From an uncultured archaeon (GTDB taxonomy: Archaea > Thermoproteota > EX4484-205 > JAAOZP01): a DNA stretch of 64,000 nucleotides. Position numbers and translations under genes: made by a program. The stretch spans positions 1 through 64,000 of the forward strand of contig CALIBN010000015.1 of the NCBI GenBank assembly GCA_938045545.1. The letters run 5' to 3'. This document shows positions 1 to 64,000 of this stretch, piece by piece (positions within the stretch are counted from its first letter, which is position 1; every line of letters begins with the position of its first letter). The notes under the pieces were generated by a model. That model saw only the letters and a list, made by a program, of their open reading frames with translations. It had not been told where the DNA came from and did not search any database.

Positions 1-710
1 TGATGTAGACGGGCTGCAGCTGGACAGGATAAGAATGCCAAGGTCAGTAATCAGAGCAGAGGCTAGTGAAAGGCTCTACTTGGAGATGACCGGGCTCACC
101 CCAATAGTGATGAAAAGAGATGGCAGGAGTTCGTTAGAAACTAGGTCTCTCAAGGGGTGTGGAGAGTATGCGAAAAGGTTAAATCAGTGAAAAGGAGCCT
201 GAAGTTTTCAGCAGCGGTTTTCCCATCTCCTTCGAACGCTGCTGCAAACCAGCTTCAAGACTGGGAGAAGTGGGTTGAGGAAGGATGGGTTGACTACGTG
301 TACACAATGGCTTATGCACAGGAATTCTACATGTTCAAGGCTTATGTGGATGGGGAGAGGAAGGCTTGCGAACCTGCAAAACTATACGTCGGAATAGGTG
401 CATGACAATTGTCCCCATCTGAGCTGAAAAACAGGTAAAGTATGTTGTAGTCGACTCTGGACTGCCTGGGGTACTGGTGTTCAACGGGGATTCTCTTCTT
501 AACAACAGGGAGCTTCTGAAGGCTGTTAGGGAAGCGAAGGAGGGAAAGTTTGAAGAAGATTCGTCAAGCTTTACAATCATGCTCAGCGTTGCCTTAGTCA
601 TAATCTTGCTCTGCACGGCATTGTTCTTGCTCTACCCGCGCAGAAAGAAGCGGGGAAAAACCAGTTCTCAGAGTAAAGCTTATTTGGTTAATAGGTTTTT
701 CAAAGGTTAA
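1..710 (+). pseudogene. Glycoside hydrolase-like family 10 (GHL10/YddW-like) protein, 3' part with C-terminal membrane anchor; frameshifted
   Basis: Frames read DVDGLQLDRIRMP, then SAAVFP..QDWEKWVEEGWVDYVYTMAY, then a TM segment plus basic tail (477-710); frame changes and an in-frame TAG near 142. Confidence 0.65.
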
Positions 711-830
711 TGTCCAGGATAAATGTAAACTCTAAGCTTATCCAAGCCCGTAGCCCGGGGCTTGGTGGCCCCGGTGGCGCGCGGGGGCTATGCGGTAAAA
801 GTTTAAATCGTTCCAACTAGAGTATAACTT

Positions 831-1112
831 TTGGCAACCATGGTTGAACTTAGGGTGAAGGTAGGGGAAAAGGGGCAGATAATTATCCCAAAGATACTCA
901 GGGACAGATACGGAATACAGGAGGGGGTGCAGGTGATGATCGAGCCCGTGGAGGAAGGGGTTCTCATAAAGGGGAGGCCTTCTCCGGAAGAGGTGATGAG
1001 TAGACTCGGAAAGCATTTGGAGAGGATTAAGAAGCTTGGGGTCTCTGGTCCAAGATTGGGAGACCTTGGAAAGATCTGTCTTGAAATAGAGTTCGAGGAG
1101 AAGACGGGTTGA
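831..1112 (+). CDS. AbrB/MazE-family antitoxin (VapB-type); likely start ATG 840
   Basis: VKVGEKGQIIIPKILRDRYGIQEG AbrB signature; overlaps the PIN toxin gene by 4 nt. Confidence 0.9.
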   Translation: MATMVELRVKVGEKGQIIIPKILRDRYGIQEGVQVMIEPVEEGVLIKGRPSPEEVMSRLGKHLERIKKLGVSGPRLGDLGKICLEIEFEEKTG

Positions 1113-1564
1113 AGGTTTTCCTAGACTCTTGTTTTCTGATATATCTGAACACCATGACCAGCGAGAATAGGAGGCTTTTAGAAGAGCTCTTCAAGAAGCT
1201 GCTGGGCGAGCAGCTTTTCATCAACATGCTGGTTGTGGACGAAGTACTTTACATGTCTAGAAAGTATGGTGTTGCCTACGACGTTACGTTGGACTTCCTA
1301 AAAAGTATTATACTGCCCTACACGGAAGTAGTACCCATAGATGAGGAGGATTTTAAGCCCATTGAAAAGTATCTCGTAAACTACAATCTGAAGCCCTCTG
1401 ACGCCATACACTTGGCCACGATGGAGAAGGCTGGGATAAGTAGCATAGTGTCTGAAGACGAGGACTTTGACAAGGTTAAAGAGGTTAAGAGGATCTGGCT
1501 TGGCGTTGACAGCGCTTTTAAACAGGAGCGTGCGCTATCCGGTAAAAACCGCAGGGCCACATGA
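1109..1564 (+). CDS. vapC: PIN-domain toxin VapC
   Basis: VFLDSCFLI..VVDEV..LKPSDAIHLA..IVSEDEDFD PIN acidic motifs. Confidence 0.92.
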   Translation: MKVFLDSCFLIYLNTMTSENRRLLEELFKKLLGEQLFINMLVVDEVLYMSRKYGVAYDVTLDFLKSIILPYTEVVPIDEEDFKPIEKYLVNYNLKPSDAIHLATMEKAGISSIVSEDEDFDKVKEVKRIWLGVDSAFKQERALSGKNRRAT

Positions 1565-1701
1565 AGATACAAAATATCGATTATTCAGATCGTTTATTTA
1601 AGGTCGTTCCACCACCGTTTATCAAGTTTTATTCCTTGAAAGACTAGGCCCGTAAAGCGCCTTCCTCATTTTTTCCAATTCATTCAGCTGCGTTCAGGAT
1701 C

Positions 1702-3036
1702 CTAACTGCTCACCCTCACGTTTCTTATCCTTATTTTCGGTGCGACCCTACCAGCCTCGTTCCTAGTCATCCTGCCGACAGCGTCTACGGATCGAAGTAT
1801 CTCGAAAACAGTGCTTCCGACCATAGTGTTTTTCACGGGATGCTTCACCTCCCCGTTTTCAACGAGGAACCCGTGATCTATAAGGCTCGATATGTTTGTC
1901 GACCCCCCGACTGGACCCAGCGAGCTGTCGTAAACATATATTCCCCGCTTTACGTCTTTAAAAAGCTCCTCATCCCCGTAATCCCCCGGAGCTATCTGAA
2001 GATTAGTTAGGCTGGGCACAGGCTTCTCGGCTAAACTGGGCCTAGCTGCATGCCCATTGTTCTCAATATTCAAAGCGTTAGCCGTATAGGAATCAGTAAT
2101 ATAGTTCACCAGCAACCCTTTCTCAACTATCCTGACCCTGCTACAGGGGTAGCCCTCGTCGTCGAAAGGCGAGGAAGCCCAGCCGGAAGGATAGAGGGGA
2201 TCGTCGAGTATGCTCAATTTTTCACTCGCAACGCTAGACCCCAGTTTTCCAGAGTAGTAGGAGGATTTTTGGAGAACGTAGAACGCGTTCGCACCATAGC
2301 CGACGATGCGTTCCAGCGTCCCAAGCGTTGTCCTCTCGTCGAGAATCAGAGCATACTCGCCGCTCTCAACCCCTTTACCGCCCACGCTTTTAACAGCCTT
2401 CCTCGCAGCATTCTCCCCAGCCTCTTCAAACCTCAGCTCCGTAATGGATCTGGTTAGAAAATAATCGTACCCGGTTCCGATTTCACCATTATCCCCCTTC
2501 TTAAGCGCCTCAATGCCGAAGAAGAGCCTGGAAGACTTCTGCTTCCTCTCAACCCCCAGCGAGTTCGCGATGAAGCCTTCGGACACGCTTAGGCCAGCCC
2601 GGCCGGATGCATCAAGCGTCTTATCAACATTTTTCAAGGCCTGCACACCGTTTAAAACTTTCAACACAAGCTCCTCTGAGGTCAGCGCCGCTATAGCGTC
2701 GTCATACAGTCCCTGAACCTCCACCAGCTTTCCTTCTCCAGGAAGCGAGACGAAAGCATCATCCGGAGGCGTGCATCTCGCCAAGGCTATTGCCCTCTTC
2801 ACAGCCTTCTCAACCCTATGCTCATCGAGCAGCGTAGAGGTTGAAATACCGATCGACTTACCTATGTAAACCCTAACGCCGAAGGATGAGGAAAGACCCT
2901 CGTCAACACTCCTTACAAAACTCCTCTCCAGAGATAGGCTGAGAGACCTCTCCACCGAGGCGACTATTTCAGCTTGGCTGGCGCCAAGCCTCTCAGCAAG
3001 CCTAACCCCTTTAACACAGAGATCGAGCGCATCCAT
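1702..3036 (-). CDS. pmbA: TldD/PmbA family protein (PmbA/TldE subunit)
   Basis: PFDDEG, NNGHA and TNLQIAPG motifs; lacks HExxGH. Confidence 0.9.
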   Translation of the reverse strand: MDALDLCVKGVRLAERLGASQAEIVASVERSLSLSLERSFVRSVDEGLSSSFGVRVYIGKSIGISTSTLLDEHRVEKAVKRAIALARCTPPDDAFVSLPGEGKLVEVQGLYDDAIAALTSEELVLKVLNGVQALKNVDKTLDASGRAGLSVSEGFIANSLGVERKQKSSRLFFGIEALKKGDNGEIGTGYDYFLTRSITELRFEEAGENAARKAVKSVGGKGVESGEYALILDERTTLGTLERIVGYGANAFYVLQKSSYYSGKLGSSVASEKLSILDDPLYPSGWASSPFDDEGYPCSRVRIVEKGLLVNYITDSYTANALNIENNGHAARPSLAEKPVPSLTNLQIAPGDYGDEELFKDVKRGIYVYDSSLGPVGGSTNISSLIDHGFLVENGEVKHPVKNTMVGSTVFEILRSVDAVGRMTRNEAGRVAPKIRIRNVRVSS

Positions 3037-3072
3037 CTATCTCCTGCCCCCGACGACAATACCTCTCAGCGT
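3037..3072 (-). repeat. Diverged duplicate of the tldD 3' end (TLRGIVVGGRR*) abutting the pmbA start
   Basis: Aligns with tldD end AVKDVVVGGRR* at 3937-3972; differences across VVGGRR* are all at third codon positions. Confidence 0.75.
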
Positions 3073-3165
3073 ACGTTCCTCTCGGAAACCAGTATTCATC
3101 GAGAGTTCTTGTTGCTACAGGTATGTTTAAAAACTTTATGCGACAAAGAGGGAAATAGGCTAATC

Positions 3166-3830
3166 ATGAATATGATTAGAAAGAAGAAGTTCAAGTATCC
3201 TGATAACCTAGATGAGGAGAAGGTCATGAAGAAATGGAGGGAAGCATAGAGTTAGCTCCTTCTTTGATCAATTCGATATTTAAGAATGGACAGGTAAAGG
3301 TAATGAGACGTGGAGAATTGATCGGTAGGCTGAAGGAGATGGATATAGATCATGATGATGCAGAAGACATAATCTAAGCTGAGAAAAAGAAACTGCTACA
3401 CTATGATAGTAAAACACAATCATATTACTGGATCCAGGAGGGGGAAAGGGAGGAAGAGATTAACAAGACGGAACGATTGGAAAAGGCGATTGAAGACATA
3501 GTTATGAAGAGAAATGTGAAATGGCTTAGTAGAGAGGAGCTGATAAGGGAATTAATAGACAAGGAGTTTTCGAGAGAAGACATAGAAAGGGCCATTCGTG
3601 AAGCGATAAGGGACTGTGTAATTGATTCGCATGAATCTGAAGACATGCTTAGACTCGTTCCAGAAAAAGAACGAGCCAGAATGTGGGAGTTGAGAAGATT
3701 AGAAAGACTAGATTTAAAGAAAAGGCTTTATGAGAAGATGATGATAGAGCATGCATTAGGCTCGCGTGCTAGATGTCTATATTTACGGAAAAGGAGGTTA
3801 CAAAGTCGACTGGGAGCTGTTAATCGATGA
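3166..3830 (+). pseudogene. Degraded A-rich hypothetical gene (two helical/winged-helix-like units) inserted between tldD and pmbA
   Basis: Reading broken by stops at 3249 and ~3376; repeated RRGELIGRLKEMDIDHDDAEDII / SREELIRELIDKEFSREDIERAI units. Confidence 0.5.
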
Positions 3831-3936
3831 AGCAGAAGATGCCCGCAGAATTGCAGAGAAGCTTAAACCCCCCTATACCTAGACGCAAGGAAAGAAAGGA
3901 GGAGTGAGCTCATCTGTAGCAGATTAAGAACTCTCT

Positions 3937-5328
3937 TTATCTTCTACCGCCGACTACGACATCCTTCACAGCGAGATGCGGCCCCCCGCCGGAAACAGGA
4001 ACCCACTGCCCATCCTTCCCGCAAGTCCCAGGGAATGCTAGTTTCAAATCTTTTCCCACGCCTATCACGTTGTTCAACACGTCTAGGGTTAACCCGGACA
4101 TCGATACGTTTTGAACCTTCTCCCGTATTTTCCCGTTTTCAATCAGGTAGCCCTCCTGCGCGGTGAAGTAGAACTGCCCCCTAGCCGGGTCAACATACCC
4201 GCCGTAGGATTTCGCCAAATATATGCCATTCTTCACCAGTTCAGCAAGCTCCTCGAAGCTGTATTCACCGTTTTCAACGAAAGTGTTGCTCATCCTCACT
4301 ATTGGTTTGCTTGAAAAATTCATGGCTCTAGCAGCCCCGTTTGGCTTAGCATCTAGATGGGCAGCGGTCTCCAGCGAGTGAAGGTATCCTACAAGGATGC
4401 CGTTTCTAACTATTTCCCTTCTCTCCGCCTTCGTCCCCTCCGAGTCGTAAGGATATGATCCTCTCATTCCTGGGATGGTTGGGTCGTCAACCACGTTTAC
4501 AGTTTCCCCTCCAACCTTTTTGCCGATCAGCCCTGAAAGAATAGACCTGTTGGCCTTGACAGCATCAGCCTCAGCCGCATGCCCGAAAGCCTCGTGGATA
4601 AACACTCCCACCAGGCTCTGATCCATCAGGATGTTCATTCTCCCGCTGGGAGGGGGGAGAGCCCTAAGAAGATCGACGCCTCTTCTACCCAGCTCCGAGC
4701 CCTCCTTAACGTGGTCGAACTCTTCCACAAGCTCCCAGCCACTGCTTCCGCCTACGGCGGTACTCACGTTTTGAACAAGGTCACCATCTTTGGCGACCGC
4801 TGAGCCGGAGAGCCTTACGCTGCACACCTCGTAACGGACTTCTGAACCATAACTGTTCACAACGTATTCTTTTTTCACACTGTCAGAGAGCCCGACCATG
4901 GTTGTAACTATTCCCTCATTACCCTTCCATATGCACTTGTCGAACTCGAGGGCAATCTTCACTTTCTCCTCGAGCGAAACATCCCTAGGATCAGTCTTCA
5001 CGTTCAAGCGAACATCGTCCTCATAAGTTTTCTCTATCCTAATCCTTGACTTTTCAGCAACCTTCTCAGATACGGCTTTAGCTGTCCTGTAGGCTTTTTC
5101 CAAAGCAGAGTTTATCGCTTGAACGGAAAGATCAGTTGTGTAGTAGAACCCCCAGCCCCCGTTGAACAATACTCTCGCAGCACCGCCGATGCTCGTGTTA
5201 TGAGACACTTCTTCAACAACACCTTTTCTAATCGAAATTGATGTTGACTCCACCTCGGTTATCCTGAAGTCTGCAAAACCTTCACTCCCCAGCTCCAAGG
5301 AGCCGAATAGTTTCCTCATTTCACTCAA
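3937..5328 (-). CDS. tldD: TldD metalloprotease
   Basis: FIHEAFGHAAEAD, YDSEG, RMSNTF, CGKDGQWVPVSGGGPH. Confidence 0.95.
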   Translation of the reverse strand: MSEMRKLFGSLELGSEGFADFRITEVESTSISIRKGVVEEVSHNTSIGGAARVLFNGGWGFYYTTDLSVQAINSALEKAYRTAKAVSEKVAEKSRIRIEKTYEDDVRLNVKTDPRDVSLEEKVKIALEFDKCIWKGNEGIVTTMVGLSDSVKKEYVVNSYGSEVRYEVCSVRLSGSAVAKDGDLVQNVSTAVGGSSGWELVEEFDHVKEGSELGRRGVDLLRALPPPSGRMNILMDQSLVGVFIHEAFGHAAEADAVKANRSILSGLIGKKVGGETVNVVDDPTIPGMRGSYPYDSEGTKAERREIVRNGILVGYLHSLETAAHLDAKPNGAARAMNFSSKPIVRMSNTFVENGEYSFEELAELVKNGIYLAKSYGGYVDPARGQFYFTAQEGYLIENGKIREKVQNVSMSGLTLDVLNNVIGVGKDLKLAFPGTCGKDGQWVPVSGGGPHLAVKDVVVGGRR

Positions 5329-5433
5329 CTCGCGTTTAAGCTGTTTAAACGCTTTTATAACCTTTACCCGGTTTCCGGTTCAAGAATAAACTAAAGCCAA
5401 AAGCCTTAATATTGTTAATGCGTCTAAATCATT

Positions 5434-6768
5434 ATGATTGAAGACAGGGCTGTTGAGCTTCATAAGAAGTATGGGGGCAAGATCCAGGTTATTCCAAAGG
5501 TGCCTATTAAAAGCCTTGAAGACTTCTCAATATGGTATACGCCGGGGGTTGCCTCCCCATGCAGGCTGATATCCTCAGATAAAGAGCTTTCGTTCGAATT
5601 AACGTCGAGATGGAACCTGGTCGCGGTGGTTAGTGACGGCAGCAGGGTTCTCGGCCTCGGGAACATTGGGCCCTACGCTGGCTACCCGGTTATTGAGGGC
5701 AAATGTCTCCTTTTCAAGTTTCTAGGAGGCGTCGACGCTGTCCCGATAACATTAGCAACGCAGGACGCGGATAAGATAATAGAGACCGTAAGGCTGATTT
5801 CACCATCCTTCGGCGGAATAAATCTTGAGGACATTGAAAGCCCCAAGTGCTTCCAGATACTTGAAACCCTCCAAAAATCCCTGGAAATACCTGTTTGGCA
5901 CGATGACCAGCAGGGCACCTCGCTGGTAGTTTTGGCAGCGTTGATCAACGCGCTTAAAATCGTTGGGAAAAAGCTGGAGGAGGCCAGGATCACGATAATG
6001 GGCTCTGGAGCCGCAGGAATGGCTACTGCAAGACTACTGATTAAGGCAGGGGCGAGCGGGAGAAACATGCTGATCGTCGACAGCAAAGGGATTTTAAGCT
6101 CTTCAAGGTCGGACATGGAAAAACTATCGGCAGCAAACCCTTGGAAGGCCGAGCTGGCTATGAGGACAAATCCTGAGAATATCGAGGGTGGTGCTGAAGA
6201 TGCTTTAAAGGATTCGGACGTCTTAATCGCACTATCAGTTCCGAAGCCAGGTACAGTTAAGAAAGAATGGATACGTAAGATGGCTGGAGACCCGGTAGTC
6301 TTCGCCCTGGCGAACCCTCTCCCTGAAATATGGCCGGACGACGCTAAGGCCGGAGGCGCTAGAATCGTTGCTACGGGAAGAAGTGATTTTCCAAACCAGG
6401 TTAACAACAGTTTAGCCTTCCCCTCGGTTTTCAGAGGAGTGTTAACAGTAAGGTCTAGAGCGATAACTGATGAGCTTTGCATCGAGGGCGCTAGGTCCCT
6501 AGCGCTTTACGCTGAAAACAAGGGGTTGAACGAGAATAGCATATTGCCGACAATGGATGACTATATGGCTTATGTTGAAGTTGCTCGAAGCATTGCGAAA
6601 AAAGCTATTGAACTAAACCTGGCAAGGAGAAAATATTCTGACAATGAGCTGTATGACGCGATACATTCAATAATAGCGTATCAAAGAGTTTTAATGAGAA
6701 ACATGATTAAAAGCGGGTTGGCAGGCCAATATCAGCCTAACACTTGGCATGCACCTGGGGATGATTAG
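5434..6768 (+). CDS. mae: NAD(P)-dependent malic enzyme
   Basis: YTPGVA, VSDGSRVLGLGNIG, GGINLEDI, HDDQQGT, ATGRSDFPNQVNN. Confidence 0.95.
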   Translation: MIEDRAVELHKKYGGKIQVIPKVPIKSLEDFSIWYTPGVASPCRLISSDKELSFELTSRWNLVAVVSDGSRVLGLGNIGPYAGYPVIEGKCLLFKFLGGVDAVPITLATQDADKIIETVRLISPSFGGINLEDIESPKCFQILETLQKSLEIPVWHDDQQGTSLVVLAALINALKIVGKKLEEARITIMGSGAAGMATARLLIKAGASGRNMLIVDSKGILSSSRSDMEKLSAANPWKAELAMRTNPENIEGGAEDALKDSDVLIALSVPKPGTVKKEWIRKMAGDPVVFALANPLPEIWPDDAKAGGARIVATGRSDFPNQVNNSLAFPSVFRGVLTVRSRAITDELCIEGARSLALYAENKGLNENSILPTMDDYMAYVEVARSIAKKAIELNLARRKYSDNELYDAIHSIIAYQRVLMRNMIKSGLAGQYQPNTWHAPGDD

Positions 6769-6770
6769 GT

Positions 6771-7241
6771 TTGAATGGGGGTAAGCGCAGGTTAAGCGTA
6801 TGGACCATAGGACATGGAAGCCTTTCAAAAGACTTTTTCCTAAGCCTTTTGAAGAAGCACGGAATCAACCTGCTGGTGGATGTACGCAGGTTCCCAACAT
6901 CCAAGCTTGAGCATTTTCACAAAGAGAGTATGGAGAAATGGCTTCCGGAAGAAGGCGTGGAATACCTGTGGCTTGGAGAAGAGCTTGGGGGTTATCGTCG
7001 AGGAGGATACGAGAAACACATGGAGACAAGTCTTTTCAGAGAGGGTGTTGAAAAACTTCTAGACCTGGCGAGAGGCAGAAGAGTATGCATGATGTGTCTT
7101 GAAACCGATCCGAAATATTGCCACAGAAGGTTTATAGCGCGATATTTAAGAAAGAAGGGTGTTAGAATATTTCACATCAGTAGCGTTTCAAAGCGGGTTG
7201 AGAAGCCTGAATCCTACCCCTTTTCACCATCTCCTCCTTAA
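6771..7241 (+). CDS. DUF488 family protein
   Basis: WTIGHG, LVDVRRFPTS, LGGYR, MCLE..PKYCHR. Confidence 0.9.
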   Translation: MNGGKRRLSVWTIGHGSLSKDFFLSLLKKHGINLLVDVRRFPTSKLEHFHKESMEKWLPEEGVEYLWLGEELGGYRRGGYEKHMETSLFREGVEKLLDLARGRRVCMMCLETDPKYCHRRFIARYLRKKGVRIFHISSVSKRVEKPESYPFSPSPP

Positions 7242-7488
7242 CCCGTAGCACCGTCTACACGCATGTGATGCCTGGTTAGCGCGGCCCTTCTGCAGTTCGC
7301 GCATTTACAAAAAACCTCTGGCAATCCCTCTGTCCCGGCTGTCACTAGAAAATGATCCTAATATTCATCAGCATAAACACTAACGCGTGTAACCCTATTT
7401 AGAGTTAGCGGTGACGAGCCTACGATTAGCCCGCGATTAAACACTTTAGGAGAAACCTAAGAGGTGGGTATAAGCGTTCAGAATGGGT

Positions 7489-8899
7489 TTAAGCAGCCTC
7501 AGAGATTTTTTCGTGAGACAGAACCTTCAGCTCGTAAGTCCACTTATCGTAGTACAGGTTTCCCCCTTTCCACCCCACTTCCCCGCGTTGATTGTCAACA
7601 GTATCTGACCTAAAATACTTTTTAGGAGGAGTAAGGTTAACCGAGAGATCCGTGTTCGCCACAAGCCTGTAGTGATCGATGTTCCCGAAGTAGAACCGGC
7701 GGTACTTTTCAACCTTCCTCCAATGGCCGCCGAAAGACGGGTCTGCGTACAACCAGCCGTAGGGCTCAACGTAGAACTGGACCCAGTCGCGTGGACTCGG
7801 TCTAATGGGATTAAGATACCATCCTGACTGCCACCTGCCGGAACCCCGCTTATCCTGCATAGGGTTATGAAGAGCAGGGCTTGGACACCGCAGTCCCCCC
7901 TAAGGTTTCTCGCAGCATAATCACTGATGCATTCAATCGTCGAATATTCCGGCACCAGCGCGTAGCTAACGTTTCCCGTTATCCAATCGTATATGCGCCA
8001 AGCCTTAAGATAGGGGTTGGATTCCCCGGCGACGAGTTCGTCCGCAAGCCTTCCAAGATACGGTGTGAAGGCTACGTGTGGTAGAAACTCGGAAGTGAAC
8101 CTCCTGTATGACTCGCTCTCAATATAGGGGCTTACTCTCTCAGGATCTATCTCCACGTAGGCAGCGTTCACCACGTATTCGTATTCAACGCTGAATTCAA
8201 GCCCCCGTCTTTAACTGATTTTCCCTCGAAATATATATTGTCCTCTGGAGGGATTCTCCGGGGCAAGAAAATACTTCTCGGGTAAGTTGACACGAGTTTA
8301 ACAAACGGTTGCAACTCATTCCTCTGAGGGAAGGGAATCCAGACCCTTACGGTCTCCCCTTCCGGAACAGCCTCAGGCTTAACCCTTAAAACCATTGACA
8401 CTCTGTTTTTGACCGGCTCCACATGCCTAGTGCCTAATTCTACTGCTCTACGAACAACGGTGTCTAAATGTTTACGCAGCATGCCTGTGATCTCAGTATA
8501 GTTCCTTGCTTTAATTCTGCTTCTAACTTCATCTCTTTCCCTCAAGAAGTTAGGTAGAAAGTTTCTGAAGATCCTTATTTCCCCCTCAATCTCCATATGG
8601 TCTATGAGGCCTTACCCAAGCCATTCGTCGAACTCACTCATAGTTAAACCCGGTATCTGCTCACTAAGCGATTTGAAAGCGTCCTCTTTTTAAAGACAGT
8701 AGTCCCACTTAACCCTCATAATCCTCTCCAGTTCCCATTCTAACCTGGATCTGAGAAGCGTGGGAAGCGTCCTTCCATCAGACAGCAACCGGTTTATCGC
8801 GCCCACGGCCTCTTTAAACAAGCCTTCCTACTCAAGGCGGCGAACCGCATCGGGTAAGCCGGCCACTAGGAATCCAGCATCTAGATCATCATTCTGCAA
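7489..8899 (-). pseudogene. Transglutaminase-like domain protein; multiple frameshifts and in-frame stops
   Basis: Fragments VRVWIPFP / GDCGVQALLFITLCRISGVPA / RWQSGW..DWVQFYVEPYGWLYADPSFG in different frames; stops near 8829 and 8690. Confidence 0.85.
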
Positions 8900-8989
8900 G
8901 CCTGTTTAACTAGCGGCGAATACCTATTTAGGTATTAGCTGGCAAAGTATAAATCCTTATGCATAACTAAAATTAACGAATCGGAAGCC

Positions 8990-9826
8990 ATGCGCATGAG
9001 GAGCCATCCATCCTTTCCCTGCCCCGAGCAGAAAACACCCCGCTACACAGCCTACCGTGTTCCGAGCCCATCTGTGTTGACGCGTTTTTGGACAGGTTTG
9101 TTGGCAAAGGTGCCTCGCCCCCCCGGTTTGTCGACCTTGTGAGCGGCAGGCCGGCTCTTTACGACACGTATGCAGCAGTACTCTGGATGATGAAAACCTT
9201 TACGTTGGATTCTGGGTTGAAGAGCCCCTGGTGGTTGCCACCCTTACTGAGCGCGACTCCCCGATCTACAAGGATAACGACGTGGAGCTTTTTATAGCCG
9301 GTAGAGACGCCTACTATGAGTTCGAGATCAACGCGCTCGCAACCCTTTATGAGGCTCTCTTCATATGGGAGGATACTTATGAGAAATCCGGCTACAGTAG
9401 GCTTCCAGAGTTTAGAAGAGATGCTCCGGTGTAAGGCTTTTCCCAGGAGTAGGCTTCAGAAACCATCTCCGGGGGCGGAGAATAGGATTCTGGAACTGGG
9501 ATTTTCCTAGCTTAAAAGCAGGTGTTCATGTTGACGGTACTCTTAACAATAACCAGGATAGGGACAGGGGCTGGACTGTTAAGCTAGCTCTACCCTGGAG
9601 AGGAATGAGGGTGCTCGCCATGCCTGACAACAGGCCACTCCCCCCTAGGGATGGGGAAGCCTGGCGTATGAACTTCTTCCGCTTCAGCCAGTATAAGGAG
9701 GCTCCAGCACAGGACTCTGGAGGCTGGGCCTGGAGCCCTCATTACGTGTGGGATTCTCACGTTCCCGAATGCTATCCCTTCATACACTTCTCTTCGAAAA
9801 CAGTGGCTGAGGCAGGGGAACGCTAG
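8990..9826 (+). pseudogene. Carbohydrate-binding family 9-like protein; frameshifted
   Basis: Fragments RFVDLVSG, WDDENLYV, IYKDNDVELFI..YYEFEINAL, WRMNFFRF..WAWSPH split across frames. Confidence 0.8.
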
Positions 9827-9940
9827 AAGCATTGCCGCATGACCCTGCAGGCCTAGAGCAACATGCTTAAACGTTGAAAACAAGGATAAAGCTTTTAACC
9901 CTGTGGAGGACTTATTGAACGAGGCTGAGGGAAAAACCAT

Positions 9941-10192
9941 ATGGTTGACAAGCAGTGCTTCACACACCTCCTCATAGCCATAATTCTAATCTTTTTCACA
10001 GCCGTGACTATTTTTACGCTTAGAACAATAGAGGTGACGAAGCATCGCCAACTGGAACTGCCTTATCAAGACGGTTTAACGCGTGGGGTCTTCTGTCCGA
10101 AGTGTTTCAGCTCAACCGGTTTAGAACCTACAGGTAATAATGCTTTTAGATGTAAAAACTGCGGTTTCGTTTTCAGCTTCGGAACCCCTTGA
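9941..10192 (+). CDS. Small membrane-anchored zinc-ribbon protein
   Basis: N-terminal TM helix; CPKC...CKNC. Confidence 0.55.
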   Translation: MVDKQCFTHLLIAIILIFFTAVTIFTLRTIEVTKHRQLELPYQDGLTRGVFCPKCFSSTGLEPTGNNAFRCKNCGFVFSFGTP

Positions 10193-11451
10193 ACATTAAC
10201 TTTTTAACGAAGACAAGACTTAACTCTCAACAAATGCTGGAAACATGCCCCTCGTTTTCCAGAGGAAAAGAGTGGGAAAACTTGTTGAAACGAGTCGAAA
10301 AACCAGCTAGCTGTTCACCCGGGAAGAACTGGACGAGTATTTTCACGTCTCATTTCATCCTGCTAATGCTGCTGGCTTCACTCTACTCCAGTGCAACGGG
10401 CTCCCCCGCAATTCGGGACCGTCTCGCTGGAGAAGATTTCTCAAGATTCTACGCGTATGATAAGACGATTCCTCTGAATCCTGTGGAAGAACTAGTCAGG
10501 GACGAGGGGGTTTGCAAAATATTCAAGGTTTATTTTAACTCGGTTAACAACGAAAGGGTTCCAGCCCTGGTTTCAATACCCTCAGGCCAGGGTAAACATC
10601 CATGCGTCGTTTTTCTCCACGGCTACGGGGGTTCTAAAGAAGACATATTGTCTTTTGCAAGCCTGGTTGCAGCCGAGGGCTATGCGGTCATCTCCATAGA
10701 CGCTGTGTTCCACGGTGAGCGTAGGGAGGAGGGGAAAGCATTATACTCGCCGAACCTGGAGGAGTCTAGAAACGGCATAATTCAAACCATCATTGACCTT
10801 AGGAGGGCAGTGGACTATCTTGAAACCAGGGAGGAGATTGATGTTGAGAAGATAGGATATGTTGGCGGCAGCATGGGGGGGATCCTAGGAGCAATATTCA
10901 TAGGTGTTGAGCCCAGGATTAGGGCTGCTGCACTCCTAGTTGCAGGGGGTAACATGAGCCTGATGATAATGAGGAGCCAGCATCCAGCAATACCGGCGAT
11001 AAGAAAATACTTGGAGGAACAGAACATGACGTATAAGGAGCTTCAGGAAAAACTGGATCCTGTTGACCCTCTCAACTTCATAGGGAGATTCGCGCCTAGG
11101 CCTGTGGTCTTCCACCTTGGGAAATACGACCGGATTGTCCCTGCTGAAGCCGGCGAGCAGCTTTACAAGGCGGCTGGAGAACCAAAGCAAGTATACTGGT
11201 ATGATTCCGGCCACGATCTTCCTTTGGAGCTGGTTGCCTCAAGGATCCTTGACTTTATGGATAGAGAGTTGAAAGGAGTCTTTTTCACCTCTCACGAGGC
11301 AAGGTTCTGGGCGGCTAGATACGGTTTGCCAATTCTGGCAGCCGGGCTTGCCGCAAGTGTTTTAGCCTACACTATACTTGGATCTAAACACTCTAAGCGT
11401 TCTAAACCTGCTACCGTATCTAGACCATGCTGCGACTGGAAAAACGGTTAA
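10189..11451 (+). CDS. Alpha/beta hydrolase (acetylxylan esterase/dienelactone hydrolase-like) with signal/TM segment and C-terminal TM; true start probably downstream
   Basis: VVFLHGYGG, GGSMGG nucleophile elbow, DRIVP, SGH. Confidence 0.88.
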   Translation: MNINFLTKTRLNSQQMLETCPSFSRGKEWENLLKRVEKPASCSPGKNWTSIFTSHFILLMLLASLYSSATGSPAIRDRLAGEDFSRFYAYDKTIPLNPVEELVRDEGVCKIFKVYFNSVNNERVPALVSIPSGQGKHPCVVFLHGYGGSKEDILSFASLVAAEGYAVISIDAVFHGERREEGKALYSPNLEESRNGIIQTIIDLRRAVDYLETREEIDVEKIGYVGGSMGGILGAIFIGVEPRIRAAALLVAGGNMSLMIMRSQHPAIPAIRKYLEEQNMTYKELQEKLDPVDPLNFIGRFAPRPVVFHLGKYDRIVPAEAGEQLYKAAGEPKQVYWYDSGHDLPLELVASRILDFMDRELKGVFFTSHEARFWAARYGLPILAAGLAASVLAYTILGSKHSKRSKPATVSRPCCDWKNG

Positions 11452-12220
11452 AAATGATCATCTAAATCATTTTCCAAAAACGGAGGAGCAGAAGAATTTA
11501 AGGGTTAAGGTTGCTGAAGAAGGGGGCTTTTCGGATGATTTTGAAACCAAGTCACCCTACTGGAGTTGGAGGGTAGACAACCATGCCGGCTTCGAGGTCA
11601 AGGGGGGCGTTTTAAAAATGTGGATGGGGCCGACGGAGGCCCTCTACTATTCGAATGCCGAGATAGCTGACGGTCTTTTCGACGACCTCCCCCGGATGTT
11701 TAAGACTTTTGAGACAAAGGCCAGGCTCTTAGGGGAGCACTACGGCAGCGCCGGGTGGGGCTTCTGGAATCACACCATGGTTACAGATAGATCTCTACCC
11801 ATATGGTTCATATACTTAAGGACTAGGCGCCCATATGCGTTCTCAGGCTTCTTCGCCCAAGTGGGAAACCGTTTCCAGCCGATAATGCTTCTCGAGGAAA
11901 GCAGCAAGTTTACTGTAGCTTCAATACTTTCGAAAATATCGAGTAGAATAACCGGGGTAGACATAGTATCCTCGAAGCCCACAATGCAGGAGCTCAAGCT
12001 TGACGAGTGGCACGAGTATAGAGTAGAATGGGTTAAACAGGGGGTAAGCTTTTACGTAGACTGCAGGGAGGTGGCGAAAATCCCGTTCGCCTTTAAAGAG
12101 GAGAGGGCTCGTGCAGACGCGTGGATAGATAATGCTGTCTACGAGATTAGGAAGGGGGATCCAGGTGGAGTCTACAGGCATGCGACTCAGGAAAACAGAG
12201 AAAAGCGTTCCTCGAAGTAG
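11378..12220 (+). CDS. Concanavalin A-like/GH16-fold protein; start uncertain, last codons probably frameshifted
   Basis: FSDDFE, GSAGWGFWN, DEWHEYRVEW..VSFYVD; FLEVDHIRVV* continues in another frame to 12240. Confidence 0.65.
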   Translation: MDLNTLSVLNLLPYLDHAATGKTVKNDHLNHFPKTEEQKNLRVKVAEEGGFSDDFETKSPYWSWRVDNHAGFEVKGGVLKMWMGPTEALYYSNAEIADGLFDDLPRMFKTFETKARLLGEHYGSAGWGFWNHTMVTDRSLPIWFIYLRTRRPYAFSGFFAQVGNRFQPIMLLEESSKFTVASILSKISSRITGVDIVSSKPTMQELKLDEWHEYRVEWVKQGVSFYVDCREVAKIPFAFKEERARADAWIDNAVYEIRKGDPGGVYRHATQENREKRSSK

Positions 12221-12243
12221 ACCATATTAGGGTCGTTTAAGCT

Positions 12244-13209
12244 TTAAACGACAAGCTCGCCGCTTTCCAACAGGTACGCTATGCATTCCCGGTAAATGTC
12301 TTCTGTAGTGTAGCGCGGCTGGTATCCGAGCAGCCGTTGGGCCTTCTCTATGCTGACGCAGGGAGAGTGAATAACGTGATCCTTCATAATTGCAAACGCC
12401 TCCTCTCCTAAGACCTCCACCATTTTCTGCAGGGGAACGAATCTCAGGCTTGGTTTCCTTCCGAAAAGAGAAGCCACGAACTCGCAGCAGGATGCCAGGG
12501 TCATAGCATAGGGCGCTGCAACGCTGAAGGATTCCCCCAAGGCTGCTTTACGGTTGAGAATTGCCAGCTCGAAAATCTGTGCCACGTCCTCAGCATGCAC
12601 GTGGTGAAGAGTTGCCAGACCAGTGTCCGGCAGGTACACATCCTCCTGGTGCGCCAGCCTCCTGTAAACATCTACACCATTCCTGGTTCCCTGAGGATCT
12701 ATCGGGAGCCACTTCTTCCCTGAAATATGGCCAGGATGGATCACTGTCGCGGGAAAACCCTCCCTACTATATTTCTCAAGGAGATCAGCCTCAATCCTAG
12801 CCTTCAGCTTACCGTACTCCGTAACCGGTTTCCTAGGGTAATTCTCCCGGTAGGGTACTCGAGTACTTGGACCATAGGCCCATATGGTGCCGCAGTGTAT
12901 GAAGTGACTTACACGCCCATCAAGATTTTCGACGATCAACCTGTTCTGCTCAGGAGTATAGCAAATAAGGTCTATTACAACATCAGCGTCAACCGTAGCC
13001 ATGCGTTTCCCCCATGAACCGTTTCTCTCCTCCATAACCCTGTCAGCAACAACCCATTCAACCTGGCTCCATAGCTGTTCCGTGTCAGCCCCACCGTAAC
13101 GCGGCCTAGGGTTTCTCGCTAGAACCTGAACATCGTAGCCGCGTAAAACTAGGCGTGGAACAAGGTAGCTGCCGATGTGCCCGGTTCCGCCGATTACAAG
13201 AACCTTCAT
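12244..13209 (-). CDS. NAD-dependent epimerase/dehydratase (extended SDR)
   Basis: VIGGTGHIG, YGKLK, HVEDVA-like motif. Confidence 0.92.
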   Translation of the reverse strand: MKVLVIGGTGHIGSYLVPRLVLRGYDVQVLARNPRPRYGGADTEQLWSQVEWVVADRVMEERNGSWGKRMATVDADVVIDLICYTPEQNRLIVENLDGRVSHFIHCGTIWAYGPSTRVPYRENYPRKPVTEYGKLKARIEADLLEKYSREGFPATVIHPGHISGKKWLPIDPQGTRNGVDVYRRLAHQEDVYLPDTGLATLHHVHAEDVAQIFELAILNRKAALGESFSVAAPYAMTLASCCEFVASLFGRKPSLRFVPLQKMVEVLGEEAFAIMKDHVIHSPCVSIEKAQRLLGYQPRYTTEDIYRECIAYLLESGELVV

Positions 13210-13513
13210 TTTTAAGACGGGGTTTAAGCCTGAAGTTAAAAGCTTTGCGAATCAACGGTTTGACAATGCAATAAACCTCTTTCCACGTTTCTTTAAGCTC
13301 AGCATCATTCTTAGCCTCCCTTGCCGAACTTAGCCCTTTACGTCTCCAGAAAAACATGTCTATAACGAGTATTTGAAACCGTGACGCCTGTGCTAATGTG
13401 CAAAGATGAGGTTTAGGCAAAAATTAAAAAGGATCTCTGGCTCCCATGCTTAACGGCGCGTGCCTCCTGCATATTAAGATTTATATTTCCTTCCAAGGGT
13501 TTGCAAACAGTGT

Positions 13514-15094
13514 TTGATGAGCGAAAGAGTTGTAATGAGCATTGATCAAGGCACCACGGGCTCCCGAGTCTCACTGTACAGGCATGATGGAACACCGCAT
13601 CCTGACGGCTGGTGTTACGTTGAGCATTCGCAGGCTTATCCTAAACCAGGCTGGGTTGAACACGATCCTATCGAAATATGGTTGAACGTTAAGCGTTGCA
13701 TAAGGAGCGTGCTGGATAGGACTCGTGTTAAACCGGTGGAGATAGTTGCGATAGGAGTGGCCAATCAACGTGAAACAATCGTATCCTGGAACCCTAAAAC
13801 AGGAAGACCCGTTTCAAACGCAATCGTATGGCAGGACCGTAGGACAGCTAAGCTGGTTGACTATCTCCGGGAGAACTATTTGAACGAGATTGTTGAGAAA
13901 ACCGGTTTGATCCCGGACAGCTATTTCTCGGGCACCAAGATATGGTGGATGCTTGAAAACATTCAGGGTTTGCGTGAGAAGGCTTTGAGGGGTGAAGCTG
14001 TTTTCGGGACAATAGACACGTGGATAATATGGAACCTGACGAATGGTTCTCCAGATGTTCAAACTCCGGAGTTTAACGGTGCATTCGTAACTGATTACAG
14101 CAATGCTTCAAGAACGATGCTCTTTAACATACATAGGCTTGCTTGGGACGAGGGTCTTGCAGAGATACAGGGTAAAATACCTGTTGAAGCCCTAGCGATG
14201 CCGAGGCCAAGCAGCGATAAAAACATCTATGGATGGACTGGGCCAGAGGCCTCAAGCATTTTCGGGGGAACCAGTAAGCCGGTGACTGGTGATGCTGGAG
14301 ACCAGCAGGCTGCTCTACTGGGCCAAGCAGGGTTTGAGCCATACGACGTGAAATGTACCTATGGGACTGGAAACTTCATACTGATGAACACGGGAGAGCG
14401 CACGGTCCGCTCTAAAACAGGGCTGCTGGCTACAGTGCTTTACAGCGTTGAACCCGGTAAAGCAGTCTATGCTCTTGAGGGAAGCGTCTTTATCACTGGT
14501 GCAGCCATCCAGTGGCTGCGCGACGGCCTGAAGATAATTGAGGTTTCCGGGGAGGTTAACCCTCTGGCTGAGGCTGCTGAAGACACTGGCGGCACGTATT
14601 TCATACCAGCGTTCACAGGGCTTGGAGCACCTTACTGGGACCCTTATGCGAGAGGCATGATGATAGGTTTAACCAGGGGGACGAGCAGGAGGCATATTGC
14701 CAGGGCAGTTTTAGAGTCCATCGCCTACTTGACTCGCGACGTGGCTGAAGCGATGTTCAACGATACTGGCAGAAAGGTTAAAACGCTTAAGGCAGACGGC
14801 GGCGCAGCCAGGAGCGATTTTCTGCTTCAATTCCAGGCGGATATTCTCGACGCCACCGTTGTCAGACCGATGGTGCAGGAGACAACCAGCCTTGGAGCAG
14901 CATATCTAGCCGGCTTAGCCGTGGGCTTCTGGCGGGACATAGGCGAGGTTAAAAACAACTGGAGGATGGAGAGGGAGTTTAAACCCTTGATGAGCCAGGA
15001 TGCGAGGGAGAAACTGTACAGGGGCTGGAAGGCGGCTGTCAAAAGGTCTCTAGGATGGGCTAGAGAAGTGCCCTGGGCCTACGGATACGAGTAG
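13514..15094 (+). CDS. glpK: Glycerol kinase
   Basis: IDQGTTGSR, GWVEHDP, NQRET, VWQDRRT, GDQQAAL, KCTYGTG, GLGAPYWD. Confidence 0.97.
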   Translation: MMSERVVMSIDQGTTGSRVSLYRHDGTPHPDGWCYVEHSQAYPKPGWVEHDPIEIWLNVKRCIRSVLDRTRVKPVEIVAIGVANQRETIVSWNPKTGRPVSNAIVWQDRRTAKLVDYLRENYLNEIVEKTGLIPDSYFSGTKIWWMLENIQGLREKALRGEAVFGTIDTWIIWNLTNGSPDVQTPEFNGAFVTDYSNASRTMLFNIHRLAWDEGLAEIQGKIPVEALAMPRPSSDKNIYGWTGPEASSIFGGTSKPVTGDAGDQQAALLGQAGFEPYDVKCTYGTGNFILMNTGERTVRSKTGLLATVLYSVEPGKAVYALEGSVFITGAAIQWLRDGLKIIEVSGEVNPLAEAAEDTGGTYFIPAFTGLGAPYWDPYARGMMIGLTRGTSRRHIARAVLESIAYLTRDVAEAMFNDTGRKVKTLKADGGAARSDFLLQFQADILDATVVRPMVQETTSLGAAYLAGLAVGFWRDIGEVKNNWRMEREFKPLMSQDAREKLYRGWKAAVKRSLGWAREVPWAYGYE

Positions 15095-15125
15095 GCTTGA
15101 ACAGGTTGGAAGGAGAATATTACAC

Positions 15126-18287
<3,162 letters not shown>

Positions 18288-18319
18288 AACTTATTAGGGA
18301 AAAGGGTGACTGGTCCGCC

Positions 18320-19411
18320 ATGGATTTAGACGAGGCTTTAAGGAGAATTGTTGAAGAAGGAGTGAAGCTGGTTGACAAATGCTTGTCGAAGGCCTCGGAC
18401 GGTACAACCTTGTTCAGGCCAGATGGAGGAGGAAACTACAACGCGCTCTGGACAAGAGACTTCTGCTACATGCTTGAAGGCCTCCCAGGCTGTATTAAGC
18501 GCGAAGACGCTGTCGAAGCCTATTTCTACATAGTTAGCCGCCAGAGGGGCGACGGGGCTATTCCCGATAGAGTTGGAATAAACGGGGAGCCCTACTATAA
18601 TGTCTTCGGTTTAAAACCTCCGACTGACAATCCTCAGTTCGCGGTTAAAATAGCATGGGAAATATGGCGTGCTTACGGCGACGCTTCCCCATTCATGCTA
18701 ACTGCGGACAGGTTGGAGAAAGCCTTAGGTTCACTTCCTTTGAGCAGTTCTGGCTTAATCTGGATCGACCCCGGGAGCCCGCATTCACCCTACGGCTTTA
18801 CGGACTGCGTTGCAAAAACCGGTGAGGAACTTTTCTCCTCACTACTTCTTTACGAGGCGCACGTTAAAATGGCTGAGCTCTACGGGGCGGTGAGAAGAAC
18901 GGAGGAGGCAAAGGCACATCAGGCGCAGGCGGCTAAAGTAAAGAGCTCGCTGGAGAAACTGTGGTCTGGAGAGGGCTATTTCTTCGCAGCCTCCGTAGAC
19001 TGTAGGCAGCCAGATGTATGGGGGTCGGCATACGCCGTATGGGTTGATGCGGTTGACAACCAGAGGGCCATAGAGATTTCCAGGTGGCTCTCAAGCTGTT
19101 TCGACAAGATAGTTAAATGGGGTCAGGTAAGGCATCTGCCAGAGCCTTTAGTCTGGGAGAAAACCCTTACAGAAATGGAGCCCGGCACGTATCAAAACGG
19201 GGCTTACTGGGGGACGGCGACGGGGTGGGTGGCCTACGCAATATCACTCGCCAACCGTCAACTGGCTGAGAGAATGCTTACAGACCTTGTCGAATTCTGC
19301 GAGGCAGAGGGGAAAGCATGGGAATGTGTAAACCTAGACTACAGGAAATGCCCGGATTATGTGGCCACTTTAGCCTGCCCTTCAGCCCTAGTCGAAAGGA
19401 TTAATATATAA
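18320..19411 (+). CDS. Six-hairpin (alpha/alpha)6 glycosidase-like protein
   Basis: YNALWTRDF, YGFTDCV, YQNGAYWGT. Confidence 0.75.
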   Translation: MDLDEALRRIVEEGVKLVDKCLSKASDGTTLFRPDGGGNYNALWTRDFCYMLEGLPGCIKREDAVEAYFYIVSRQRGDGAIPDRVGINGEPYYNVFGLKPPTDNPQFAVKIAWEIWRAYGDASPFMLTADRLEKALGSLPLSSSGLIWIDPGSPHSPYGFTDCVAKTGEELFSSLLLYEAHVKMAELYGAVRRTEEAKAHQAQAAKVKSSLEKLWSGEGYFFAASVDCRQPDVWGSAYAVWVDAVDNQRAIEISRWLSSCFDKIVKWGQVRHLPEPLVWEKTLTEMEPGTYQNGAYWGTATGWVAYAISLANRQLAERMLTDLVEFCEAEGKAWECVNLDYRKCPDYVATLACPSALVERINI

Positions 19412-19428
19412 ATGGGGTAGGACCAGCA

Positions 19429-20508
19429 ATGGGGCCGCGGGAAAGGGTAAAAAATGTTCTTAAAGGAAGAATGCCCGACAGGATCCCTTGGATTATATAC
19501 TCAAGCCATCTTCCAAGGGGGAGCTTTGAGCGCAGGATGAGAGACATGGGGCTAGGGCTTGAGGAAAGGTGCAGCATATATAGGGCGTCGAACCCGAACG
19601 TCCGGATAGAGAGTAGAACAGTAGGCGACTACGTCTACACGACTTACCGTACTCCTGTTGGAGAGCTGAACTCTAAGACGCGGATTGGAATGAGGTTTCA
19701 GTTTCCAGGAGGCTCATGGACTGTTGAGCACCCGGTGAAAAACATGAACGACATCAAGGCTTTAATATTCATGATAGAGGATACTGTCTACGAACCCGAC
19801 TATGAAACATATGTCAGGATTAAAGAAGAGCTGGAGGAAGACGGTATTGTTACTGTTTGGGCTGACTACACGCCCCTTATGAAAACAATCGTCAGATACA
19901 TGGGTTTCAAAACCTTCGCGGTCATGTATCGGAGAAACAGGGAGATGATAGAGGAGCTGATTGAAACACTGGACAAGAGTTTTCTAAAAATGTATAGGAT
20001 AATAGCTGACTCGCCGGCCGAGATAGTCAGAGTGGGAGACAACATTGACTCAATGCTCATATCTCCAAGCCTCTTCCAGAAATACTGCCTCCCTTATTAT
20101 AATAAGTATGCAGATATTCTTCATGAAAAAGGAAAGACTGTTGTTTCACACATGGATGGCAGGCTTAAAGCGCTTAAAAACCTTATAGGTGAAACAAGGC
20201 TTGACGCTATAGAGGCTTTTACACCCCCACCTGGGGGAGACCTTTCGCCGAAGGAAGCCAGGGAAGCCTGGGGGAATAAAGTAGTTTGGATGAACTTTCC
20301 AGAGGAAGTGTTCCTCAGAACGCCTGAAGAGATAAGGAGTTTCACAATAAGGCTGCTCGAGGAAATAGCTCCAGGAGAAGGTTTTATCATAAGCGTTACG
20401 GAAGATGTTCACCCGGATCATTACAGGAAGGGTATTGAAACAGTGACTGAGACGCTATACAAATACGGCGGACTGCCTATAAATCCGCCATTAGCCTGTG
20501 ACCAGTAG
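19429..20508 (+). CDS. UroD/MtaA (methylcobamide methyltransferase-like) family protein
   Basis: PDRIPW, GDNIDS..ISP..FQKYCLPYY, SHMDG, EAFTPPP. Confidence 0.88.
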   Translation: MGPRERVKNVLKGRMPDRIPWIIYSSHLPRGSFERRMRDMGLGLEERCSIYRASNPNVRIESRTVGDYVYTTYRTPVGELNSKTRIGMRFQFPGGSWTVEHPVKNMNDIKALIFMIEDTVYEPDYETYVRIKEELEEDGIVTVWADYTPLMKTIVRYMGFKTFAVMYRRNREMIEELIETLDKSFLKMYRIIADSPAEIVRVGDNIDSMLISPSLFQKYCLPYYNKYADILHEKGKTVVSHMDGRLKALKNLIGETRLDAIEAFTPPPGGDLSPKEAREAWGNKVVWMNFPEEVFLRTPEEIRSFTIRLLEEIAPGEGFIISVTEDVHPDHYRKGIETVTETLYKYGGLPINPPLACDQ

Positions 20509-20670
20509 CTTAAAGCCGTGGAAAAACAGCTTGTCGAAGCCTTCTTTCAAAAGATTAAATTGAAGAATTGCCCGAGTTGAATATGGCTTCTCATTACGAC
20601 CAGGGAATTGCGTTAAGCCTGGTAACCAAAAAGTTAAAATATTTTCAGCATTCTCAAGCCTTGAGCAGAA

Positions 20671-21426
20671 ATGGGAATAGCGTTGCAGCTTTACTCGGTA
20701 CGCGAAGACTGCGCCAAGGATCTTGAGGGGACTCTTAAGGCGGTTGCTGAAATGGGTTACGAGGGCGTTGAGTTCGCAGGGTATTATGGGAGAAGTGCTG
20801 AAAACCTTAGGGCGATCCTTGACGACCTGGGTTTGAAGGTGGCTGGGACGCACATAAGTATAGATACTCTGCTCGGGGAAGAGCTTGGCAAGACTGTTGA
20901 GTTTAACCGTGTCCTGGAAAACAGGTTTCTAATAGTTCCAGGCCTGCCCGCTGAAATGCTGGGTTCAAAAGCCAATTGCTTGGAGGCGGCTAATCTGTTC
21001 AACGAAATTTCTGGAAAGCTTAGGAAAGAGGGTATGAGGGTCGGCTACCATAATCACATGTTAGAATTCAAAACCATTAACGGCGAGAGAATATGGGACT
21101 TGTTCTTCAGCTCCACGATCCCCGAGGTGGTGATGCAGCTGGACACTGGGAACGCGATGCATGGAGGAGTCGATGCTGAGGGCATTCTGGAGATAATCCG
21201 GAAATACCCTGGCAGAGCCGTAACCGTGCATGTGAAAGAGTATTCCTCTAAAGACCCTAAGGCAGTGATTGGGGAAGGGGAAATGAAGTGGCGCGAATTC
21301 TTCGAGCTCTGTAGAACAGTGGGTGGAACCGAGTGGTATATTGTTGAGCAGGAGAGCTATGCCTATTCTCCTCTCGAATGCGTTAAGCGTTGCATAGAAA
21401 ACCTTAAAAGAATGAGGCTTGTATAG
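20671..21426 (+). CDS. Sugar phosphate isomerase/epimerase (IolE/xylose isomerase-like TIM barrel)
   Basis: LQLYSVR, GYEGVEFAG, GYHNH, QLDTGN, HVKE, IVEQE. Confidence 0.92.
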   Translation: MGIALQLYSVREDCAKDLEGTLKAVAEMGYEGVEFAGYYGRSAENLRAILDDLGLKVAGTHISIDTLLGEELGKTVEFNRVLENRFLIVPGLPAEMLGSKANCLEAANLFNEISGKLRKEGMRVGYHNHMLEFKTINGERIWDLFFSSTIPEVVMQLDTGNAMHGGVDAEGILEIIRKYPGRAVTVHVKEYSSKDPKAVIGEGEMKWREFFELCRTVGGTEWYIVEQESYAYSPLECVKRCIENLKRMRLV

Positions 21427-21688
21427 CGGCCTATCCAAATCAATTTTTTAAAGGATTGCCACAAAGCCTAGATCTGTCCTATAAAGATTAAATTTAAGGC
21501 TTTACACATCAAAAATGTAACGCGTGCTAAAAGGCGAATACTAAAATTATCAAGTTGGGAATAGAAGTGGTAGAAACGACAGCTATTACTGAAGAAAAAT
21601 TCCAGTTGAAATAAGAATCTAGAAGGCTAAAGTTTAAAAAGACATATAAACTTTAAAATCTTAGAAAATTGGGAGGAGGAATGAGTAA

Positions 21689-22477
21689 ATGAAGATATTG
21701 TATGAATTTATTCCCAAAGCGAACTTTATAGATTTAGCAGAAGAAATAAAGGATCTAGTGGACGGTTTAAACATTACCGATAGCGCAGGAGGGATACCTG
21801 CTCCCAGTGCTACTGCAGTAGCCTGCGCGCTTAAGATAAAGTATCCTCAAAAAATAATGATTCCCATGCTGATTACTAATTATAAGGGACCAGTCGAAAT
21901 CGCTGCTGTAGCAAGTGCTTGCGAAGCCTTAGGGATTTATGGAATGGTACCTGATCCGGGAGACGCTCCCAGATACGGATATCCAATAAGGACAAGAAAA
22001 GACGGAACCTGTGAAATTCTTTCTGATAAAGAGGAGATTGAAAGATTTAGACGCGCAACCGGTCCTGCGGAAGAAGTTAGGGAATTTCTGCGTAATATCG
22101 TAAAGATAAAAAAGTTAAAATTAGGCTGTCTCTTAACTAGTCGTAGACCTACGGAAGAGGCTATTACACGCATAAGGGATGCTTGGGATTTCTGCCTTTT
22201 TTTGCGCTTAGAAAAGACCTCTTTGCCAAAGTTAAAAGAATTAGCTTCGGAGTGTAAAAATTTAGGAAAACCCATTTATCCGTATTTTGTAGTTGAGACG
22301 CCTAAAAATAAAAAGATTCTGGAAAGAATCGGATGGCCTTCTACAACGACCTTAGAAAAAGCAGAGGAATTCGCAGCCGAACTACAAGGTATTGTAGACG
22401 GCATAATCTCTACTTGCCTAGGAGATCTGGAGGCAGATAAAAAGCTACTTGATAAACTACAGAAATTCAGGGAATAG
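21689..22477 (+). CDS. Divergent methylenetetrahydrofolate reductase (MetF)-like FAD-binding barrel
   Basis: YEFIP, GLNITDSAGG and GDAP resemble MetF motifs; lies upstream of fhs. Confidence 0.55.
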   Translation: MKILYEFIPKANFIDLAEEIKDLVDGLNITDSAGGIPAPSATAVACALKIKYPQKIMIPMLITNYKGPVEIAAVASACEALGIYGMVPDPGDAPRYGYPIRTRKDGTCEILSDKEEIERFRRATGPAEEVREFLRNIVKIKKLKLGCLLTSRRPTEEAITRIRDAWDFCLFLRLEKTSLPKLKELASECKNLGKPIYPYFVVETPKNKKILERIGWPSTTTLEKAEEFAAELQGIVDGIISTCLGDLEADKKLLDKLQKFRE

Positions 22478-22763
22478 GACGGTAAAGAGATAAGAAAACT
22501 TATTTATTTGTGAAACGCGTGGTCCTTTGCTTAGGGAAAAGAGTTATGCTGAGAAGTGTGAAAACTGCGTCGGAGAGTAAAATTTAATTAAGCGGATGCT
22601 TCTACAGGCAGACGCTAGCGCACTGAGCCATGGAGAAGATGCTCTCATAAGCTATTTTAGGCACGCCCTGTGGATTGGAAGGGACTTTAGACATATAGAA
22701 GTCATTAAAAAGCTGATGGCATAAGTCGCCCCATGATTTCAGAAAGCCTTAAATGTTAGCTAT

Positions 22764-24530
22764 TTGCCATCATGGGAAAAGGAGGCGTTGATAATGCCGG
22801 TGAAAAAGAGCTGGCCAGTGCCTAGTGATATTGAGATCGCTTACAAAGCCGAGCTTTACCCGATTAAGAAGGTTGCAGAGCATATTGGGATTCTAGAGGA
22901 AGAGCTTGACAGTCACGGGAAATATATTGCTAAGGTTGATTACAAAAGCATTCTCAACAGGCTGAATAATAGGCCCCGCGGCAAATTGATTATCGTAACG
23001 GCAATCACCCCCACGCCCCTCGGCGAGGGGAAAACAACCGTTTCAATAGGCTTGGGCCAAGCCTTCCATGAAAGGGGTTTAAAGGTTATTAACACTCTGC
23101 GCGAACCCTCTAAGGGCGTTACCTTTGGAGTAAAAGGCGGTGCAACTGGCGGCGGCTACTCCCAAGTATTACCAATGGATAGGATTAATCTTAATTTCAC
23201 GGGAGACATATCGGCCGTGGAGATTGCCCATAACCTTTGTGCAGCAGCCATAGATGCTAGCATACTTCACGGAAATCCTTTAAGCATCGACCCCCTGTCA
23301 ATCGAATGGCCCTATTGCATGGATGTGGAGGCTAGGGCTCTAAGACGAGCCGTCATAGGATTAGGAGGAAGGTCAAACGGTTACCCTAGGGAGACGCGTT
23401 GGAGCATAACTGTGGCAACTGAAACGGCAGCCATCCATGCGTTGGCCACTGGGTTGGAAGACTTAAGGAAAAGGCTTGGAAAAGCCGTCGTCGCCTACAC
23501 CTATAGTGGGAAACCAGTAACGTGTGAAGAACTTGGAGTGGCCGGGGCCATGGCCGCTCTACTCGTGGAAGCCATTAAGCCTAATCTAGTTCAATCCACA
23601 GAAGGCCACGCCGTTTTAGTCCATGGATTTCCGTTTGCAAACATAGCGCACGGGACCAACTCGATCATAGCTGATTTAGTGGCTTTGAAGCTTGCGGATT
23701 ACGTTATCTGCGAAACCGGGTTTGGCTCTGAATGCGGCTTCTCCAAGTTCTGCGACATTGTATGCCGCCAGTCTCCCGAGATAAGGCCCGATTGCGCCGT
23801 TATCGTCTGCACGATTAGAGCACTTAAAGAACACGGCGGTGCCTTCCTGCTTCGCCCAGGAATGCCCTATAGGAAAGTCAAGAGGGCGGCTGAAACGGAA
23901 AATCTTCAAGCGGTCGAGAAAGGCTGCGAGAATCTGGCTAGACACATAGAAATAGTCCATAAATACGGTATTCCAGCCGTAGTTGCCATAAACAGGTTTA
24001 TCACGGATACCGATAGCGAGATAAGGCTGGTGTGTGAAAAAGCCATCGAGGCTGGCGCCGATGGTGTTGCCGTCGTAGATCCCTGGTCTAAAGGAGGCGA
24101 GGGTTGCCAGGAACTTGTTGATAAGGTTCTTGAAGCGATGAAGAAGCCGCGTGAGCTGAAGTTTCTTTATCCCGCTGAAGCCCCTATCAAGGAGAAAATC
24201 GAGACCATAGCTACTGAACTCTATGGGGCAGAAGACGTGAAATATTCGCCTGAAGCAGAGGAAAAAATAGAGTTTTACAACAGCCTTGGATACGACCGGT
24301 TTCCTGTAAACATGGCTAAAACACCCCTCTCCCTTTCTCACGACCCGCTCTGGAAAAACGTCCCTAAGAACTACACGTTTCCAGTCAACGACATACTCGC
24401 CTTCGTTGGAGCCGGTTTCCTTATCCCGATATGTGGCGAAATACAGTTGATGCCAGGCCTCCCGAGAAAACCCGCCTTCCTAAGGATCGATGTGGAAACG
24501 GAAACTGGAAGGATAAGAGGCCTCTTCTAG
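22764..24530 (+). CDS. fhs: Formate--tetrahydrofolate ligase (likely start ATG 22794 after GGAGG)
   Basis: TAITPTPLGEGKTT, GVKGGATGGGYSQV, PFANIAHG, MAKTPLSLS, MPGLP. Confidence 0.97.
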   Translation: MPSWEKEALIMPVKKSWPVPSDIEIAYKAELYPIKKVAEHIGILEEELDSHGKYIAKVDYKSILNRLNNRPRGKLIIVTAITPTPLGEGKTTVSIGLGQAFHERGLKVINTLREPSKGVTFGVKGGATGGGYSQVLPMDRINLNFTGDISAVEIAHNLCAAAIDASILHGNPLSIDPLSIEWPYCMDVEARALRRAVIGLGGRSNGYPRETRWSITVATETAAIHALATGLEDLRKRLGKAVVAYTYSGKPVTCEELGVAGAMAALLVEAIKPNLVQSTEGHAVLVHGFPFANIAHGTNSIIADLVALKLADYVICETGFGSECGFSKFCDIVCRQSPEIRPDCAVIVCTIRALKEHGGAFLLRPGMPYRKVKRAAETENLQAVEKGCENLARHIEIVHKYGIPAVVAINRFITDTDSEIRLVCEKAIEAGADGVAVVDPWSKGGEGCQELVDKVLEAMKKPRELKFLYPAEAPIKEKIETIATELYGAEDVKYSPEAEEKIEFYNSLGYDRFPVNMAKTPLSLSHDPLWKNVPKNYTFPVNDILAFVGAGFLIPICGEIQLMPGLPRKPAFLRIDVETETGRIRGLF

Positions 24531-24684
24531 AGTATCCGGCCACGATGTCCTTCAACTTTCCGAGCTGGCTATGATGAGGTGTTAAACGACCGTTAAGAGG
24601 GCTTCCCCAGCCCAACCATTATAATTAACGTTTAGCGAGGACTCTAAAAGTATAAAAAGGTGAATAGATGAAGAGGGTGAGAAA

Positions 24685-25593
24685 ATGTTCAGGTTTAAGC
24701 AGGAGCAGAAAATCTACGATATCGCTGGCGTGAAGGTTGGCGGTCAGCCGGGTCAACTACCTACTGTAATGATAGGAAGCATATTCTATGGCAAACAGAA
24801 AATATTTGAGGACGAGAGGACTGGAGCATTCTCTAAAGAAAAGGCTGAAGAGCTGTTGAATAAGGAGAAGGAAGTATCTGACAAAACCGGTAATCCTAGG
24901 ATTGTAGACGTATGCTGCACTTGGCCCCAAGCTTTTGGGAAACTCATAGAGTTCGTGGCCGACACGATCGACGGTCCCTTCGCTATAGATGGAACAACTG
25001 AGGAGGCGAGGATTGCAGGAGCCAAATACGTTGGTGAAGCCGGTTTATCTGAGCGCGTCGTCTACAACTCGATAATGCCGCATATTAAAGAGGCTGAGAT
25101 ATCTGCGATCAGGGAGGCGAGGATTAAATCCGCCGTCTTACTAACGTATAACGCTAAAAACCCCACGATAGCCGGGCGTATGCAGATGCTTGACGAGCTT
25201 TTAGCCTTAGCCTCAAAAGCAGGCGTCGAGAGAATCCTAGTTGATACGACTGTTCTCGACATCCCCGACCCAGGACCGGTAAGCAAAGTCGTCTACCTGG
25301 TGAAGGAGAAATACGGTCTACCGGCCGGGGCCGGAACGCATAACGCAGTCCAGAGGTGGAACAGGATGCGCAGACTAGATAGAACACTTTTCTCCATTGC
25401 GAGTAGCGTAGCCGACGTGGCTCCCATATTCATGGGGGCGAACTTCGTAATATATGGGCCGATAGAGAATGCTTCCAACGCGTATTTCCACTGTGCATTG
25501 GCCGACGCCTATGTGGCTTACAGCGTGCGGCAGGAGTTTGGAATAAGACCATTAACTAGCAACCATCCGCTGTTCAAAATATTCAAAGAGTAG
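24685..25593 (+). CDS. mtrH: Stand-alone MtrH-family pterin:corrinoid methyltransferase
   Basis: MFRFKQEQKIYDIAGVKVGGQPGQLPTVMIGSIFY, YNSI, LVDT, GTHNA, YGPIE. Confidence 0.93.
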   Translation: MFRFKQEQKIYDIAGVKVGGQPGQLPTVMIGSIFYGKQKIFEDERTGAFSKEKAEELLNKEKEVSDKTGNPRIVDVCCTWPQAFGKLIEFVADTIDGPFAIDGTTEEARIAGAKYVGEAGLSERVVYNSIMPHIKEAEISAIREARIKSAVLLTYNAKNPTIAGRMQMLDELLALASKAGVERILVDTTVLDIPDPGPVSKVVYLVKEKYGLPAGAGTHNAVQRWNRMRRLDRTLFSIASSVADVAPIFMGANFVIYGPIENASNAYFHCALADAYVAYSVRQEFGIRPLTSNHPLFKIFKE

Positions 25594-25605
25594 AGAACGC
25601 AGCAG

Positions 25606-25646
25606 AGGCAGATAGGATTAGCGTTTAACATTCGCTACTCCTGCCT
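25606..25646. terminator. Imperfect hairpin between convergent mtrH and purN
   Basis: AGGCAG/CTGCCT and TAGCG/CGCTA inverted repeats. Confidence 0.3.
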
Positions 25647-25715
25647 AAGTTTATGCGGTTTCCCCTCCGTGTCATCACCGAGACGTGATCGTAAAGTTGT
25701 CGGTTAGGAAAACTT

Positions 25716-26363
25716 TCAATCCCTGTGGTTCGAAAGGGGTTTCGTCTCCGCTTCGCGAAGTATCCTAGTCTTCCCCTGCTCAACTATGATTCTTCCCTCC
25801 TGGAAAAGACGGATCCCTTCCACCAAGACCTCACCCTCAGCCTCTTGAACCCTCCTCTTCAAAGACTCCTCATCGTCATCCTCCCTCACTTCAACAGCCT
25901 TCTGCAATATTATTGGTCCAGCATCCATTTTCTCATCAACGAAGTGGAGAGTACAGCCTGTAATCTTCACGCCGGATTCAAGCACCGCGCGATGGACGTT
26001 CAGGTCCCAACCTGGAAAGGCGGGTAGAAGAGAAGGATGAATGTTCATAATCCTATTCCTAAACTTTTTCACGAACTGGGGGCTTAAGAGCCTGTTATAG
26101 CCTATGAGCAGTACGAGGTCAACCTTCCTACGCTCAAGCTCTAGGGCGACCTCCATATCGTACTCCGCAGGATCCTTACCCTTAGGATCTATGAATATCG
26201 CTTCTATACCGTTCCGTCTCGCCCGCTCCAGCGCATACGCATTCTTCTTATTGCTTATGAGGCAGACTATTTCAGCGTTTAACCTCTTGTGTCTTATCGC
26301 CTCCAAGATGGCCTCCATATCGGTGGCGCGGGTTGATGCGAGTATGCCTATCCTAAGCAACAC
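25716..26363 (-). CDS. purN: Phosphoribosylglycinamide formyltransferase (likely GTG start overlapping the folD stop)
   Basis: LIGYNRLL, MNIHPSLLPAFPG, TGCTLHFVDEKMDAGPIILQ. Confidence 0.95.
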   Translation of the reverse strand: MLLRIGILASTRATDMEAILEAIRHKRLNAEIVCLISNKKNAYALERARRNGIEAIFIDPKGKDPAEYDMEVALELERRKVDLVLLIGYNRLLSPQFVKKFRNRIMNIHPSLLPAFPGWDLNVHRAVLESGVKITGCTLHFVDEKMDAGPIILQKAVEVREDDDEESLKRRVQEAEGEVLVEGIRLFQEGRIIVEQGKTRILREAETKPLSNHRD

Positions 26364-27196
26364 TACGAGGCCTCGGAGGCGCATTCAACCAGATTCCGTA
26401 TGATGGTCGCGACCGTCACCGGGCCCACTCCACCTGGAACCGGTGTTATCGCAGACACTTTTTGGGAAACGCTTTGAAAATCCACATCCCCCACGAGAGT
26501 GCCTTCGACGAAGCTGGTTCCAGCATCGATCACTACAGAACCCTCACCGACCATTTTGTCGGTTATGAGCCTCGGGACACCGGTTGCAGAGATTAATACA
26601 TCCGCTTTCAATGTCTTCTCGCTCAGGTTTTTAGTCTTGATGTGGCAAACGGTTACTGTTGCCATTCGTGAGGTAAGCATTGCAAAAAGGGGCCTTCCTA
26701 CGAGTATGCTGTTGTTCACGATGACGACGTCGGCACCTTCTACGTTAATTCCATACCATTCCAAAATCCTGATCACAGCGTTTGCCGTCGCCGTGGGCTT
26801 GGCTTCCAAGCCGGATAACAATCTTCCCAGGTTTAATGGATGCAGGCCGTCAACATCCTTCTTAATGTCTAAGGCTTCCAATACGTTTAGCGTCGACACG
26901 TTTTTCGGAAGGGGTAGTTGAACAACTATCCCATGAACACCCGTATCCTTATTCAATTCCTTTATGAGCGAGATGAGCTCGGCTTCAGATGGATCGTTAA
27001 GCTCATGCACCACCGCTTTCCCCCCTACAGAGTTGCAGGCTTTAACCTTCATTTTAACGAAAGAATCCTGTGCCTTTGAACCCGAGGCCTTTATGATGTG
27101 CAGCGATGGCGTGAAGCCCAGTTTCTCGATCCTCGCCTTAGCCTCAGCTAGAATCGCGTCGGCCACGGGCTTTCCGCTCAATATCTTAGCCGCCAT
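26363..27196 (-). CDS. folD: Bifunctional methylene-THF dehydrogenase/cyclohydrolase
   Basis: HGIVVQLPLP, KDVDGLHP, VGRP, TPVPGGVGPVT. Confidence 0.96.
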   Translation of the reverse strand: MAAKILSGKPVADAILAEAKARIEKLGFTPSLHIIKASGSKAQDSFVKMKVKACNSVGGKAVVHELNDPSEAELISLIKELNKDTGVHGIVVQLPLPKNVSTLNVLEALDIKKDVDGLHPLNLGRLLSGLEAKPTATANAVIRILEWYGINVEGADVVIVNNSILVGRPLFAMLTSRMATVTVCHIKTKNLSEKTLKADVLISATGVPRLITDKMVGEGSVVIDAGTSFVEGTLVGDVDFQSVSQKVSAITPVPGGVGPVTVATIIRNLVECASEAS

Positions 27197-27410
27197 CAGG
27201 AATCACCGCAGCCCCTGTAAATCGCGACCCTCGATGCTGATGAATGCCACTTGCCACTAGGAGAGATGTGTCTACGAGTCATACTGGGGCTTACTTTCCA
27301 ACAGTTGGAGTGATGCCCACTCCTAGTGTCAGCCTCATCAACCTTCACCAGTTCTCTAAACCAGTGAGACATCGTGTCCTTCTTCAAACACATGCGTCCT
27401 TATAAATGCT
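27197..27410 (-). promoter_or_regulatory. Promoter (TTTATAAG, ~27399-27406) and ~180-nt structured leader of folD-purN
   Basis: TATA box, nested inverted repeats 27236-27342, GGTGA SD just upstream of the folD ATG. Confidence 0.5.
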
Positions 27411-27526
27411 TCGATTACATTGCTCCATCAGTCAAAATTTTATAAACTATTAGTCCCGGCGATGAGTTTTAAAATATGAATTTCTAGTATTCATGAAACG
27501 TTTTTATAGGGAACTCTTTTCACAAT

Positions 27527-28882
27527 TTGAGAATGGGCGAGGAATCCGGCAACGCTAAGAATGAATTCAGGAAATTAGCAAGAGAGAGGATTCTAGCGAT
27601 GTCGGAACAGCAGAGGAAGAATAAGAGCTTGAAGGCAGTTTCCAACCTTAAAAGTCTAGATGAGTTTTCGAGAGCAAAATGTGTCATGGTGTATGTTTCA
27701 AAGAAGGATGAAGTCGATACGATCGGGCTCATTACTGACATGTTGAAATCCGGTAAAAGAGTTGCAGTACCCTTCGTAGATGAGGAAAGAATGGAGCTGA
27801 TTCCCTGTGAAATATCAAACCTCGAAGAACTAGCTGTTGGAACATTCGGTGTGATGGAGCCGGATCCCGGGAATTTGAGAATCGTTAACACTGAGGAAAT
27901 AGACGTCGTTGTCGTCCCAGGTATGGCTTTCGACAGAAATTGCAACAGGCTTGGCAGAGGGAAAGGTTACTTCGACAGGTTTTTAAAGAGACTTAACGGA
28001 GGGAAGAAAGTAATCGGTTTAGCCTTCTCAGAACAGGTTTTTGACAGCATACCGGTTGAAGAGAACGATGCGAAGGTCGACATCGTGGTTACGGAATCCA
28101 GCATCATAAGGTGCGACGCTGGAGGGCCAAGATCTGGTTTAAGCAGGAAAAAATTCGACGTGCATAAACTTGCCACCTCTTCCCTGTTCATGGCACTCTT
28201 CATCGTGCTTAGGGCAGTCCCAACCTTCCCAATCATAGGGGTACCTGGAGGAAGCTTCCCGGTTTCAGATGTCATTCTGCCGCTTTACGGAGTCTTGCTC
28301 GAGCCTGTTCACGGCGCCACCGTAATCCTCTTAGGAACAATCCTAGGTTTCTTAATAAAGCCTCCCAGGTTTCTTTACCTGGACTTCCTACCGCCGCTGG
28401 TTAACACTTTGACAGTAAGTCTGCTCTGGAGGAGGAAGACGTGGTTAGCACTCCTCATCTATGTTTCCGTATTAGCCGTTTTCATGACAGGGCCTTTTAG
28501 CCTGATACTTATACACCTCGACCTTCCAGGCTTAGAGGCAGATTTGCCATTCCACTGGCTGCACCTCACAGCAATACCCGTCTCCCTGATTCTCATCAGG
28601 CTTGGAAATTTTAAACATAAGGCTGATCCAATTGCATTGAAGTTTTCAGGATGCGCTTTACTCGGAACCATGGGGCAACACTCTATGGGTAGTGCACTAT
28701 TTGGATACGTGTTCGGTCTAACCGGGATGATAAATAGAGAGGGGTTTGAGAAAATCTGGTATACGGTATTCTGGATATATCCTATAGAGAGGATGCTTCT
28801 AGTCTTGGTGAGCACGCTGGTTGGAGTCCCGGCCATCCGAGTATTGACAAGGATAATATGGAGGCCTCAGAACCCATCGTAA
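27527..28882 (+). CDS. 5-formyltetrahydrofolate cyclo-ligase fused to a ~6-TM ECF S-component-like domain
   Basis: N-half: EVDT, GTFGVMEP, VVVPGMAFD..RLGRGKGYFDR. C-half: PTFPIIGVPGGSFP..LYGVLL.P and HSMGS..YPIER pattern with about six TM helices. One continuous ORF. Confidence 0.88.
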   Translation: MRMGEESGNAKNEFRKLARERILAMSEQQRKNKSLKAVSNLKSLDEFSRAKCVMVYVSKKDEVDTIGLITDMLKSGKRVAVPFVDEERMELIPCEISNLEELAVGTFGVMEPDPGNLRIVNTEEIDVVVVPGMAFDRNCNRLGRGKGYFDRFLKRLNGGKKVIGLAFSEQVFDSIPVEENDAKVDIVVTESSIIRCDAGGPRSGLSRKKFDVHKLATSSLFMALFIVLRAVPTFPIIGVPGGSFPVSDVILPLYGVLLEPVHGATVILLGTILGFLIKPPRFLYLDFLPPLVNTLTVSLLWRRKTWLALLIYVSVLAVFMTGPFSLILIHLDLPGLEADLPFHWLHLTAIPVSLILIRLGNFKHKADPIALKFSGCALLGTMGQHSMGSALFGYVFGLTGMINREGFEKIWYTVFWIYPIERMLLVLVSTLVGVPAIRVLTRIIWRPQNPS

Positions 28883-30195
28883 GGCTCGCCCGTCCATATC
28901 GGCCTTGCCTCCCCAACGGTGAAAACTGAGCCCGTAACAAGTATTCTACCCTCTTCCCCGGTGCACGACAAGGCTCGAGCCACCGCCTCCTTAACAGTCG
29001 GCTCAGAACTGTATTTAGCATTCAGATCCTTCAAAACATCCGCCATCCTCTCTATCGGGAGAGCTCTCCCCATGACGCCGTGCTCAGTTAAGATGAACTC
29101 ATCCGTGATCCTCGCAACAGATCGGAGAATCTTATCGTATTCCTTATCCGAGGAAATACTGACGACTGTTTTAAACCTGGCTCCCGGCAGCATTTCCTCT
29201 ATGCTCGACGACAACGCTTCAGCAGCCGCCGGATCCTTTGCGCAATCCAATATGACTAGTGGTCTTTGACTAACGGGCTCCAGCCTCCCCGGCCACACAA
29301 TGTTAGCAAGACCCCTTCTTATGGCATCCTCATTAAAGTCCGATTTACCAGTTAGCTCGGAAAACCTTAGATAGCTCGCTATGGCCGTCGATACGTTCGT
29401 CGCCTGAAAACTCCCCCTGAGCGAAACCTTAAGGTTCTTCAAAAGCGTCTCCCCAAGGTCAACATCTAAAAGCATCCCGGTTAAGTCTGATCTTAAAACT
29501 CTGTGCTTAACATCCCTGGATACCAAGGTGAGCTCGGAGCCCAATTCCATGCAGCGTTCCTCTATGACTTTAAGCGCTGAACCCGAGCAAGCCGTTACGG
29601 TGGGCCGCCCCGGCCTTATTATGCCTGCTTTCTCAAAAGCTATCTTCTCAACAGTATCACCCAAGTGCTTCATATGCTCTAAAGAGACGTTTGTTATGAC
29701 TGAGAGCATCGGGTCGCATGCGTTTGTCGCGTCCAGTCTACCTCCCATACCCACCTCAACGACAGCCACGTCAACGTTTTTCACCGAGAAATACTCATAT
29801 GCCATTGAGACGTTGCACTCGAAAAAGGTTGGAAAGCGTCCTAACCTTCTCGAAACCTTTTCACCAGCCTCTTTAACCACCTCATAGGTCTCCACGACTT
29901 CCCTCCTGGTTATTTCACAGCCATCCACGGCTATCCTCTCGGTGAACCTGCATAGGTGCGGCTTCGTGAACATTCCAACCTTAAGACCCTCCTCGCGTAG
30001 GATTGAGCTTATCATGGTGACAGTGGAACCCTTCCCATTAGTACCCCCTACGAGGATCACAGGATAGTCCTGCTCCGGGTTTCCAAGCTCGTTCAGAACC
30101 CCCTTGACAACATCCAAGCCTAGCTTTATCCCCCTCAGCTCGTAGAGCTCCTTTAACACCCGCACGTACTCAGCGTCATCAGTCCAAGCACTCAA
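28867..30195 (-). CDS. folC: Folylpolyglutamate synthase/dihydrofolate synthase
   Basis: VGGTNGKGST, TFFE, EVGMGGRLDATN, EKAGII, WPGRLE, TGSVFTVGE. Confidence 0.96.
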   Translation of the reverse strand: MSAWTDDAEYVRVLKELYELRGIKLGLDVVKGVLNELGNPEQDYPVILVGGTNGKGSTVTMISSILREEGLKVGMFTKPHLCRFTERIAVDGCEITRREVVETYEVVKEAGEKVSRRLGRFPTFFECNVSMAYEYFSVKNVDVAVVEVGMGGRLDATNACDPMLSVITNVSLEHMKHLGDTVEKIAFEKAGIIRPGRPTVTACSGSALKVIEERCMELGSELTLVSRDVKHRVLRSDLTGMLLDVDLGETLLKNLKVSLRGSFQATNVSTAIASYLRFSELTGKSDFNEDAIRRGLANIVWPGRLEPVSQRPLVILDCAKDPAAAEALSSSIEEMLPGARFKTVVSISSDKEYDKILRSVARITDEFILTEHGVMGRALPIERMADVLKDLNAKYSSEPTVKEAVARALSCTGEEGRILVTGSVFTVGEARPIWTGEPYDGF

Positions 30196-30430
30196 TTATT
30201 GAAGCACCCCTTTAGCGTGCGCTGAGGAAACCGCGTCCTCTCCATCATTTCTTAACGGTGGAAATCGTCTTGTTTAAATGTCTTACTGAGACGGATTGAA
30301 GCTCGGGAGCATGCGGGTTTACATCGTTTCCCGCTCATCGGAGACGACTATACCATGATAAGCCTGAATCGAAAGCTCCAATAGCTCGTCTACCCCAGGA
30401 GATATGCGGCCGGCTTCCTGAGCAGGAAGG

Positions 30431-30528
30431 GTCATTGAAGCAAGGTTCTAGAGGAATAACCTGGGGGTTCAGGTGTGTACGGGCTTGCCATAAAACGTCA
30501 TTGAAGCAAGGTTCTAGAGGAATAACCT
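30431..30528. repeat. Two exact direct repeats GTCATTGAAGCAAGGTTCTAGAGGAATAAC(CT), 30-32 bp, separated by a 34-36-bp unique spacer; CRISPR-like mini-unit
   Basis: Copies start at 30431 and 30497 (66-bp period); internal AGGTT/AACCT palindrome. Confidence 0.8.
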
Positions 30529-31089
30529 TCCCATTCCTTTGTCGCAGGCAAATGGAAAAGGGGAAAGGCCTCACCAGCCATTCGTCGAGTGAAGGAGAAG
30601 CATCAGGGAAAAGCTCAAGTGCACGCGCTAAACCATGAGAAGCAATTTTCCCAAAATAAGGCTCTAAGTTAACGATTAAGTTTCAACCCATAATCCGGCA
30701 GAATGTCATCCGCCTTCCGTATGGCGTGAAAACGATATCCTGTGAGACTAGTAAAAACTCCTAGAACACCGATGATCATAAGCATTAATGATATACCTAC
30801 ATCCGGTTGCGCGCTACGGTGTAAAAATGGCTACAGCAGCTTCAGCAGCGCGCGCCATGCTTGTGTCGAGAAGCGAGAATGCCCAGCCTATCCATATTAG
30901 AGTAAACCCGAGCACGCCTGTAAAACGTCCTTTAGTATGCTGAATTCTCATTATGCTGTAGATTCTTCACATTACACGCGCTTTACGTTTTTATAATTTA
31001 TCCTTTGCAATTTTTCTTACCCTGTTATAAGCCTGATTCTTAATATTCGTTGTAAAAGCTTAATAGCAGGATTAGGAATTAGTTTCTTC

Positions 31090-31947
31090 ATGGAGTATAG
31101 ACGCTTAGGTAGAACAGGTTTCAAAGCAAGCATTCTAACCATAGGAGGCTGCGGCCCAGGAATAGCTCCGAACATGGAGGACGGTTTTAAGGCTTTTGAA
31201 AAAGCGGTTGAAAAAGGCATTAACATGGTTGACGTGGCGCCCAGCTATGGAGAGGCTGAAACTAGGCTTGGGCAATTAATAAGGAGGAACCGTGACAAGT
31301 TGATAGTAACCGAGAAAACTCTTGAGAGAACCAGGGAGGGCGCTTGGAGAGAGCTCCGGCAAACCCTGTCCCGTTTCCAAGTTGAAAACATAGACGTGTA
31401 CCAGTTTCACGCAGTGAGCACGCTGGAGGAGCTTGAAAAGATTTTCAGCGAAGACGGTGCTGTGAAAGCGTTTCTGGAGGCTCGTGAACAGGGATTGATA
31501 AGACACATAGGGATAACAGCCCATTCGGACATGAGGATAGTTGTTAAAGCCCTTGAGAAATTCGACTTCGACACAGTGCTGATACCCGTGAACGTTGGAA
31601 GCCTTATTGCACCTGCGCCCGAGAACGATTTCAACCCGGTTCTGAAAATCGCGAGAGACAGGGATATTGGAGTCATCGCAATAAAGGCGATTTCAAAAGG
31701 CAGGTGGACGGGGGAGAGGAAATACCAGACTTGGTATGAGCCGATGGATGGTCAGGAGGATATTGACAAGGCAGTGTGGTTCACCCTTTCCCAAGAGCCG
31801 GTTGCAACCTACTCCATGGCGTGCGACATAAGGCTTTGGTCAAAGATAATAAGTGCGGGCGAAAGGTTTAGAAAGCTCGCTTCAGAGGAGCAGGAGGCGG
31901 TTGTAAAATATTTTAAGACTAAAGGGGTGAAGCCTCTTTTCCCATAG
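31090..31947 (+). CDS. Aldo/keto reductase
   Basis: YRRLGRTG, DVAPSYG, DVYQFH, IGITAH. Confidence 0.93.
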   Translation: MEYRRLGRTGFKASILTIGGCGPGIAPNMEDGFKAFEKAVEKGINMVDVAPSYGEAETRLGQLIRRNRDKLIVTEKTLERTREGAWRELRQTLSRFQVENIDVYQFHAVSTLEELEKIFSEDGAVKAFLEAREQGLIRHIGITAHSDMRIVVKALEKFDFDTVLIPVNVGSLIAPAPENDFNPVLKIARDRDIGVIAIKAISKGRWTGERKYQTWYEPMDGQEDIDKAVWFTLSQEPVATYSMACDIRLWSKIISAGERFRKLASEEQEAVVKYFKTKGVKPLFP

Positions 31948-32005
31948 TGTTTCACAACAGTCCTGGCCCGTTACTTCTCCAAGTTTAAAGGGAAACGTGC
32001 CCCAT

Positions 32006-32908
32006 TTATAGGCATGAAGCTATTTTGCTTAAAGAGGCTTCAGCATCTTTTAAGCCCAATTCAAAAACTATTGGGCCGGTGAACACCGTCTCTTTCAAAA
32101 CTTTGAAAAAACTTTCAATGTTAAGGTCTCCAGCCCCCAAGGGTAAATGATCCCTGACAACCAGCCTACCTTCCTCGACTCGCCTGTAGGCGTCGTGAAG
32201 ATGTATTTCTCCAAGTCTCCCCGAACATTTTTTAAGAGCATCGTCAACGCTTACATCCCCGGAGTACCCGGCGAGAATATGGCCTGTGTCTATGCAGATC
32301 GACGTGTCGAACCTCTCAGCGATTTCAAGAGTTTTCGAAAAAGGGAACTCTATAGACTCCAAAGCTATTCTACGCGAGTCCACGCCAGCATTAGCCATGT
32401 ATGAGACTATCTGCTCAACGCTCCTTAAAGCATTATTGGCAAGAAACTCGAAGAAAAGCATCTTATATTCTTGTTTAACCCCCATCCTGTTGACCTCCGA
32501 AGCCAAGGGGCCTGCTACGTGAAGAACATACGCGAGTGGTTTAAGAACCTCCAGGATCTCAACAGGCTTAACGACCGCGTTGACCGAAGCCACCCGAATA
32601 TCCTCTACGGGGGAATCCAGCTCGATAGACCAGATGGGCAAGTGCGCAGAGAAAGTAATACCCATGTCCCTCATGAGCATCCATTCCTCCAGGTTTTTCC
32701 TTGAGAAGGAGGCTGGAAGAATATAGTAGAGATCCGTGTTAAGCTCTACGTGATTAAAACCTTTTTCAACAATCTTCCTAACTAGCTTAGGGTAGTCAAG
32801 AAATATTGCACTATTCTCCAGCTCTAAGGCTTCCAACACTTCGTCGAGCGAGAGGGCTGTAGCGCCAAGCCTTAAGCCAGCCTGATTCCCCATGATATCG
32901 CACTGCAT
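32006..32908 (-). CDS. AP endonuclease 2/xylose isomerase-like TIM barrel (possibly CbiR-like cobamide phosphodiesterase)
   Basis: SAHLP, YVLH, IALES, CIDTGH, IHLHD, DHLPLG, IVFE metal ligands. Confidence 0.8.
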   Translation of the reverse strand: MQCDIMGNQAGLRLGATALSLDEVLEALELENSAIFLDYPKLVRKIVEKGFNHVELNTDLYYILPASFSRKNLEEWMLMRDMGITFSAHLPIWSIELDSPVEDIRVASVNAVVKPVEILEVLKPLAYVLHVAGPLASEVNRMGVKQEYKMLFFEFLANNALRSVEQIVSYMANAGVDSRRIALESIEFPFSKTLEIAERFDTSICIDTGHILAGYSGDVSVDDALKKCSGRLGEIHLHDAYRRVEEGRLVVRDHLPLGAGDLNIESFFKVLKETVFTGPIVFELGLKDAEASLSKIASCL

Positions 32909-32929
32909 GACACGGGACAGTTATAAGAC

Positions 32930-33226
32930 TTATATGATGGCCTCAGGCATTAAAACCACTCTGCTGGCCTCGTTTAAAAAAGTTGAATGAGCCTTATCCA
33001 CCGGGACCACTCTTCCATTCAAGACTATCGTAAAGTCCTCTGAAAGGCTTTCTGTTCCAGCTGCGAAAACCCTTTCCTTAAACTTCATCCCATATTTATC
33101 AGCCATCTTCTTAACCAGATCGTAGACAGTACTCCCCTCCTCCATATCCACCAGCGTCTCCGTAGACCCGACGATATCTCTAAACTGGCCTACTAGCTCC
33201 ACGCGGATTTTCATATTCACTAACAT
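32930..33226 (-). CDS. MoaD/ThiS-family beta-grasp protein lacking the C-terminal GG
   Basis: IRVELVGQFRDIVG, STVYDL, IVLNGR; ends VLMPEAII. Confidence 0.8.
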   Translation of the reverse strand: MLVNMKIRVELVGQFRDIVGSTETLVDMEEGSTVYDLVKKMADKYGMKFKERVFAAGTESLSEDFTIVLNGRVVPVDKAHSTFLNEASRVVLMPEAII

Positions 33227-33266
33227 AAGCGGATAGCTTTAAAATAAATATTTCGTTCAAAGAAGT

Positions 33267-33963
33267 CTATAGTAGACCGACTAAGTCTGTTAGACTCGAT
33301 ATTTTTGGACACTGTTTGCCTCCGTACATCCCTCTCCTGTCGATTAGAATAGCGTTCATGCCGGCGGCACGCACACCCAGATAGTCTTCTTCATACCTGT
33401 CACCAATGTGCAGCATGTTCTCCATAGGAGTATTGGAAAGTCGGGAGGCAATACGGAATATTTCAGCATTAGGCTTCTCGTACCCTAAATCGCCCGAAGC
33501 CACGAGCATTCCGAAATATTCTAGAAGGCCGGCTTTCCTCAAGTATGTTGCCAGGTTCCTGCTGGAGGAGACATTGGAAACAGCGATCAGCTTGAGATCA
33601 TTATCCCTAAGTTTCCTTAAAGTGGGCTCAGCATCCTCATAGGCCCGGAAATCTGCTTCGGATAGCCAGCGGTGCGCAGCTGTTCAGCCAGATCTTGGTT
33701 CGGGATGGCGAGGTTCGAAACCATTTTCCGGAGCAGCCTAGCCCAGGCATTTTCGTTCCAAACTTCCCGGGTCCTTGCTTTCTCCTCACTCCACCATACG
33801 CACGCATCCTTCCAGGCCTCCCTAACTTTAACGGGCTCAAACCGATATCCCAACTTAAGCAGGATCTTATGGAAGACCATATGATCCTCTTCAACTTCAT
33901 AGTATAGCGTTCCGCCGCAGTTGAAGGAGACAGTTTTAATGCGTTTTTTAAACAATAGCACAT
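33267..33963 (-). pseudogene. HAD-IA family hydrolase; frameshifted
   Basis: SFNCGGTLY (motif I degenerate) and EKPNAEIF..HIGD..EDY..AAGM in separate frames; junction ~33650. Confidence 0.85.
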
Positions 33964-33976
33964 CCCGCTTAATAAT

Positions 33977-34414
33977 TCAACTTTTTTCCTTCCACCAGTA
34001 GAATAGTTTTCTACTCAACTCGTGTATCTTCCTAGCATTATCTATTGCTTTTTCAGCATCCTCTTTAGAATAGAGCTCCCTGGGAGGAGTGAAGGCGCTC
34101 TCATCGCCGTAAAAAGCCGGACCTCTTTCTCCAGCAAGCCTTTTACTCACAATACTGATCGTTTCCAGCTCAAATCTAAACCAATCCGGAAGCTCTCTAA
34201 CACGTGCTATTTCAACCAAAACATCGCTGACATCGTGTTGACGCGGATACTCCATGCCCAGCAGTCTGAGAACAGCCTTTAGGCTTAATTCAACACTTTC
34301 TTGCGCTCTTCTAATCGTTCTATGGTACATCTCTTTGGTGAAGGCTTCTTCAGCCTCGTAGAGAGAATACTCAGCGTCGTCAAGATACCCTTTAGCCATA
34401 GCCTCAGTATTCAA
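33977..34414 (-). CDS. HEPN domain protein (HEPN-MNT toxin)
   Basis: AQESVELSLKA, PRQHDV, RGPAFYG. Confidence 0.92.
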   Translation of the reverse strand: MNTEAMAKGYLDDAEYSLYEAEEAFTKEMYHRTIRRAQESVELSLKAVLRLLGMEYPRQHDVSDVLVEIARVRELPDWFRFELETISIVSKRLAGERGPAFYGDESAFTPPRELYSKEDAEKAIDNARKIHELSRKLFYWWKEKS

Positions 34415-34950
34415 ATTTCAACCGCCTCTCCACGTTTTATATCGGGTTTTAAATCCCAGAGCCATGTCCCGTTTTTGAGATAAACGCGTTTAGCTTTCAA
34501 CTCATCCAGCCTTTTCCTAAGGCTCGTGAAAACAGACTCTAAAAAGCTGTCCTTGTCGACCAGGATAACAGCGTCCTCAACCATGTCCAAGTATATTGGC
34601 CTATGGATTTTCGCCTCCTCCGGAGTAAGAGGATAAAATTGTACCCACGTGTTAACGCCTTTCTTTCTAAGCTCCCTGTACGTTTGAGTATCTCTCAGCT
34701 TAATTAGGATTTTAGCCATGATCTCCATTTTCTCACTAATCCTTTTAGGAAGATTTTCAGCGACGACGAGAATATCCGTATCGCTAGACGGCTTAGCATC
34801 CCCTCTGGCTACAGAGCCGAAAACAACTACACTTATCAGTTTTTCTCCGAAAAAGCCGTTAAGGAGATTAAGAACCTCTTTAACAAACTCCCTCCTATCC
34901 GAATCAATTATATTGGATAATCCGTGTCTAAACATCGTTAACCCTTGCAT
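34411..34950 (-). CDS. Minimal nucleotidyltransferase (MNT antitoxin)
   Basis: VVFGSVARG..SSDTDILVV; 4-nt overlap with the HEPN gene. Confidence 0.93.
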   Translation of the reverse strand: MQGLTMFRHGLSNIIDSDRREFVKEVLNLLNGFFGEKLISVVVFGSVARGDAKPSSDTDILVVAENLPKRISEKMEIMAKILIKLRDTQTYRELRKKGVNTWVQFYPLTPEEAKIHRPIYLDMVEDAVILVDKDSFLESVFTSLRKRLDELKAKRVYLKNGTWLWDLKPDIKRGEAVEI

Positions 34951-35099
34951 TCTGAAAATATTTAAGCCGTTATACCTTATATACTTTTAGCAGTAAGAGA
35001 AAAAGCAGCTTCAGCGCAAGATAGAATAGGCCGACGTAATAACGATTATGAAAGAAACATGCAGCAAAGTTAATATTATTCGGAAAAAACTCCCGCAAC

Positions 35100-35501
35100 A
35101 TGAGCTATGAAATAATAGAGGTTTCGACGAAAACTAGGCAACAGCTCGTAGAAGTAACCTCGGCGATAAGGGAGCGAGTTAAAAGAAGCGGTGTGAAAAA
35201 AGGCCTCTGCTTCATCCATGTCCCCCATACAACCGCCGGAATAACTTTAAACGAGAATGCTGACCCTAGTGTAGCCAGAGACATCCTCAACACTTTAAAC
35301 CGTTTAATACCTGTTGAGGGCGATTACACCCATTTAGAGGGCAATGCGCACGCCCATGTGAAAGCAAGCATTGTCGGACACAACGCGATCCTGTTCATAG
35401 AGGATGGCGAACTCATGCTGGGAACTTGGCAGGGAATTTTCCTATGCGAGTTCGACGGGCCTAGGAGGCGGAGGATTCTAATAAAGATAGTTGGAGAATA
35501 A
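35100..35501 (+). CDS. yjbQ: YjbQ/UPF0047 family protein
   Basis: [37 protein letters not shown]. Confidence 0.95.
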
Positions 35502-35609
35502 AAGTATGTGCGCTAAGCTCAGGCCATTTAAATCGCGCACCAGCATGCGACAAGCCTAATGGAAATCTTATCAGCAAGGCTTAAATAATTTTATCGCCCA
35601 ATTATTATT

Positions 35610-36143
35610 GTGAAAAAGAAAATCGTGATTAAAGGCGACAGGGTTCAGGATGTAGGTTATAGGCTCTTTCTTCTAGATGCTGCCGAAGACTCGGGTTTAA
35701 AGGGTTTTCAAGCTAGGAATGTCAAGGATTACGTTGAATTCATGGTGGAAGGTGATGACGACAGGGTGATTGAATTCGTTAAATTCGCAGAAAGCAATTA
35801 CCCTGAGTTCGCCAAGGTGGATGAAGTGCGGGTGGAGGATTACGGCGGGGAAGTTATGTCTATGGACAGGTTTTACCACAGGTTCAGCGTTGACCAGCTG
35901 GCTAAAATAGTGAGCGTGGGAATTGGCATGATTGGAAGACAGGATACAATGATAGAGAAGCAGGATTTGATGCTAGGAAAAATGGATCTAATGTTGGAGA
36001 AACAGGATGAAATGTTAAGAAAACAGGATGAAACAATAATGGAGATAAGAGCATTAAGAGAAGACTTGAGAAACTACATGGAGGAAAGGTTTGAAAAAAT
36101 AGAAAGAGAGATAGCGGCGATAAAGGCTAAGATAGGTCTTTAA
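35610..36143 (+). CDS. Acylphosphatase-domain protein with heptad-repeat coiled-coil tail
   Basis: GDRVQDVGYR..GFQARN; (K/R)QDxM(L/I) heptads. Confidence 0.88.
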   Translation: MKKKIVIKGDRVQDVGYRLFLLDAAEDSGLKGFQARNVKDYVEFMVEGDDDRVIEFVKFAESNYPEFAKVDEVRVEDYGGEVMSMDRFYHRFSVDQLAKIVSVGIGMIGRQDTMIEKQDLMLGKMDLMLEKQDEMLRKQDETIMEIRALREDLRNYMEERFEKIEREIAAIKAKIGL

Positions 36144-36189
36144 GAAACCTATTAAACGGTCTTCATGGGAATATGCCTCAAGGATGTGC

Positions 36190-36690
36190 TCAAGCGATGT
36201 TGATAGTTTCTCGTAGATAAACTAGACGGGAAGTCGAGTACTTTTGCTTTCTCCACGGATTTTTGTAGATCTCTATGACCTCCGATATTATGTTTGGCAA
36301 TTCCTCGGGCCTGCCCATGTTGATTCCGGGGCATATGAAAGCGTATTGATTAAAGTAGACATAGTATATCTCATCATTGTAGTAAAACTCAGCCTCCTCC
36401 AAGTTTACAGATTTTGGCTTCTTGTAGACCAAAAAGGGCCATACCTTGCAAGAGAACGGTTTCAAGCCTAGTTCCTGTAGATTACATAATCCATACTCGT
36501 TCTGAAAGATACACCTTCCGCCAATTTTTCTCAAGGAAGGCTTTACGCCAGTTACTACAGCTTCCGGCATAAGCTCGAAAATCCGTGCATATTCATAGGG
36601 ACGGAGGATAACTTCAAATTTAGTGCAGCACCTTCCACAACCGAGACAAGCCCAAGATTTCACTCTTCTCCAAGGTATTTCCTTTGTCAT
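36190..36690 (-). CDS. YkgJ-family cysteine-cluster (CxxCxxCC) protein
   Basis: CLGCGRCC, CIF, CNL, KPFSCKVWPF, CPG. Confidence 0.9.
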   Translation of the reverse strand: MTKEIPWRRVKSWACLGCGRCCTKFEVILRPYEYARIFELMPEAVVTGVKPSLRKIGGRCIFQNEYGLCNLQELGLKPFSCKVWPFLVYKKPKSVNLEEAEFYYNDEIYYVYFNQYAFICPGINMGRPEELPNIISEVIEIYKNPWRKQKYSTSRLVYLRETINIA

Positions 36691-37048
36691 GCTTTCCTAC
36701 CAGACGATAATTCATGTCTGAAACATACCGGATATAAATTTTAAAAACCTAGCCATCCTTCAACAGAGCTTCACCTCCTCCCTTACATCATTCTGAAGAG
36801 AACAGGTCAGAATTGTCAACTCCTCTTAGAGCAGTAGGCGCTTAAATGTCAATTTATTATTACCTCGTGAATAACGATTGTAGAAAAATATCTTGCTCAT
36901 GTCAGTCTGAAGACCATTGGGAGTCCCCTTTAACACTTTTATCTCTCGAATAGTAGCGTTTAACAAAGAATCTTTATTTCAGCGTATGCTAAAGAAACTG
37001 TTCTGATGCTGCCGAGTAAAGGCTTTAGGATTGAGCCTAAACTTTTGG

Positions 37049-37887
37049 TTAGACTCTTAAGGGATATGGAGAAGCGCACGCTGGAGCATGGCCCAGTTGC
37101 ACGTTATTTATGGCTAGCAATACCATTATTAAAAAGCCGATGCATATAGCTATTTGAATCAAAGCATCGTTCGAAACCCAAGGCGTGAGGCTTGGAGTTT
37201 CAACCCTCAGGTACATTTCAGACGGCTCCTCCGGGGGGTTTGCAAGCTCTAAGAGAACCATAACTCTTGACTCCTGCCCTTCCATGCTGAACCGACCGAG
37301 ATCAATCTGATCCACCTAGCCGCCCAGAGACAGCCTTCGAAAGAAACCCAACTTAAAACTTTTGGCGTTTCAATGTCGCTGAGAACAGTCATCTTCCCCT
37401 TGAGACACTCGGTTCCGGGGCCAATGATTTTCACATGGTAAAACCTGCTTGGCTCCAGAACCAGATCGACTAGTGTCCTTTCCTGCGTAATTGTCTAGGC
37501 GTACACTATTGTCTTAAGTCCGCCGAACTCGGAACAATATGCATACGCCCATAACGCTAGAACTATTAGAGACATCGCAAGCACTACTAGAGAAAACTTT
37601 CTCTTCAAGCTGCTTGCTCTGAAACCAGATCGGGATGGCTCAAGCCTCGGCGACTGTGAAAAAGTAGCATAAATCATGAGCACGATGAACATTACTACGG
37701 GTAGACTGGCATCATCCTCAAGCAAGGACACGAGTATAGAGAGAGAAGTAAGGTAAAGGGTAGCGGGCATGATATCGTCCTCCGACATTTTTAGAACTTG
37801 AAGCATAAGCTCGAGGGTCGCGCCTAGGGCGAACATCGTGAGGAAAACCCCCATTAGCCCTGGTCCAGGTAGGCTGGGCCAAGCCAC
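37049..37887 (-). pseudogene. Degraded multi-TM membrane protein
   Basis: Three consecutive same-strand fragments (37495-37887, 37249-37434, 37049-37315) separated by a stop and a frameshift. Confidence 0.5.
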
Positions 37888-38020
37888 GTGGAGACAAGGG
37901 TCCAGTTTTCCCCCTCGCCGTAGATCATGTGAGTTCCCAGGAAATCATGTCTTAGACCAAGGCTTATCGCTCCTTTGGCAGACCCTAAAATCGGGTCATC
38001 CACTTAAAGCAGGATGTGTC

Positions 38021-38347
38021 TCAACATCTGCAGGTTAATGCTCTGCCGAAACAGCCGAGTAATGCAGGAGTAAAGTAGGAAGCTAGAAGCACTATGAAGA
38101 CAAGGAACCCTACGATGAGCATCCTGCCTGTGTTTGAGCACCTGTATAAAACTACTAAGAGAAACCCTAAGCCAATCGCTAGCGCACGCACCCTGTGCAC
38201 CCTTATCCCATCCAGCTCTTCAAAACTTTTTTGCTCAACGCGTATTCCTAGAGACACTGAGTGCACATCGTGCCCAAGCCGTATAAGGTTCCTCGCCAGC
38301 TCGTAGACATGGGTTGAGGCCCCTCTGAAATGGGGGGACAGCGACAT
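38021..38347 (-). pseudogene. Truncated GT4 glycosyltransferase N-terminus
   Basis: GASTHVYELARNLIRLGHDVH..EELDGIRVHRV; catalytic half missing. Confidence 0.7.
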
Positions 38348-38368
38348 CTACGGCAACATAACAGATTT

Positions 38369-39165
38369 TCACAGGTCGAAGTGGAGCCGGCCAGTATATT
38401 TGGTTTTTTGGAGGGCCTCATAAGTCTTTTCCAGTAAAGCTTTATTTTGTAGAGCCGTTATTCTACGCTTCCTCCCGAAGTGTATAAGCATGCTTACCCC
38501 GGCCACCGTGGTCGCAGCCAGCGCCAGCATCGAGTAATCCCTCCGCCATCTCGCCACCACTTTTTTCGGACTGTCCATTACGACTGTGGCGTTTAAAGCC
38601 TTTATTTCCACGTCTCCGCCCCACCCATCGAAAACCTCTGCAACCAAAAGAATCTTGGGGCTTAACTCCGAATGATGCAACCGTGCCCTCAGCATACCGG
38701 CCGCTGCCCCATGTTTCCCCATGTAGAGAAGTGACGTTAAGGTAGAACTCCTTGGTCCAAATAGCCTTAAACGTAAGAGGTGAGTTGACGACCATCAAGA
38801 AGTTTGCGTCATAAACGCCTTTTGCCCCCTCCTATCTCAGGAAGACTAGGCGGGTCAAAGGAGACTCGTAAAACACAGTTCCTACTGAAATGTTTACCCT
38901 TGAAGACTCGTCACACCAGTCTGCTCCAACAGGATTGCCGTATGGAGAGTCTAAAGCGACGAGGTATTGTGTTTTCCAGATGGCAGTCTCGTTCACCGGT
39001 GCCTCAACTATGAGTGTCACGTTTAAACGGTCTCCAGTGTAGCTTCCCAAGCCCTCTCCAAACCAGTAGTCGAAAACTCTCCTAGTACCGTTGCTAAAGT
39101 CTAAGATTCGAGGCTTCACAAATATGTTTACGTTTGAAGACTCGTTGCACCACCCGCCTCCACCA
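38369..39165 (-). pseudogene. C-terminal remnant of a cell-surface protein with divergent InlB-B-like repeats and TM anchor
   Basis: Repeated units (AIWKTQYLV..SPYG; AIWTKEFYLNVTS..GSG.Y; VMDSPKKVVARW) then a TM plus RKRR; frameshifted. Confidence 0.7.
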
Positions 39166-39404
39166 GCCTGTTTTGCCCTTCCCTTAGGCTTCTAACCTCC
39201 TCCCACAGCTTACCCTGACCTTCCCATAGCCTGTTCTGTCCTTCTCTTAAACCTCTAACTTCCTCCCAAGCTTGTTCTGCCCCTCCTCAAGCCTATCCAT
39301 TCTCTTCAATATTTCAGACAACCCTAAGAACCTGCTACAGTATAACGGAACTCCAAGTCCTTCTCAAGCAGCTCGATGAACTCGCGTCTGAGCTTCTCAG
39401 CCAT
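39165..39404 (-). pseudogene. N-terminal remnant of a DUF3782-like heptad-repeat coiled-coil protein
   Basis: MAEKLRREFIELLEKDLEFRYTVAG..LREGQNRLWEGQGKLWEEVRSLREGQNR; 21-nt repeats; truncated. Confidence 0.7.
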
Positions 39405-39414
39405 AAACTGTTCT

Positions 39415-39620
39415 TTGACATCCACATATTTAAGCATGAGGCTCCCGGTTCGTCACCCTGAGGGCTCATCCTGCCGGTTAAGGATGTGTCAAGCCAGCCC
39501 CTGCCATACGCGTATATATAGCCCATGGCCGCTTCATTATGTTCATCGCGCCGTTGGAGTCAGCATCGCAGGAGTAGTTGCAACTTGGGCAATTGAAGGG
39601 GCTGCCAGTTCTGATTCCCT
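39415..39620 (-). mobile_element. tnpB: IS200/IS605-family remnant: tnpB 3' end plus right end
   Basis: Reads FNCPSCNYSCDADSNGAMNIMKR..GAGLTHP* (zinc finger and RuvC-III), then GGAGCCTCATGCTTAAATATGTGGATGTCAA right-end-like hairpin. Confidence 0.8.
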
Positions 39621-40627
39621 CAACGATCAGCATAGTCAAGGATTATCGGGAACCCGGGTGAAGCCTGCATCCTAGTTAGGCTGCTCGCCATCCTCCAGGC
39701 GTCTATGCTCCACTTGCGCTGGCTAGGTGTTTCCGAGCCTTCATCCTTTATCGAGAGGCTTTTCAAAAGCATCGGTGAGGAGGCTATGAGGGAAGAGACC
39801 AGGCCGCCTATTAGGCCCAGCGGAGAACTTGTTAAAGCTGTTACCAGAAGCCCCGCGAGCAAGCCTATTCCTATGATGCCTGCGGAGGCGGTTAGCATTG
39901 TTGCTCTAGACCTTGTGCTCAAAGGGTACTCGACGAAGAGAACCCTGCCGCTGGAAGCGTCTAAGAGAACCCTGAACAATCTGCCCTTGTAAACGTACTC
40001 GATGAGCCAGAAAGGGTAGTGTACGAGCCCGAGATAGTTGACTTCAACCTTCTCAAGGCTCTTTAAGCCGCTGCAGCTTCTGCCGGCCTCAGCCATCGCC
40101 TGCCCAGATATGAACCTGTAGGCAGCATTATAGGCTTCATCGTAGCTTACAGTAGGCATGTGGAACCTGCTCCTCTGAGCCTGACTCGGGTTAAAGAAGC
40201 TTCTACCCCTTACCGAGAAGGAGAGTTGTTTAGCGTGACTGTCAAGCCAGGTGCCTGTGTATGCTGCGAGGATCGGCATGTTCCTGGTTTCAAGATAAGT
40301 GGCCTGCTTGCCACCGTGGGAGCAGGAGGAGTATGCTTTGCAGCTGAAAACATGGTAGGGAACGTTGTAGAGCTCAGCTCTGCGAAGATTAGCCTCAGCG
40401 TTGAAATCAGCGGGGACCCCGTATCTCCTAGTTATGAACTGCATTGCTTTACGCCAGGCTGAAGGGCTCTCCACGTAGGCCGGAAACATGTAGTATGTCC
40501 AAGCCTTTCCGGTTGAGGTTTCGAAGGTGTGGCCGCAGTAGGGGCAGACAATTATCGAGGCGGAATGCGGCGCGGTTATTGAAGCGTTGCAGTTTAAGCA
40601 TGTGACTGTTTTCATGCTCATTTCCAT
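39620..40627 (-). CDS. Zinc-ribbon membrane protein (YdjG-like), paralog 2
   Basis: CLNC..CPYCG, VHYPFWLIEYVYKG..LLDASSG, two C-terminal TMs. Confidence 0.8.
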   Translation of the reverse strand: MEMSMKTVTCLNCNASITAPHSASIIVCPYCGHTFETSTGKAWTYYMFPAYVESPSAWRKAMQFITRRYGVPADFNAEANLRRAELYNVPYHVFSCKAYSSCSHGGKQATYLETRNMPILAAYTGTWLDSHAKQLSFSVRGRSFFNPSQAQRSRFHMPTVSYDEAYNAAYRFISGQAMAEAGRSCSGLKSLEKVEVNYLGLVHYPFWLIEYVYKGRLFRVLLDASSGRVLFVEYPLSTRSRATMLTASAGIIGIGLLAGLLVTALTSSPLGLIGGLVSSLIASSPMLLKSLSIKDEGSETPSQRKWSIDAWRMASSLTRMQASPGFPIILDYADR

Positions 40628-41637
40628 TTCTCCTCCCTAACGTCGCTAACAGCCCTAGTGGCCAGTAGGGCTCCGGCTCCTGAAAAAAGTATGAAGGCCA
40701 TTACTGGAAACCAGTTTTCAAAGGTTGCCAGTAGGGTTAGCGCGAAGGCGCCTAGCACCACCGTCACTATGCTCCCTATCACGTAAAGCATCCTCTGTCC
40801 GAGGAAGACTGGTTCAGAAACCCTTAGGAATTGAAGGTTGTATCCTGAGACGCTTGCCCTATACATTCCACCCTTATACTTGTACACTAGGATCCACATC
40901 GGGGCTAGGAGTATCCAGAGCGAGTCCACGTTGGCCCGGCAGGAATAGTAGTAGAAACCGTCTAAGCCGTTTGACGAACGTATGTTCTCTCTCAACTCGT
41001 CCTCAACCATATCCTTAAGCTCGTCCTCAGCCTCCTCGGGGAGAAGCTCAGCGTTTAAAACCTGCAGCCCAACTCTCTTCCAGTCTATAGCGACAAGTGG
41101 CTGGGGATCCTTAGCGGACTTCGCTTGGTCAACAAGCTCCTCCAAGCCGTATTCAGCAGCCTCCCTCCTAGCCTGGAACGCGAGCCTCATAGAAGTTTTG
41201 AAAGACCCGTTTTTCGTAATAGTCCTTGTCACGTATGTTTCGCTCGCCCGGGGCCCGGCGTACCGGCGGCCGGGAGCAGCTGTAGGCGCGTAGGACATGC
41301 TTCTCCTTTCAGTAACCCTTTTGAAGCCCGACCACTCGCCGACGGCTGAAACATCTCCGACTAGAATCGGCACGTAGAAGCCCTGAGCCTCTATCAGCTC
41401 AATGTCGCCATAAACCCTGCCCATATCCGGGTCACGCCTCATTCTGCTCCAGAAGGCGTTCACCACCTCATCCTTACCGCGAGTCGGAAGAACGAATATC
41501 TCAAGCCTCCCGGTTGAAAACCAGTTGACCGTACCGCAGTATTCGCACACGCATACTATTGTTTCAGGAGTATAGTTTAAGGGAGCCCCGCAGTTTGAGC
41601 ATTTGAAAACTTTCTCGGTGCTTGTTGTTTCAGTCAA
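40618..41637 (-). CDS. Zinc-ribbon membrane protein (YdjG-like), paralog 1
   Basis: CSNCGA..CEYCG, FYVP, APMWILVYKYKG, two C-terminal TMs. Confidence 0.8.
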   Translation of the reverse strand: MTETTSTEKVFKCSNCGAPLNYTPETIVCVCEYCGTVNWFSTGRLEIFVLPTRGKDEVVNAFWSRMRRDPDMGRVYGDIELIEAQGFYVPILVGDVSAVGEWSGFKRVTERRSMSYAPTAAPGRRYAGPRASETYVTRTITKNGSFKTSMRLAFQARREAAEYGLEELVDQAKSAKDPQPLVAIDWKRVGLQVLNAELLPEEAEDELKDMVEDELRENIRSSNGLDGFYYYSCRANVDSLWILLAPMWILVYKYKGGMYRASVSGYNLQFLRVSEPVFLGQRMLYVIGSIVTVVLGAFALTLLATFENWFPVMAFILFSGAGALLATRAVSDVREEKWK

Positions 41638-41996
41638 TGCTTACCAATCCTTGAAACTATTACCCCGACCACAACGATTATTATGAGAGATGCACTCAGG
41701 TTCAGCGGTAGGTTTCCAGTGAGAATCGTCAGAAAGAGCGAGAAGCCGAGGCAGCACATTACTAGCCCCCAAATCAGGTAGTACTTCCAGTCAGTAGCGT
41801 GAATCGAGAAGAAAACAGTGTATAATCCGAGCATGATGAGCGGCAGTGAAACTAGAATCATGAGGTTACCGTAGCCCGTTGAAAAGAGTATGCCATCTAT
41901 GCCGATTGAGACTAGCAGGACGGCCAGCGCGTAGCTTCCGTACCCGATTTTTCTACTCATCGCATAAGCCTCCGGAACCACAAGGCACGTTCTCAA
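41634..41996 (-). CDS. Small 4-TM membrane protein
   Basis: Four hydrophobic helices; overlaps the next gene by 4 nt. Confidence 0.75.
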   Translation of the reverse strand: MRTCLVVPEAYAMSRKIGYGSYALAVLLVSIGIDGILFSTGYGNLMILVSLPLIMLGLYTVFFSIHATDWKYYLIWGLVMCCLGFSLFLTILTGNLPLNLSASLIIIVVVGVIVSRIGKH

Positions 41997-42029
41997 TATA
42001 TAACTTTTCCCTTATTTTCATCAGCGATT

Positions 42030-42500
42030 AAAGAAATATTAAGCACCCACCTCAATTTCCCCGCTAGGTTCACTAATTCTTCGGGGCCAAGCTCCTCGTG
42101 AGAACCAGCTACTCTAGGAGGCTTCTTGCTAACACTTATAAGCCCTAGGAATCCCTTGGGAATGAATTCAGCTCTATGGCTCTCTTAGCCTCGCTCTCGC
42201 TGATTTTCCCAATCTTAACCTCATACCCCATTATCGGAGTCCTGCCTTTCGAATCCAGGATGACTATATCTGCATCCTCCTTCCCCTTCGGCAGAATCAT
42301 GTAGCTTCTCGTCCCTCCAAGATGCTCAGCAAGCATCTCCCCTAGGCTGAACTGTAGCTCCCTGCCCAGCACGCTTAGAATCATGCCTCCCGTTCGGATG
42401 GTTAACGACAACCGAGTCCCAATGCTTATCCGACAGCCTTTGAAACTCGTCCAATATGACAACCCTCCTGTCTCTCAAAAGTTTTCCATGCGCCTAACTG
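42030..42500 (-). pseudogene. Remnant C-terminus of an archaeal ATPase/PD-(D/E)XK-domain protein
   Basis: ELQFSLGEMLAE..DADIVIL..GYEVKIG; frameshifted tail GLISVSKKPP..ELGPEEL. Confidence 0.6.
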
Positions 42501-42815
42501 CCTCATCTGTAGTAATTTGGGAAAAAGTAATCATGAAGTAATTAGACTAAGTGAAAACTCTCTTCAACAGGAAAGTCTTCCGGTTTTCCACCTCCCATAC
42601 ACCAGTATCCATCCCTTTAAGCCCCTTAATTCATTTCCTCCCTCCTCCTTACTATAATATTGGAAAAATATTCTTCATGGAATATTCTCTTTAGAATAAA
42701 ACTTTAACTCATAAGAGCCGAGTAAAAATCTGGATCAATGAACCCATTCGGCCGCATGTTCCCGATCATCGAACTCGCTGGGTCTATTTGTTTAATGTTA
42801 TATGTCAATCAACCA

Positions 42816-43970
42816 TTATTGCAGCTTTTCACCACAGTTGAGGCAGAACTTTGAACCAGCGGGAACTGTGGACCCGCATTTAGGACAGTTGACAATCTGA
42901 GGCTGCAACGGTGCCCCGCAGTTCATGCAGAACTTCGCGTTAGCCGGATTCTGAGAGCCGCATTTAGGACAATTGATGGTGGCTTGCAAAGGTGTGCCGC
43001 AGCTCATGCAGAACTTTGCTGCACCCGGGTTCTGAGTCCCGCATTTCGGGCACGCTACTGTTCCAGCTGGGGGTGCGGCGGGCGGCTGTGCAGGAGGCTG
43101 TGGTGGTACTTGGATGGCTGCACCACAGTTCGGACAGAACTTGCTAGTTGAGGGAACTTGCGCCCTGCAGCTTGGGCATATTACTAGGGGTGCTCCGGCT
43201 GCAGCCTGCTGCATGAGCTGGGGCACGAGAACTATTCCTGTTCCAGCCGCCGCCCCGGGCGACTTGCTCAGGGACTCGGCGACGCTTTTAGTCGTGTCCA
43301 TCGCCAGAACCTGTGTGGCTGCGCCTCCGGTCTGCTTTATCCAGAAAAGCCTGTCCCTGTACTCAGGCGTGGTGTCGACACCCTCGAACTTCAGGTCTAC
43401 GATATCTACGCCCACGCGTTTAAACTCCTCGTCTACCGTAGCCTTAACCTTGAACGAGACCTCTTCAAGCTTTGTGAACACCGTCACTAGGTCGTATTTA
43501 GAGAGCTGCGTTATAAGCCTCTCGTTCATGTATCCCCTGAGGAAACTGTTGACCGCTTCAGTCGTGTAGGCACTCTGTCCCCCTACGACCTCCATTACGA
43601 AAGTCTTTGGGTCTCCGACTTTAAACCAGAACGCCCCGTAGAATTTAAGGGGTGCGAGCTCAACGGTCTGACCACTGGCGCCGAACAATCCTTTAAACTG
43701 TTTCGTCGAAACGAATATGACTGTAGCCCTGAAAGGCGTGGTCTCGAAGCCCGCCACCCTTGTTAAGACGCCTGTTAACAACGGGAGGTTCATGGTGGTT
43801 AAAGTATGTCTGCCAGGCCCGAAAACATCGTAAGCCTTGCCGTCTCTGAAGAATATTGCAGCCTCGTACTCGTGGACAATCAGCTGAGCTCCCCAGGTTA
43901 TCTCCTCCTTAGGGTATCTCCAGACGATGTCTTCTGCGGAAGCCCCTACCCACTCTATTATCTGAGGCAT
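42816..43970 (-). CDS. SPFH/Band-7 domain protein with four C-terminal zinc ribbons (YdjI-like)
   Basis: IVWRYP..GAQLIVHEYEAAIFFRDGK..FGPGRHTLTT.NLP; four CPxC..KFCxxCG units. Confidence 0.93.
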   Translation of the reverse strand: MPQIIEWVGASAEDIVWRYPKEEITWGAQLIVHEYEAAIFFRDGKAYDVFGPGRHTLTTMNLPLLTGVLTRVAGFETTPFRATVIFVSTKQFKGLFGASGQTVELAPLKFYGAFWFKVGDPKTFVMEVVGGQSAYTTEAVNSFLRGYMNERLITQLSKYDLVTVFTKLEEVSFKVKATVDEEFKRVGVDIVDLKFEGVDTTPEYRDRLFWIKQTGGAATQVLAMDTTKSVAESLSKSPGAAAGTGIVLVPQLMQQAAAGAPLVICPSCRAQVPSTSKFCPNCGAAIQVPPQPPAQPPAAPPAGTVACPKCGTQNPGAAKFCMSCGTPLQATINCPKCGSQNPANAKFCMNCGAPLQPQIVNCPKCGSTVPAGSKFCLNCGEKLQ

Positions 43971-43972
43971 TG

Positions 43973-44509
43973 TTAGACACCCCTCTTAATGGAGACTATC
44001 TCCTCCTCCCTTGAAGCGAAGGCTGATTCAAGCTCCCTAGCCTTGGCTTCAAGCCTCTTCAGAAGACTCGGGAGAACATCCAGGCTTCCGGCGCCCGCAG
44101 CGTTGCCAGCCTCCTCAGCTACTCTGGAAACCTCTTCGCAAGCCCCTAGAAGCTTATAGTCATAATTCATCAGCTTGTCAAGCTCATCCTCTCGAACCTT
44201 AACAAGGTCGAAGAACCCCGAGTAACCGTAGTCGGCATGCTCAATCTTGTTTATAACCCTGTCTAGGACCGCGGAAACCCTGTTGATCGTTTTGAACAAT
44301 TCTACAGCATCGGAGTCTGCAGCCTCCCTTGAAACTGTTTTCAAGTGCGACCGGGCTGCATCAAGCTTTTTAACCATGAAATCCCTAAGAAGCCTATCAG
44401 CTTCCCTCCTAACCTCCTTCTGCTTATACCCCCTGTATCCGGGAATATAGGAGGCTATCTTCTCAGCCAGCCCTCTTTTCTCCTCATATTCCTTTATGAA
44501 CTCGCTCAT
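43973..44509 (-). CDS. Conserved helical hypothetical protein, first gene of the SPFH operon
   Basis: IPGYRGYKQKE.RREAD, ADYGYSGFFD; 2-nt gap to the SPFH gene. Confidence 0.85.
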   Translation of the reverse strand: MSEFIKEYEEKRGLAEKIASYIPGYRGYKQKEVRREADRLLRDFMVKKLDAARSHLKTVSREAADSDAVELFKTINRVSAVLDRVINKIEHADYGYSGFFDLVKVREDELDKLMNYDYKLLGACEEVSRVAEEAGNAAGAGSLDVLPSLLKRLEAKARELESAFASREEEIVSIKRGV

Positions 44510-44573
44510 GAAAGTACAAGCTTATAACTAGCTTAAAAACATTACTTATAGAAGAATTTAAAAACAAGTTTTC

Positions 44574-45581
44574 TTACAGGGGTAGCGTAACAGGTCTGCC
44601 CTCTTTAAGCGACCTGTGCATTGCCAGGGCAACCTCCACAGCAGCCCTAGCATCCTCAGCTGAAACCAGAGGCTCCTCCTTTCCCTCAACGCAGTTTAAG
44701 AAATGAATTATCTCGTCTCTGAGATATCCCTTGACCTGTCTGTGAACAACCGGCTGATAGTAAGAAAGGGTTTCAGGCCCCTTCTCCCCCCAGAATAGGA
44801 AGCTGTCGCTAGGCTGGCTTATCCAGAGGCTGCCCCGTGTCCCCACCAGCTCAAGTTTAAAATCGAAAGACATTGAGGAGGGTAGAATCCAAATGTTCTC
44901 CAATGCTCCAATAGTTCCCCCTTTAAACCTAAAGACAGACCAGACAGCGTCTTCGACATGGTGGAGCTTGAGAACCCTGCTTTCAGCCTCAGCGTAAACC
45001 CGGGTAATATTCCTCCCGATAATCCACCTCATTACGTCAATGTCGTGCACGCCAAGGAATAGAAGCGGCGAGGTTTCCTTAAGCCAGTTCTCCAACCTCA
45101 TTGGCGAAGTTATAGAGTTGTTTCTCCTAGCCCAGATTGAAACGGGATCGCCGAGCAGCCCCCTCTCCATGTACTCCTTAGCCTTCGCATAATTGTAGTC
45201 GAACCTCACTATGTGGCCCACTAGGAAAGTGACTCCTGTTTTTCTAACCGTGTTCACAATGGCGTCCGCATCTCTCAGAGTTGTGGCAATAGGCTTCTCC
45301 AAGAGCACCGCCTTCCCAGCCTTCGCCGCCGCCACTGTAGGCTCACGGTGAAGATGGTCCGGGACAGCGATGCTGACAGCATCAATATCCGGCCTAGCCA
45401 GCAGCTCGTTGTAGTCAGTATACCATTTTTCAGCCCGGAATTCCTTCGCAGCCATCCTAGCATTTTTCTCGACAACATCCGCGGTCGCAACGAGCTTAAC
45501 CCTCGGCAGCTCCGAGTAGACTCGGGCGTGATGCTTCCCCATAACGCCGCAGCCTATTACCCCTACTCTAATCCGGTCCAT
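44574..45581 (-). CDS. Gfo/Idh/MocA oxidoreductase
   Basis: VIGCGVMG, LLEKP, GHIVRF, GVHDID. Confidence 0.95.
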   Translation of the reverse strand: MDRIRVGVIGCGVMGKHHARVYSELPRVKLVATADVVEKNARMAAKEFRAEKWYTDYNELLARPDIDAVSIAVPDHLHREPTVAAAKAGKAVLLEKPIATTLRDADAIVNTVRKTGVTFLVGHIVRFDYNYAKAKEYMERGLLGDPVSIWARRNNSITSPMRLENWLKETSPLLFLGVHDIDVMRWIIGRNITRVYAEAESRVLKLHHVEDAVWSVFRFKGGTIGALENIWILPSSMSFDFKLELVGTRGSLWISQPSDSFLFWGEKGPETLSYYQPVVHRQVKGYLRDEIIHFLNCVEGKEEPLVSAEDARAAVEVALAMHRSLKEGRPVTLPL

Positions 45582-45592
45582 CAGCCTCCACC

Positions 45593-46603
45593 TTAAAGCA
45601 TCTTCACCATCTCTAAAGGCTTTACTCTCATAACCTCGGGGTTCAGAAGGCTCGGAGGAGCCTGGCCGCGGAGAACGCTCAGAATGTTTTCAGCAGCCTT
45701 CTCAGCGAGCCTCCTTCTAGCTTCGAATGTCGCGCTCGCCATGTGCGGGGTGAGGACAACGTTATCCATGCCTATGAGCGGGTTGTCAGGATCGAGAGGC
45801 TCCTTCTCGAAAACGTCGAGCGCAGCGCCAGCGATCCATCCTTCTTTCAAAGCCTTCACCAGAGCCTTCTCATCAACCACTGCCCCCCTGGAGATGTTTA
45901 TCAGGTAGGAGGAGGGCTTCATGCTTCTAAGCTCCGGCTCGCCAATCATCTTAAAGGTCTCAGGGGTTAAAGCCGTCGAGAGAATGATGAAGTCAGACTC
46001 CCTGAGAAGATCTTTAAGAGGCCTGTAGGATACGCCTAGCTCAGCCTCAACATCCGGCTTCCTAGTCCTGCTGAAGTATATGACCCTCATGCCTAGACAC
46101 CTGGCCCTGGTCGCCACAGCCTTTCCAATGGCTCCAAGCCCAATGATGCCGAGTGTCTTACCGCTTATCTCAGGTCCGAGCATGAACATCGGGGACCAAG
46201 CTATCTTCCAGGAGCCTCTTCTGAGAAACCTGTCTGCCTCCACAATCCTCCTAGCAACCGAGAAGAGAAGGGCCAGCGAAAACTCTGCGACAGCGTCCGT
46301 TAAAACGCTGGGCACATTAGTAACGTAGACTCCTCGTGCAGTAGCCTCCTTCAAATCTATGTGATCATAGCCGGCGCTCATCGTGCTTACAACCCTGAGC
46401 CTCTCAGCCTTATCAAGAACCTCCCTGTCTATCGTGTCGCTGAGAAGTATGAGTGCAGCATCCTTATCCTCGAGACTCTTAACCAGAACACTCTTGGGCG
46501 GAGGGCATTCGGAGTCGTAGAGCTCAACGTCGCAGTGTTCCCTGAGAAGCCTTAGGGCAGAGTCTTGTATTCTTCTTGAAACATAGACCCTGGGCCTAGC
46601 CAT
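45593..46603 (-). CDS. gyaR: Glyoxylate reductase / D-2-hydroxyacid dehydrogenase
   Basis: GYDHID, GIIGLGAIG, INISRG, AALDVFEKEP, TPHMAS. Confidence 0.9.
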   Translation of the reverse strand: MARPRVYVSRRIQDSALRLLREHCDVELYDSECPPPKSVLVKSLEDKDAALILLSDTIDREVLDKAERLRVVSTMSAGYDHIDLKEATARGVYVTNVPSVLTDAVAEFSLALLFSVARRIVEADRFLRRGSWKIAWSPMFMLGPEISGKTLGIIGLGAIGKAVATRARCLGMRVIYFSRTRKPDVEAELGVSYRPLKDLLRESDFIILSTALTPETFKMIGEPELRSMKPSSYLINISRGAVVDEKALVKALKEGWIAGAALDVFEKEPLDPDNPLIGMDNVVLTPHMASATFEARRRLAEKAAENILSVLRGQAPPSLLNPEVMRVKPLEMVKML

Positions 46604-46654
46604 GCTAATAGATTTCTCTTAAGGTTTTATAAGTATTGGTGCGCACACTCATGC

Positions 46655-47683
46655 CTAAGAAGGCTTTAAAACCATTATGCTGGGGCTAGCGTCGCCGTGT
46701 CTAATGGTTCTCTCATGCTCGAGGCGTAACCCTATTTCTGAAGAGATTTCTCTCACGTAGCCCGGCTTTATGGTTATGAGCACGAGCCGCCCATCCTCGC
46801 TTAGAGTCCTCCTAATCTCAGGCAGGCACCTGCTGTAGAAAGCGCGAGGATTGATCTTCGCTATGGGCTTAGTTCCGTATGGAGGATCTGTAACTATCCT
46901 GTCTACCTTAAACCCTAATTCTTTAGAGAGCCTCCTGCAATCAACCCTCTTGAACACTATTCTGTCTGAAACACCCATAGCTTCAGCGTTAAGAGCTGCA
47001 CCCTCCAGATAATATTCTGAAATGTCAAACCCATATATCTTGACGCTATTTGTTGAGAGAGCAGCCTCGATAGGTATGATTCCGCCTCCACACATCGGGT
47101 CGAGAAGAGTCATCCCAGGCTTGGGATCGGCGATCCTAACCATTCCATATGCAACTGAGGGTCTGAGGGCAGCCGGGTGAGTGAAAACAATGTACCTGCC
47201 GGAGAGATGCTCGCTTCCGGAAAGCCCGACGAAGCAGGTGTCTCCAACAATATCCAGAAAAACATTAGCCTGAAAATTCTCTAGGTCCACTTTTAAACCA
47301 TACTTGTCTACCAATGCTTGACCAGCCTTCCTTTGAACATCCATGCTTGTAAACTCATGCTCACCACGCCTCTTGCAAGTTACCCTGAACGAGGAGGCTT
47401 TGCGAAACCCGTTGGGAAACTTCATATTCATGATCCCGCTGTAAATGTCTTCCAAGCCCCTTATACTAGTATCAACTTTGAAGGCTCCAACGTATTCCAA
47501 GAACCAGTCTATGCTCCTGAGCGACATTAGCTTTGGAGAATCTGATTCAGGAATATCTATGATGAGCCTCCCTGGGATACCCTGAGGGTTCTCCTCGACA
47601 ACGATTTTAAAACTGATCTTTTCCTCCAGCTCAGACTTAACAACGTCTTCAAGACCACGCGGGAAGACTAGTTGAAACCTCAT
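46655..47683 (-). CDS. trm14: THUMP-domain tRNA (guanine(6)-N2)-methyltransferase
   Basis: THUMP (SFRVTCKRRGEHEFTS), HPAALRP, LDPMCGGG, TDPPYG. Confidence 0.85.
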   Translation of the reverse strand: MRFQLVFPRGLEDVVKSELEEKISFKIVVEENPQGIPGRLIIDIPESDSPKLMSLRSIDWFLEYVGAFKVDTSIRGLEDIYSGIMNMKFPNGFRKASSFRVTCKRRGEHEFTSMDVQRKAGQALVDKYGLKVDLENFQANVFLDIVGDTCFVGLSGSEHLSGRYIVFTHPAALRPSVAYGMVRIADPKPGMTLLDPMCGGGIIPIEAALSTNSVKIYGFDISEYYLEGAALNAEAMGVSDRIVFKRVDCRRLSKELGFKVDRIVTDPPYGTKPIAKINPRAFYSRCLPEIRRTLSEDGRLVLITIKPGYVREISSEIGLRLEHERTIRHGDASPSIMVLKPS

Positions 47684-47756
47684 GGCAAAGCTCTAGCATT
47701 AGGTATTAAGATGGAGGACTTAAGCGTTAATTTTAAGCGCGCATGTGGCTAAGTTA

Positions 47757-49595
47757 CTAGCCTATAAGATTTATTTTCTTCAGGAGCTCCAAGGATAATT
47801 CTCGCGTTGGGCTTTCCGGCCTTGAGAGGCTTCTGAAGGCTTGTGAAACATAGAGCAGTGTTGCAACCTCTTCGTCGCTTAAAACTCGTATCTTAACGTT
47901 TCCAAGTGACTCCAATGCTTTCTGAAGCTCCGGGCTGACTGGGCACGTGGTCAGCATCACAATCCTGTCGAGCTTCCTGCTCCTGGCGAAGTCTATAAGC
48001 GGCTCAATACTGCTCCTTTTAAGGCCTTCAGAAGGCTTTGGCGCTTTAATCATCACTCCAACCTGGGCGCCTCCGCTCGTGGCGTCCGTGAAAAGCAGGT
48101 CTATCTCCCTCTTCCTGGTTAGGGAGACGCTTATCCTCTTCCTTCCTATGAGGCTCTGCTTTCCGAAAGCTGTTTCAATAAGGCTTGAAACGGCTTTTTC
48201 CATTAGGATCGCTCTCTCCGAGGGTTTCTCAATGTTGTAGAACCTTGTGATTATCTGGTTTTTAACATCGCTGTCAGGCGTAACTGGAGTTGCAAGCCTA
48301 GCCGCTGGCAGACCCATTTTCATAACGGCTTCCATCGCTATCACAGTGTCCACATAGTCGGGTTGAGTAATGCCTCTTTCAAGTCTTTCAGCAAGTATCT
48401 CGATGCAGGTGAAACACTCTGACAGCAGCCTCCTGATCTCCCCACCGGAGTTCGCCCAGAGAAGTTTAACACCGTTCATTGGAAACAGATTTGAATATGC
48501 TCTCTCACCCTTACCCAAGTAGAGGGCCTTCACATACCTGTCGATTATATCTTTAGCCTCCTCCACGCTTATCTTCTCGAGGCTTATCGGGGTTGAGGAA
48601 ACCCTGCTAACTATCGCGGGTGCCACCCTGAACCTCTGCCCCTTCAACTCTTCGAACATCACTGGCGTTAAAAGCAGAAGTATGAACAGCCCGCCTGGGC
48701 CATTGTCAACAATCCTCTTCAAAGTATGGAAGAAAAAGTCAACATTATCCTGCACCAGCGTCTCAACCTCATCTACAACGATTACGAAAGGCGTGTTGCT
48801 AACGAGCTTCGACAGATTCACGAGCGTCGTCAAGAACTTTAAAGCGTTCTCATCAGACTCTCTCAGGAAATCATTCGAATGCTTAGCGCCCCAGCTTCCG
48901 TAGTATGGGCTTGGAAGCCAAAGGATCCATTTCGCAAGGTTAAGATCGGTGAATCTCCTTGTTTTCGAGGGCTCGAACCTTGTTTCAAACATTTTTCCAA
49001 GCTCTTCAAGCTCAAGCCTTACGAGTCCAGTTATTTCCAGCGTTCCCTCTTCAACAAGTTTCCTTACAACTCTGAAATCGTTTGAAATCATGTTGAAAGC
49101 CTCTCGAGCCTTCTCAGCCTTTTTACCCAGTACTGTTGAAATCAGCCCGACGCTAACGATTTTCTGAAACAGCTCGTAGCCCATTTTAGAGATCAGTGCT
49201 TGGTGAAGCCTTAGGGAAAGTTCCATGAGAAACTCTTCGCCTCCCAGCGTTTCCACAACCTTGGAGGTGAAGAAGATTAAGGAGGGCTTATAAACAGAGT
49301 CTTGAATAGTCGGCATATATGAGAAAGGCTGACCAGGTTTCTCTTGGCTTAGAAGGTATTGCAGATGCAAGGCGAGATGCGTCTTCCCGCTTCCAGCATC
49401 CCCTATGAGAATGTCGATTTTAGGTTCCTCAAGCTTGAAAGAATAATCTATCTCCTCCCTAATCCTTTTCAACGCATTTATTCTAGATTCTCCGCCAAGT
49501 ATCCATATTCTGCTTGGGACAGGGGTTAGTGGAAAAGGATTGGCTTCAAGCATTAGGCGGGAATACTTATTTGACGATTGCATAGTGGTAAACAC
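47757..49595 (-). CDS. P-loop AAA+ ATPase with C-terminal restriction-endonuclease-like (PD-(D/E)XK/Mrr-like) fold
   Basis: ANPF, GDAGSGKTH, VIVVDEVE, SGGEIRRLL; C-terminal REIDLLF..GVMIK. Confidence 0.85.
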   Translation of the reverse strand: MFTTMQSSNKYSRLMLEANPFPLTPVPSRIWILGGESRINALKRIREEIDYSFKLEEPKIDILIGDAGSGKTHLALHLQYLLSQEKPGQPFSYMPTIQDSVYKPSLIFFTSKVVETLGGEEFLMELSLRLHQALISKMGYELFQKIVSVGLISTVLGKKAEKAREAFNMISNDFRVVRKLVEEGTLEITGLVRLELEELGKMFETRFEPSKTRRFTDLNLAKWILWLPSPYYGSWGAKHSNDFLRESDENALKFLTTLVNLSKLVSNTPFVIVVDEVETLVQDNVDFFFHTLKRIVDNGPGGLFILLLLTPVMFEELKGQRFRVAPAIVSRVSSTPISLEKISVEEAKDIIDRYVKALYLGKGERAYSNLFPMNGVKLLWANSGGEIRRLLSECFTCIEILAERLERGITQPDYVDTVIAMEAVMKMGLPAARLATPVTPDSDVKNQIITRFYNIEKPSERAILMEKAVSSLIETAFGKQSLIGRKRISVSLTRKREIDLLFTDATSGGAQVGVMIKAPKPSEGLKRSSIEPLIDFARSRKLDRIVMLTTCPVSPELQKALESLGNVKIRVLSDEEVATLLYVSQAFRSLSRPESPTRELSLELLKKINLIG

Positions 49596-50076
49596 CTCTC
49601 GCCGTCTTCAACCCATTATCTGATTCCCCGCTGCCCGCGTGAAGTTGAACGGCGTACGGATCACTACTGTTCAACTCTATTATCCTCCTGTCGAATTCAT
49701 CGCCAGTTATATTTAATTCTTCAGATACTTTAAGCCGTAGGTCGGCTATTCTCACATAGGGAGCTATTGGGCTGGTCTTCACTAGGTTATTATACTTCAA
49801 TCTTAAAGTTTCGAGAAACTTCTCGGGCGATAGCTGTTCAGCCTCCTTAAGCCTAGTATACTTTAAAACAGGAAGGCTCCAAACGTTTTCCATGAAATAG
49901 GCCCTGCCGTATTCAGAAGTCCGATACTTTTTAACAGCCTTAGTTCTCCCTTTAACCGGTTCAAGATAGCCTTCTTTAACCAGTTCTTTAAACTCTTTTT
50001 CAGTAAGCCTACCGGCCTTCTTAACCATTTTTTCCGAAACCCCTTTAGGAGTATCGGCGAAGACAAGCGCAAGCAA
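49567..50076 (-). CDS. Two-domain winged-helix-like protein coupled to the ATPase (start possibly CTG ~50094 after AGGTGA)
   Basis: FKELVKEGYLE..KKYRTSEYG; VRIADLR..EFDRRIIEL..VQL; overlaps the ATPase start. Confidence 0.75.
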   Translation of the reverse strand: MLALVFADTPKGVSEKMVKKAGRLTEKEFKELVKEGYLEPVKGRTKAVKKYRTSEYGRAYFMENVWSLPVLKYTRLKEAEQLSPEKFLETLRLKYNNLVKTSPIAPYVRIADLRLKVSEELNITGDEFDRRIIELNSSDPYAVQLHAGSGESDNGLKTARGVYHYAIVK

Positions 50077-50242
50077 TTGAAACTCGTTCAGCTGGTATCA
50101 CCTATTAAAAATGGGCCAAGGTGGTTTTTAAAGCTTGCCTGAGGATTGCAGAGACAGGCCGCCATCCTCGGTATGCAACAGGTTTGGATAAAGTTGAATC
50201 ATATAGTCAGATGTTTTCGGTAAGGAAGGAAAACGGTTGAAG

Positions 50243-50687
50243 ATGGGGCGAAGAAAGAAGTATAACATGCTTTTCTCCAGAACCATGTTTAAATGCACAC
50301 AGTGCGGAAAATGCTGCACGAAGACACTAAGCACGAGAGACAGATCATTCTAACGTTGAGAGACACCTCGGAAATCCTAGAGGCCATGGGAATCGGTTTA
50401 AACGAGTTCACGGAGGAAAACAATAGTGAAGCCTATCCATATGTAATAAGGCTTATCGACGGAAGATGCTTCTTCCTCCAGCCGGATGGAAAATGCAGGA
50501 TCTACAGATAAGGCCCCTAGTCTACAGGTTCTACCCTTTCACGTTGTAAAGGATCGGGGAAACAGACGTGTTTCAAGCCGATCCATCCTGCCGCGGGCTT
50601 GGAGAAGGCATGTACTTCGACGAGGAATATTTCGAAAAACTTGTAGAGCAGGCTGAGAAACGTTTAGACATTGCTTCAAACCGCTAA
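50243..50687 (+). pseudogene. YkgJ-family cysteine-cluster protein; disrupted
   Basis: FKCTQCGKCC, frameshift, CFFL..CRIYR*RPLVYRFYPFTL*, SCRGLG. Confidence 0.8.
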
Positions 50688-50794
50688 ATAGAGGTATCCT
50701 CTAAGGCCTACAACTAGGGCATCTCTCCATAGCGTGCCACCTCCCAACTAAGGAAAGAAGTTTTACTCGTCTACTGTCCAATAGTAAATCAGCT

Positions 50795-50885
50795 GCTATT
50801 GAATACATTATGAAGCAAGTGTGCACTATACGCGTATGGCGAGCCGGTTTGACATATTCCTCAACCCGAGTAGTGAGCATGGAAA
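50795..50885 (+). mobile_element. Degenerate second copy of the tnpB 3'-end sequence
   Basis: ACATTATGAAGC..TATACGCGTATGGC..TTGACATATTCCTCAACCC..GTGAGC is collinear with the minus strand of 39465-39545. Confidence 0.65.
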
Positions 50886-50902
50886 CCCGATTCTAAAGAA
50901 TG

Positions 50903-51493
50903 TCAAGAGGCAGTGCGAGGTGCACCACAGTTGGGACATCTAGTCTGGTTTTGCGGGAAAACTGTTCCACAATACTTGCATGAAACGGTTAATGGTGCTT
51001 GCTGAACCTGAGGGGGTTGAGAGACTTGTATTTCGGTAGTTTTACTAGTCGCATCTGGGCGACCCTCTACTGCGACAACTCCCTTCAGACTCCAGACTAC
51101 GATTCTATCCATACTTTTCAGAGAAGGCTGTGCTCCTGGAGGGATCAGTATTTTAAACTGGAAGCTTTGAATAAAGCCTTCTGAAATATGCAGAGGCCCT
51201 GCCAACTGTGGCCTAGCTGAAAATATTACTGCAGACTCCCAGACCTGTTGCTCAACCTCTCTTTTAAGAGCCGTGTTGTAAACCCTCTTCGTCTTGCGTA
51301 CTCGCTCAATACATTCCAGCTCGCATCTGACCTCAGTACAGTCAAACTCTTCCTGAGACTCAACCTGTACTGTGCCCTCCACATTTCCACCGAGATAAAA
51401 AAGTTGATCCTTCAGAAACAAGGAGACGTTTACCCTGGGCGGAGTAACCTTCTCCCGAAGTTTTTTAAATAGGCTCATAAATGAGGATTTCAC
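50903..51493 (-). CDS. Arrestin-N/Spo0M-like beta-sandwich protein with C-terminal zinc ribbon
   Basis: FYLGGNVEGTV, FQFKILIP..PS, IVVWSLKG; CKYCG..CPNCGA. Confidence 0.72.
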   Translation of the reverse strand: MKSSFMSLFKKLREKVTPPRVNVSLFLKDQLFYLGGNVEGTVQVESQEEFDCTEVRCELECIERVRKTKRVYNTALKREVEQQVWESAVIFSARPQLAGPLHISEGFIQSFQFKILIPPGAQPSLKSMDRIVVWSLKGVVAVEGRPDATSKTTEIQVSQPPQVQQAPLTVSCKYCGTVFPQNQTRCPNCGAPRTAS

Positions 51494-51543
51494 TTTTAGG
51501 AGGATTTAAGTTTTCAGACATGTGGAAATTTAAGATGGCAGGT

Positions 51544-52698
51544 TTACAATGGTATTAACAGGAGGTTTGAAAAAATTATTACAAGCCCCCCGATGAAAAA
51601 AGGCAAGTTTATATTTATAGAACCAGTGCATCCCGCTAAGTAGGGGCCTATAATGTTCCCCAAGGAGCTTATAAAGTTGACTACATTAAAGTCTCTCCCC
51701 CTAGTTTCATCGTTACAGTATTTTTGAACAAGGTAGCTTCTAAGAGGGAGCCATACTGAAGCGCCTGCAGGATCGTGCAGAAGCCATAGGGCTGCGGAAG
51801 TGGTGAAATCACCTGGCACAGTGGCCAGGGATGTGAAAACCCCCTGTATGCATGTGAAAAGGATGAGGGAGGACTTGTGTGAAAACTTTTTCAATCCTGT
51901 TACAATCCTGCTGCTGAACAACATGGGTATTCCCAGGCTAAGCCTGTGAACAGTCATCAGGATTGAAAGCGTTTCCGGTGGCAACGAGAATTTCTTTGAA
52001 AAGAACATGGGTGTGATGAAGGAGTGTGTGGCAGAACCTCCGATCGTCACCACTAGACCGGAGACAGCCATTATCATAAGCCCCCTGTTTAAACCCTTGC
52101 CAACACGCTTTTCCCCGAGGTTTTTAGCGGCACGCCTTGCTGCCGGAACCTCTTGCTCAGGGAAGAAGAACACTATTGCTAAGAAACCTATTAATTGAAG
52201 AAGCCCCGAGAAAACAAGTGGAAGCCGGTAACCATAAGTGCTGATGAACAGTCCGGCGGATGCAAGGCCCAACGCCTGAGAGGTGAATTCGAGCCCTGAA
52301 ACCCTTGAATAAGATGCAATGAAGCCCCTGCGATCCTGTTCATAGACCATGGTTGCGAAAACAGCATTTCGGATTGCGACCGCCGAGTCGAAAAGAATTT
52401 TGACGAGAACCATTACACCCACCGATTCGAATTGAGGTGTGAAGAAGTAGGAGAGCCCAGCAAGCAGCGAAGCAAGCGCCATGAAGACTTTTCTACCATA
52501 CTTGTCCGATTTAGCGCCGAGAAAGATGCTTAGGAAAGCGATGAATATTGCTGAAGCTGTGAACACATATCCAATCTCCATAAGCGAGATAGAAACATGA
52601 TCCATGTAGAGGGGAAAAATGATCTCGTAAAGCCCGAAGGAGAAGCCGAAGAGCCATGTAGATACGACGAGCGCGGGGAGCCCTTTTCCGTTCAGCAT
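51544..52698 (-). CDS. MFS transporter
   Basis: GAKSDKYGRK motif A; about 12 TMs. Confidence 0.93.
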   Translation of the reverse strand: MLNGKGLPALVVSTWLFGFSFGLYEIIFPLYMDHVSISLMEIGYVFTASAIFIAFLSIFLGAKSDKYGRKVFMALASLLAGLSYFFTPQFESVGVMVLVKILFDSAVAIRNAVFATMVYEQDRRGFIASYSRVSGLEFTSQALGLASAGLFISTYGYRLPLVFSGLLQLIGFLAIVFFFPEQEVPAARRAAKNLGEKRVGKGLNRGLMIMAVSGLVVTIGGSATHSFITPMFFSKKFSLPPETLSILMTVHRLSLGIPMLFSSRIVTGLKKFSHKSSLILFTCIQGVFTSLATVPGDFTTSAALWLLHDPAGASVWLPLRSYLVQKYCNDETRGRDFNVVNFISSLGNIIGPYLAGCTGSININLPFFIGGLVIIFSNLLLIPL

Positions 52699-52776
52699 GT
52701 GTTACCGGCCGTTAGACAAGAGGCTTATAAGCATTAACATCATTAAAGTTTTTAAGCAACCTTTCAAATAGTAAAC

Positions 52777-53325
52777 ATGGCTAAACGTAGCATAAGTATG
52801 AAATATTTTACTGAACCCGGGCCAGAGAATACTGGTAAAGTGATAAAGGCGGTTGCCGAGAGAATTAGAAAAGGAGGCTTGACGAAGGTTGTTGTTGCAA
52901 GCACCTCGGGTAGGACAGGAGTCAGATTTGCAAGGGCGTTGAAAGGTAAGGCGCAGGTTGTTGCCGTTTCCCATGAGAAGATGGATCAGAAGCTTAAGGG
53001 GAAGATAAGCAGTCTGGGGGGAATCGCTGAGGACGGTACGCATCTGCCGCTTCATGGAAGGGGGATGGATAAGGTTAGGGACACGTTCTACACTCTTGGA
53101 CAAGGATTTAAAGTGGCTTTAGAGGTTATTCTAATTGCTGCTGACAAGGGGCTTGTTAAACCGTATGAGGACGTTATAGGCATAGGCGGAAGCGGCGAAG
53201 GGGCTGACACGGCAGTGGTGGCGAGGGCAACACCAACCAGGGAGATTTTCAGCAGCGATAAGTCTAAGAGGCTTGAAGTGAGAGAAATAATCTGCATGCC
53301 TCTGAAAAAGAAGTGGTGGGATTAA
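52777..53325 (+). CDS. Pyruvate kinase C-terminal (alpha/beta) domain-like protein
   Basis: YFTEPGPENT, VVASTSGRTG, GQGFKVALE, GADTA, EVREIICMP. Confidence 0.9.
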   Translation: MAKRSISMKYFTEPGPENTGKVIKAVAERIRKGGLTKVVVASTSGRTGVRFARALKGKAQVVAVSHEKMDQKLKGKISSLGGIAEDGTHLPLHGRGMDKVRDTFYTLGQGFKVALEVILIAADKGLVKPYEDVIGIGGSGEGADTAVVARATPTREIFSSDKSKRLEVREIICMPLKKKWWD

Positions 53326-53691
53326 GCGTTACTGGACAGGGCATAAGGCTGGAAAACAAAAACCATCTTTTTTATCAAATATTAGGTAAAATATCATTAT
53401 AAGCTAGGCGAATGCTTAAGAGTAACCTTTGCTTCAGAGTTCACTTTCCCCAGCATGTGGCTTCTCATAATGTAGCGTGCACTTACAGAAGTAAATTTCG
53501 AAGAAGACGTACTGATTTCTAGAGAATTTCGCAACTTTTTGAAAACAGCCACTGAGGCGCGCGAAGAGGAAAGATTTCAAAATTTTAGCAAGAAACCAGT
53601 TATGAAATTTAATAGTTTGTACATGCGAGCAGGCTCGAATCCTAAAGACTTATATCAAAGAAACAATTCCCCTGACCGGTGATAAACAAGT

Positions 53692-55098
53692 TTGAAACTC
53701 CATTATAGGCCTGCTGACGGGTTCTTCGGCGACGCCATACCTTTCTACTGGAGAGGAGTCTACCACGTTTTTTACTTGAAGACAACCCGGGAAAAAGGAG
53801 ATCGTCTTCTTTGGGCACATATCGCTTCAAACGATTTAATACACTGGAACGAAATGCCGGATGCAATTCTGCCCGGTGAAAAAGATGCGCCTGACAGCGG
53901 AGGATGCTGGACAGGATCCGTTATAGAGAAGGATAATGTTTTTCACATGTTTTATACTGGATGGAACCCGAGCGCACACTTTCCACAAACGATTTGCCAC
54001 GCTGTCAGCAGCGACTTAATACATTGGAAGAAGGATGAACGTAATCCGATTCTTGTGCCTGATGAACGTTGGTATGGAAAAGCCGACTGGAGAGACCCAT
54101 TCGTGTTCTGGAATGCAGAAGAGAAGCGTTACTTCATGCTGATTTGTGCAACTATTAAAGGTGGACCCGCGGCAAAGAGAGGATGCATCGGACTTGCTAA
54201 ATCCCGGGACTTGGAAAAATGGGAATGCCACCCGCCTTTCTACGCGCCGAATTTTTGCGGTCCAATGGAATGCCCTGATTTATTCAAGCTAGACGGGTAC
54301 TGGTATCTGGTTTTCTCGGAGTTCACTGAAAAAATGCAGACGCATTATCGTGTGGCCGATGATTTGAAAGGCCCTTGGCGGGTAGCAAAATCGGAGGTTT
54401 TCAACGGACAGCGCTTTTATGCTGCGAAGACGGCTGGAGACGGAATAAGGAGATTCTTATTCGGCTGGATACCGACGAGAGAGAATGAGAGTGACGAAGG
54501 TAAATGGCAATGGGGTGGACATTTAGCTATTCCCCATGAATTGAAAGTAGAGGTGGACAGGAGTCTTTCCGTACGGTGTCCAGAAGAAGTTGTCAACATG
54601 TTTCAGTTCAAAGACTTAGACATAGGGAAAAGTGTCTCGAGTAATCTTGGGAAATGGGTGTTTCAAGAAAACGGTGTCTATGGAGAACGTGTAGACGGGC
54701 TTGCCTACGCCACCATATCCGGCTTGAAAAACAATTTCGCACTGAAAGGCTATGTTTCCTTCCAGCCGGGTACTCGCTCATTCGGGCTGCTCATCCGAAC
54801 CAGTGTTGATTTCTCCTTTGGCTATATACTTGAGTTTGAACCGGTTAGGAACAGAGTAATATTTGACCGTTTCCCAAGAGCAGGTGATGCGGCGCCACTC
54901 GCCGAGTGTCCAATATATCTCGCACCAGATAAATCGATGCCATTCCTTATATTCGTTGAAAACAGCATCGTAGAAGCGTTTATTGATAAACGTGTTGCAC
55001 TATCTTGTCGAGCCTACGGAGGCCACGGTGAGCCAGCAGGTCTTTTCATAATCGAGGGTGCAGCAAGATATGAGAAAATACAGTTTGCTGAATTTTAG
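53692..55098 (+). CDS. Glycoside hydrolase family 32 (beta-fructofuranosidase/levanase-like)
   Basis: FFGDAIP, WAH, WTGSV, WRDP, MECPD, FYAAK; C-terminal beta-sandwich. Confidence 0.92.
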   Translation: MKLHYRPADGFFGDAIPFYWRGVYHVFYLKTTREKGDRLLWAHIASNDLIHWNEMPDAILPGEKDAPDSGGCWTGSVIEKDNVFHMFYTGWNPSAHFPQTICHAVSSDLIHWKKDERNPILVPDERWYGKADWRDPFVFWNAEEKRYFMLICATIKGGPAAKRGCIGLAKSRDLEKWECHPPFYAPNFCGPMECPDLFKLDGYWYLVFSEFTEKMQTHYRVADDLKGPWRVAKSEVFNGQRFYAAKTAGDGIRRFLFGWIPTRENESDEGKWQWGGHLAIPHELKVEVDRSLSVRCPEEVVNMFQFKDLDIGKSVSSNLGKWVFQENGVYGERVDGLAYATISGLKNNFALKGYVSFQPGTRSFGLLIRTSVDFSFGYILEFEPVRNRVIFDRFPRAGDAAPLAECPIYLAPDKSMPFLIFVENSIVEAFIDKRVALSCRAYGGHGEPAGLFIIEGAARYEKIQFAEF

Positions 55099-55331
55099 CA
55101 CACGCTATAGCACGCGCTGGAACATGCAGGATAAACGAATTGTTCGTAAAGCTGTAAGCAACCACTCGCTAGGTGTTGAGCAGGCCAACTTCATGCTCAG
55201 CCTCCCCCTTGTTTTCAATTGTAGCCGTCGAAAATTTTTTGGTCCCTTAATTCTCCATTTTTTGAAAAAGTTGCTTCATGAGCATCCACGAGTTTAATAA
55301 GAGCATTTAGCACGCACGTAGTATGCACTTT

Positions 55332-55372
55332 AAATAATCTGCATGCCGCTAAAGAAGAAATGGTGAGATTGA
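55332..55372 (+). repeat. Diverged duplicate of the last 41 bp of the PK-C-like gene (53285-53325)
   Basis: 35/41 identical; reads IICMPLKKKW*D* versus IICMPLKKKWWD*. Confidence 0.88.
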
Positions 55373-55463
55373 ACCAATAAAGGAAGTGGCTTAGGGCTTT
55401 TTTCTCTGAACATGTTCCAGATAAGAAAAAGACTGCCGTCTTGTATAAACCCTTGTAAATCAG

Positions 55464-55559
55464 GTTGCGCGATGGAGCTGACTTAACACGGCGTTAACCC
55501 GCGGGATGAAGCTTTAGGCTAGGGATCAGAAGCCTCATACTTAAATATTAGGAGTTAAA
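55464..55559 (+). mobile_element. Degenerate third copy of the IS605-type tnpB 3' end/right end
   Basis: GGAGCTGACTTAACAC..TTAACCCGCGGGATGA..GAAGCCTCATACTTAAATATTAGGAG is collinear with the minus strand of 39420-39505. Confidence 0.6.
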
Positions 55560-55590
55560 AATCCCGTTCTAGGCTAGGTGGGGTTTAGAG

Positions 55591-56265
55591 ATGGTTAGGA
55601 AGCTGCCGGATAGATTTCTTAAGTGGGCTTACTTTGACAGGGTTCGCTTCATCAAGTCAATCCTAAACGCTGAAAAAATGGATAAGGTGATGTTCCTTAT
55701 AGAGTCGACGAGGCATAACCCGGCTCTCTGCACAGCCCGCGTCAAGAATAATAAAATATTTTTGAACGCGAAGATCGTTGGCGCCGGCTTTGTTCCTAGG
55801 CAAAGTTTCCTCGAGGACGCTATTAGAGAGCTGTGGTCTCACGTGGAAACCGGGGGTTCAATTACCAGTGAGGAGTATGCTAAAAATGGGCTTCAAATTT
55901 TGCTGAGACACCTCTATTTTGAGGATGAGAAAGAGGCGAACCATAGAGTCGACTTTACTAAAATAGCATCTCTTGAAATTAGTGTGAGAATAGCGTGGTC
56001 ATCTAAGCACACATGGGAGAATATTCAGAGCTGTAGACAGGCAGTCATGCTTTACTATATGCCTCCTAACACGAGTTTCGAAGTTAGAGGTGAACTCGAC
56101 GTATTGACCGAAGGAAAATATTTCGAATTCGTTAATTTAGCTCATGATGCATTTCACTACACTCCTAGTGAAAAAAGAGCCTTTAAGCCATGTTACATCT
56201 TGAACGTCGAAGAGGTTTACGATAACAGTGCTACGGAGGAGGGTTTCGGCCGCCTTTTAGAATAG
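55591..56265 (+). CDS. Hypothetical protein, probable FMN-binding split-barrel fold
   Basis: HNPALCT, NAKIVGAG, KHTWENI, SFEVRG, VEEVYDNS. Confidence 0.7.
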   Translation: MVRKLPDRFLKWAYFDRVRFIKSILNAEKMDKVMFLIESTRHNPALCTARVKNNKIFLNAKIVGAGFVPRQSFLEDAIRELWSHVETGGSITSEEYAKNGLQILLRHLYFEDEKEANHRVDFTKIASLEISVRIAWSSKHTWENIQSCRQAVMLYYMPPNTSFEVRGELDVLTEGKYFEFVNLAHDAFHYTPSEKRAFKPCYILNVEEVYDNSATEEGFGRLLE

Positions 56266-56369
56266 ATGGTATAAAAGCGTTTAAACTGATGCTTCTAAGA
56301 ATCCTCATCGCCTAAAGGAAAACCTATTTCTCTACAACTAGGTAGTGTGGATGCTGGAGGCAACTCACG

Positions 56370-57698
56370 TCAGGATAATTGACGCATCATCTTGGCTTCA
56401 GAGTTAACCCTACGCCAGTAGAGCTCAAACAATATGCCTGAAGACTTAGGCCTTATTTCTCTGATAAAGCTCTCTTCGAGCCTCAATGATTCTTCGAAGG
56501 CCTTGATTGTGATATTTTTCAAGTCCTCTAGAGATGCTTTACCATCAAGAAATTCTAATCTCAGTTCCTCGGCCCTAGAGTATAGCCGAGCCTCTAAAGA
56601 CTCTATCTTTTTACATATCTTTGGAAAGTATTCTTTAAAGGAGCCCAGTATTCTCCTGCTTAACTTCTCATGTAGCCACCAGATTGAATTGGAGTCGTAA
56701 AGCCTATCCGGCGTTAGTTTCAAATCAGGTAGACCAGCCTCGATGAAGACCGGTTTGTAAACACTTATGCAGGGAGTGGATGTTGCAGTAAACCAGTGGA
56801 TCGGTAGTTTTTCGAAAAGCTGGCCAACGTAGGAGGCTGCAGTCTGAGAAGGCCTCGTAAGACCCCCTGCATGCATACAGATGTCCCTCATAGATCCTTT
56901 CGGCGGTGTAAAGTTTTCACCAAGCGTATGGCTCCTCATAATATTCTTAACTAGATAAACATCTATCTCACCCATATTTCGCTCTAAACATCCTTGTGTA
57001 TACGCATGCCTCTCCCTGCCCCTGGCGAACCGAGAGTAAAACCAGTCTGAATAGCATTTTGAGAAATCAAAATCCTTATCGTCCTTGCACCAGCCTTTCT
57101 CAACAGCATGTTCAACAATGTTTTTAGAAGCCAGGTCCCACTTGTTTTTAATGGTTAAAGCGTTGGAAATACTCCTTACGTTCTTTACTTTCTCAGCAAC
57201 CCAGTATTTCCCAGCGGTCTCTAAGACCCATGCTTCCCTAGGATCAGCTATTATGAAGGAGTTATGGTAATACGTTTTGCTTTTAAACCCACAGTTACCG
57301 CCTTGGCCGAATTCCTCCAAGTATTCAACTATCAGCATAAGGGCTTCGTACGAGTCTCTGCATCTTTCCAAGGCCAGCCTTACCAAATCCATCCCGGTTA
57401 AGCCCTTCTCCAGCCTACCCTCTCTCGTGAACACTGCCTCGTTTCCAATGGCCAACCCGAACTCGTTAACACCCATTTCAGCGCCCCACATCCAGACTGG
57501 CCTTGAAATCAGCACAGCATACGTTTGCTTTACCTGCGGAACCCTGATGTAAGTACAGTCCAAGAACTCCTCGTCATGCTCCATTCTAGGATGGAACTCC
57601 AACGCTTGAGGCTCGTTCGGCTCCCTGTCACTGTTCTTAGCGAAAATCGTAACTCCCTCCTTAGTCGAGTTCCTAAGCGCTACTAAAGTGTCGCACAT
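56370..57698 (-). CDS. Peptidase C69/secernin-family Ntn hydrolase
   Basis: N-terminal MCDT, AKNSDREPNE, WMWGAEMGVNEFG, ICMHAGG. Confidence 0.93.
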   Translation of the reverse strand: MCDTLVALRNSTKEGVTIFAKNSDREPNEPQALEFHPRMEHDEEFLDCTYIRVPQVKQTYAVLISRPVWMWGAEMGVNEFGLAIGNEAVFTREGRLEKGLTGMDLVRLALERCRDSYEALMLIVEYLEEFGQGGNCGFKSKTYYHNSFIIADPREAWVLETAGKYWVAEKVKNVRSISNALTIKNKWDLASKNIVEHAVEKGWCKDDKDFDFSKCYSDWFYSRFARGRERHAYTQGCLERNMGEIDVYLVKNIMRSHTLGENFTPPKGSMRDICMHAGGLTRPSQTAASYVGQLFEKLPIHWFTATSTPCISVYKPVFIEAGLPDLKLTPDRLYDSNSIWWLHEKLSRRILGSFKEYFPKICKKIESLEARLYSRAEELRLEFLDGKASLEDLKNITIKAFEESLRLEESFIREIRPKSSGILFELYWRRVNSEAKMMRQLS

Positions 57699-57796
57699 GC
57701 TTTTAGTTGGACTCGTTAAGGGAAAATAAACTTTTATCCAGATTTCTGGGAATTGTTTAAAATTTTAACATGGAGAAGGGCTGCCCGCAGACATTA

Positions 57797-58795
57797 TCAG
57801 CGAGCCATTGAAGCCTCCAGGATTTTTGGGCATAACGGATCAGGATTGTTGAACGACCCGTAAAGCCTGTATGATCTGGCGTAGCATCCTCCTCTACAAG
57901 TCTCGATCAAAGGACAGTCTGGACACGTGTTACTCTCCATGATCTCCAAGATAACTCTGCTTGAACACAGCTCCCGCCATGCTTCCGAAAGACTCTTTCT
58001 GCGAACATTTGAAACAACAATGTCGAGAGTATCGCAGAGAAGCACTTCCCCTCCGGGACCGATATCCATGTTCCTCTCAACCCTGCAAGAGTCCCATGAA
58101 ACGTAGCGTGAGCTTACTATCAGGCTGGCGAACGGCATACACCATAGAGTAGTAAGGAAGCCCAGCTCATCAGCCGCCTCACAGGCCAAGCGTAAAGCCT
58201 TAATGCAGGAGTAAGCGTCAGCATGCCAATCCTTGTCTGCAGCCCTCCCAAAAGGCATTACTGGGAGCAGTACCGCAGATGAGGCTCTCAGTCTCTCTGC
58301 AAGCCGCACAAAGTCTCCAGCCTCATTGGCGTTCAGCCGGGAAATGGAGAAGATAGGTGTGAAACTAACTTCCTCCTCCTTGAGAACCCTTATGTTCCGC
58401 ATTAAAACATCCCAAGCTCCTGGGCCGCGCACGGCCTCATGCGTATTCTTAACCGCACCGTCTATGCTCGTGAAAACACGGATCCCAAGCGAGCTCAGCC
58501 TCCTTGCTTTATCCCGGGTTATTTCAGATAGGTTTGTAAAAAGAGAGACGTTGAGCCCATTGCTCGCGGCGGCAAGTATTTCGAAAATACCCTCTCTTAG
58601 AAGTGGTTCTCCACCTGTTAAATGAAGGTTTTTAACACCCATTTCACAGGCTTCCTCCACCAGTTTTAAAACTCGGTCCTTGCCGAGTTCACTGCTCCAT
58701 GGACGGGAGGAAACGTAGCAATGCTCGCATCTAAAGTTGCACTTTGCCGTAAGCAGCCATGTTACGTACTCCGGAGGCCTTGGAATCGGGCTCAT
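57797..58795 (-). CDS. Radical SAM protein with SPASM/twitch domain
   Basis: CNFRCEHC, TGGEPLLR; C-terminal CPDC..CRGGC..DPLC. Confidence 0.93.
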   Translation of the reverse strand: MSPIPRPPEYVTWLLTAKCNFRCEHCYVSSRPWSSELGKDRVLKLVEEACEMGVKNLHLTGGEPLLREGIFEILAAASNGLNVSLFTNLSEITRDKARRLSSLGIRVFTSIDGAVKNTHEAVRGPGAWDVLMRNIRVLKEEEVSFTPIFSISRLNANEAGDFVRLAERLRASSAVLLPVMPFGRAADKDWHADAYSCIKALRLACEAADELGFLTTLWCMPFASLIVSSRYVSWDSCRVERNMDIGPGGEVLLCDTLDIVVSNVRRKSLSEAWRELCSSRVILEIMESNTCPDCPLIETCRGGCYARSYRLYGSFNNPDPLCPKILEASMAR

Positions 58796-59127
58796 AGTCT
58801 CACCTGAGAATTTTTTTGAAAGTTACAGTCGGCAATGGTGAAAAATTGGGGTATTAATGCGTTGCCGTGAAAAGAGTCCCACGTCAACCATTATGGGAGG
58901 GTTGTGGGAATAACCTTATATTGCGATTCGCCATATCCCAAGTCGGCTAAGCTTACTGTCGAAGAACGCATTTTTTAGCAGCAGTGCAACTTCTACGGTG
59001 GGAGGCGAGAGGAGCAAAGGATACTTCTATCTTAGAAGGAGCCCCGCCGCGAAGAGATTAAAGACGGGAGAAGACACTTCGCATAAGTGCCACTGGCTTC
59101 CAGCCGCGGGAGCGTAAAAAACTTATA

Positions 59128-59976
59128 TTGATGCAGAATCACCCGCCCCATGTGAACGTGGCTGAAGCCATAAGCCTCACCCTTATCGCTTTCGCATCGA
59201 CAACACTGCTTTCAGCCGTCGGGTTGGCAGGTGGCGTGCTAATAGTCCCCGTCTTGGTCCTGCTTTTCGGGCTGGAGTCAAGATATGCTGCAGGCACGGG
59301 TGTTTTCGCAATAATATTCGGAATATTCTCAGCCGCATTCACGTATTTCAGGCAGAGGAGGGTCGACGTGAAGCTCGCCCTGCTCTTCGACACGCTGGAC
59401 ATACTTGGCGTGGTGGCAGGAGCATACTTAGTGGTTATCTTACCATCCAGGGTCACAGCTCTCCTCATGGGTGGTTTTCTACTATTTTCAGCGTGGAGGC
59501 TTTGGGCGGGCAGTGTTAAGGAGGCGATAAACGTTGAAAGGAAGAGCCGGGGGATATCTGTTAAGCGTCGTCTGACAGACAGGGATGGAAACGTCTATGA
59601 GTATGAGCTTGGCGTTCCGGAGCTCGCCTTATCACAGCTTGCAAGCATCTTAAGCGGGGTTGCCACAGGCCTGTTCGGAATAGGAGGGGGAGCGGTTGAT
59701 ACTACTATGATGATGCTGATCGGAGTCCCACCCCACGTAGCTGTAGCCACATCGGTTTTCGGAATGACGATAACGAAGATCACGGGTGTCATCTCGCATC
59801 TCGCATTGGGAAATGTTTTACTGGAATACGGCGTGCCGCTAGCCGTCGGAGCAACGGTGGGAGGGCAGCTTGGCCCAAGGATTTCTAGGAGGCTCCGGCC
59901 TCTGATGCTGAGGAAGGCTTTAAGCATAGTCGTCCTCCTCGTGGGTCTCAGAATGGCAACCCTATGGTTTGAATGA
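59128..59976 (+). CDS. Sulfite exporter TauE/SafE family membrane protein
   Basis: GLAGGVLIVP and GLFGIGGG repeats; about 8 TMs. Confidence 0.93.
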   Translation: MMQNHPPHVNVAEAISLTLIAFASTTLLSAVGLAGGVLIVPVLVLLFGLESRYAAGTGVFAIIFGIFSAAFTYFRQRRVDVKLALLFDTLDILGVVAGAYLVVILPSRVTALLMGGFLLFSAWRLWAGSVKEAINVERKSRGISVKRRLTDRDGNVYEYELGVPELALSQLASILSGVATGLFGIGGGAVDTTMMMLIGVPPHVAVATSVFGMTITKITGVISHLALGNVLLEYGVPLAVGATVGGQLGPRISRRLRPLMLRKALSIVVLLVGLRMATLWFE

Positions 59977-59989
59977 GCTGAAAAACGTT

Positions 59990-61054
59990 TCAACCATTGC
60001 ATTCACCGTAATAATTCATGAAGTCCTCGAACGCTGTGCAGACTGCGTCTATGTTTTCAAGCGGAACATCCGCGTGGATCTCGGAATACATCATTAAGCC
60101 GCCTTTCTCAGAACCCAGTTTGACAACAGCCTCCTGTATATGGCTCCTGATTTTTTCAGGACTGCCAAAGGGCACTATGAGCTGCCGGTCTATGTCTAGG
60201 TCGATGCAAACCCTTCCCTTAATCTTCTCCCTTATATTGTCTATCCCGTTAACCCTATCCTGAATGTTTAAAACTGAAACCCCGGCTTCAATCAGGGCAT
60301 CCGCCACCTCCATTATGTGACCGTCAGTATGCAGGTAAACCCTTATTCCTGATCTCCTAACCCTCTGGAATATCTTTCTGTATGAGGGGTAGATGAACCT
60401 TCTGAAGGTCTTGACGCTGACAGGCATCCTGTCTTGAAGACCCAGGTCATCCCCGAAGGAAACCATGTCAACCTTGAGCCTGATGAGCCTCTCGACCAGG
60501 GCTAGATTATAGTCAGTCAGCATCTCTATTAGTTTTTCAAGCTGACCGGTGTTTCTAACGAAGTCAATCATTAGGTTTTCAAAGCCCCGAAGATAATAGA
60601 GTCTTTGAAAGAAGAAGCCGTGAGGCATGCTTCCGACCACGATATCATCAGTGTTTCTCGCTCTATCTATCCTCTCCTCAATCGCGTCCCAAGGGTCTAC
60701 TCCACCACCCTCCTGAACAATGCCTCTCTCCGGGTCTGGCAGACTGTAGTGCACTAGGTCAGCCCAATCCTCCAAAGGATGTTTCACAACCTGCCCCTGG
60801 AGTCCGCTTATATTGAACCTCCACAAGCATCCGAAGGCATCTAGAACCTCTCTCCCCCTGACCCTGGCTCCGAAATCATTGAAGTTAACACTCCCTCTTT
60901 TAAAATCTGGGAAAAGCCTAGTATGCTTGGCAAGCAGGTCCTCAAGCTTCTCTCTATACTTGTTCCAAGCTGTTGGGAAAACTCCTAGCCTACAAGGGAT
61001 CCATCCGCAGCCATTCATGTCTATGACTCTAAGCTTCTTCTCCCTGATGCTCAA
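59990..61054 (-). CDS. UroD/MtaA family protein
   Basis: LRGFENLM, FGDDLG, YLHTDG, DIDRQ. Confidence 0.9.
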   Translation of the reverse strand: MSIREKKLRVIDMNGCGWIPCRLGVFPTAWNKYREKLEDLLAKHTRLFPDFKRGSVNFNDFGARVRGREVLDAFGCLWRFNISGLQGQVVKHPLEDWADLVHYSLPDPERGIVQEGGGVDPWDAIEERIDRARNTDDIVVGSMPHGFFFQRLYYLRGFENLMIDFVRNTGQLEKLIEMLTDYNLALVERLIRLKVDMVSFGDDLGLQDRMPVSVKTFRRFIYPSYRKIFQRVRRSGIRVYLHTDGHIMEVADALIEAGVSVLNIQDRVNGIDNIREKIKGRVCIDLDIDRQLIVPFGSPEKIRSHIQEAVVKLGSEKGGLMMYSEIHADVPLENIDAVCTAFEDFMNYYGECNG

Positions 61055-61158
61055 AACTAAGAATACGGGTTTTCAATCAAGCTTTAAACCTTACTTACAA
61101 CTCGTACGCTTCGCCTAAGGCTAAAAACTTAAGTATTATCTGGAAACCCTGAGGAAAC

Positions 61159-62268
61159 GTGTTGAGAAACCCGGATATAACCAGGCTGCTTAAAGTCCTT
61201 CTGAGAGAGGGAGAGCCCGATAGAGTGCCCTTCTACGAGCATTTTGTAGACAACGAGGTTATTGAGGCTTTAACCGGTAAGCCGGTGTCTAAGGCTTTAG
61301 CCGAAGGAGGCTTAAGCTCAGAGAAATACCTGGATATCCTGGTTGACTTTTATGCCAGGCTTGGATACGACTATGTTCCAATGGAGGTTCCCCCCAAACT
61401 TCCTAGGACGAACATTCTTCAGACGAACGATGTTGCTTATCTTTCCCGTGGGAAAAGGACTTGGGAGGATGAGAACAGGGGTGTGATTGAGACAATCGAG
61501 GATTTTGAAAAATATCCTTGGCCTAACGCGGATGAGGCGCTGGATTTTTCAGTATTTGAAAGGCTGAGGAGGAAACTGCCTGAAGGCATGGGTGTTGTTG
61601 GAGGCGTTGCAGGAGGGTTCTTCGAGCATGCGAGCTGGCTTATGGGGCTTGGAAAACTCTGTAGGGCTGTGCACCTAGACAGGAGGCTTGTTGAAAAAAT
61701 GTTCAGCAGGGTCTCCTCGCTCATTCTTGCTTTAGATGAGACAATAGTTAGAGAGGGGTTTGTTGATGCTCTTAGAATGGGTGACGACTTGGGCTATAAG
61801 ACAGGCACATTCCTGGCGCCTAGGATTCTGAGGGAATACGTTTTCCCAAACTACAGGAGGCTGGCCGATTTGGCACATGGGCGGGGGCTTCCCTTCATAA
61901 TACATTCCTGTGGAAACCTGTATACTCCTGATGAAACTGGGAGAACAGTGATGGACGACCTTGTAGAGAGCGTCAGGATAGATGCCAAACATTCTTTCGA
62001 GGACAACATAATGCCGGTATACGAGGTTAAGGAGAAGTATAGGGGGAAGATAGCGGTTTTGGGCGGTGTAGATATGAATAAGCTTGTTCAACTGCCGGAG
62101 AAAAACCTAAGGGAGCATGTTAGGCTAATAATTAAGAAGTGTGCGCCGGGAGGCGCCTATGCTCTAGGCTCTGGAAACACGATAGCTAACTATGTGCCTT
62201 TAGAAAACTATCTCGCGATGCTTGACGAAGGCTTTAGAAGAGGAACATACCCGATAGAGATAAGTTGA
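61159..62268 (+). CDS. UroD/MtaA family protein
   Basis: PDRVPFYE, MGDDLG, IHSCGN, KHSFED, LGSGN. Confidence 0.9.
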   Translation: MLRNPDITRLLKVLLREGEPDRVPFYEHFVDNEVIEALTGKPVSKALAEGGLSSEKYLDILVDFYARLGYDYVPMEVPPKLPRTNILQTNDVAYLSRGKRTWEDENRGVIETIEDFEKYPWPNADEALDFSVFERLRRKLPEGMGVVGGVAGGFFEHASWLMGLGKLCRAVHLDRRLVEKMFSRVSSLILALDETIVREGFVDALRMGDDLGYKTGTFLAPRILREYVFPNYRRLADLAHGRGLPFIIHSCGNLYTPDETGRTVMDDLVESVRIDAKHSFEDNIMPVYEVKEKYRGKIAVLGGVDMNKLVQLPEKNLREHVRLIIKKCAPGGAYALGSGNTIANYVPLENYLAMLDEGFRRGTYPIEIS

Positions 62269-62279
62269 GAAACATGCTA

Positions 62280-63437
62280 TTAAGTCTTTAAAATCTTGTC
62301 TAAGTGTTTGAAGTTCTCCTTCCTGATCGGATACTTTCCAACCTTTTTAGCATATTCAACCTCGTACCTTAAGAGTTCAGGAGGAACGTTGGCATATGTT
62401 TCGCCACCGTTGTCGAAAGCATAGCCACCACCAGCTGCAGCGTGAAATATGCATTTCTCAACCTCAAGCTCAATGTTTTCAAAAGATCCGTTGACTAGAA
62501 CCCTCCAGTCAGCGTTGCCGTTGAAGAACACTTTCCCCTTAAATGCTTCAGCAATCTTTTTAATATCGTTCTCAACGCCCACATCGGCCTCATTTATCCT
62601 GTAAATGTTTACAAGTATGCCCGTTATGTGGTCCATGTGAGAATCCATGTGCAAGTAACGATATTCAGTACCGTGCCGCTCGTAAAGCCTCAGGTTATAA
62701 GGCAGCGTGAACTCCTCGTACATATCCTTGCTCAAGTAGCCCGAATGATCGTCGGCCAGGCCGAGGCTCCCTGGTCCAGAACCAGAAATCTCATAGTAAT
62801 ATTCCTGAAGCTGGTTGAAGGTTTCCTCCAGTTTTCTGAAAAGCCTATGCATGTCGCTGGGACTCTCGTAGAGCCAGCGGTACAGTTTCTCGGGACCAGT
62901 CAACGAGCCTGCAGCTGAAACCGGTGGATGTATCTGGAGCCTGCCGCCGACTGGAAGACCCTCATAGTTTTTCCTGACAAGCTCCCTAAACTTTTCAAGC
63001 TTCTCATAGTAAGCCTGAATACCCCTGTGGCGACGAGGGTCAGGAACCTCCAGCCTATCGATATCCTCAAGGGTCTTAATCCGGGGGATTATCCATGGGC
63101 TGAGCCAAGGGTTTCTCTCATCCGGCATTTCAATCTTGCAGTCGAAAACAATGCCTTCAGATACGGCTCCGAGGTCTAGATGCACTCGTATTTCTGTCAA
63201 ATCATCCTTAAGCCATCTGAGCCTCCATTTCAACCCTTTCACCTGAGCATCCAGCATTATACTCATGTCGTTGTAATATTCGGCAAAAGTATAGTCGAAG
63301 AGCCTAGCATAATATGGGCCTCCAAGCCCTATGACCACCGGAACCCTGTCAGACTCCTTGAACTGGGCAGCTTCCTCCAAACGCTTCCTATTCTCCTCTA
63401 GAACGCTAGAATACTTGGCTCGGTTGAAGGGCTCCAT
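62280..63437 (-). CDS. UroD/MtaA family protein
   Basis: DRVPV, LADD, YEEFTLPY, LHMDSH, GGGY. Confidence 0.88.
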   Translation of the reverse strand: MEPFNRAKYSSVLEENRKRLEEAAQFKESDRVPVVIGLGGPYYARLFDYTFAEYYNDMSIMLDAQVKGLKWRLRWLKDDLTEIRVHLDLGAVSEGIVFDCKIEMPDERNPWLSPWIIPRIKTLEDIDRLEVPDPRRHRGIQAYYEKLEKFRELVRKNYEGLPVGGRLQIHPPVSAAGSLTGPEKLYRWLYESPSDMHRLFRKLEETFNQLQEYYYEISGSGPGSLGLADDHSGYLSKDMYEEFTLPYNLRLYERHGTEYRYLHMDSHMDHITGILVNIYRINEADVGVENDIKKIAEAFKGKVFFNGNADWRVLVNGSFENIELEVEKCIFHAAAGGGYAFDNGGETYANVPPELLRYEVEYAKKVGKYPIRKENFKHLDKILKT

Positions 63438-63574
63438 CGGGAATGCTCAATAAAACCATCCTATTTAAAACTTAGGCTGCTAAACACTATGACCAGTAAT
63501 TGCCCAAATGCTTATTTCTAAGACGACTTGCGGCGATGATCTTAAATATGTCTGCAGCAGGCGGGAGAGGTGAC

Positions 63575-64000
63575 ATGCTGATGAAGGATAGAATCTTCCC
63601 GGCTTTCAAGAGGCCCAGGAAGCTCAGGGTACTTGATGTCCGCCCATATTCTTGGCATGAACAGATGACGATAACTTGCGCACAGGGCTTGATCAACCGT
63701 GTTATGCCAAGAGTCTATCTGGTTTTCGACGATTACGTTGACAGGCTGTGGTTGTCAATCTACGGGAAAAGATACGGTGTTAAGCATGAGGAGGTTAACA
63801 GCCTCTACGAGCTACTGTCATACTTTAGAAAGGAAATAGCAGGGTTTGTGGTTTACGACGAGAACATGCTGCACTCTTCGAACGTGGCTATGACTTACGG
63901 GAGTATTCGCAACGCGGTTCCAGCGTCACCAGAGGTTGCGGAAAGGCTTTCTGAAGCTGGCTTCAGGAAAGTAGCCGACTTCAGGGGGAGATGGAGAAAC
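63575..64000 (+). CDS. GxGYxYP-domain (putative glycoside hydrolase) protein, N-terminus, runs off the window
   Basis: Open frame after GAGGTGA: AQGLINR..PRVYL..WL..GFVVYD..NVAMT..DFRGRW. Confidence 0.75.
   Translation, partial: MLMKDRIFPAFKRPRKLRVLDVRPYSWHEQMTITCAQGLINRVMPRVYLVFDDYVDRLWLSIYGKRYGVKHEEVNSLYELLSYFRKEIAGFVVYDENMLHSSNVAMTYGSIRNAVPASPEVAERLSEAGFRKVADFRGRWRN

Follow-up and report, generated by a model that had tools for sequence, protein, structure and literature searches.

A conserved archaeal fusion of 5-formyl-THF cyclo-ligase with a membrane domain of predicted S-component fold, a candidate for folate salvage

Folinic acid is described in PMC13408713 as bypassing DHFR but requiring 5-formyl-THF cyclo-ligase (5-FCL). 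A closely related route is that of the folate-auxotrophic minimal bacterium JCVI-syn3A, which, as outlined in PMC6609329, has no DHFR; uptake of 5-formyl-THF is assumed there to proceed via an S-component encoded beside folC, followed by 5-FCL and FolD. Regarding the S-components themselves, an AxxxA motif in helix 1 serves as the docking motif for EcfT (PMC11109136, section 10), and the same survey reports their fold also in 5TMR-LYT sensor kinases and MreD. We analysed a stretch of archaeal DNA of 64,000 nucleotides (the window) in which a ligase and a transporter-like domain are encoded as one polypeptide (Table 1). The source of the gene is a hot-spring archaeon of the Brockarchaeota type.

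Table 1. Features of the fusion gene and its surroundings (positions in the window)
Feature	Position	Strand	Remarks	Evidence
Fusion gene	27533..28882 (449 aa, ATG) or 27527..28882 (451 aa, TTG)	+	stop codon included	ORF list
Putative 5-formyl-THF cyclo-ligase (MTHFS / 5-FCL) domain	27557..28096	+	residues 11-190	PF01812, TIGR02727
Linker	28097..28159	+	residues 191-211; variable sequence and length, Arg/Lys-rich beside helix 1	
Membrane domain of predicted S-component fold	28160..28858	+	residues 212-444	AF2, VIA-align, profile search
folD (methylene-THF dehydrogenase / methenyl-THF cyclohydrolase)	26363..27196	-	divergent from fusion	PF02882, PF00763
folC (folylpolyglutamate / dihydrofolate synthase family)	28867..30195	-	convergent, 16-bp overlap with fusion 3' end	TIGR01499
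purN (GAR formyltransferase)	25716..26384	-	downstream of folD, syntenic	PF00551, 174.8 bits
fhs (formate-THF ligase)	22764-24530	+		PF01268, 756.9 bits
MtrH-family methyltransferase	24685-25593	+		PF02007, 287.2 bits
folD-fusion intergenic region	27197..27532	.	AT-rich, GC 0.39-0.40; TATA-like TTTTTATA at 27501-27508	

The fusion is genuine and conserved. A domain-architecture search for 5-FCL joined to an S-component, proposed in an earlier note on this DNA, identified 20 fused database clusters at 55-100% identity, namely P0001, which is identical to the fusion protein and has 449 aa, and 19 further clusters (398-453 aa, 55-96% identity). A single open frame of 454-503 aa spans both domain matches in 11 of the 17 genus genomes, and in a twelfth the fusion is interrupted solely by contig ends. 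Contigs of three studies run through the junction without an indel, and the one indel they do show, of 3 bp, is an insertion at 27451, ahead of the start. These observations speak against the idea that mis-assembly, loss of a stop codon or a frameshift has artificially joined neighbouring genes, an explanation that is almost certainly wrong even though relatives hold solo versions of both halves: an MTHFS of 188 aa in relative G185, and the membrane proteins P0021, P0022 and P0044. In the family tree (a quick IQ-TREE tree with SH-aLRT supports) P0021 and P0022 lie inside the fused clade and P0044 is nested within it; separate-gene orthologues, a possibility also raised earlier, do occur in the clade for the membrane part. 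The fusion is retained in at least three deep subclades. The read-through tail of P0022 resembles the antisense strand of the window folC (58% over 40 aa, E 3e-10), and a metagenome scan for the context of this stand-alone protein found no relatives.

Read by archaeal promoter geometry, the position of TTTTTATA, a candidate promoter element lying 25 nt upstream of the in-frame ATG at 27533, makes this ATG a likelier start than the TTG at 27527. Judged by its sequence, the N-terminal half is a full-length, canonical 5-FCL, in agreement with the first description of a single ORF with a complete cyclo-ligase. PF01812 is matched over profile positions 1-186 of 186 (148 bits), and the MTHFS equivalog TIGR02727 over model positions 1-182 of 182 with 163.9 bits, against a cut-off of 84.9. 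The best solved relative of the domain is PDB 1sou (E 3.4e-36, residues 11-197), the human PDB 3hxt is matched at E 2.7e-27, and the AF2 model of the whole protein has a pLDDT of ~80-93 across the ligase domain. The only other PF01812 gene of the genome (contig C6) reaches 29.7 bits on TIGR02727, and the fused ligase is predicted to be the sole canonical 5-FCL encoded. Other PF01812 fusions seen among database clusters involve PF02677 (15), PF02517 (3), PF20362, PF01464 and PF01687 (one each). The linker between the halves is short, as had been noted, with about 20 residues of basic character, low conservation and a 3-residue indel in an 18-sequence alignment (A1), and pLDDT <50 in the AF2 model.

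The membrane half is predicted to have the S-component fold, in a divergent and enlarged form. The domain had been described as an S-component-like unit of about six transmembrane helices; the likeness holds, but the AF2 model shows seven predicted helices over ~240 aa, plus a beta-hairpin at residues 328-341, instead of six helices in ~180 aa, and is ~60-90 residues longer than the solved S-components, the extras including the hairpin and an additional helix. In the whole-protein model, built with alignment A1, the membrane half has a pLDDT <50; modelled with a 79-sequence alignment (A2), the domain reaches a pLDDT of 94.9 and a pTM of 0.91. When the latter model was compared with 48,161 chains by VIA-align, the best 15 matches were all ECF S-components, spanning residues 1-244 of the model at Z 12.1-8.2, values that for helical bundles (Z < about 13) may reflect a common arrangement. 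FolT 5d0y (Z 12.1, rmsd 3.1, 152 residues aligned), BioY (12.1), RibU (12.0) and FolT 4z7f (11.5) are among them, and the first non-S-component in the ranking is MreD at Z 6.6. Foldseek against the PDB returned nothing at E <= 0.001 for the membrane-domain model and gave S-components a probability of 0.9-0.99. The A2 profile matched RibU 3p5n (E 1e-6) and FolT 4z7f (E 1e-4) among PDB sequences. On PF12822 (ECF_trnsprt), which has a cut-off of 30.7, the whole protein reaches 28.4 bits, the isolated domain 30.1 and a six-frame genome search 32.8; 41 of the 79 family members match this profile and 42 match PF07155, at E <= 0.01.

The likeness to FolT, which the earlier note suggested checking by structure prediction, stands in part. 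FolT is among the best structural matches of the model, but FolT, BioY, RibU, PanT and ThiT are tied at Z 10-12, and structure cannot tell them apart. By sequence the FolT family, TIGR04518, is the nearest curated family and the commonest NCBIfam match among the relatives (28 of 79 at E <= 0.01, best E 3.5e-10, versus four for RibU and two for ThiW), yet the fusion itself scores 25.5 bits as a whole protein and 26.5 as a domain, far below the curated cut-off of 60.

A fold shared with sensor kinases and MreD (PMC11109136) also suggests that the domain could be a membrane anchor of the ligase or a regulatory sensor and not a transporter. The MreD match and a weak PF07694 match in four of the 79 family members are consistent with this reading, which is nonetheless very unlikely. 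The top structural matches are all transport S-components, and the family consists mostly of stand-alone proteins of ~240 aa that carry no output domain. In addition, helix 1 of the fusion contains S219-L-F-M-A223, an SxxxA variant of AxxxA with Ser for the first Ala; the motif columns hold A, S, G, C or T in 69 and 70 of the 79 family members (consensus A..FAA), while these positions are bulky in sensors and MreD according to section 10 of PMC11109136.

No ECF A or T genes occur in the window, as had been pointed out; the inference of possible trapping with no ECF motor is not supported. The genome has an ecfA-ecfA'-ecfT operon on contig C11 (ABC_tran of 286 aa, ABC_tran of 274 aa, CbiQ/EcfT of 243 aa), whereas the window is on contig C15. 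This operon, which holds the genome's only EcfT match, sits among housekeeping genes with no S gene beside it, and three other S-component genes are scattered in the genome (ThiW, RibU-like and generic). With this module available in the genome, albeit from another contig, nothing calls for a motor-less mechanism. EcfT was found in each of 13 genus genomes; among genomes with a family match 66 of 68 have it, compared with 38 of the 83 without, related genomes not being independent; the two genomes with a family match and no EcfT match are G046 (99% complete) and G137. Co-folding of the S-domain with EcfT scored 0.60, versus 0.04 for the best of three controls, with runs agreeing on at least 80% of contacts and a partner pLDDT of at least 76. 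Of 157 solved complexes, 116 attained this mark, as did two of 215 mismatched pairs; only 18 of the 157 solved complexes, plus both passing mismatches, lie at 0.60 or under. Since solved structures of comparable ECF complexes exist, the predictor may have passed the pair by remembering them, and the result lends weak support to a complex.

Under motor-less trapping, the S-domain would act without EcfAA'T and uptake would be driven by the ATP-dependent conversion carried out by the tethered ligase. The two genomes with no EcfT match fit this, as does the absence of ECF genes from the window; the structural matches include BtuM (8ovv, Z 8.2), a protein that works without an ECF module, and it might be speculated that an N-terminal domain of 200 residues hinders docking. 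Set against these points are the shared operon of group II style, the distribution of EcfT, the small-xxx-small motif kept in helix 1 and, weakly, the co-folding result, and we regard trapping as distinctly improbable.

Beyond the fusion, the membrane domain belongs to an unnamed archaeal family, with 128 matching representatives at E <= 1e-3 and a match at E <= 1e-5 in 160 of 401 Thermoproteota genomes. Its Atlas clusters come mostly from Bathyarchaeota and Methanobacteriota, and its automatic names are 'hypothetical protein', 'uncharacterized membrane protein' and 'ECF-type riboflavin transporter S component domain-containing protein'. Members are nearly all stand-alone proteins of ~240 aa, the ligase fusion being restricted to the clade that holds the window, and many genomes carry two to six paralogues. 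Genes for pterin/folate cofactors adjoin 25 of the 28 top-scoring stand-alone loci: 19 loci face, in convergent orientation, a DHPS-like gene of the archaeal type (PF00809 plus PF14251), of which the one scanned, at L019, scores 377.8 bits on TIGR00284, and six adjoin a CofE-type gamma-glutamyl ligase; the remaining three have unrelated neighbours. In the sister family, SHMT directly follows the gene, and GcvT and the CofE-like gene diverge from it. One distant family member follows LarC. Overall, the family is a candidate for folate/pterin uptake in archaea.

The arrangement around the fusion gene, divergent from folD and tail-to-tail with folC, is as first described, with a folD-fusion spacer of 330 bp. 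Synteny with folD is kept in the 10 related loci that reach that far (L006-L011, L013-L016), and the folC arrangement in the 12 related loci that reach the region (L006-L017). All 10 fused loci of sufficient length, down to 52% identity, preserve the order purN-folD, fusion, folC. folC scores 325.1 bits on TIGR01499, against a cut-off of 162.65. The MtrH-family gene exceeds the cut-off of NF002142 (303.3 bits versus 287) and is below that of the MtgA model (264.8 versus 550). An Rfam scan of positions 20000-36000 found no family at gathering score, hence no THF riboswitch, and a 32-nt repeat near 30431 has no further copies in the genome.

Regarding synthesis, dihydropteroate synthase (PF00809) was found in none of the 26 genomes of the order, and none of them has a TIGR00284 match above cut-off, a control being matched in Sulfolobus. 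HPPK and DHFR were not found in the window's genome, which is 92% complete, and the archaeon appears unable to make folate. ThyX was likewise not found in the genome. A ThyA-like gene is present (55.4 bits), and, as no DHFR was found, the folate cycle is not fully accounted for; the idea that ThyX without DHFR would leave a need for reduced folates only was rejected on the same grounds. The gene context and the missing synthesis genes fit the folate salvage proposed in the earlier note.

In our best reading, which is slightly likelier to be right than wrong, the fusion serves ECF-dependent salvage of a reduced folate and passes it on to the tethered ligase; what the ligand is, which way it is transported, the dependence on ECF and the hand-over are all inferred. 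Outside the cell the membrane domain would bind a reduced folate, 5-formyl-THF being the likeliest, then dock on the single shared EcfA-EcfA'-EcfT module of the genome and release its ligand on the cytoplasmic side. There the cyclo-ligase, tethered by ~20 basic residues to the cytoplasmic start of helix 1, would convert 5-formyl-THF with ATP into 5,10-methenyl-THF. FolD, the divergent neighbour, would interconvert this product, and FolC, the convergent neighbour, would polyglutamylate the folate product for retention.

Alternatively, the S-domain could import another pterin or folate (such as folate, dihydrofolate, pteroate, or an archaeal methanopterin-like pterin or its breakdown product), the ligase being fused for co-expression or for recycling of 5-formyl-THF made by SHMT. 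We consider this rather unlikely, yet several observations favour it. Because most stand-alone relatives adjoin a biosynthetic DHPS-like gene, whose hosts presumably make their own pterin, the family may bind a precursor, or a pterin of the archaeal kind, and not folate, and the fused clade nests among DHPS-adjacent members in the quick tree. Among the near-invariant residues of the family (W344, H346, H385, G388, W411, Y418, P419, E421 and R422), the pocket-type H346, H385, E421 and R422 are kept in 57-78 of 79 members, which suggests one class of ligand family-wide. Furthermore, as the only canonical 5-FCL in the genome, the fused ligase may simply recycle 5-formyl-THF made internally. However, a precursor entering upstream of DHPS would be useless to an order in which that enzyme was not found, and the lasting fusion beside folD and folC across deep subclades is easiest to understand if what is transported is the ligase's own substrate.

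A broader proposal, which we hold to be unlikely, is that in Thermoproteota and other archaea the ~240-aa family takes up pterins that carry C1 units, folates as well as methanopterin-type cofactors. The Brockarchaeota fusion would then be a device for vectorial salvage: the transporter would release its ligand in direct coupling with ATP-dependent conversion by the tethered ligase, much like a group translocation of a vitamin, and perhaps even without an ECF motor.

Our literature search found no description of an S-component fused to an enzyme that consumes its presumed ligand; Pribat 2011, Rodionov 2009 and Eudes 2008 may cover the clustering of folT with 5-FCL or archaeal S-components. In the main text of the survey of the S-component fold (PMC11109136), a term search met no mention of 'cyclo-ligase' or of enzymes. 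PMC8065059 proposes that Brockarchaeota use tetrahydrofolate for methylotrophy and for the reductive glycine pathway. Given this proposal and the finding of no DHPS in any of the 26 genomes of the order, the source of the cofactor is central to the metabolic model and to cultivation attempts, for which folinic acid would be a reasoned supplement. The fusion also acts as a natural 'Rosetta stone': it links a widespread archaeal membrane family that lacks annotation to folate/pterin metabolism, and thereby offers a specific candidate, open to testing, for folate or pterin import in archaea.

Compared with known systems, the ligase half resembles YgfA/MTHFS (1sou, 3hxt) over its full length and above the NCBIfam equivalog cut-off; GRGKGYFDR of the fusion pairs with GFGKGYYDR of 1sou, and the fusion differs in carrying a C-terminal membrane domain. 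With FolT, the folate-specific S-component of group II ECF transporters (5d0y, 4z7f, 4huq_S, 9kym_D), the membrane half has in common the predicted fold (Z 12.1 and 11.5 for the first two), and FolT is its best-matching curated sequence family, although below cut-off. The solved FolT chains have 155-199 aa and 12-13% identity to the domain, which has ~240 aa with a beta-hairpin and a seventh helix, and the fusion differs further in being archaeal, joined to an enzyme and assigned a putative ligand. As in the group II layout of FolT, the genes of the shared EcfAA'T module lie apart from it in the genome, and the fusion adjoins folC, like folT as reported in PMC6609329, which cites Eudes 2008. 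The FolT-FolC-YgfA route of JCVI-syn3A, as given in that paper, follows the same salvage logic as proposed for the fusion. The S-part of the fusion belongs to another family than the JCVI-syn3A FolT, and while JCVI-syn3A has the three functions in separate proteins, the archaeon carries the transporter-like part and the ligase in one polypeptide.

The gene fusing a 5-formyl-THF cyclo-ligase (MTHFS, also 5-FCL) to an S-component-like membrane domain is a real single frame, as the earlier note had proposed, and homologous clusters, intact frames in the genus, contigs crossing the junction and a kept gene order make an artefact hardly conceivable. A protein database search returned 20 clusters of 398-453 aa that align with 55-100% identity over no less than 88% of the query; by precomputed annotation PF01812 is found in all 20 and PF12822 also in 18, and their database name is '5-formyltetrahydrofolate cyclo-ligase' only. 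A single open frame of 454-503 aa with PF01812 and a match to the membrane-domain family is present in 11 of the 17 genomes of the genus, including that of the window. In one more (G087) two contig ends interrupt the fusion gene, and the remaining five (70-91% complete) gave no strong match. The domain junction is covered by contigs of three studies without an indel in the gene: single contigs span the whole stretch in the metagenome runs X1 (possibly the source of the window DNA), X2 and X5, and two short contigs span the junction in X3. The only indel in the covering contigs is a 3-bp insertion at 27451, 5' of the fusion start. All ten fused loci that reach far enough share the order purN-folD / fusion / folC, even where the identity of the two domains is down to 52-64%.

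The fusion gene and its neighbours in the window
Feature	Position	Strand	Remark
fhs	22764-24530	+	
MtrH-family gene	24685-25593	+	between fhs and purN-folD
purN	25716-26384	-	
folD	26363-27196	-	divergent from fusion, 330-bp spacer
fusion ORF	27527..28882	+	451 aa from TTG (ORF listing)
folC	28867-30195	-	TIGR01499 at 325 bits; 16-bp overlap with fusion end

Because the database contains an identical cluster (P0001) of 449 aa and a TATA-like element, TTTTTATA, lies at 27501-27508, the in-frame ATG at 27533, 25 nt further 3', is a likelier fusion start than the TTG at 27527, a choice that follows archaeal promoter geometry; the mRNA is probably leaderless. The MtrH-family gene reaches 303.3 bits on NF002142, where the cut-off is 287, but 264.8 bits against a cut-off of 550 on the MtgA model (corrinoid:tetrahydrofolate methyltransferase), and is a candidate for the corrinoid:tetrahydrofolate methyltransferase step. 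The non-coding stretch 5' of folC holds an exact 32-nt direct repeat (30431-30462 and 30497-30528, 34-nt spacer) of CRISPR-like dimensions, yet in two copies only: searches allowing up to 3 mismatches in the window and up to 4 across the genome found no extra copy.

The fused frames are conserved, but stand-alone forms of both halves also occur. Within the fused clade lie the stand-alone clusters P0021 (ten members, each 255 aa, the longest of their contigs being 215 kb) and P0022, whose read-through tail resembles the antisense strand of folC and thereby suggests the same convergent folC neighbour as at the fusion locus. P0044 (two stand-alone members, 246 aa) is nested inside a fused subclade, and family f4 has a canonical MTHFS as a free-standing gene (188 aa) convergent with purH. 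Because of these stand-alone forms, we take the fusion to be a derived and not an obligatory state.

The C-terminal part scored 28.4 bits on PF12822 within the whole protein, 30.1 as the domain alone and 32.8 in a six-frame search (cut-off 30.7). On TIGR04518, the FolT family model, the fusion reached 25.5-26.5 bits against a cut-off of 60, so that the domain formally falls outside that family. Residues 205-451, searched against 1.84 billion representatives, matched 128 proteins at E <= 1e-3, almost all stand-alone and about 220-290 aa long; 79 of them were aligned, namely P0021, P0022 and those that matched the greater part of the query. The domain model from this alignment (pLDDT 94.9, pTM 0.91) has seven helices and a beta-hairpin. 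In a structural search of 48,161 chains, where a Z below about 13 may reflect no more than a common helical-bundle arrangement, ranks 1-15 are all S-components spanning the whole domain: FolT 5d0y (Z 12.1, rmsd 3.1, 152 residues aligned), BioY 4dve (12.1), RibU 5kbw (12.0) and FolT 4z7f (11.5) are followed by PanT, ThiT, a truncated transition-metal transporter (4m5c) and CbiM, down to BtuM at 8.2. The first other match is MreD (Z 6.6), and all lower ranks are below 6. Since no other kind of protein appears among the top 15, and these cover the whole domain, the S-component fold is established for the predicted structure. Foldseek alone gave no match at E <= 0.001, and the alignment profile matched the PDB sequences of RibU 3p5n (E 1e-6) and FolT 4z7f (E 1e-4) over the first ~150 positions only. 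Among the 79 members, 42 match PF07155, 41 PF12822, 28 the NCBIfam FolT family, four a RibU model and two ThiW; by sequence FolT is the closest curated family. The resemblance to ECF S-components claimed earlier holds for the fold. In two genomes (L030, L039) a QueT-family S-component gene lies directly 5' of a family member and a CofE-like gene, placing two S-type genes in tandem.

The wider family is tied to folate and pterin genes. Among the 30 best-scoring loci from 401 Thermoproteota genomes (2 fused, 28 stand-alone), 19 stand-alone genes are tail-to-tail with a 427-490-aa protein carrying Pterin_bind and PterinBD-DUF4346, one of which, scanned with NCBIfam, scored 377.8 bits on TIGR00284 ('dihydropteroate synthase-like protein'); six adjoin a CofE-type gamma-glutamyl ligase and three have unrelated neighbours. 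A table in PMC5041015 has a CofE paralogue acting in tetrahydrofolate synthesis. A 235-aa member found in the sister family f3 lies directly 5' of SHMT, divergent from GcvT and a CofE-like gene. A quick tree search with SH-aLRT supports split the family into two subfamilies. The CofE-adjacent members group with the f3 genes (support 99), and the DHPS-adjacent members form the second subfamily, which encloses a clade (support 100) of all 16 fused and three stand-alone proteins. The f3 gene, falling in the other subfamily, is therefore placed as a paralogue, not an orthologue, of the fused domain.

Some observations count against the folate reading. As the DHPS-like partner is biosynthetic, the ligand in DHPS-adjacent organisms could be either a precursor or an archaeal pterin. 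Many genomes carry 2-6 family paralogues, and one distant member (31% identity) follows LarC. Neither PF00809 nor TIGR00284 above cut-off was found in the 26 genomes of the order (TIGR00284 control positive in Sulfolobus); three weak partial TIGR00284 matches (57-66 bits) come from one genus (G055, G039, G111), in ~500-aa open frames matching only the last ~100 positions, the DUF4346 / MtrA-like part. The fusion in itself, and its fixed position between folD and folC, link the membrane domain to folate. A different folate or pterin ligand for its S-domain appears rather unlikely to us. No HPPK or DHFR was found in the window's genome (92% complete), and FolC occurs in 13 of the 16 other genomes of the genus. 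Another point against the folate reading is that the window's genome has a ThyA-like match (L059, C34:9364-9783, 55.4 bits) but none to ThyX or DHFR_1.

The ligase half, residues 11-190, matches PF01812 at 148 bits and the whole of TIGR02727, the NCBIfam MTHFS equivalog, at 163.9 bits (cut-off 84.9); among solved structures, the MTHFS of Aquifex (1sou, E 3.4e-36) and that of human (3hxt, E 2.7e-27) come closest. Other MTHFS fusions in public data (P0023-P0043) comprise 15 clusters with PF02677 (the QueH / DUF208 family), three with PF02517 and single clusters with PF20362, PF01464 and PF01687. The second PF01812 gene of the genome (L054, C6:20354-20935) is non-canonical, with 89.5 bits on Pfam and 29.7 on TIGR02727, and such a gene is present in all four families of the order, in 18 of the order's 26 genomes. 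A table in PMC5041015 links a 5-FCL paralogue to thiamin metabolism. The fused ligase is the sole canonical 5-FCL of the genome and, on this gene content, must therefore also carry out the housekeeping recycling of 5-formyl-THF.

The earlier note had considered trapping of the ligand without an ECF motor, for which there is no need: contig C11 carries an operon of ecfA (286 aa), ecfA' (274 aa) and the genome's only ecfT (243 aa), set among exosome, prefoldin and ribosomal-protein genes with no S gene adjoining. Three further S genes (ThiW beside thiD/thiN, a RibU-like and a generic one) are scattered in the genome, which is the layout of a shared-module (group II) system. EcfT is present in all 13 genomes of the genus searched and, among genomes G000-G150, in 66 of 68 with a family match (exceptions G046 and G137) versus 38 of 83 without; relatedness among the genomes means that these are not independent counts, and some matches at the 1e-5 threshold may be other S-components. 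The family keeps the AxxxA motif by which helix 1 docks (PMC11109136): its two columns hold small residues in 69 and 70 of the 79 members, and in the window it reads S219xxxA223. Co-folding of the domain with EcfT (30-row alignment) scored 0.60 (best control 0.04), graded as weak support: 116 of 157 solved complexes reach the mark, as against 2 of 215 mismatches, but only 18 of the 157 lie at or below 0.60, as do both passing mismatches, and the predictor may have memorised similar solved complexes. The membrane domain thus likely depends on the ECF module; ECF-independent trapping is improbable, and a role of the S-fold domain as mere anchor or sensor slightly more so.

We propose, and on balance consider probable, ECF-dependent uptake of reduced folate followed by its conversion. 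The S-domain would capture a reduced folate, most likely 5-formyl-THF, and topple onto the shared EcfAA'T, setting the ligand free inside the cell; at the cytoplasmic N-terminus of helix 1 the tethered ligase would turn it into 5,10-methenyl-THF, to be used and retained by FolD and FolC. Folinic acid is described as bypassing DHFR, with this ligase required (PMC13408713). Full-text literature searches gave no description of an S-component/cyclo-ligase fusion, and the main text of the Brockarchaeota paper (PMC8065059) does not mention ECF, cyclo-ligase or MtrH. Fused proteins are already in the databases under the ligase name; what is new is that a predicted S-component, from an archaeal family without a name, is joined to the enzyme that salvages its presumed ligand. 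The corresponding salvage route has been modelled for JCVI-syn3A, where it runs as proposed here for the fusion, but through separate proteins (PMC6609329).
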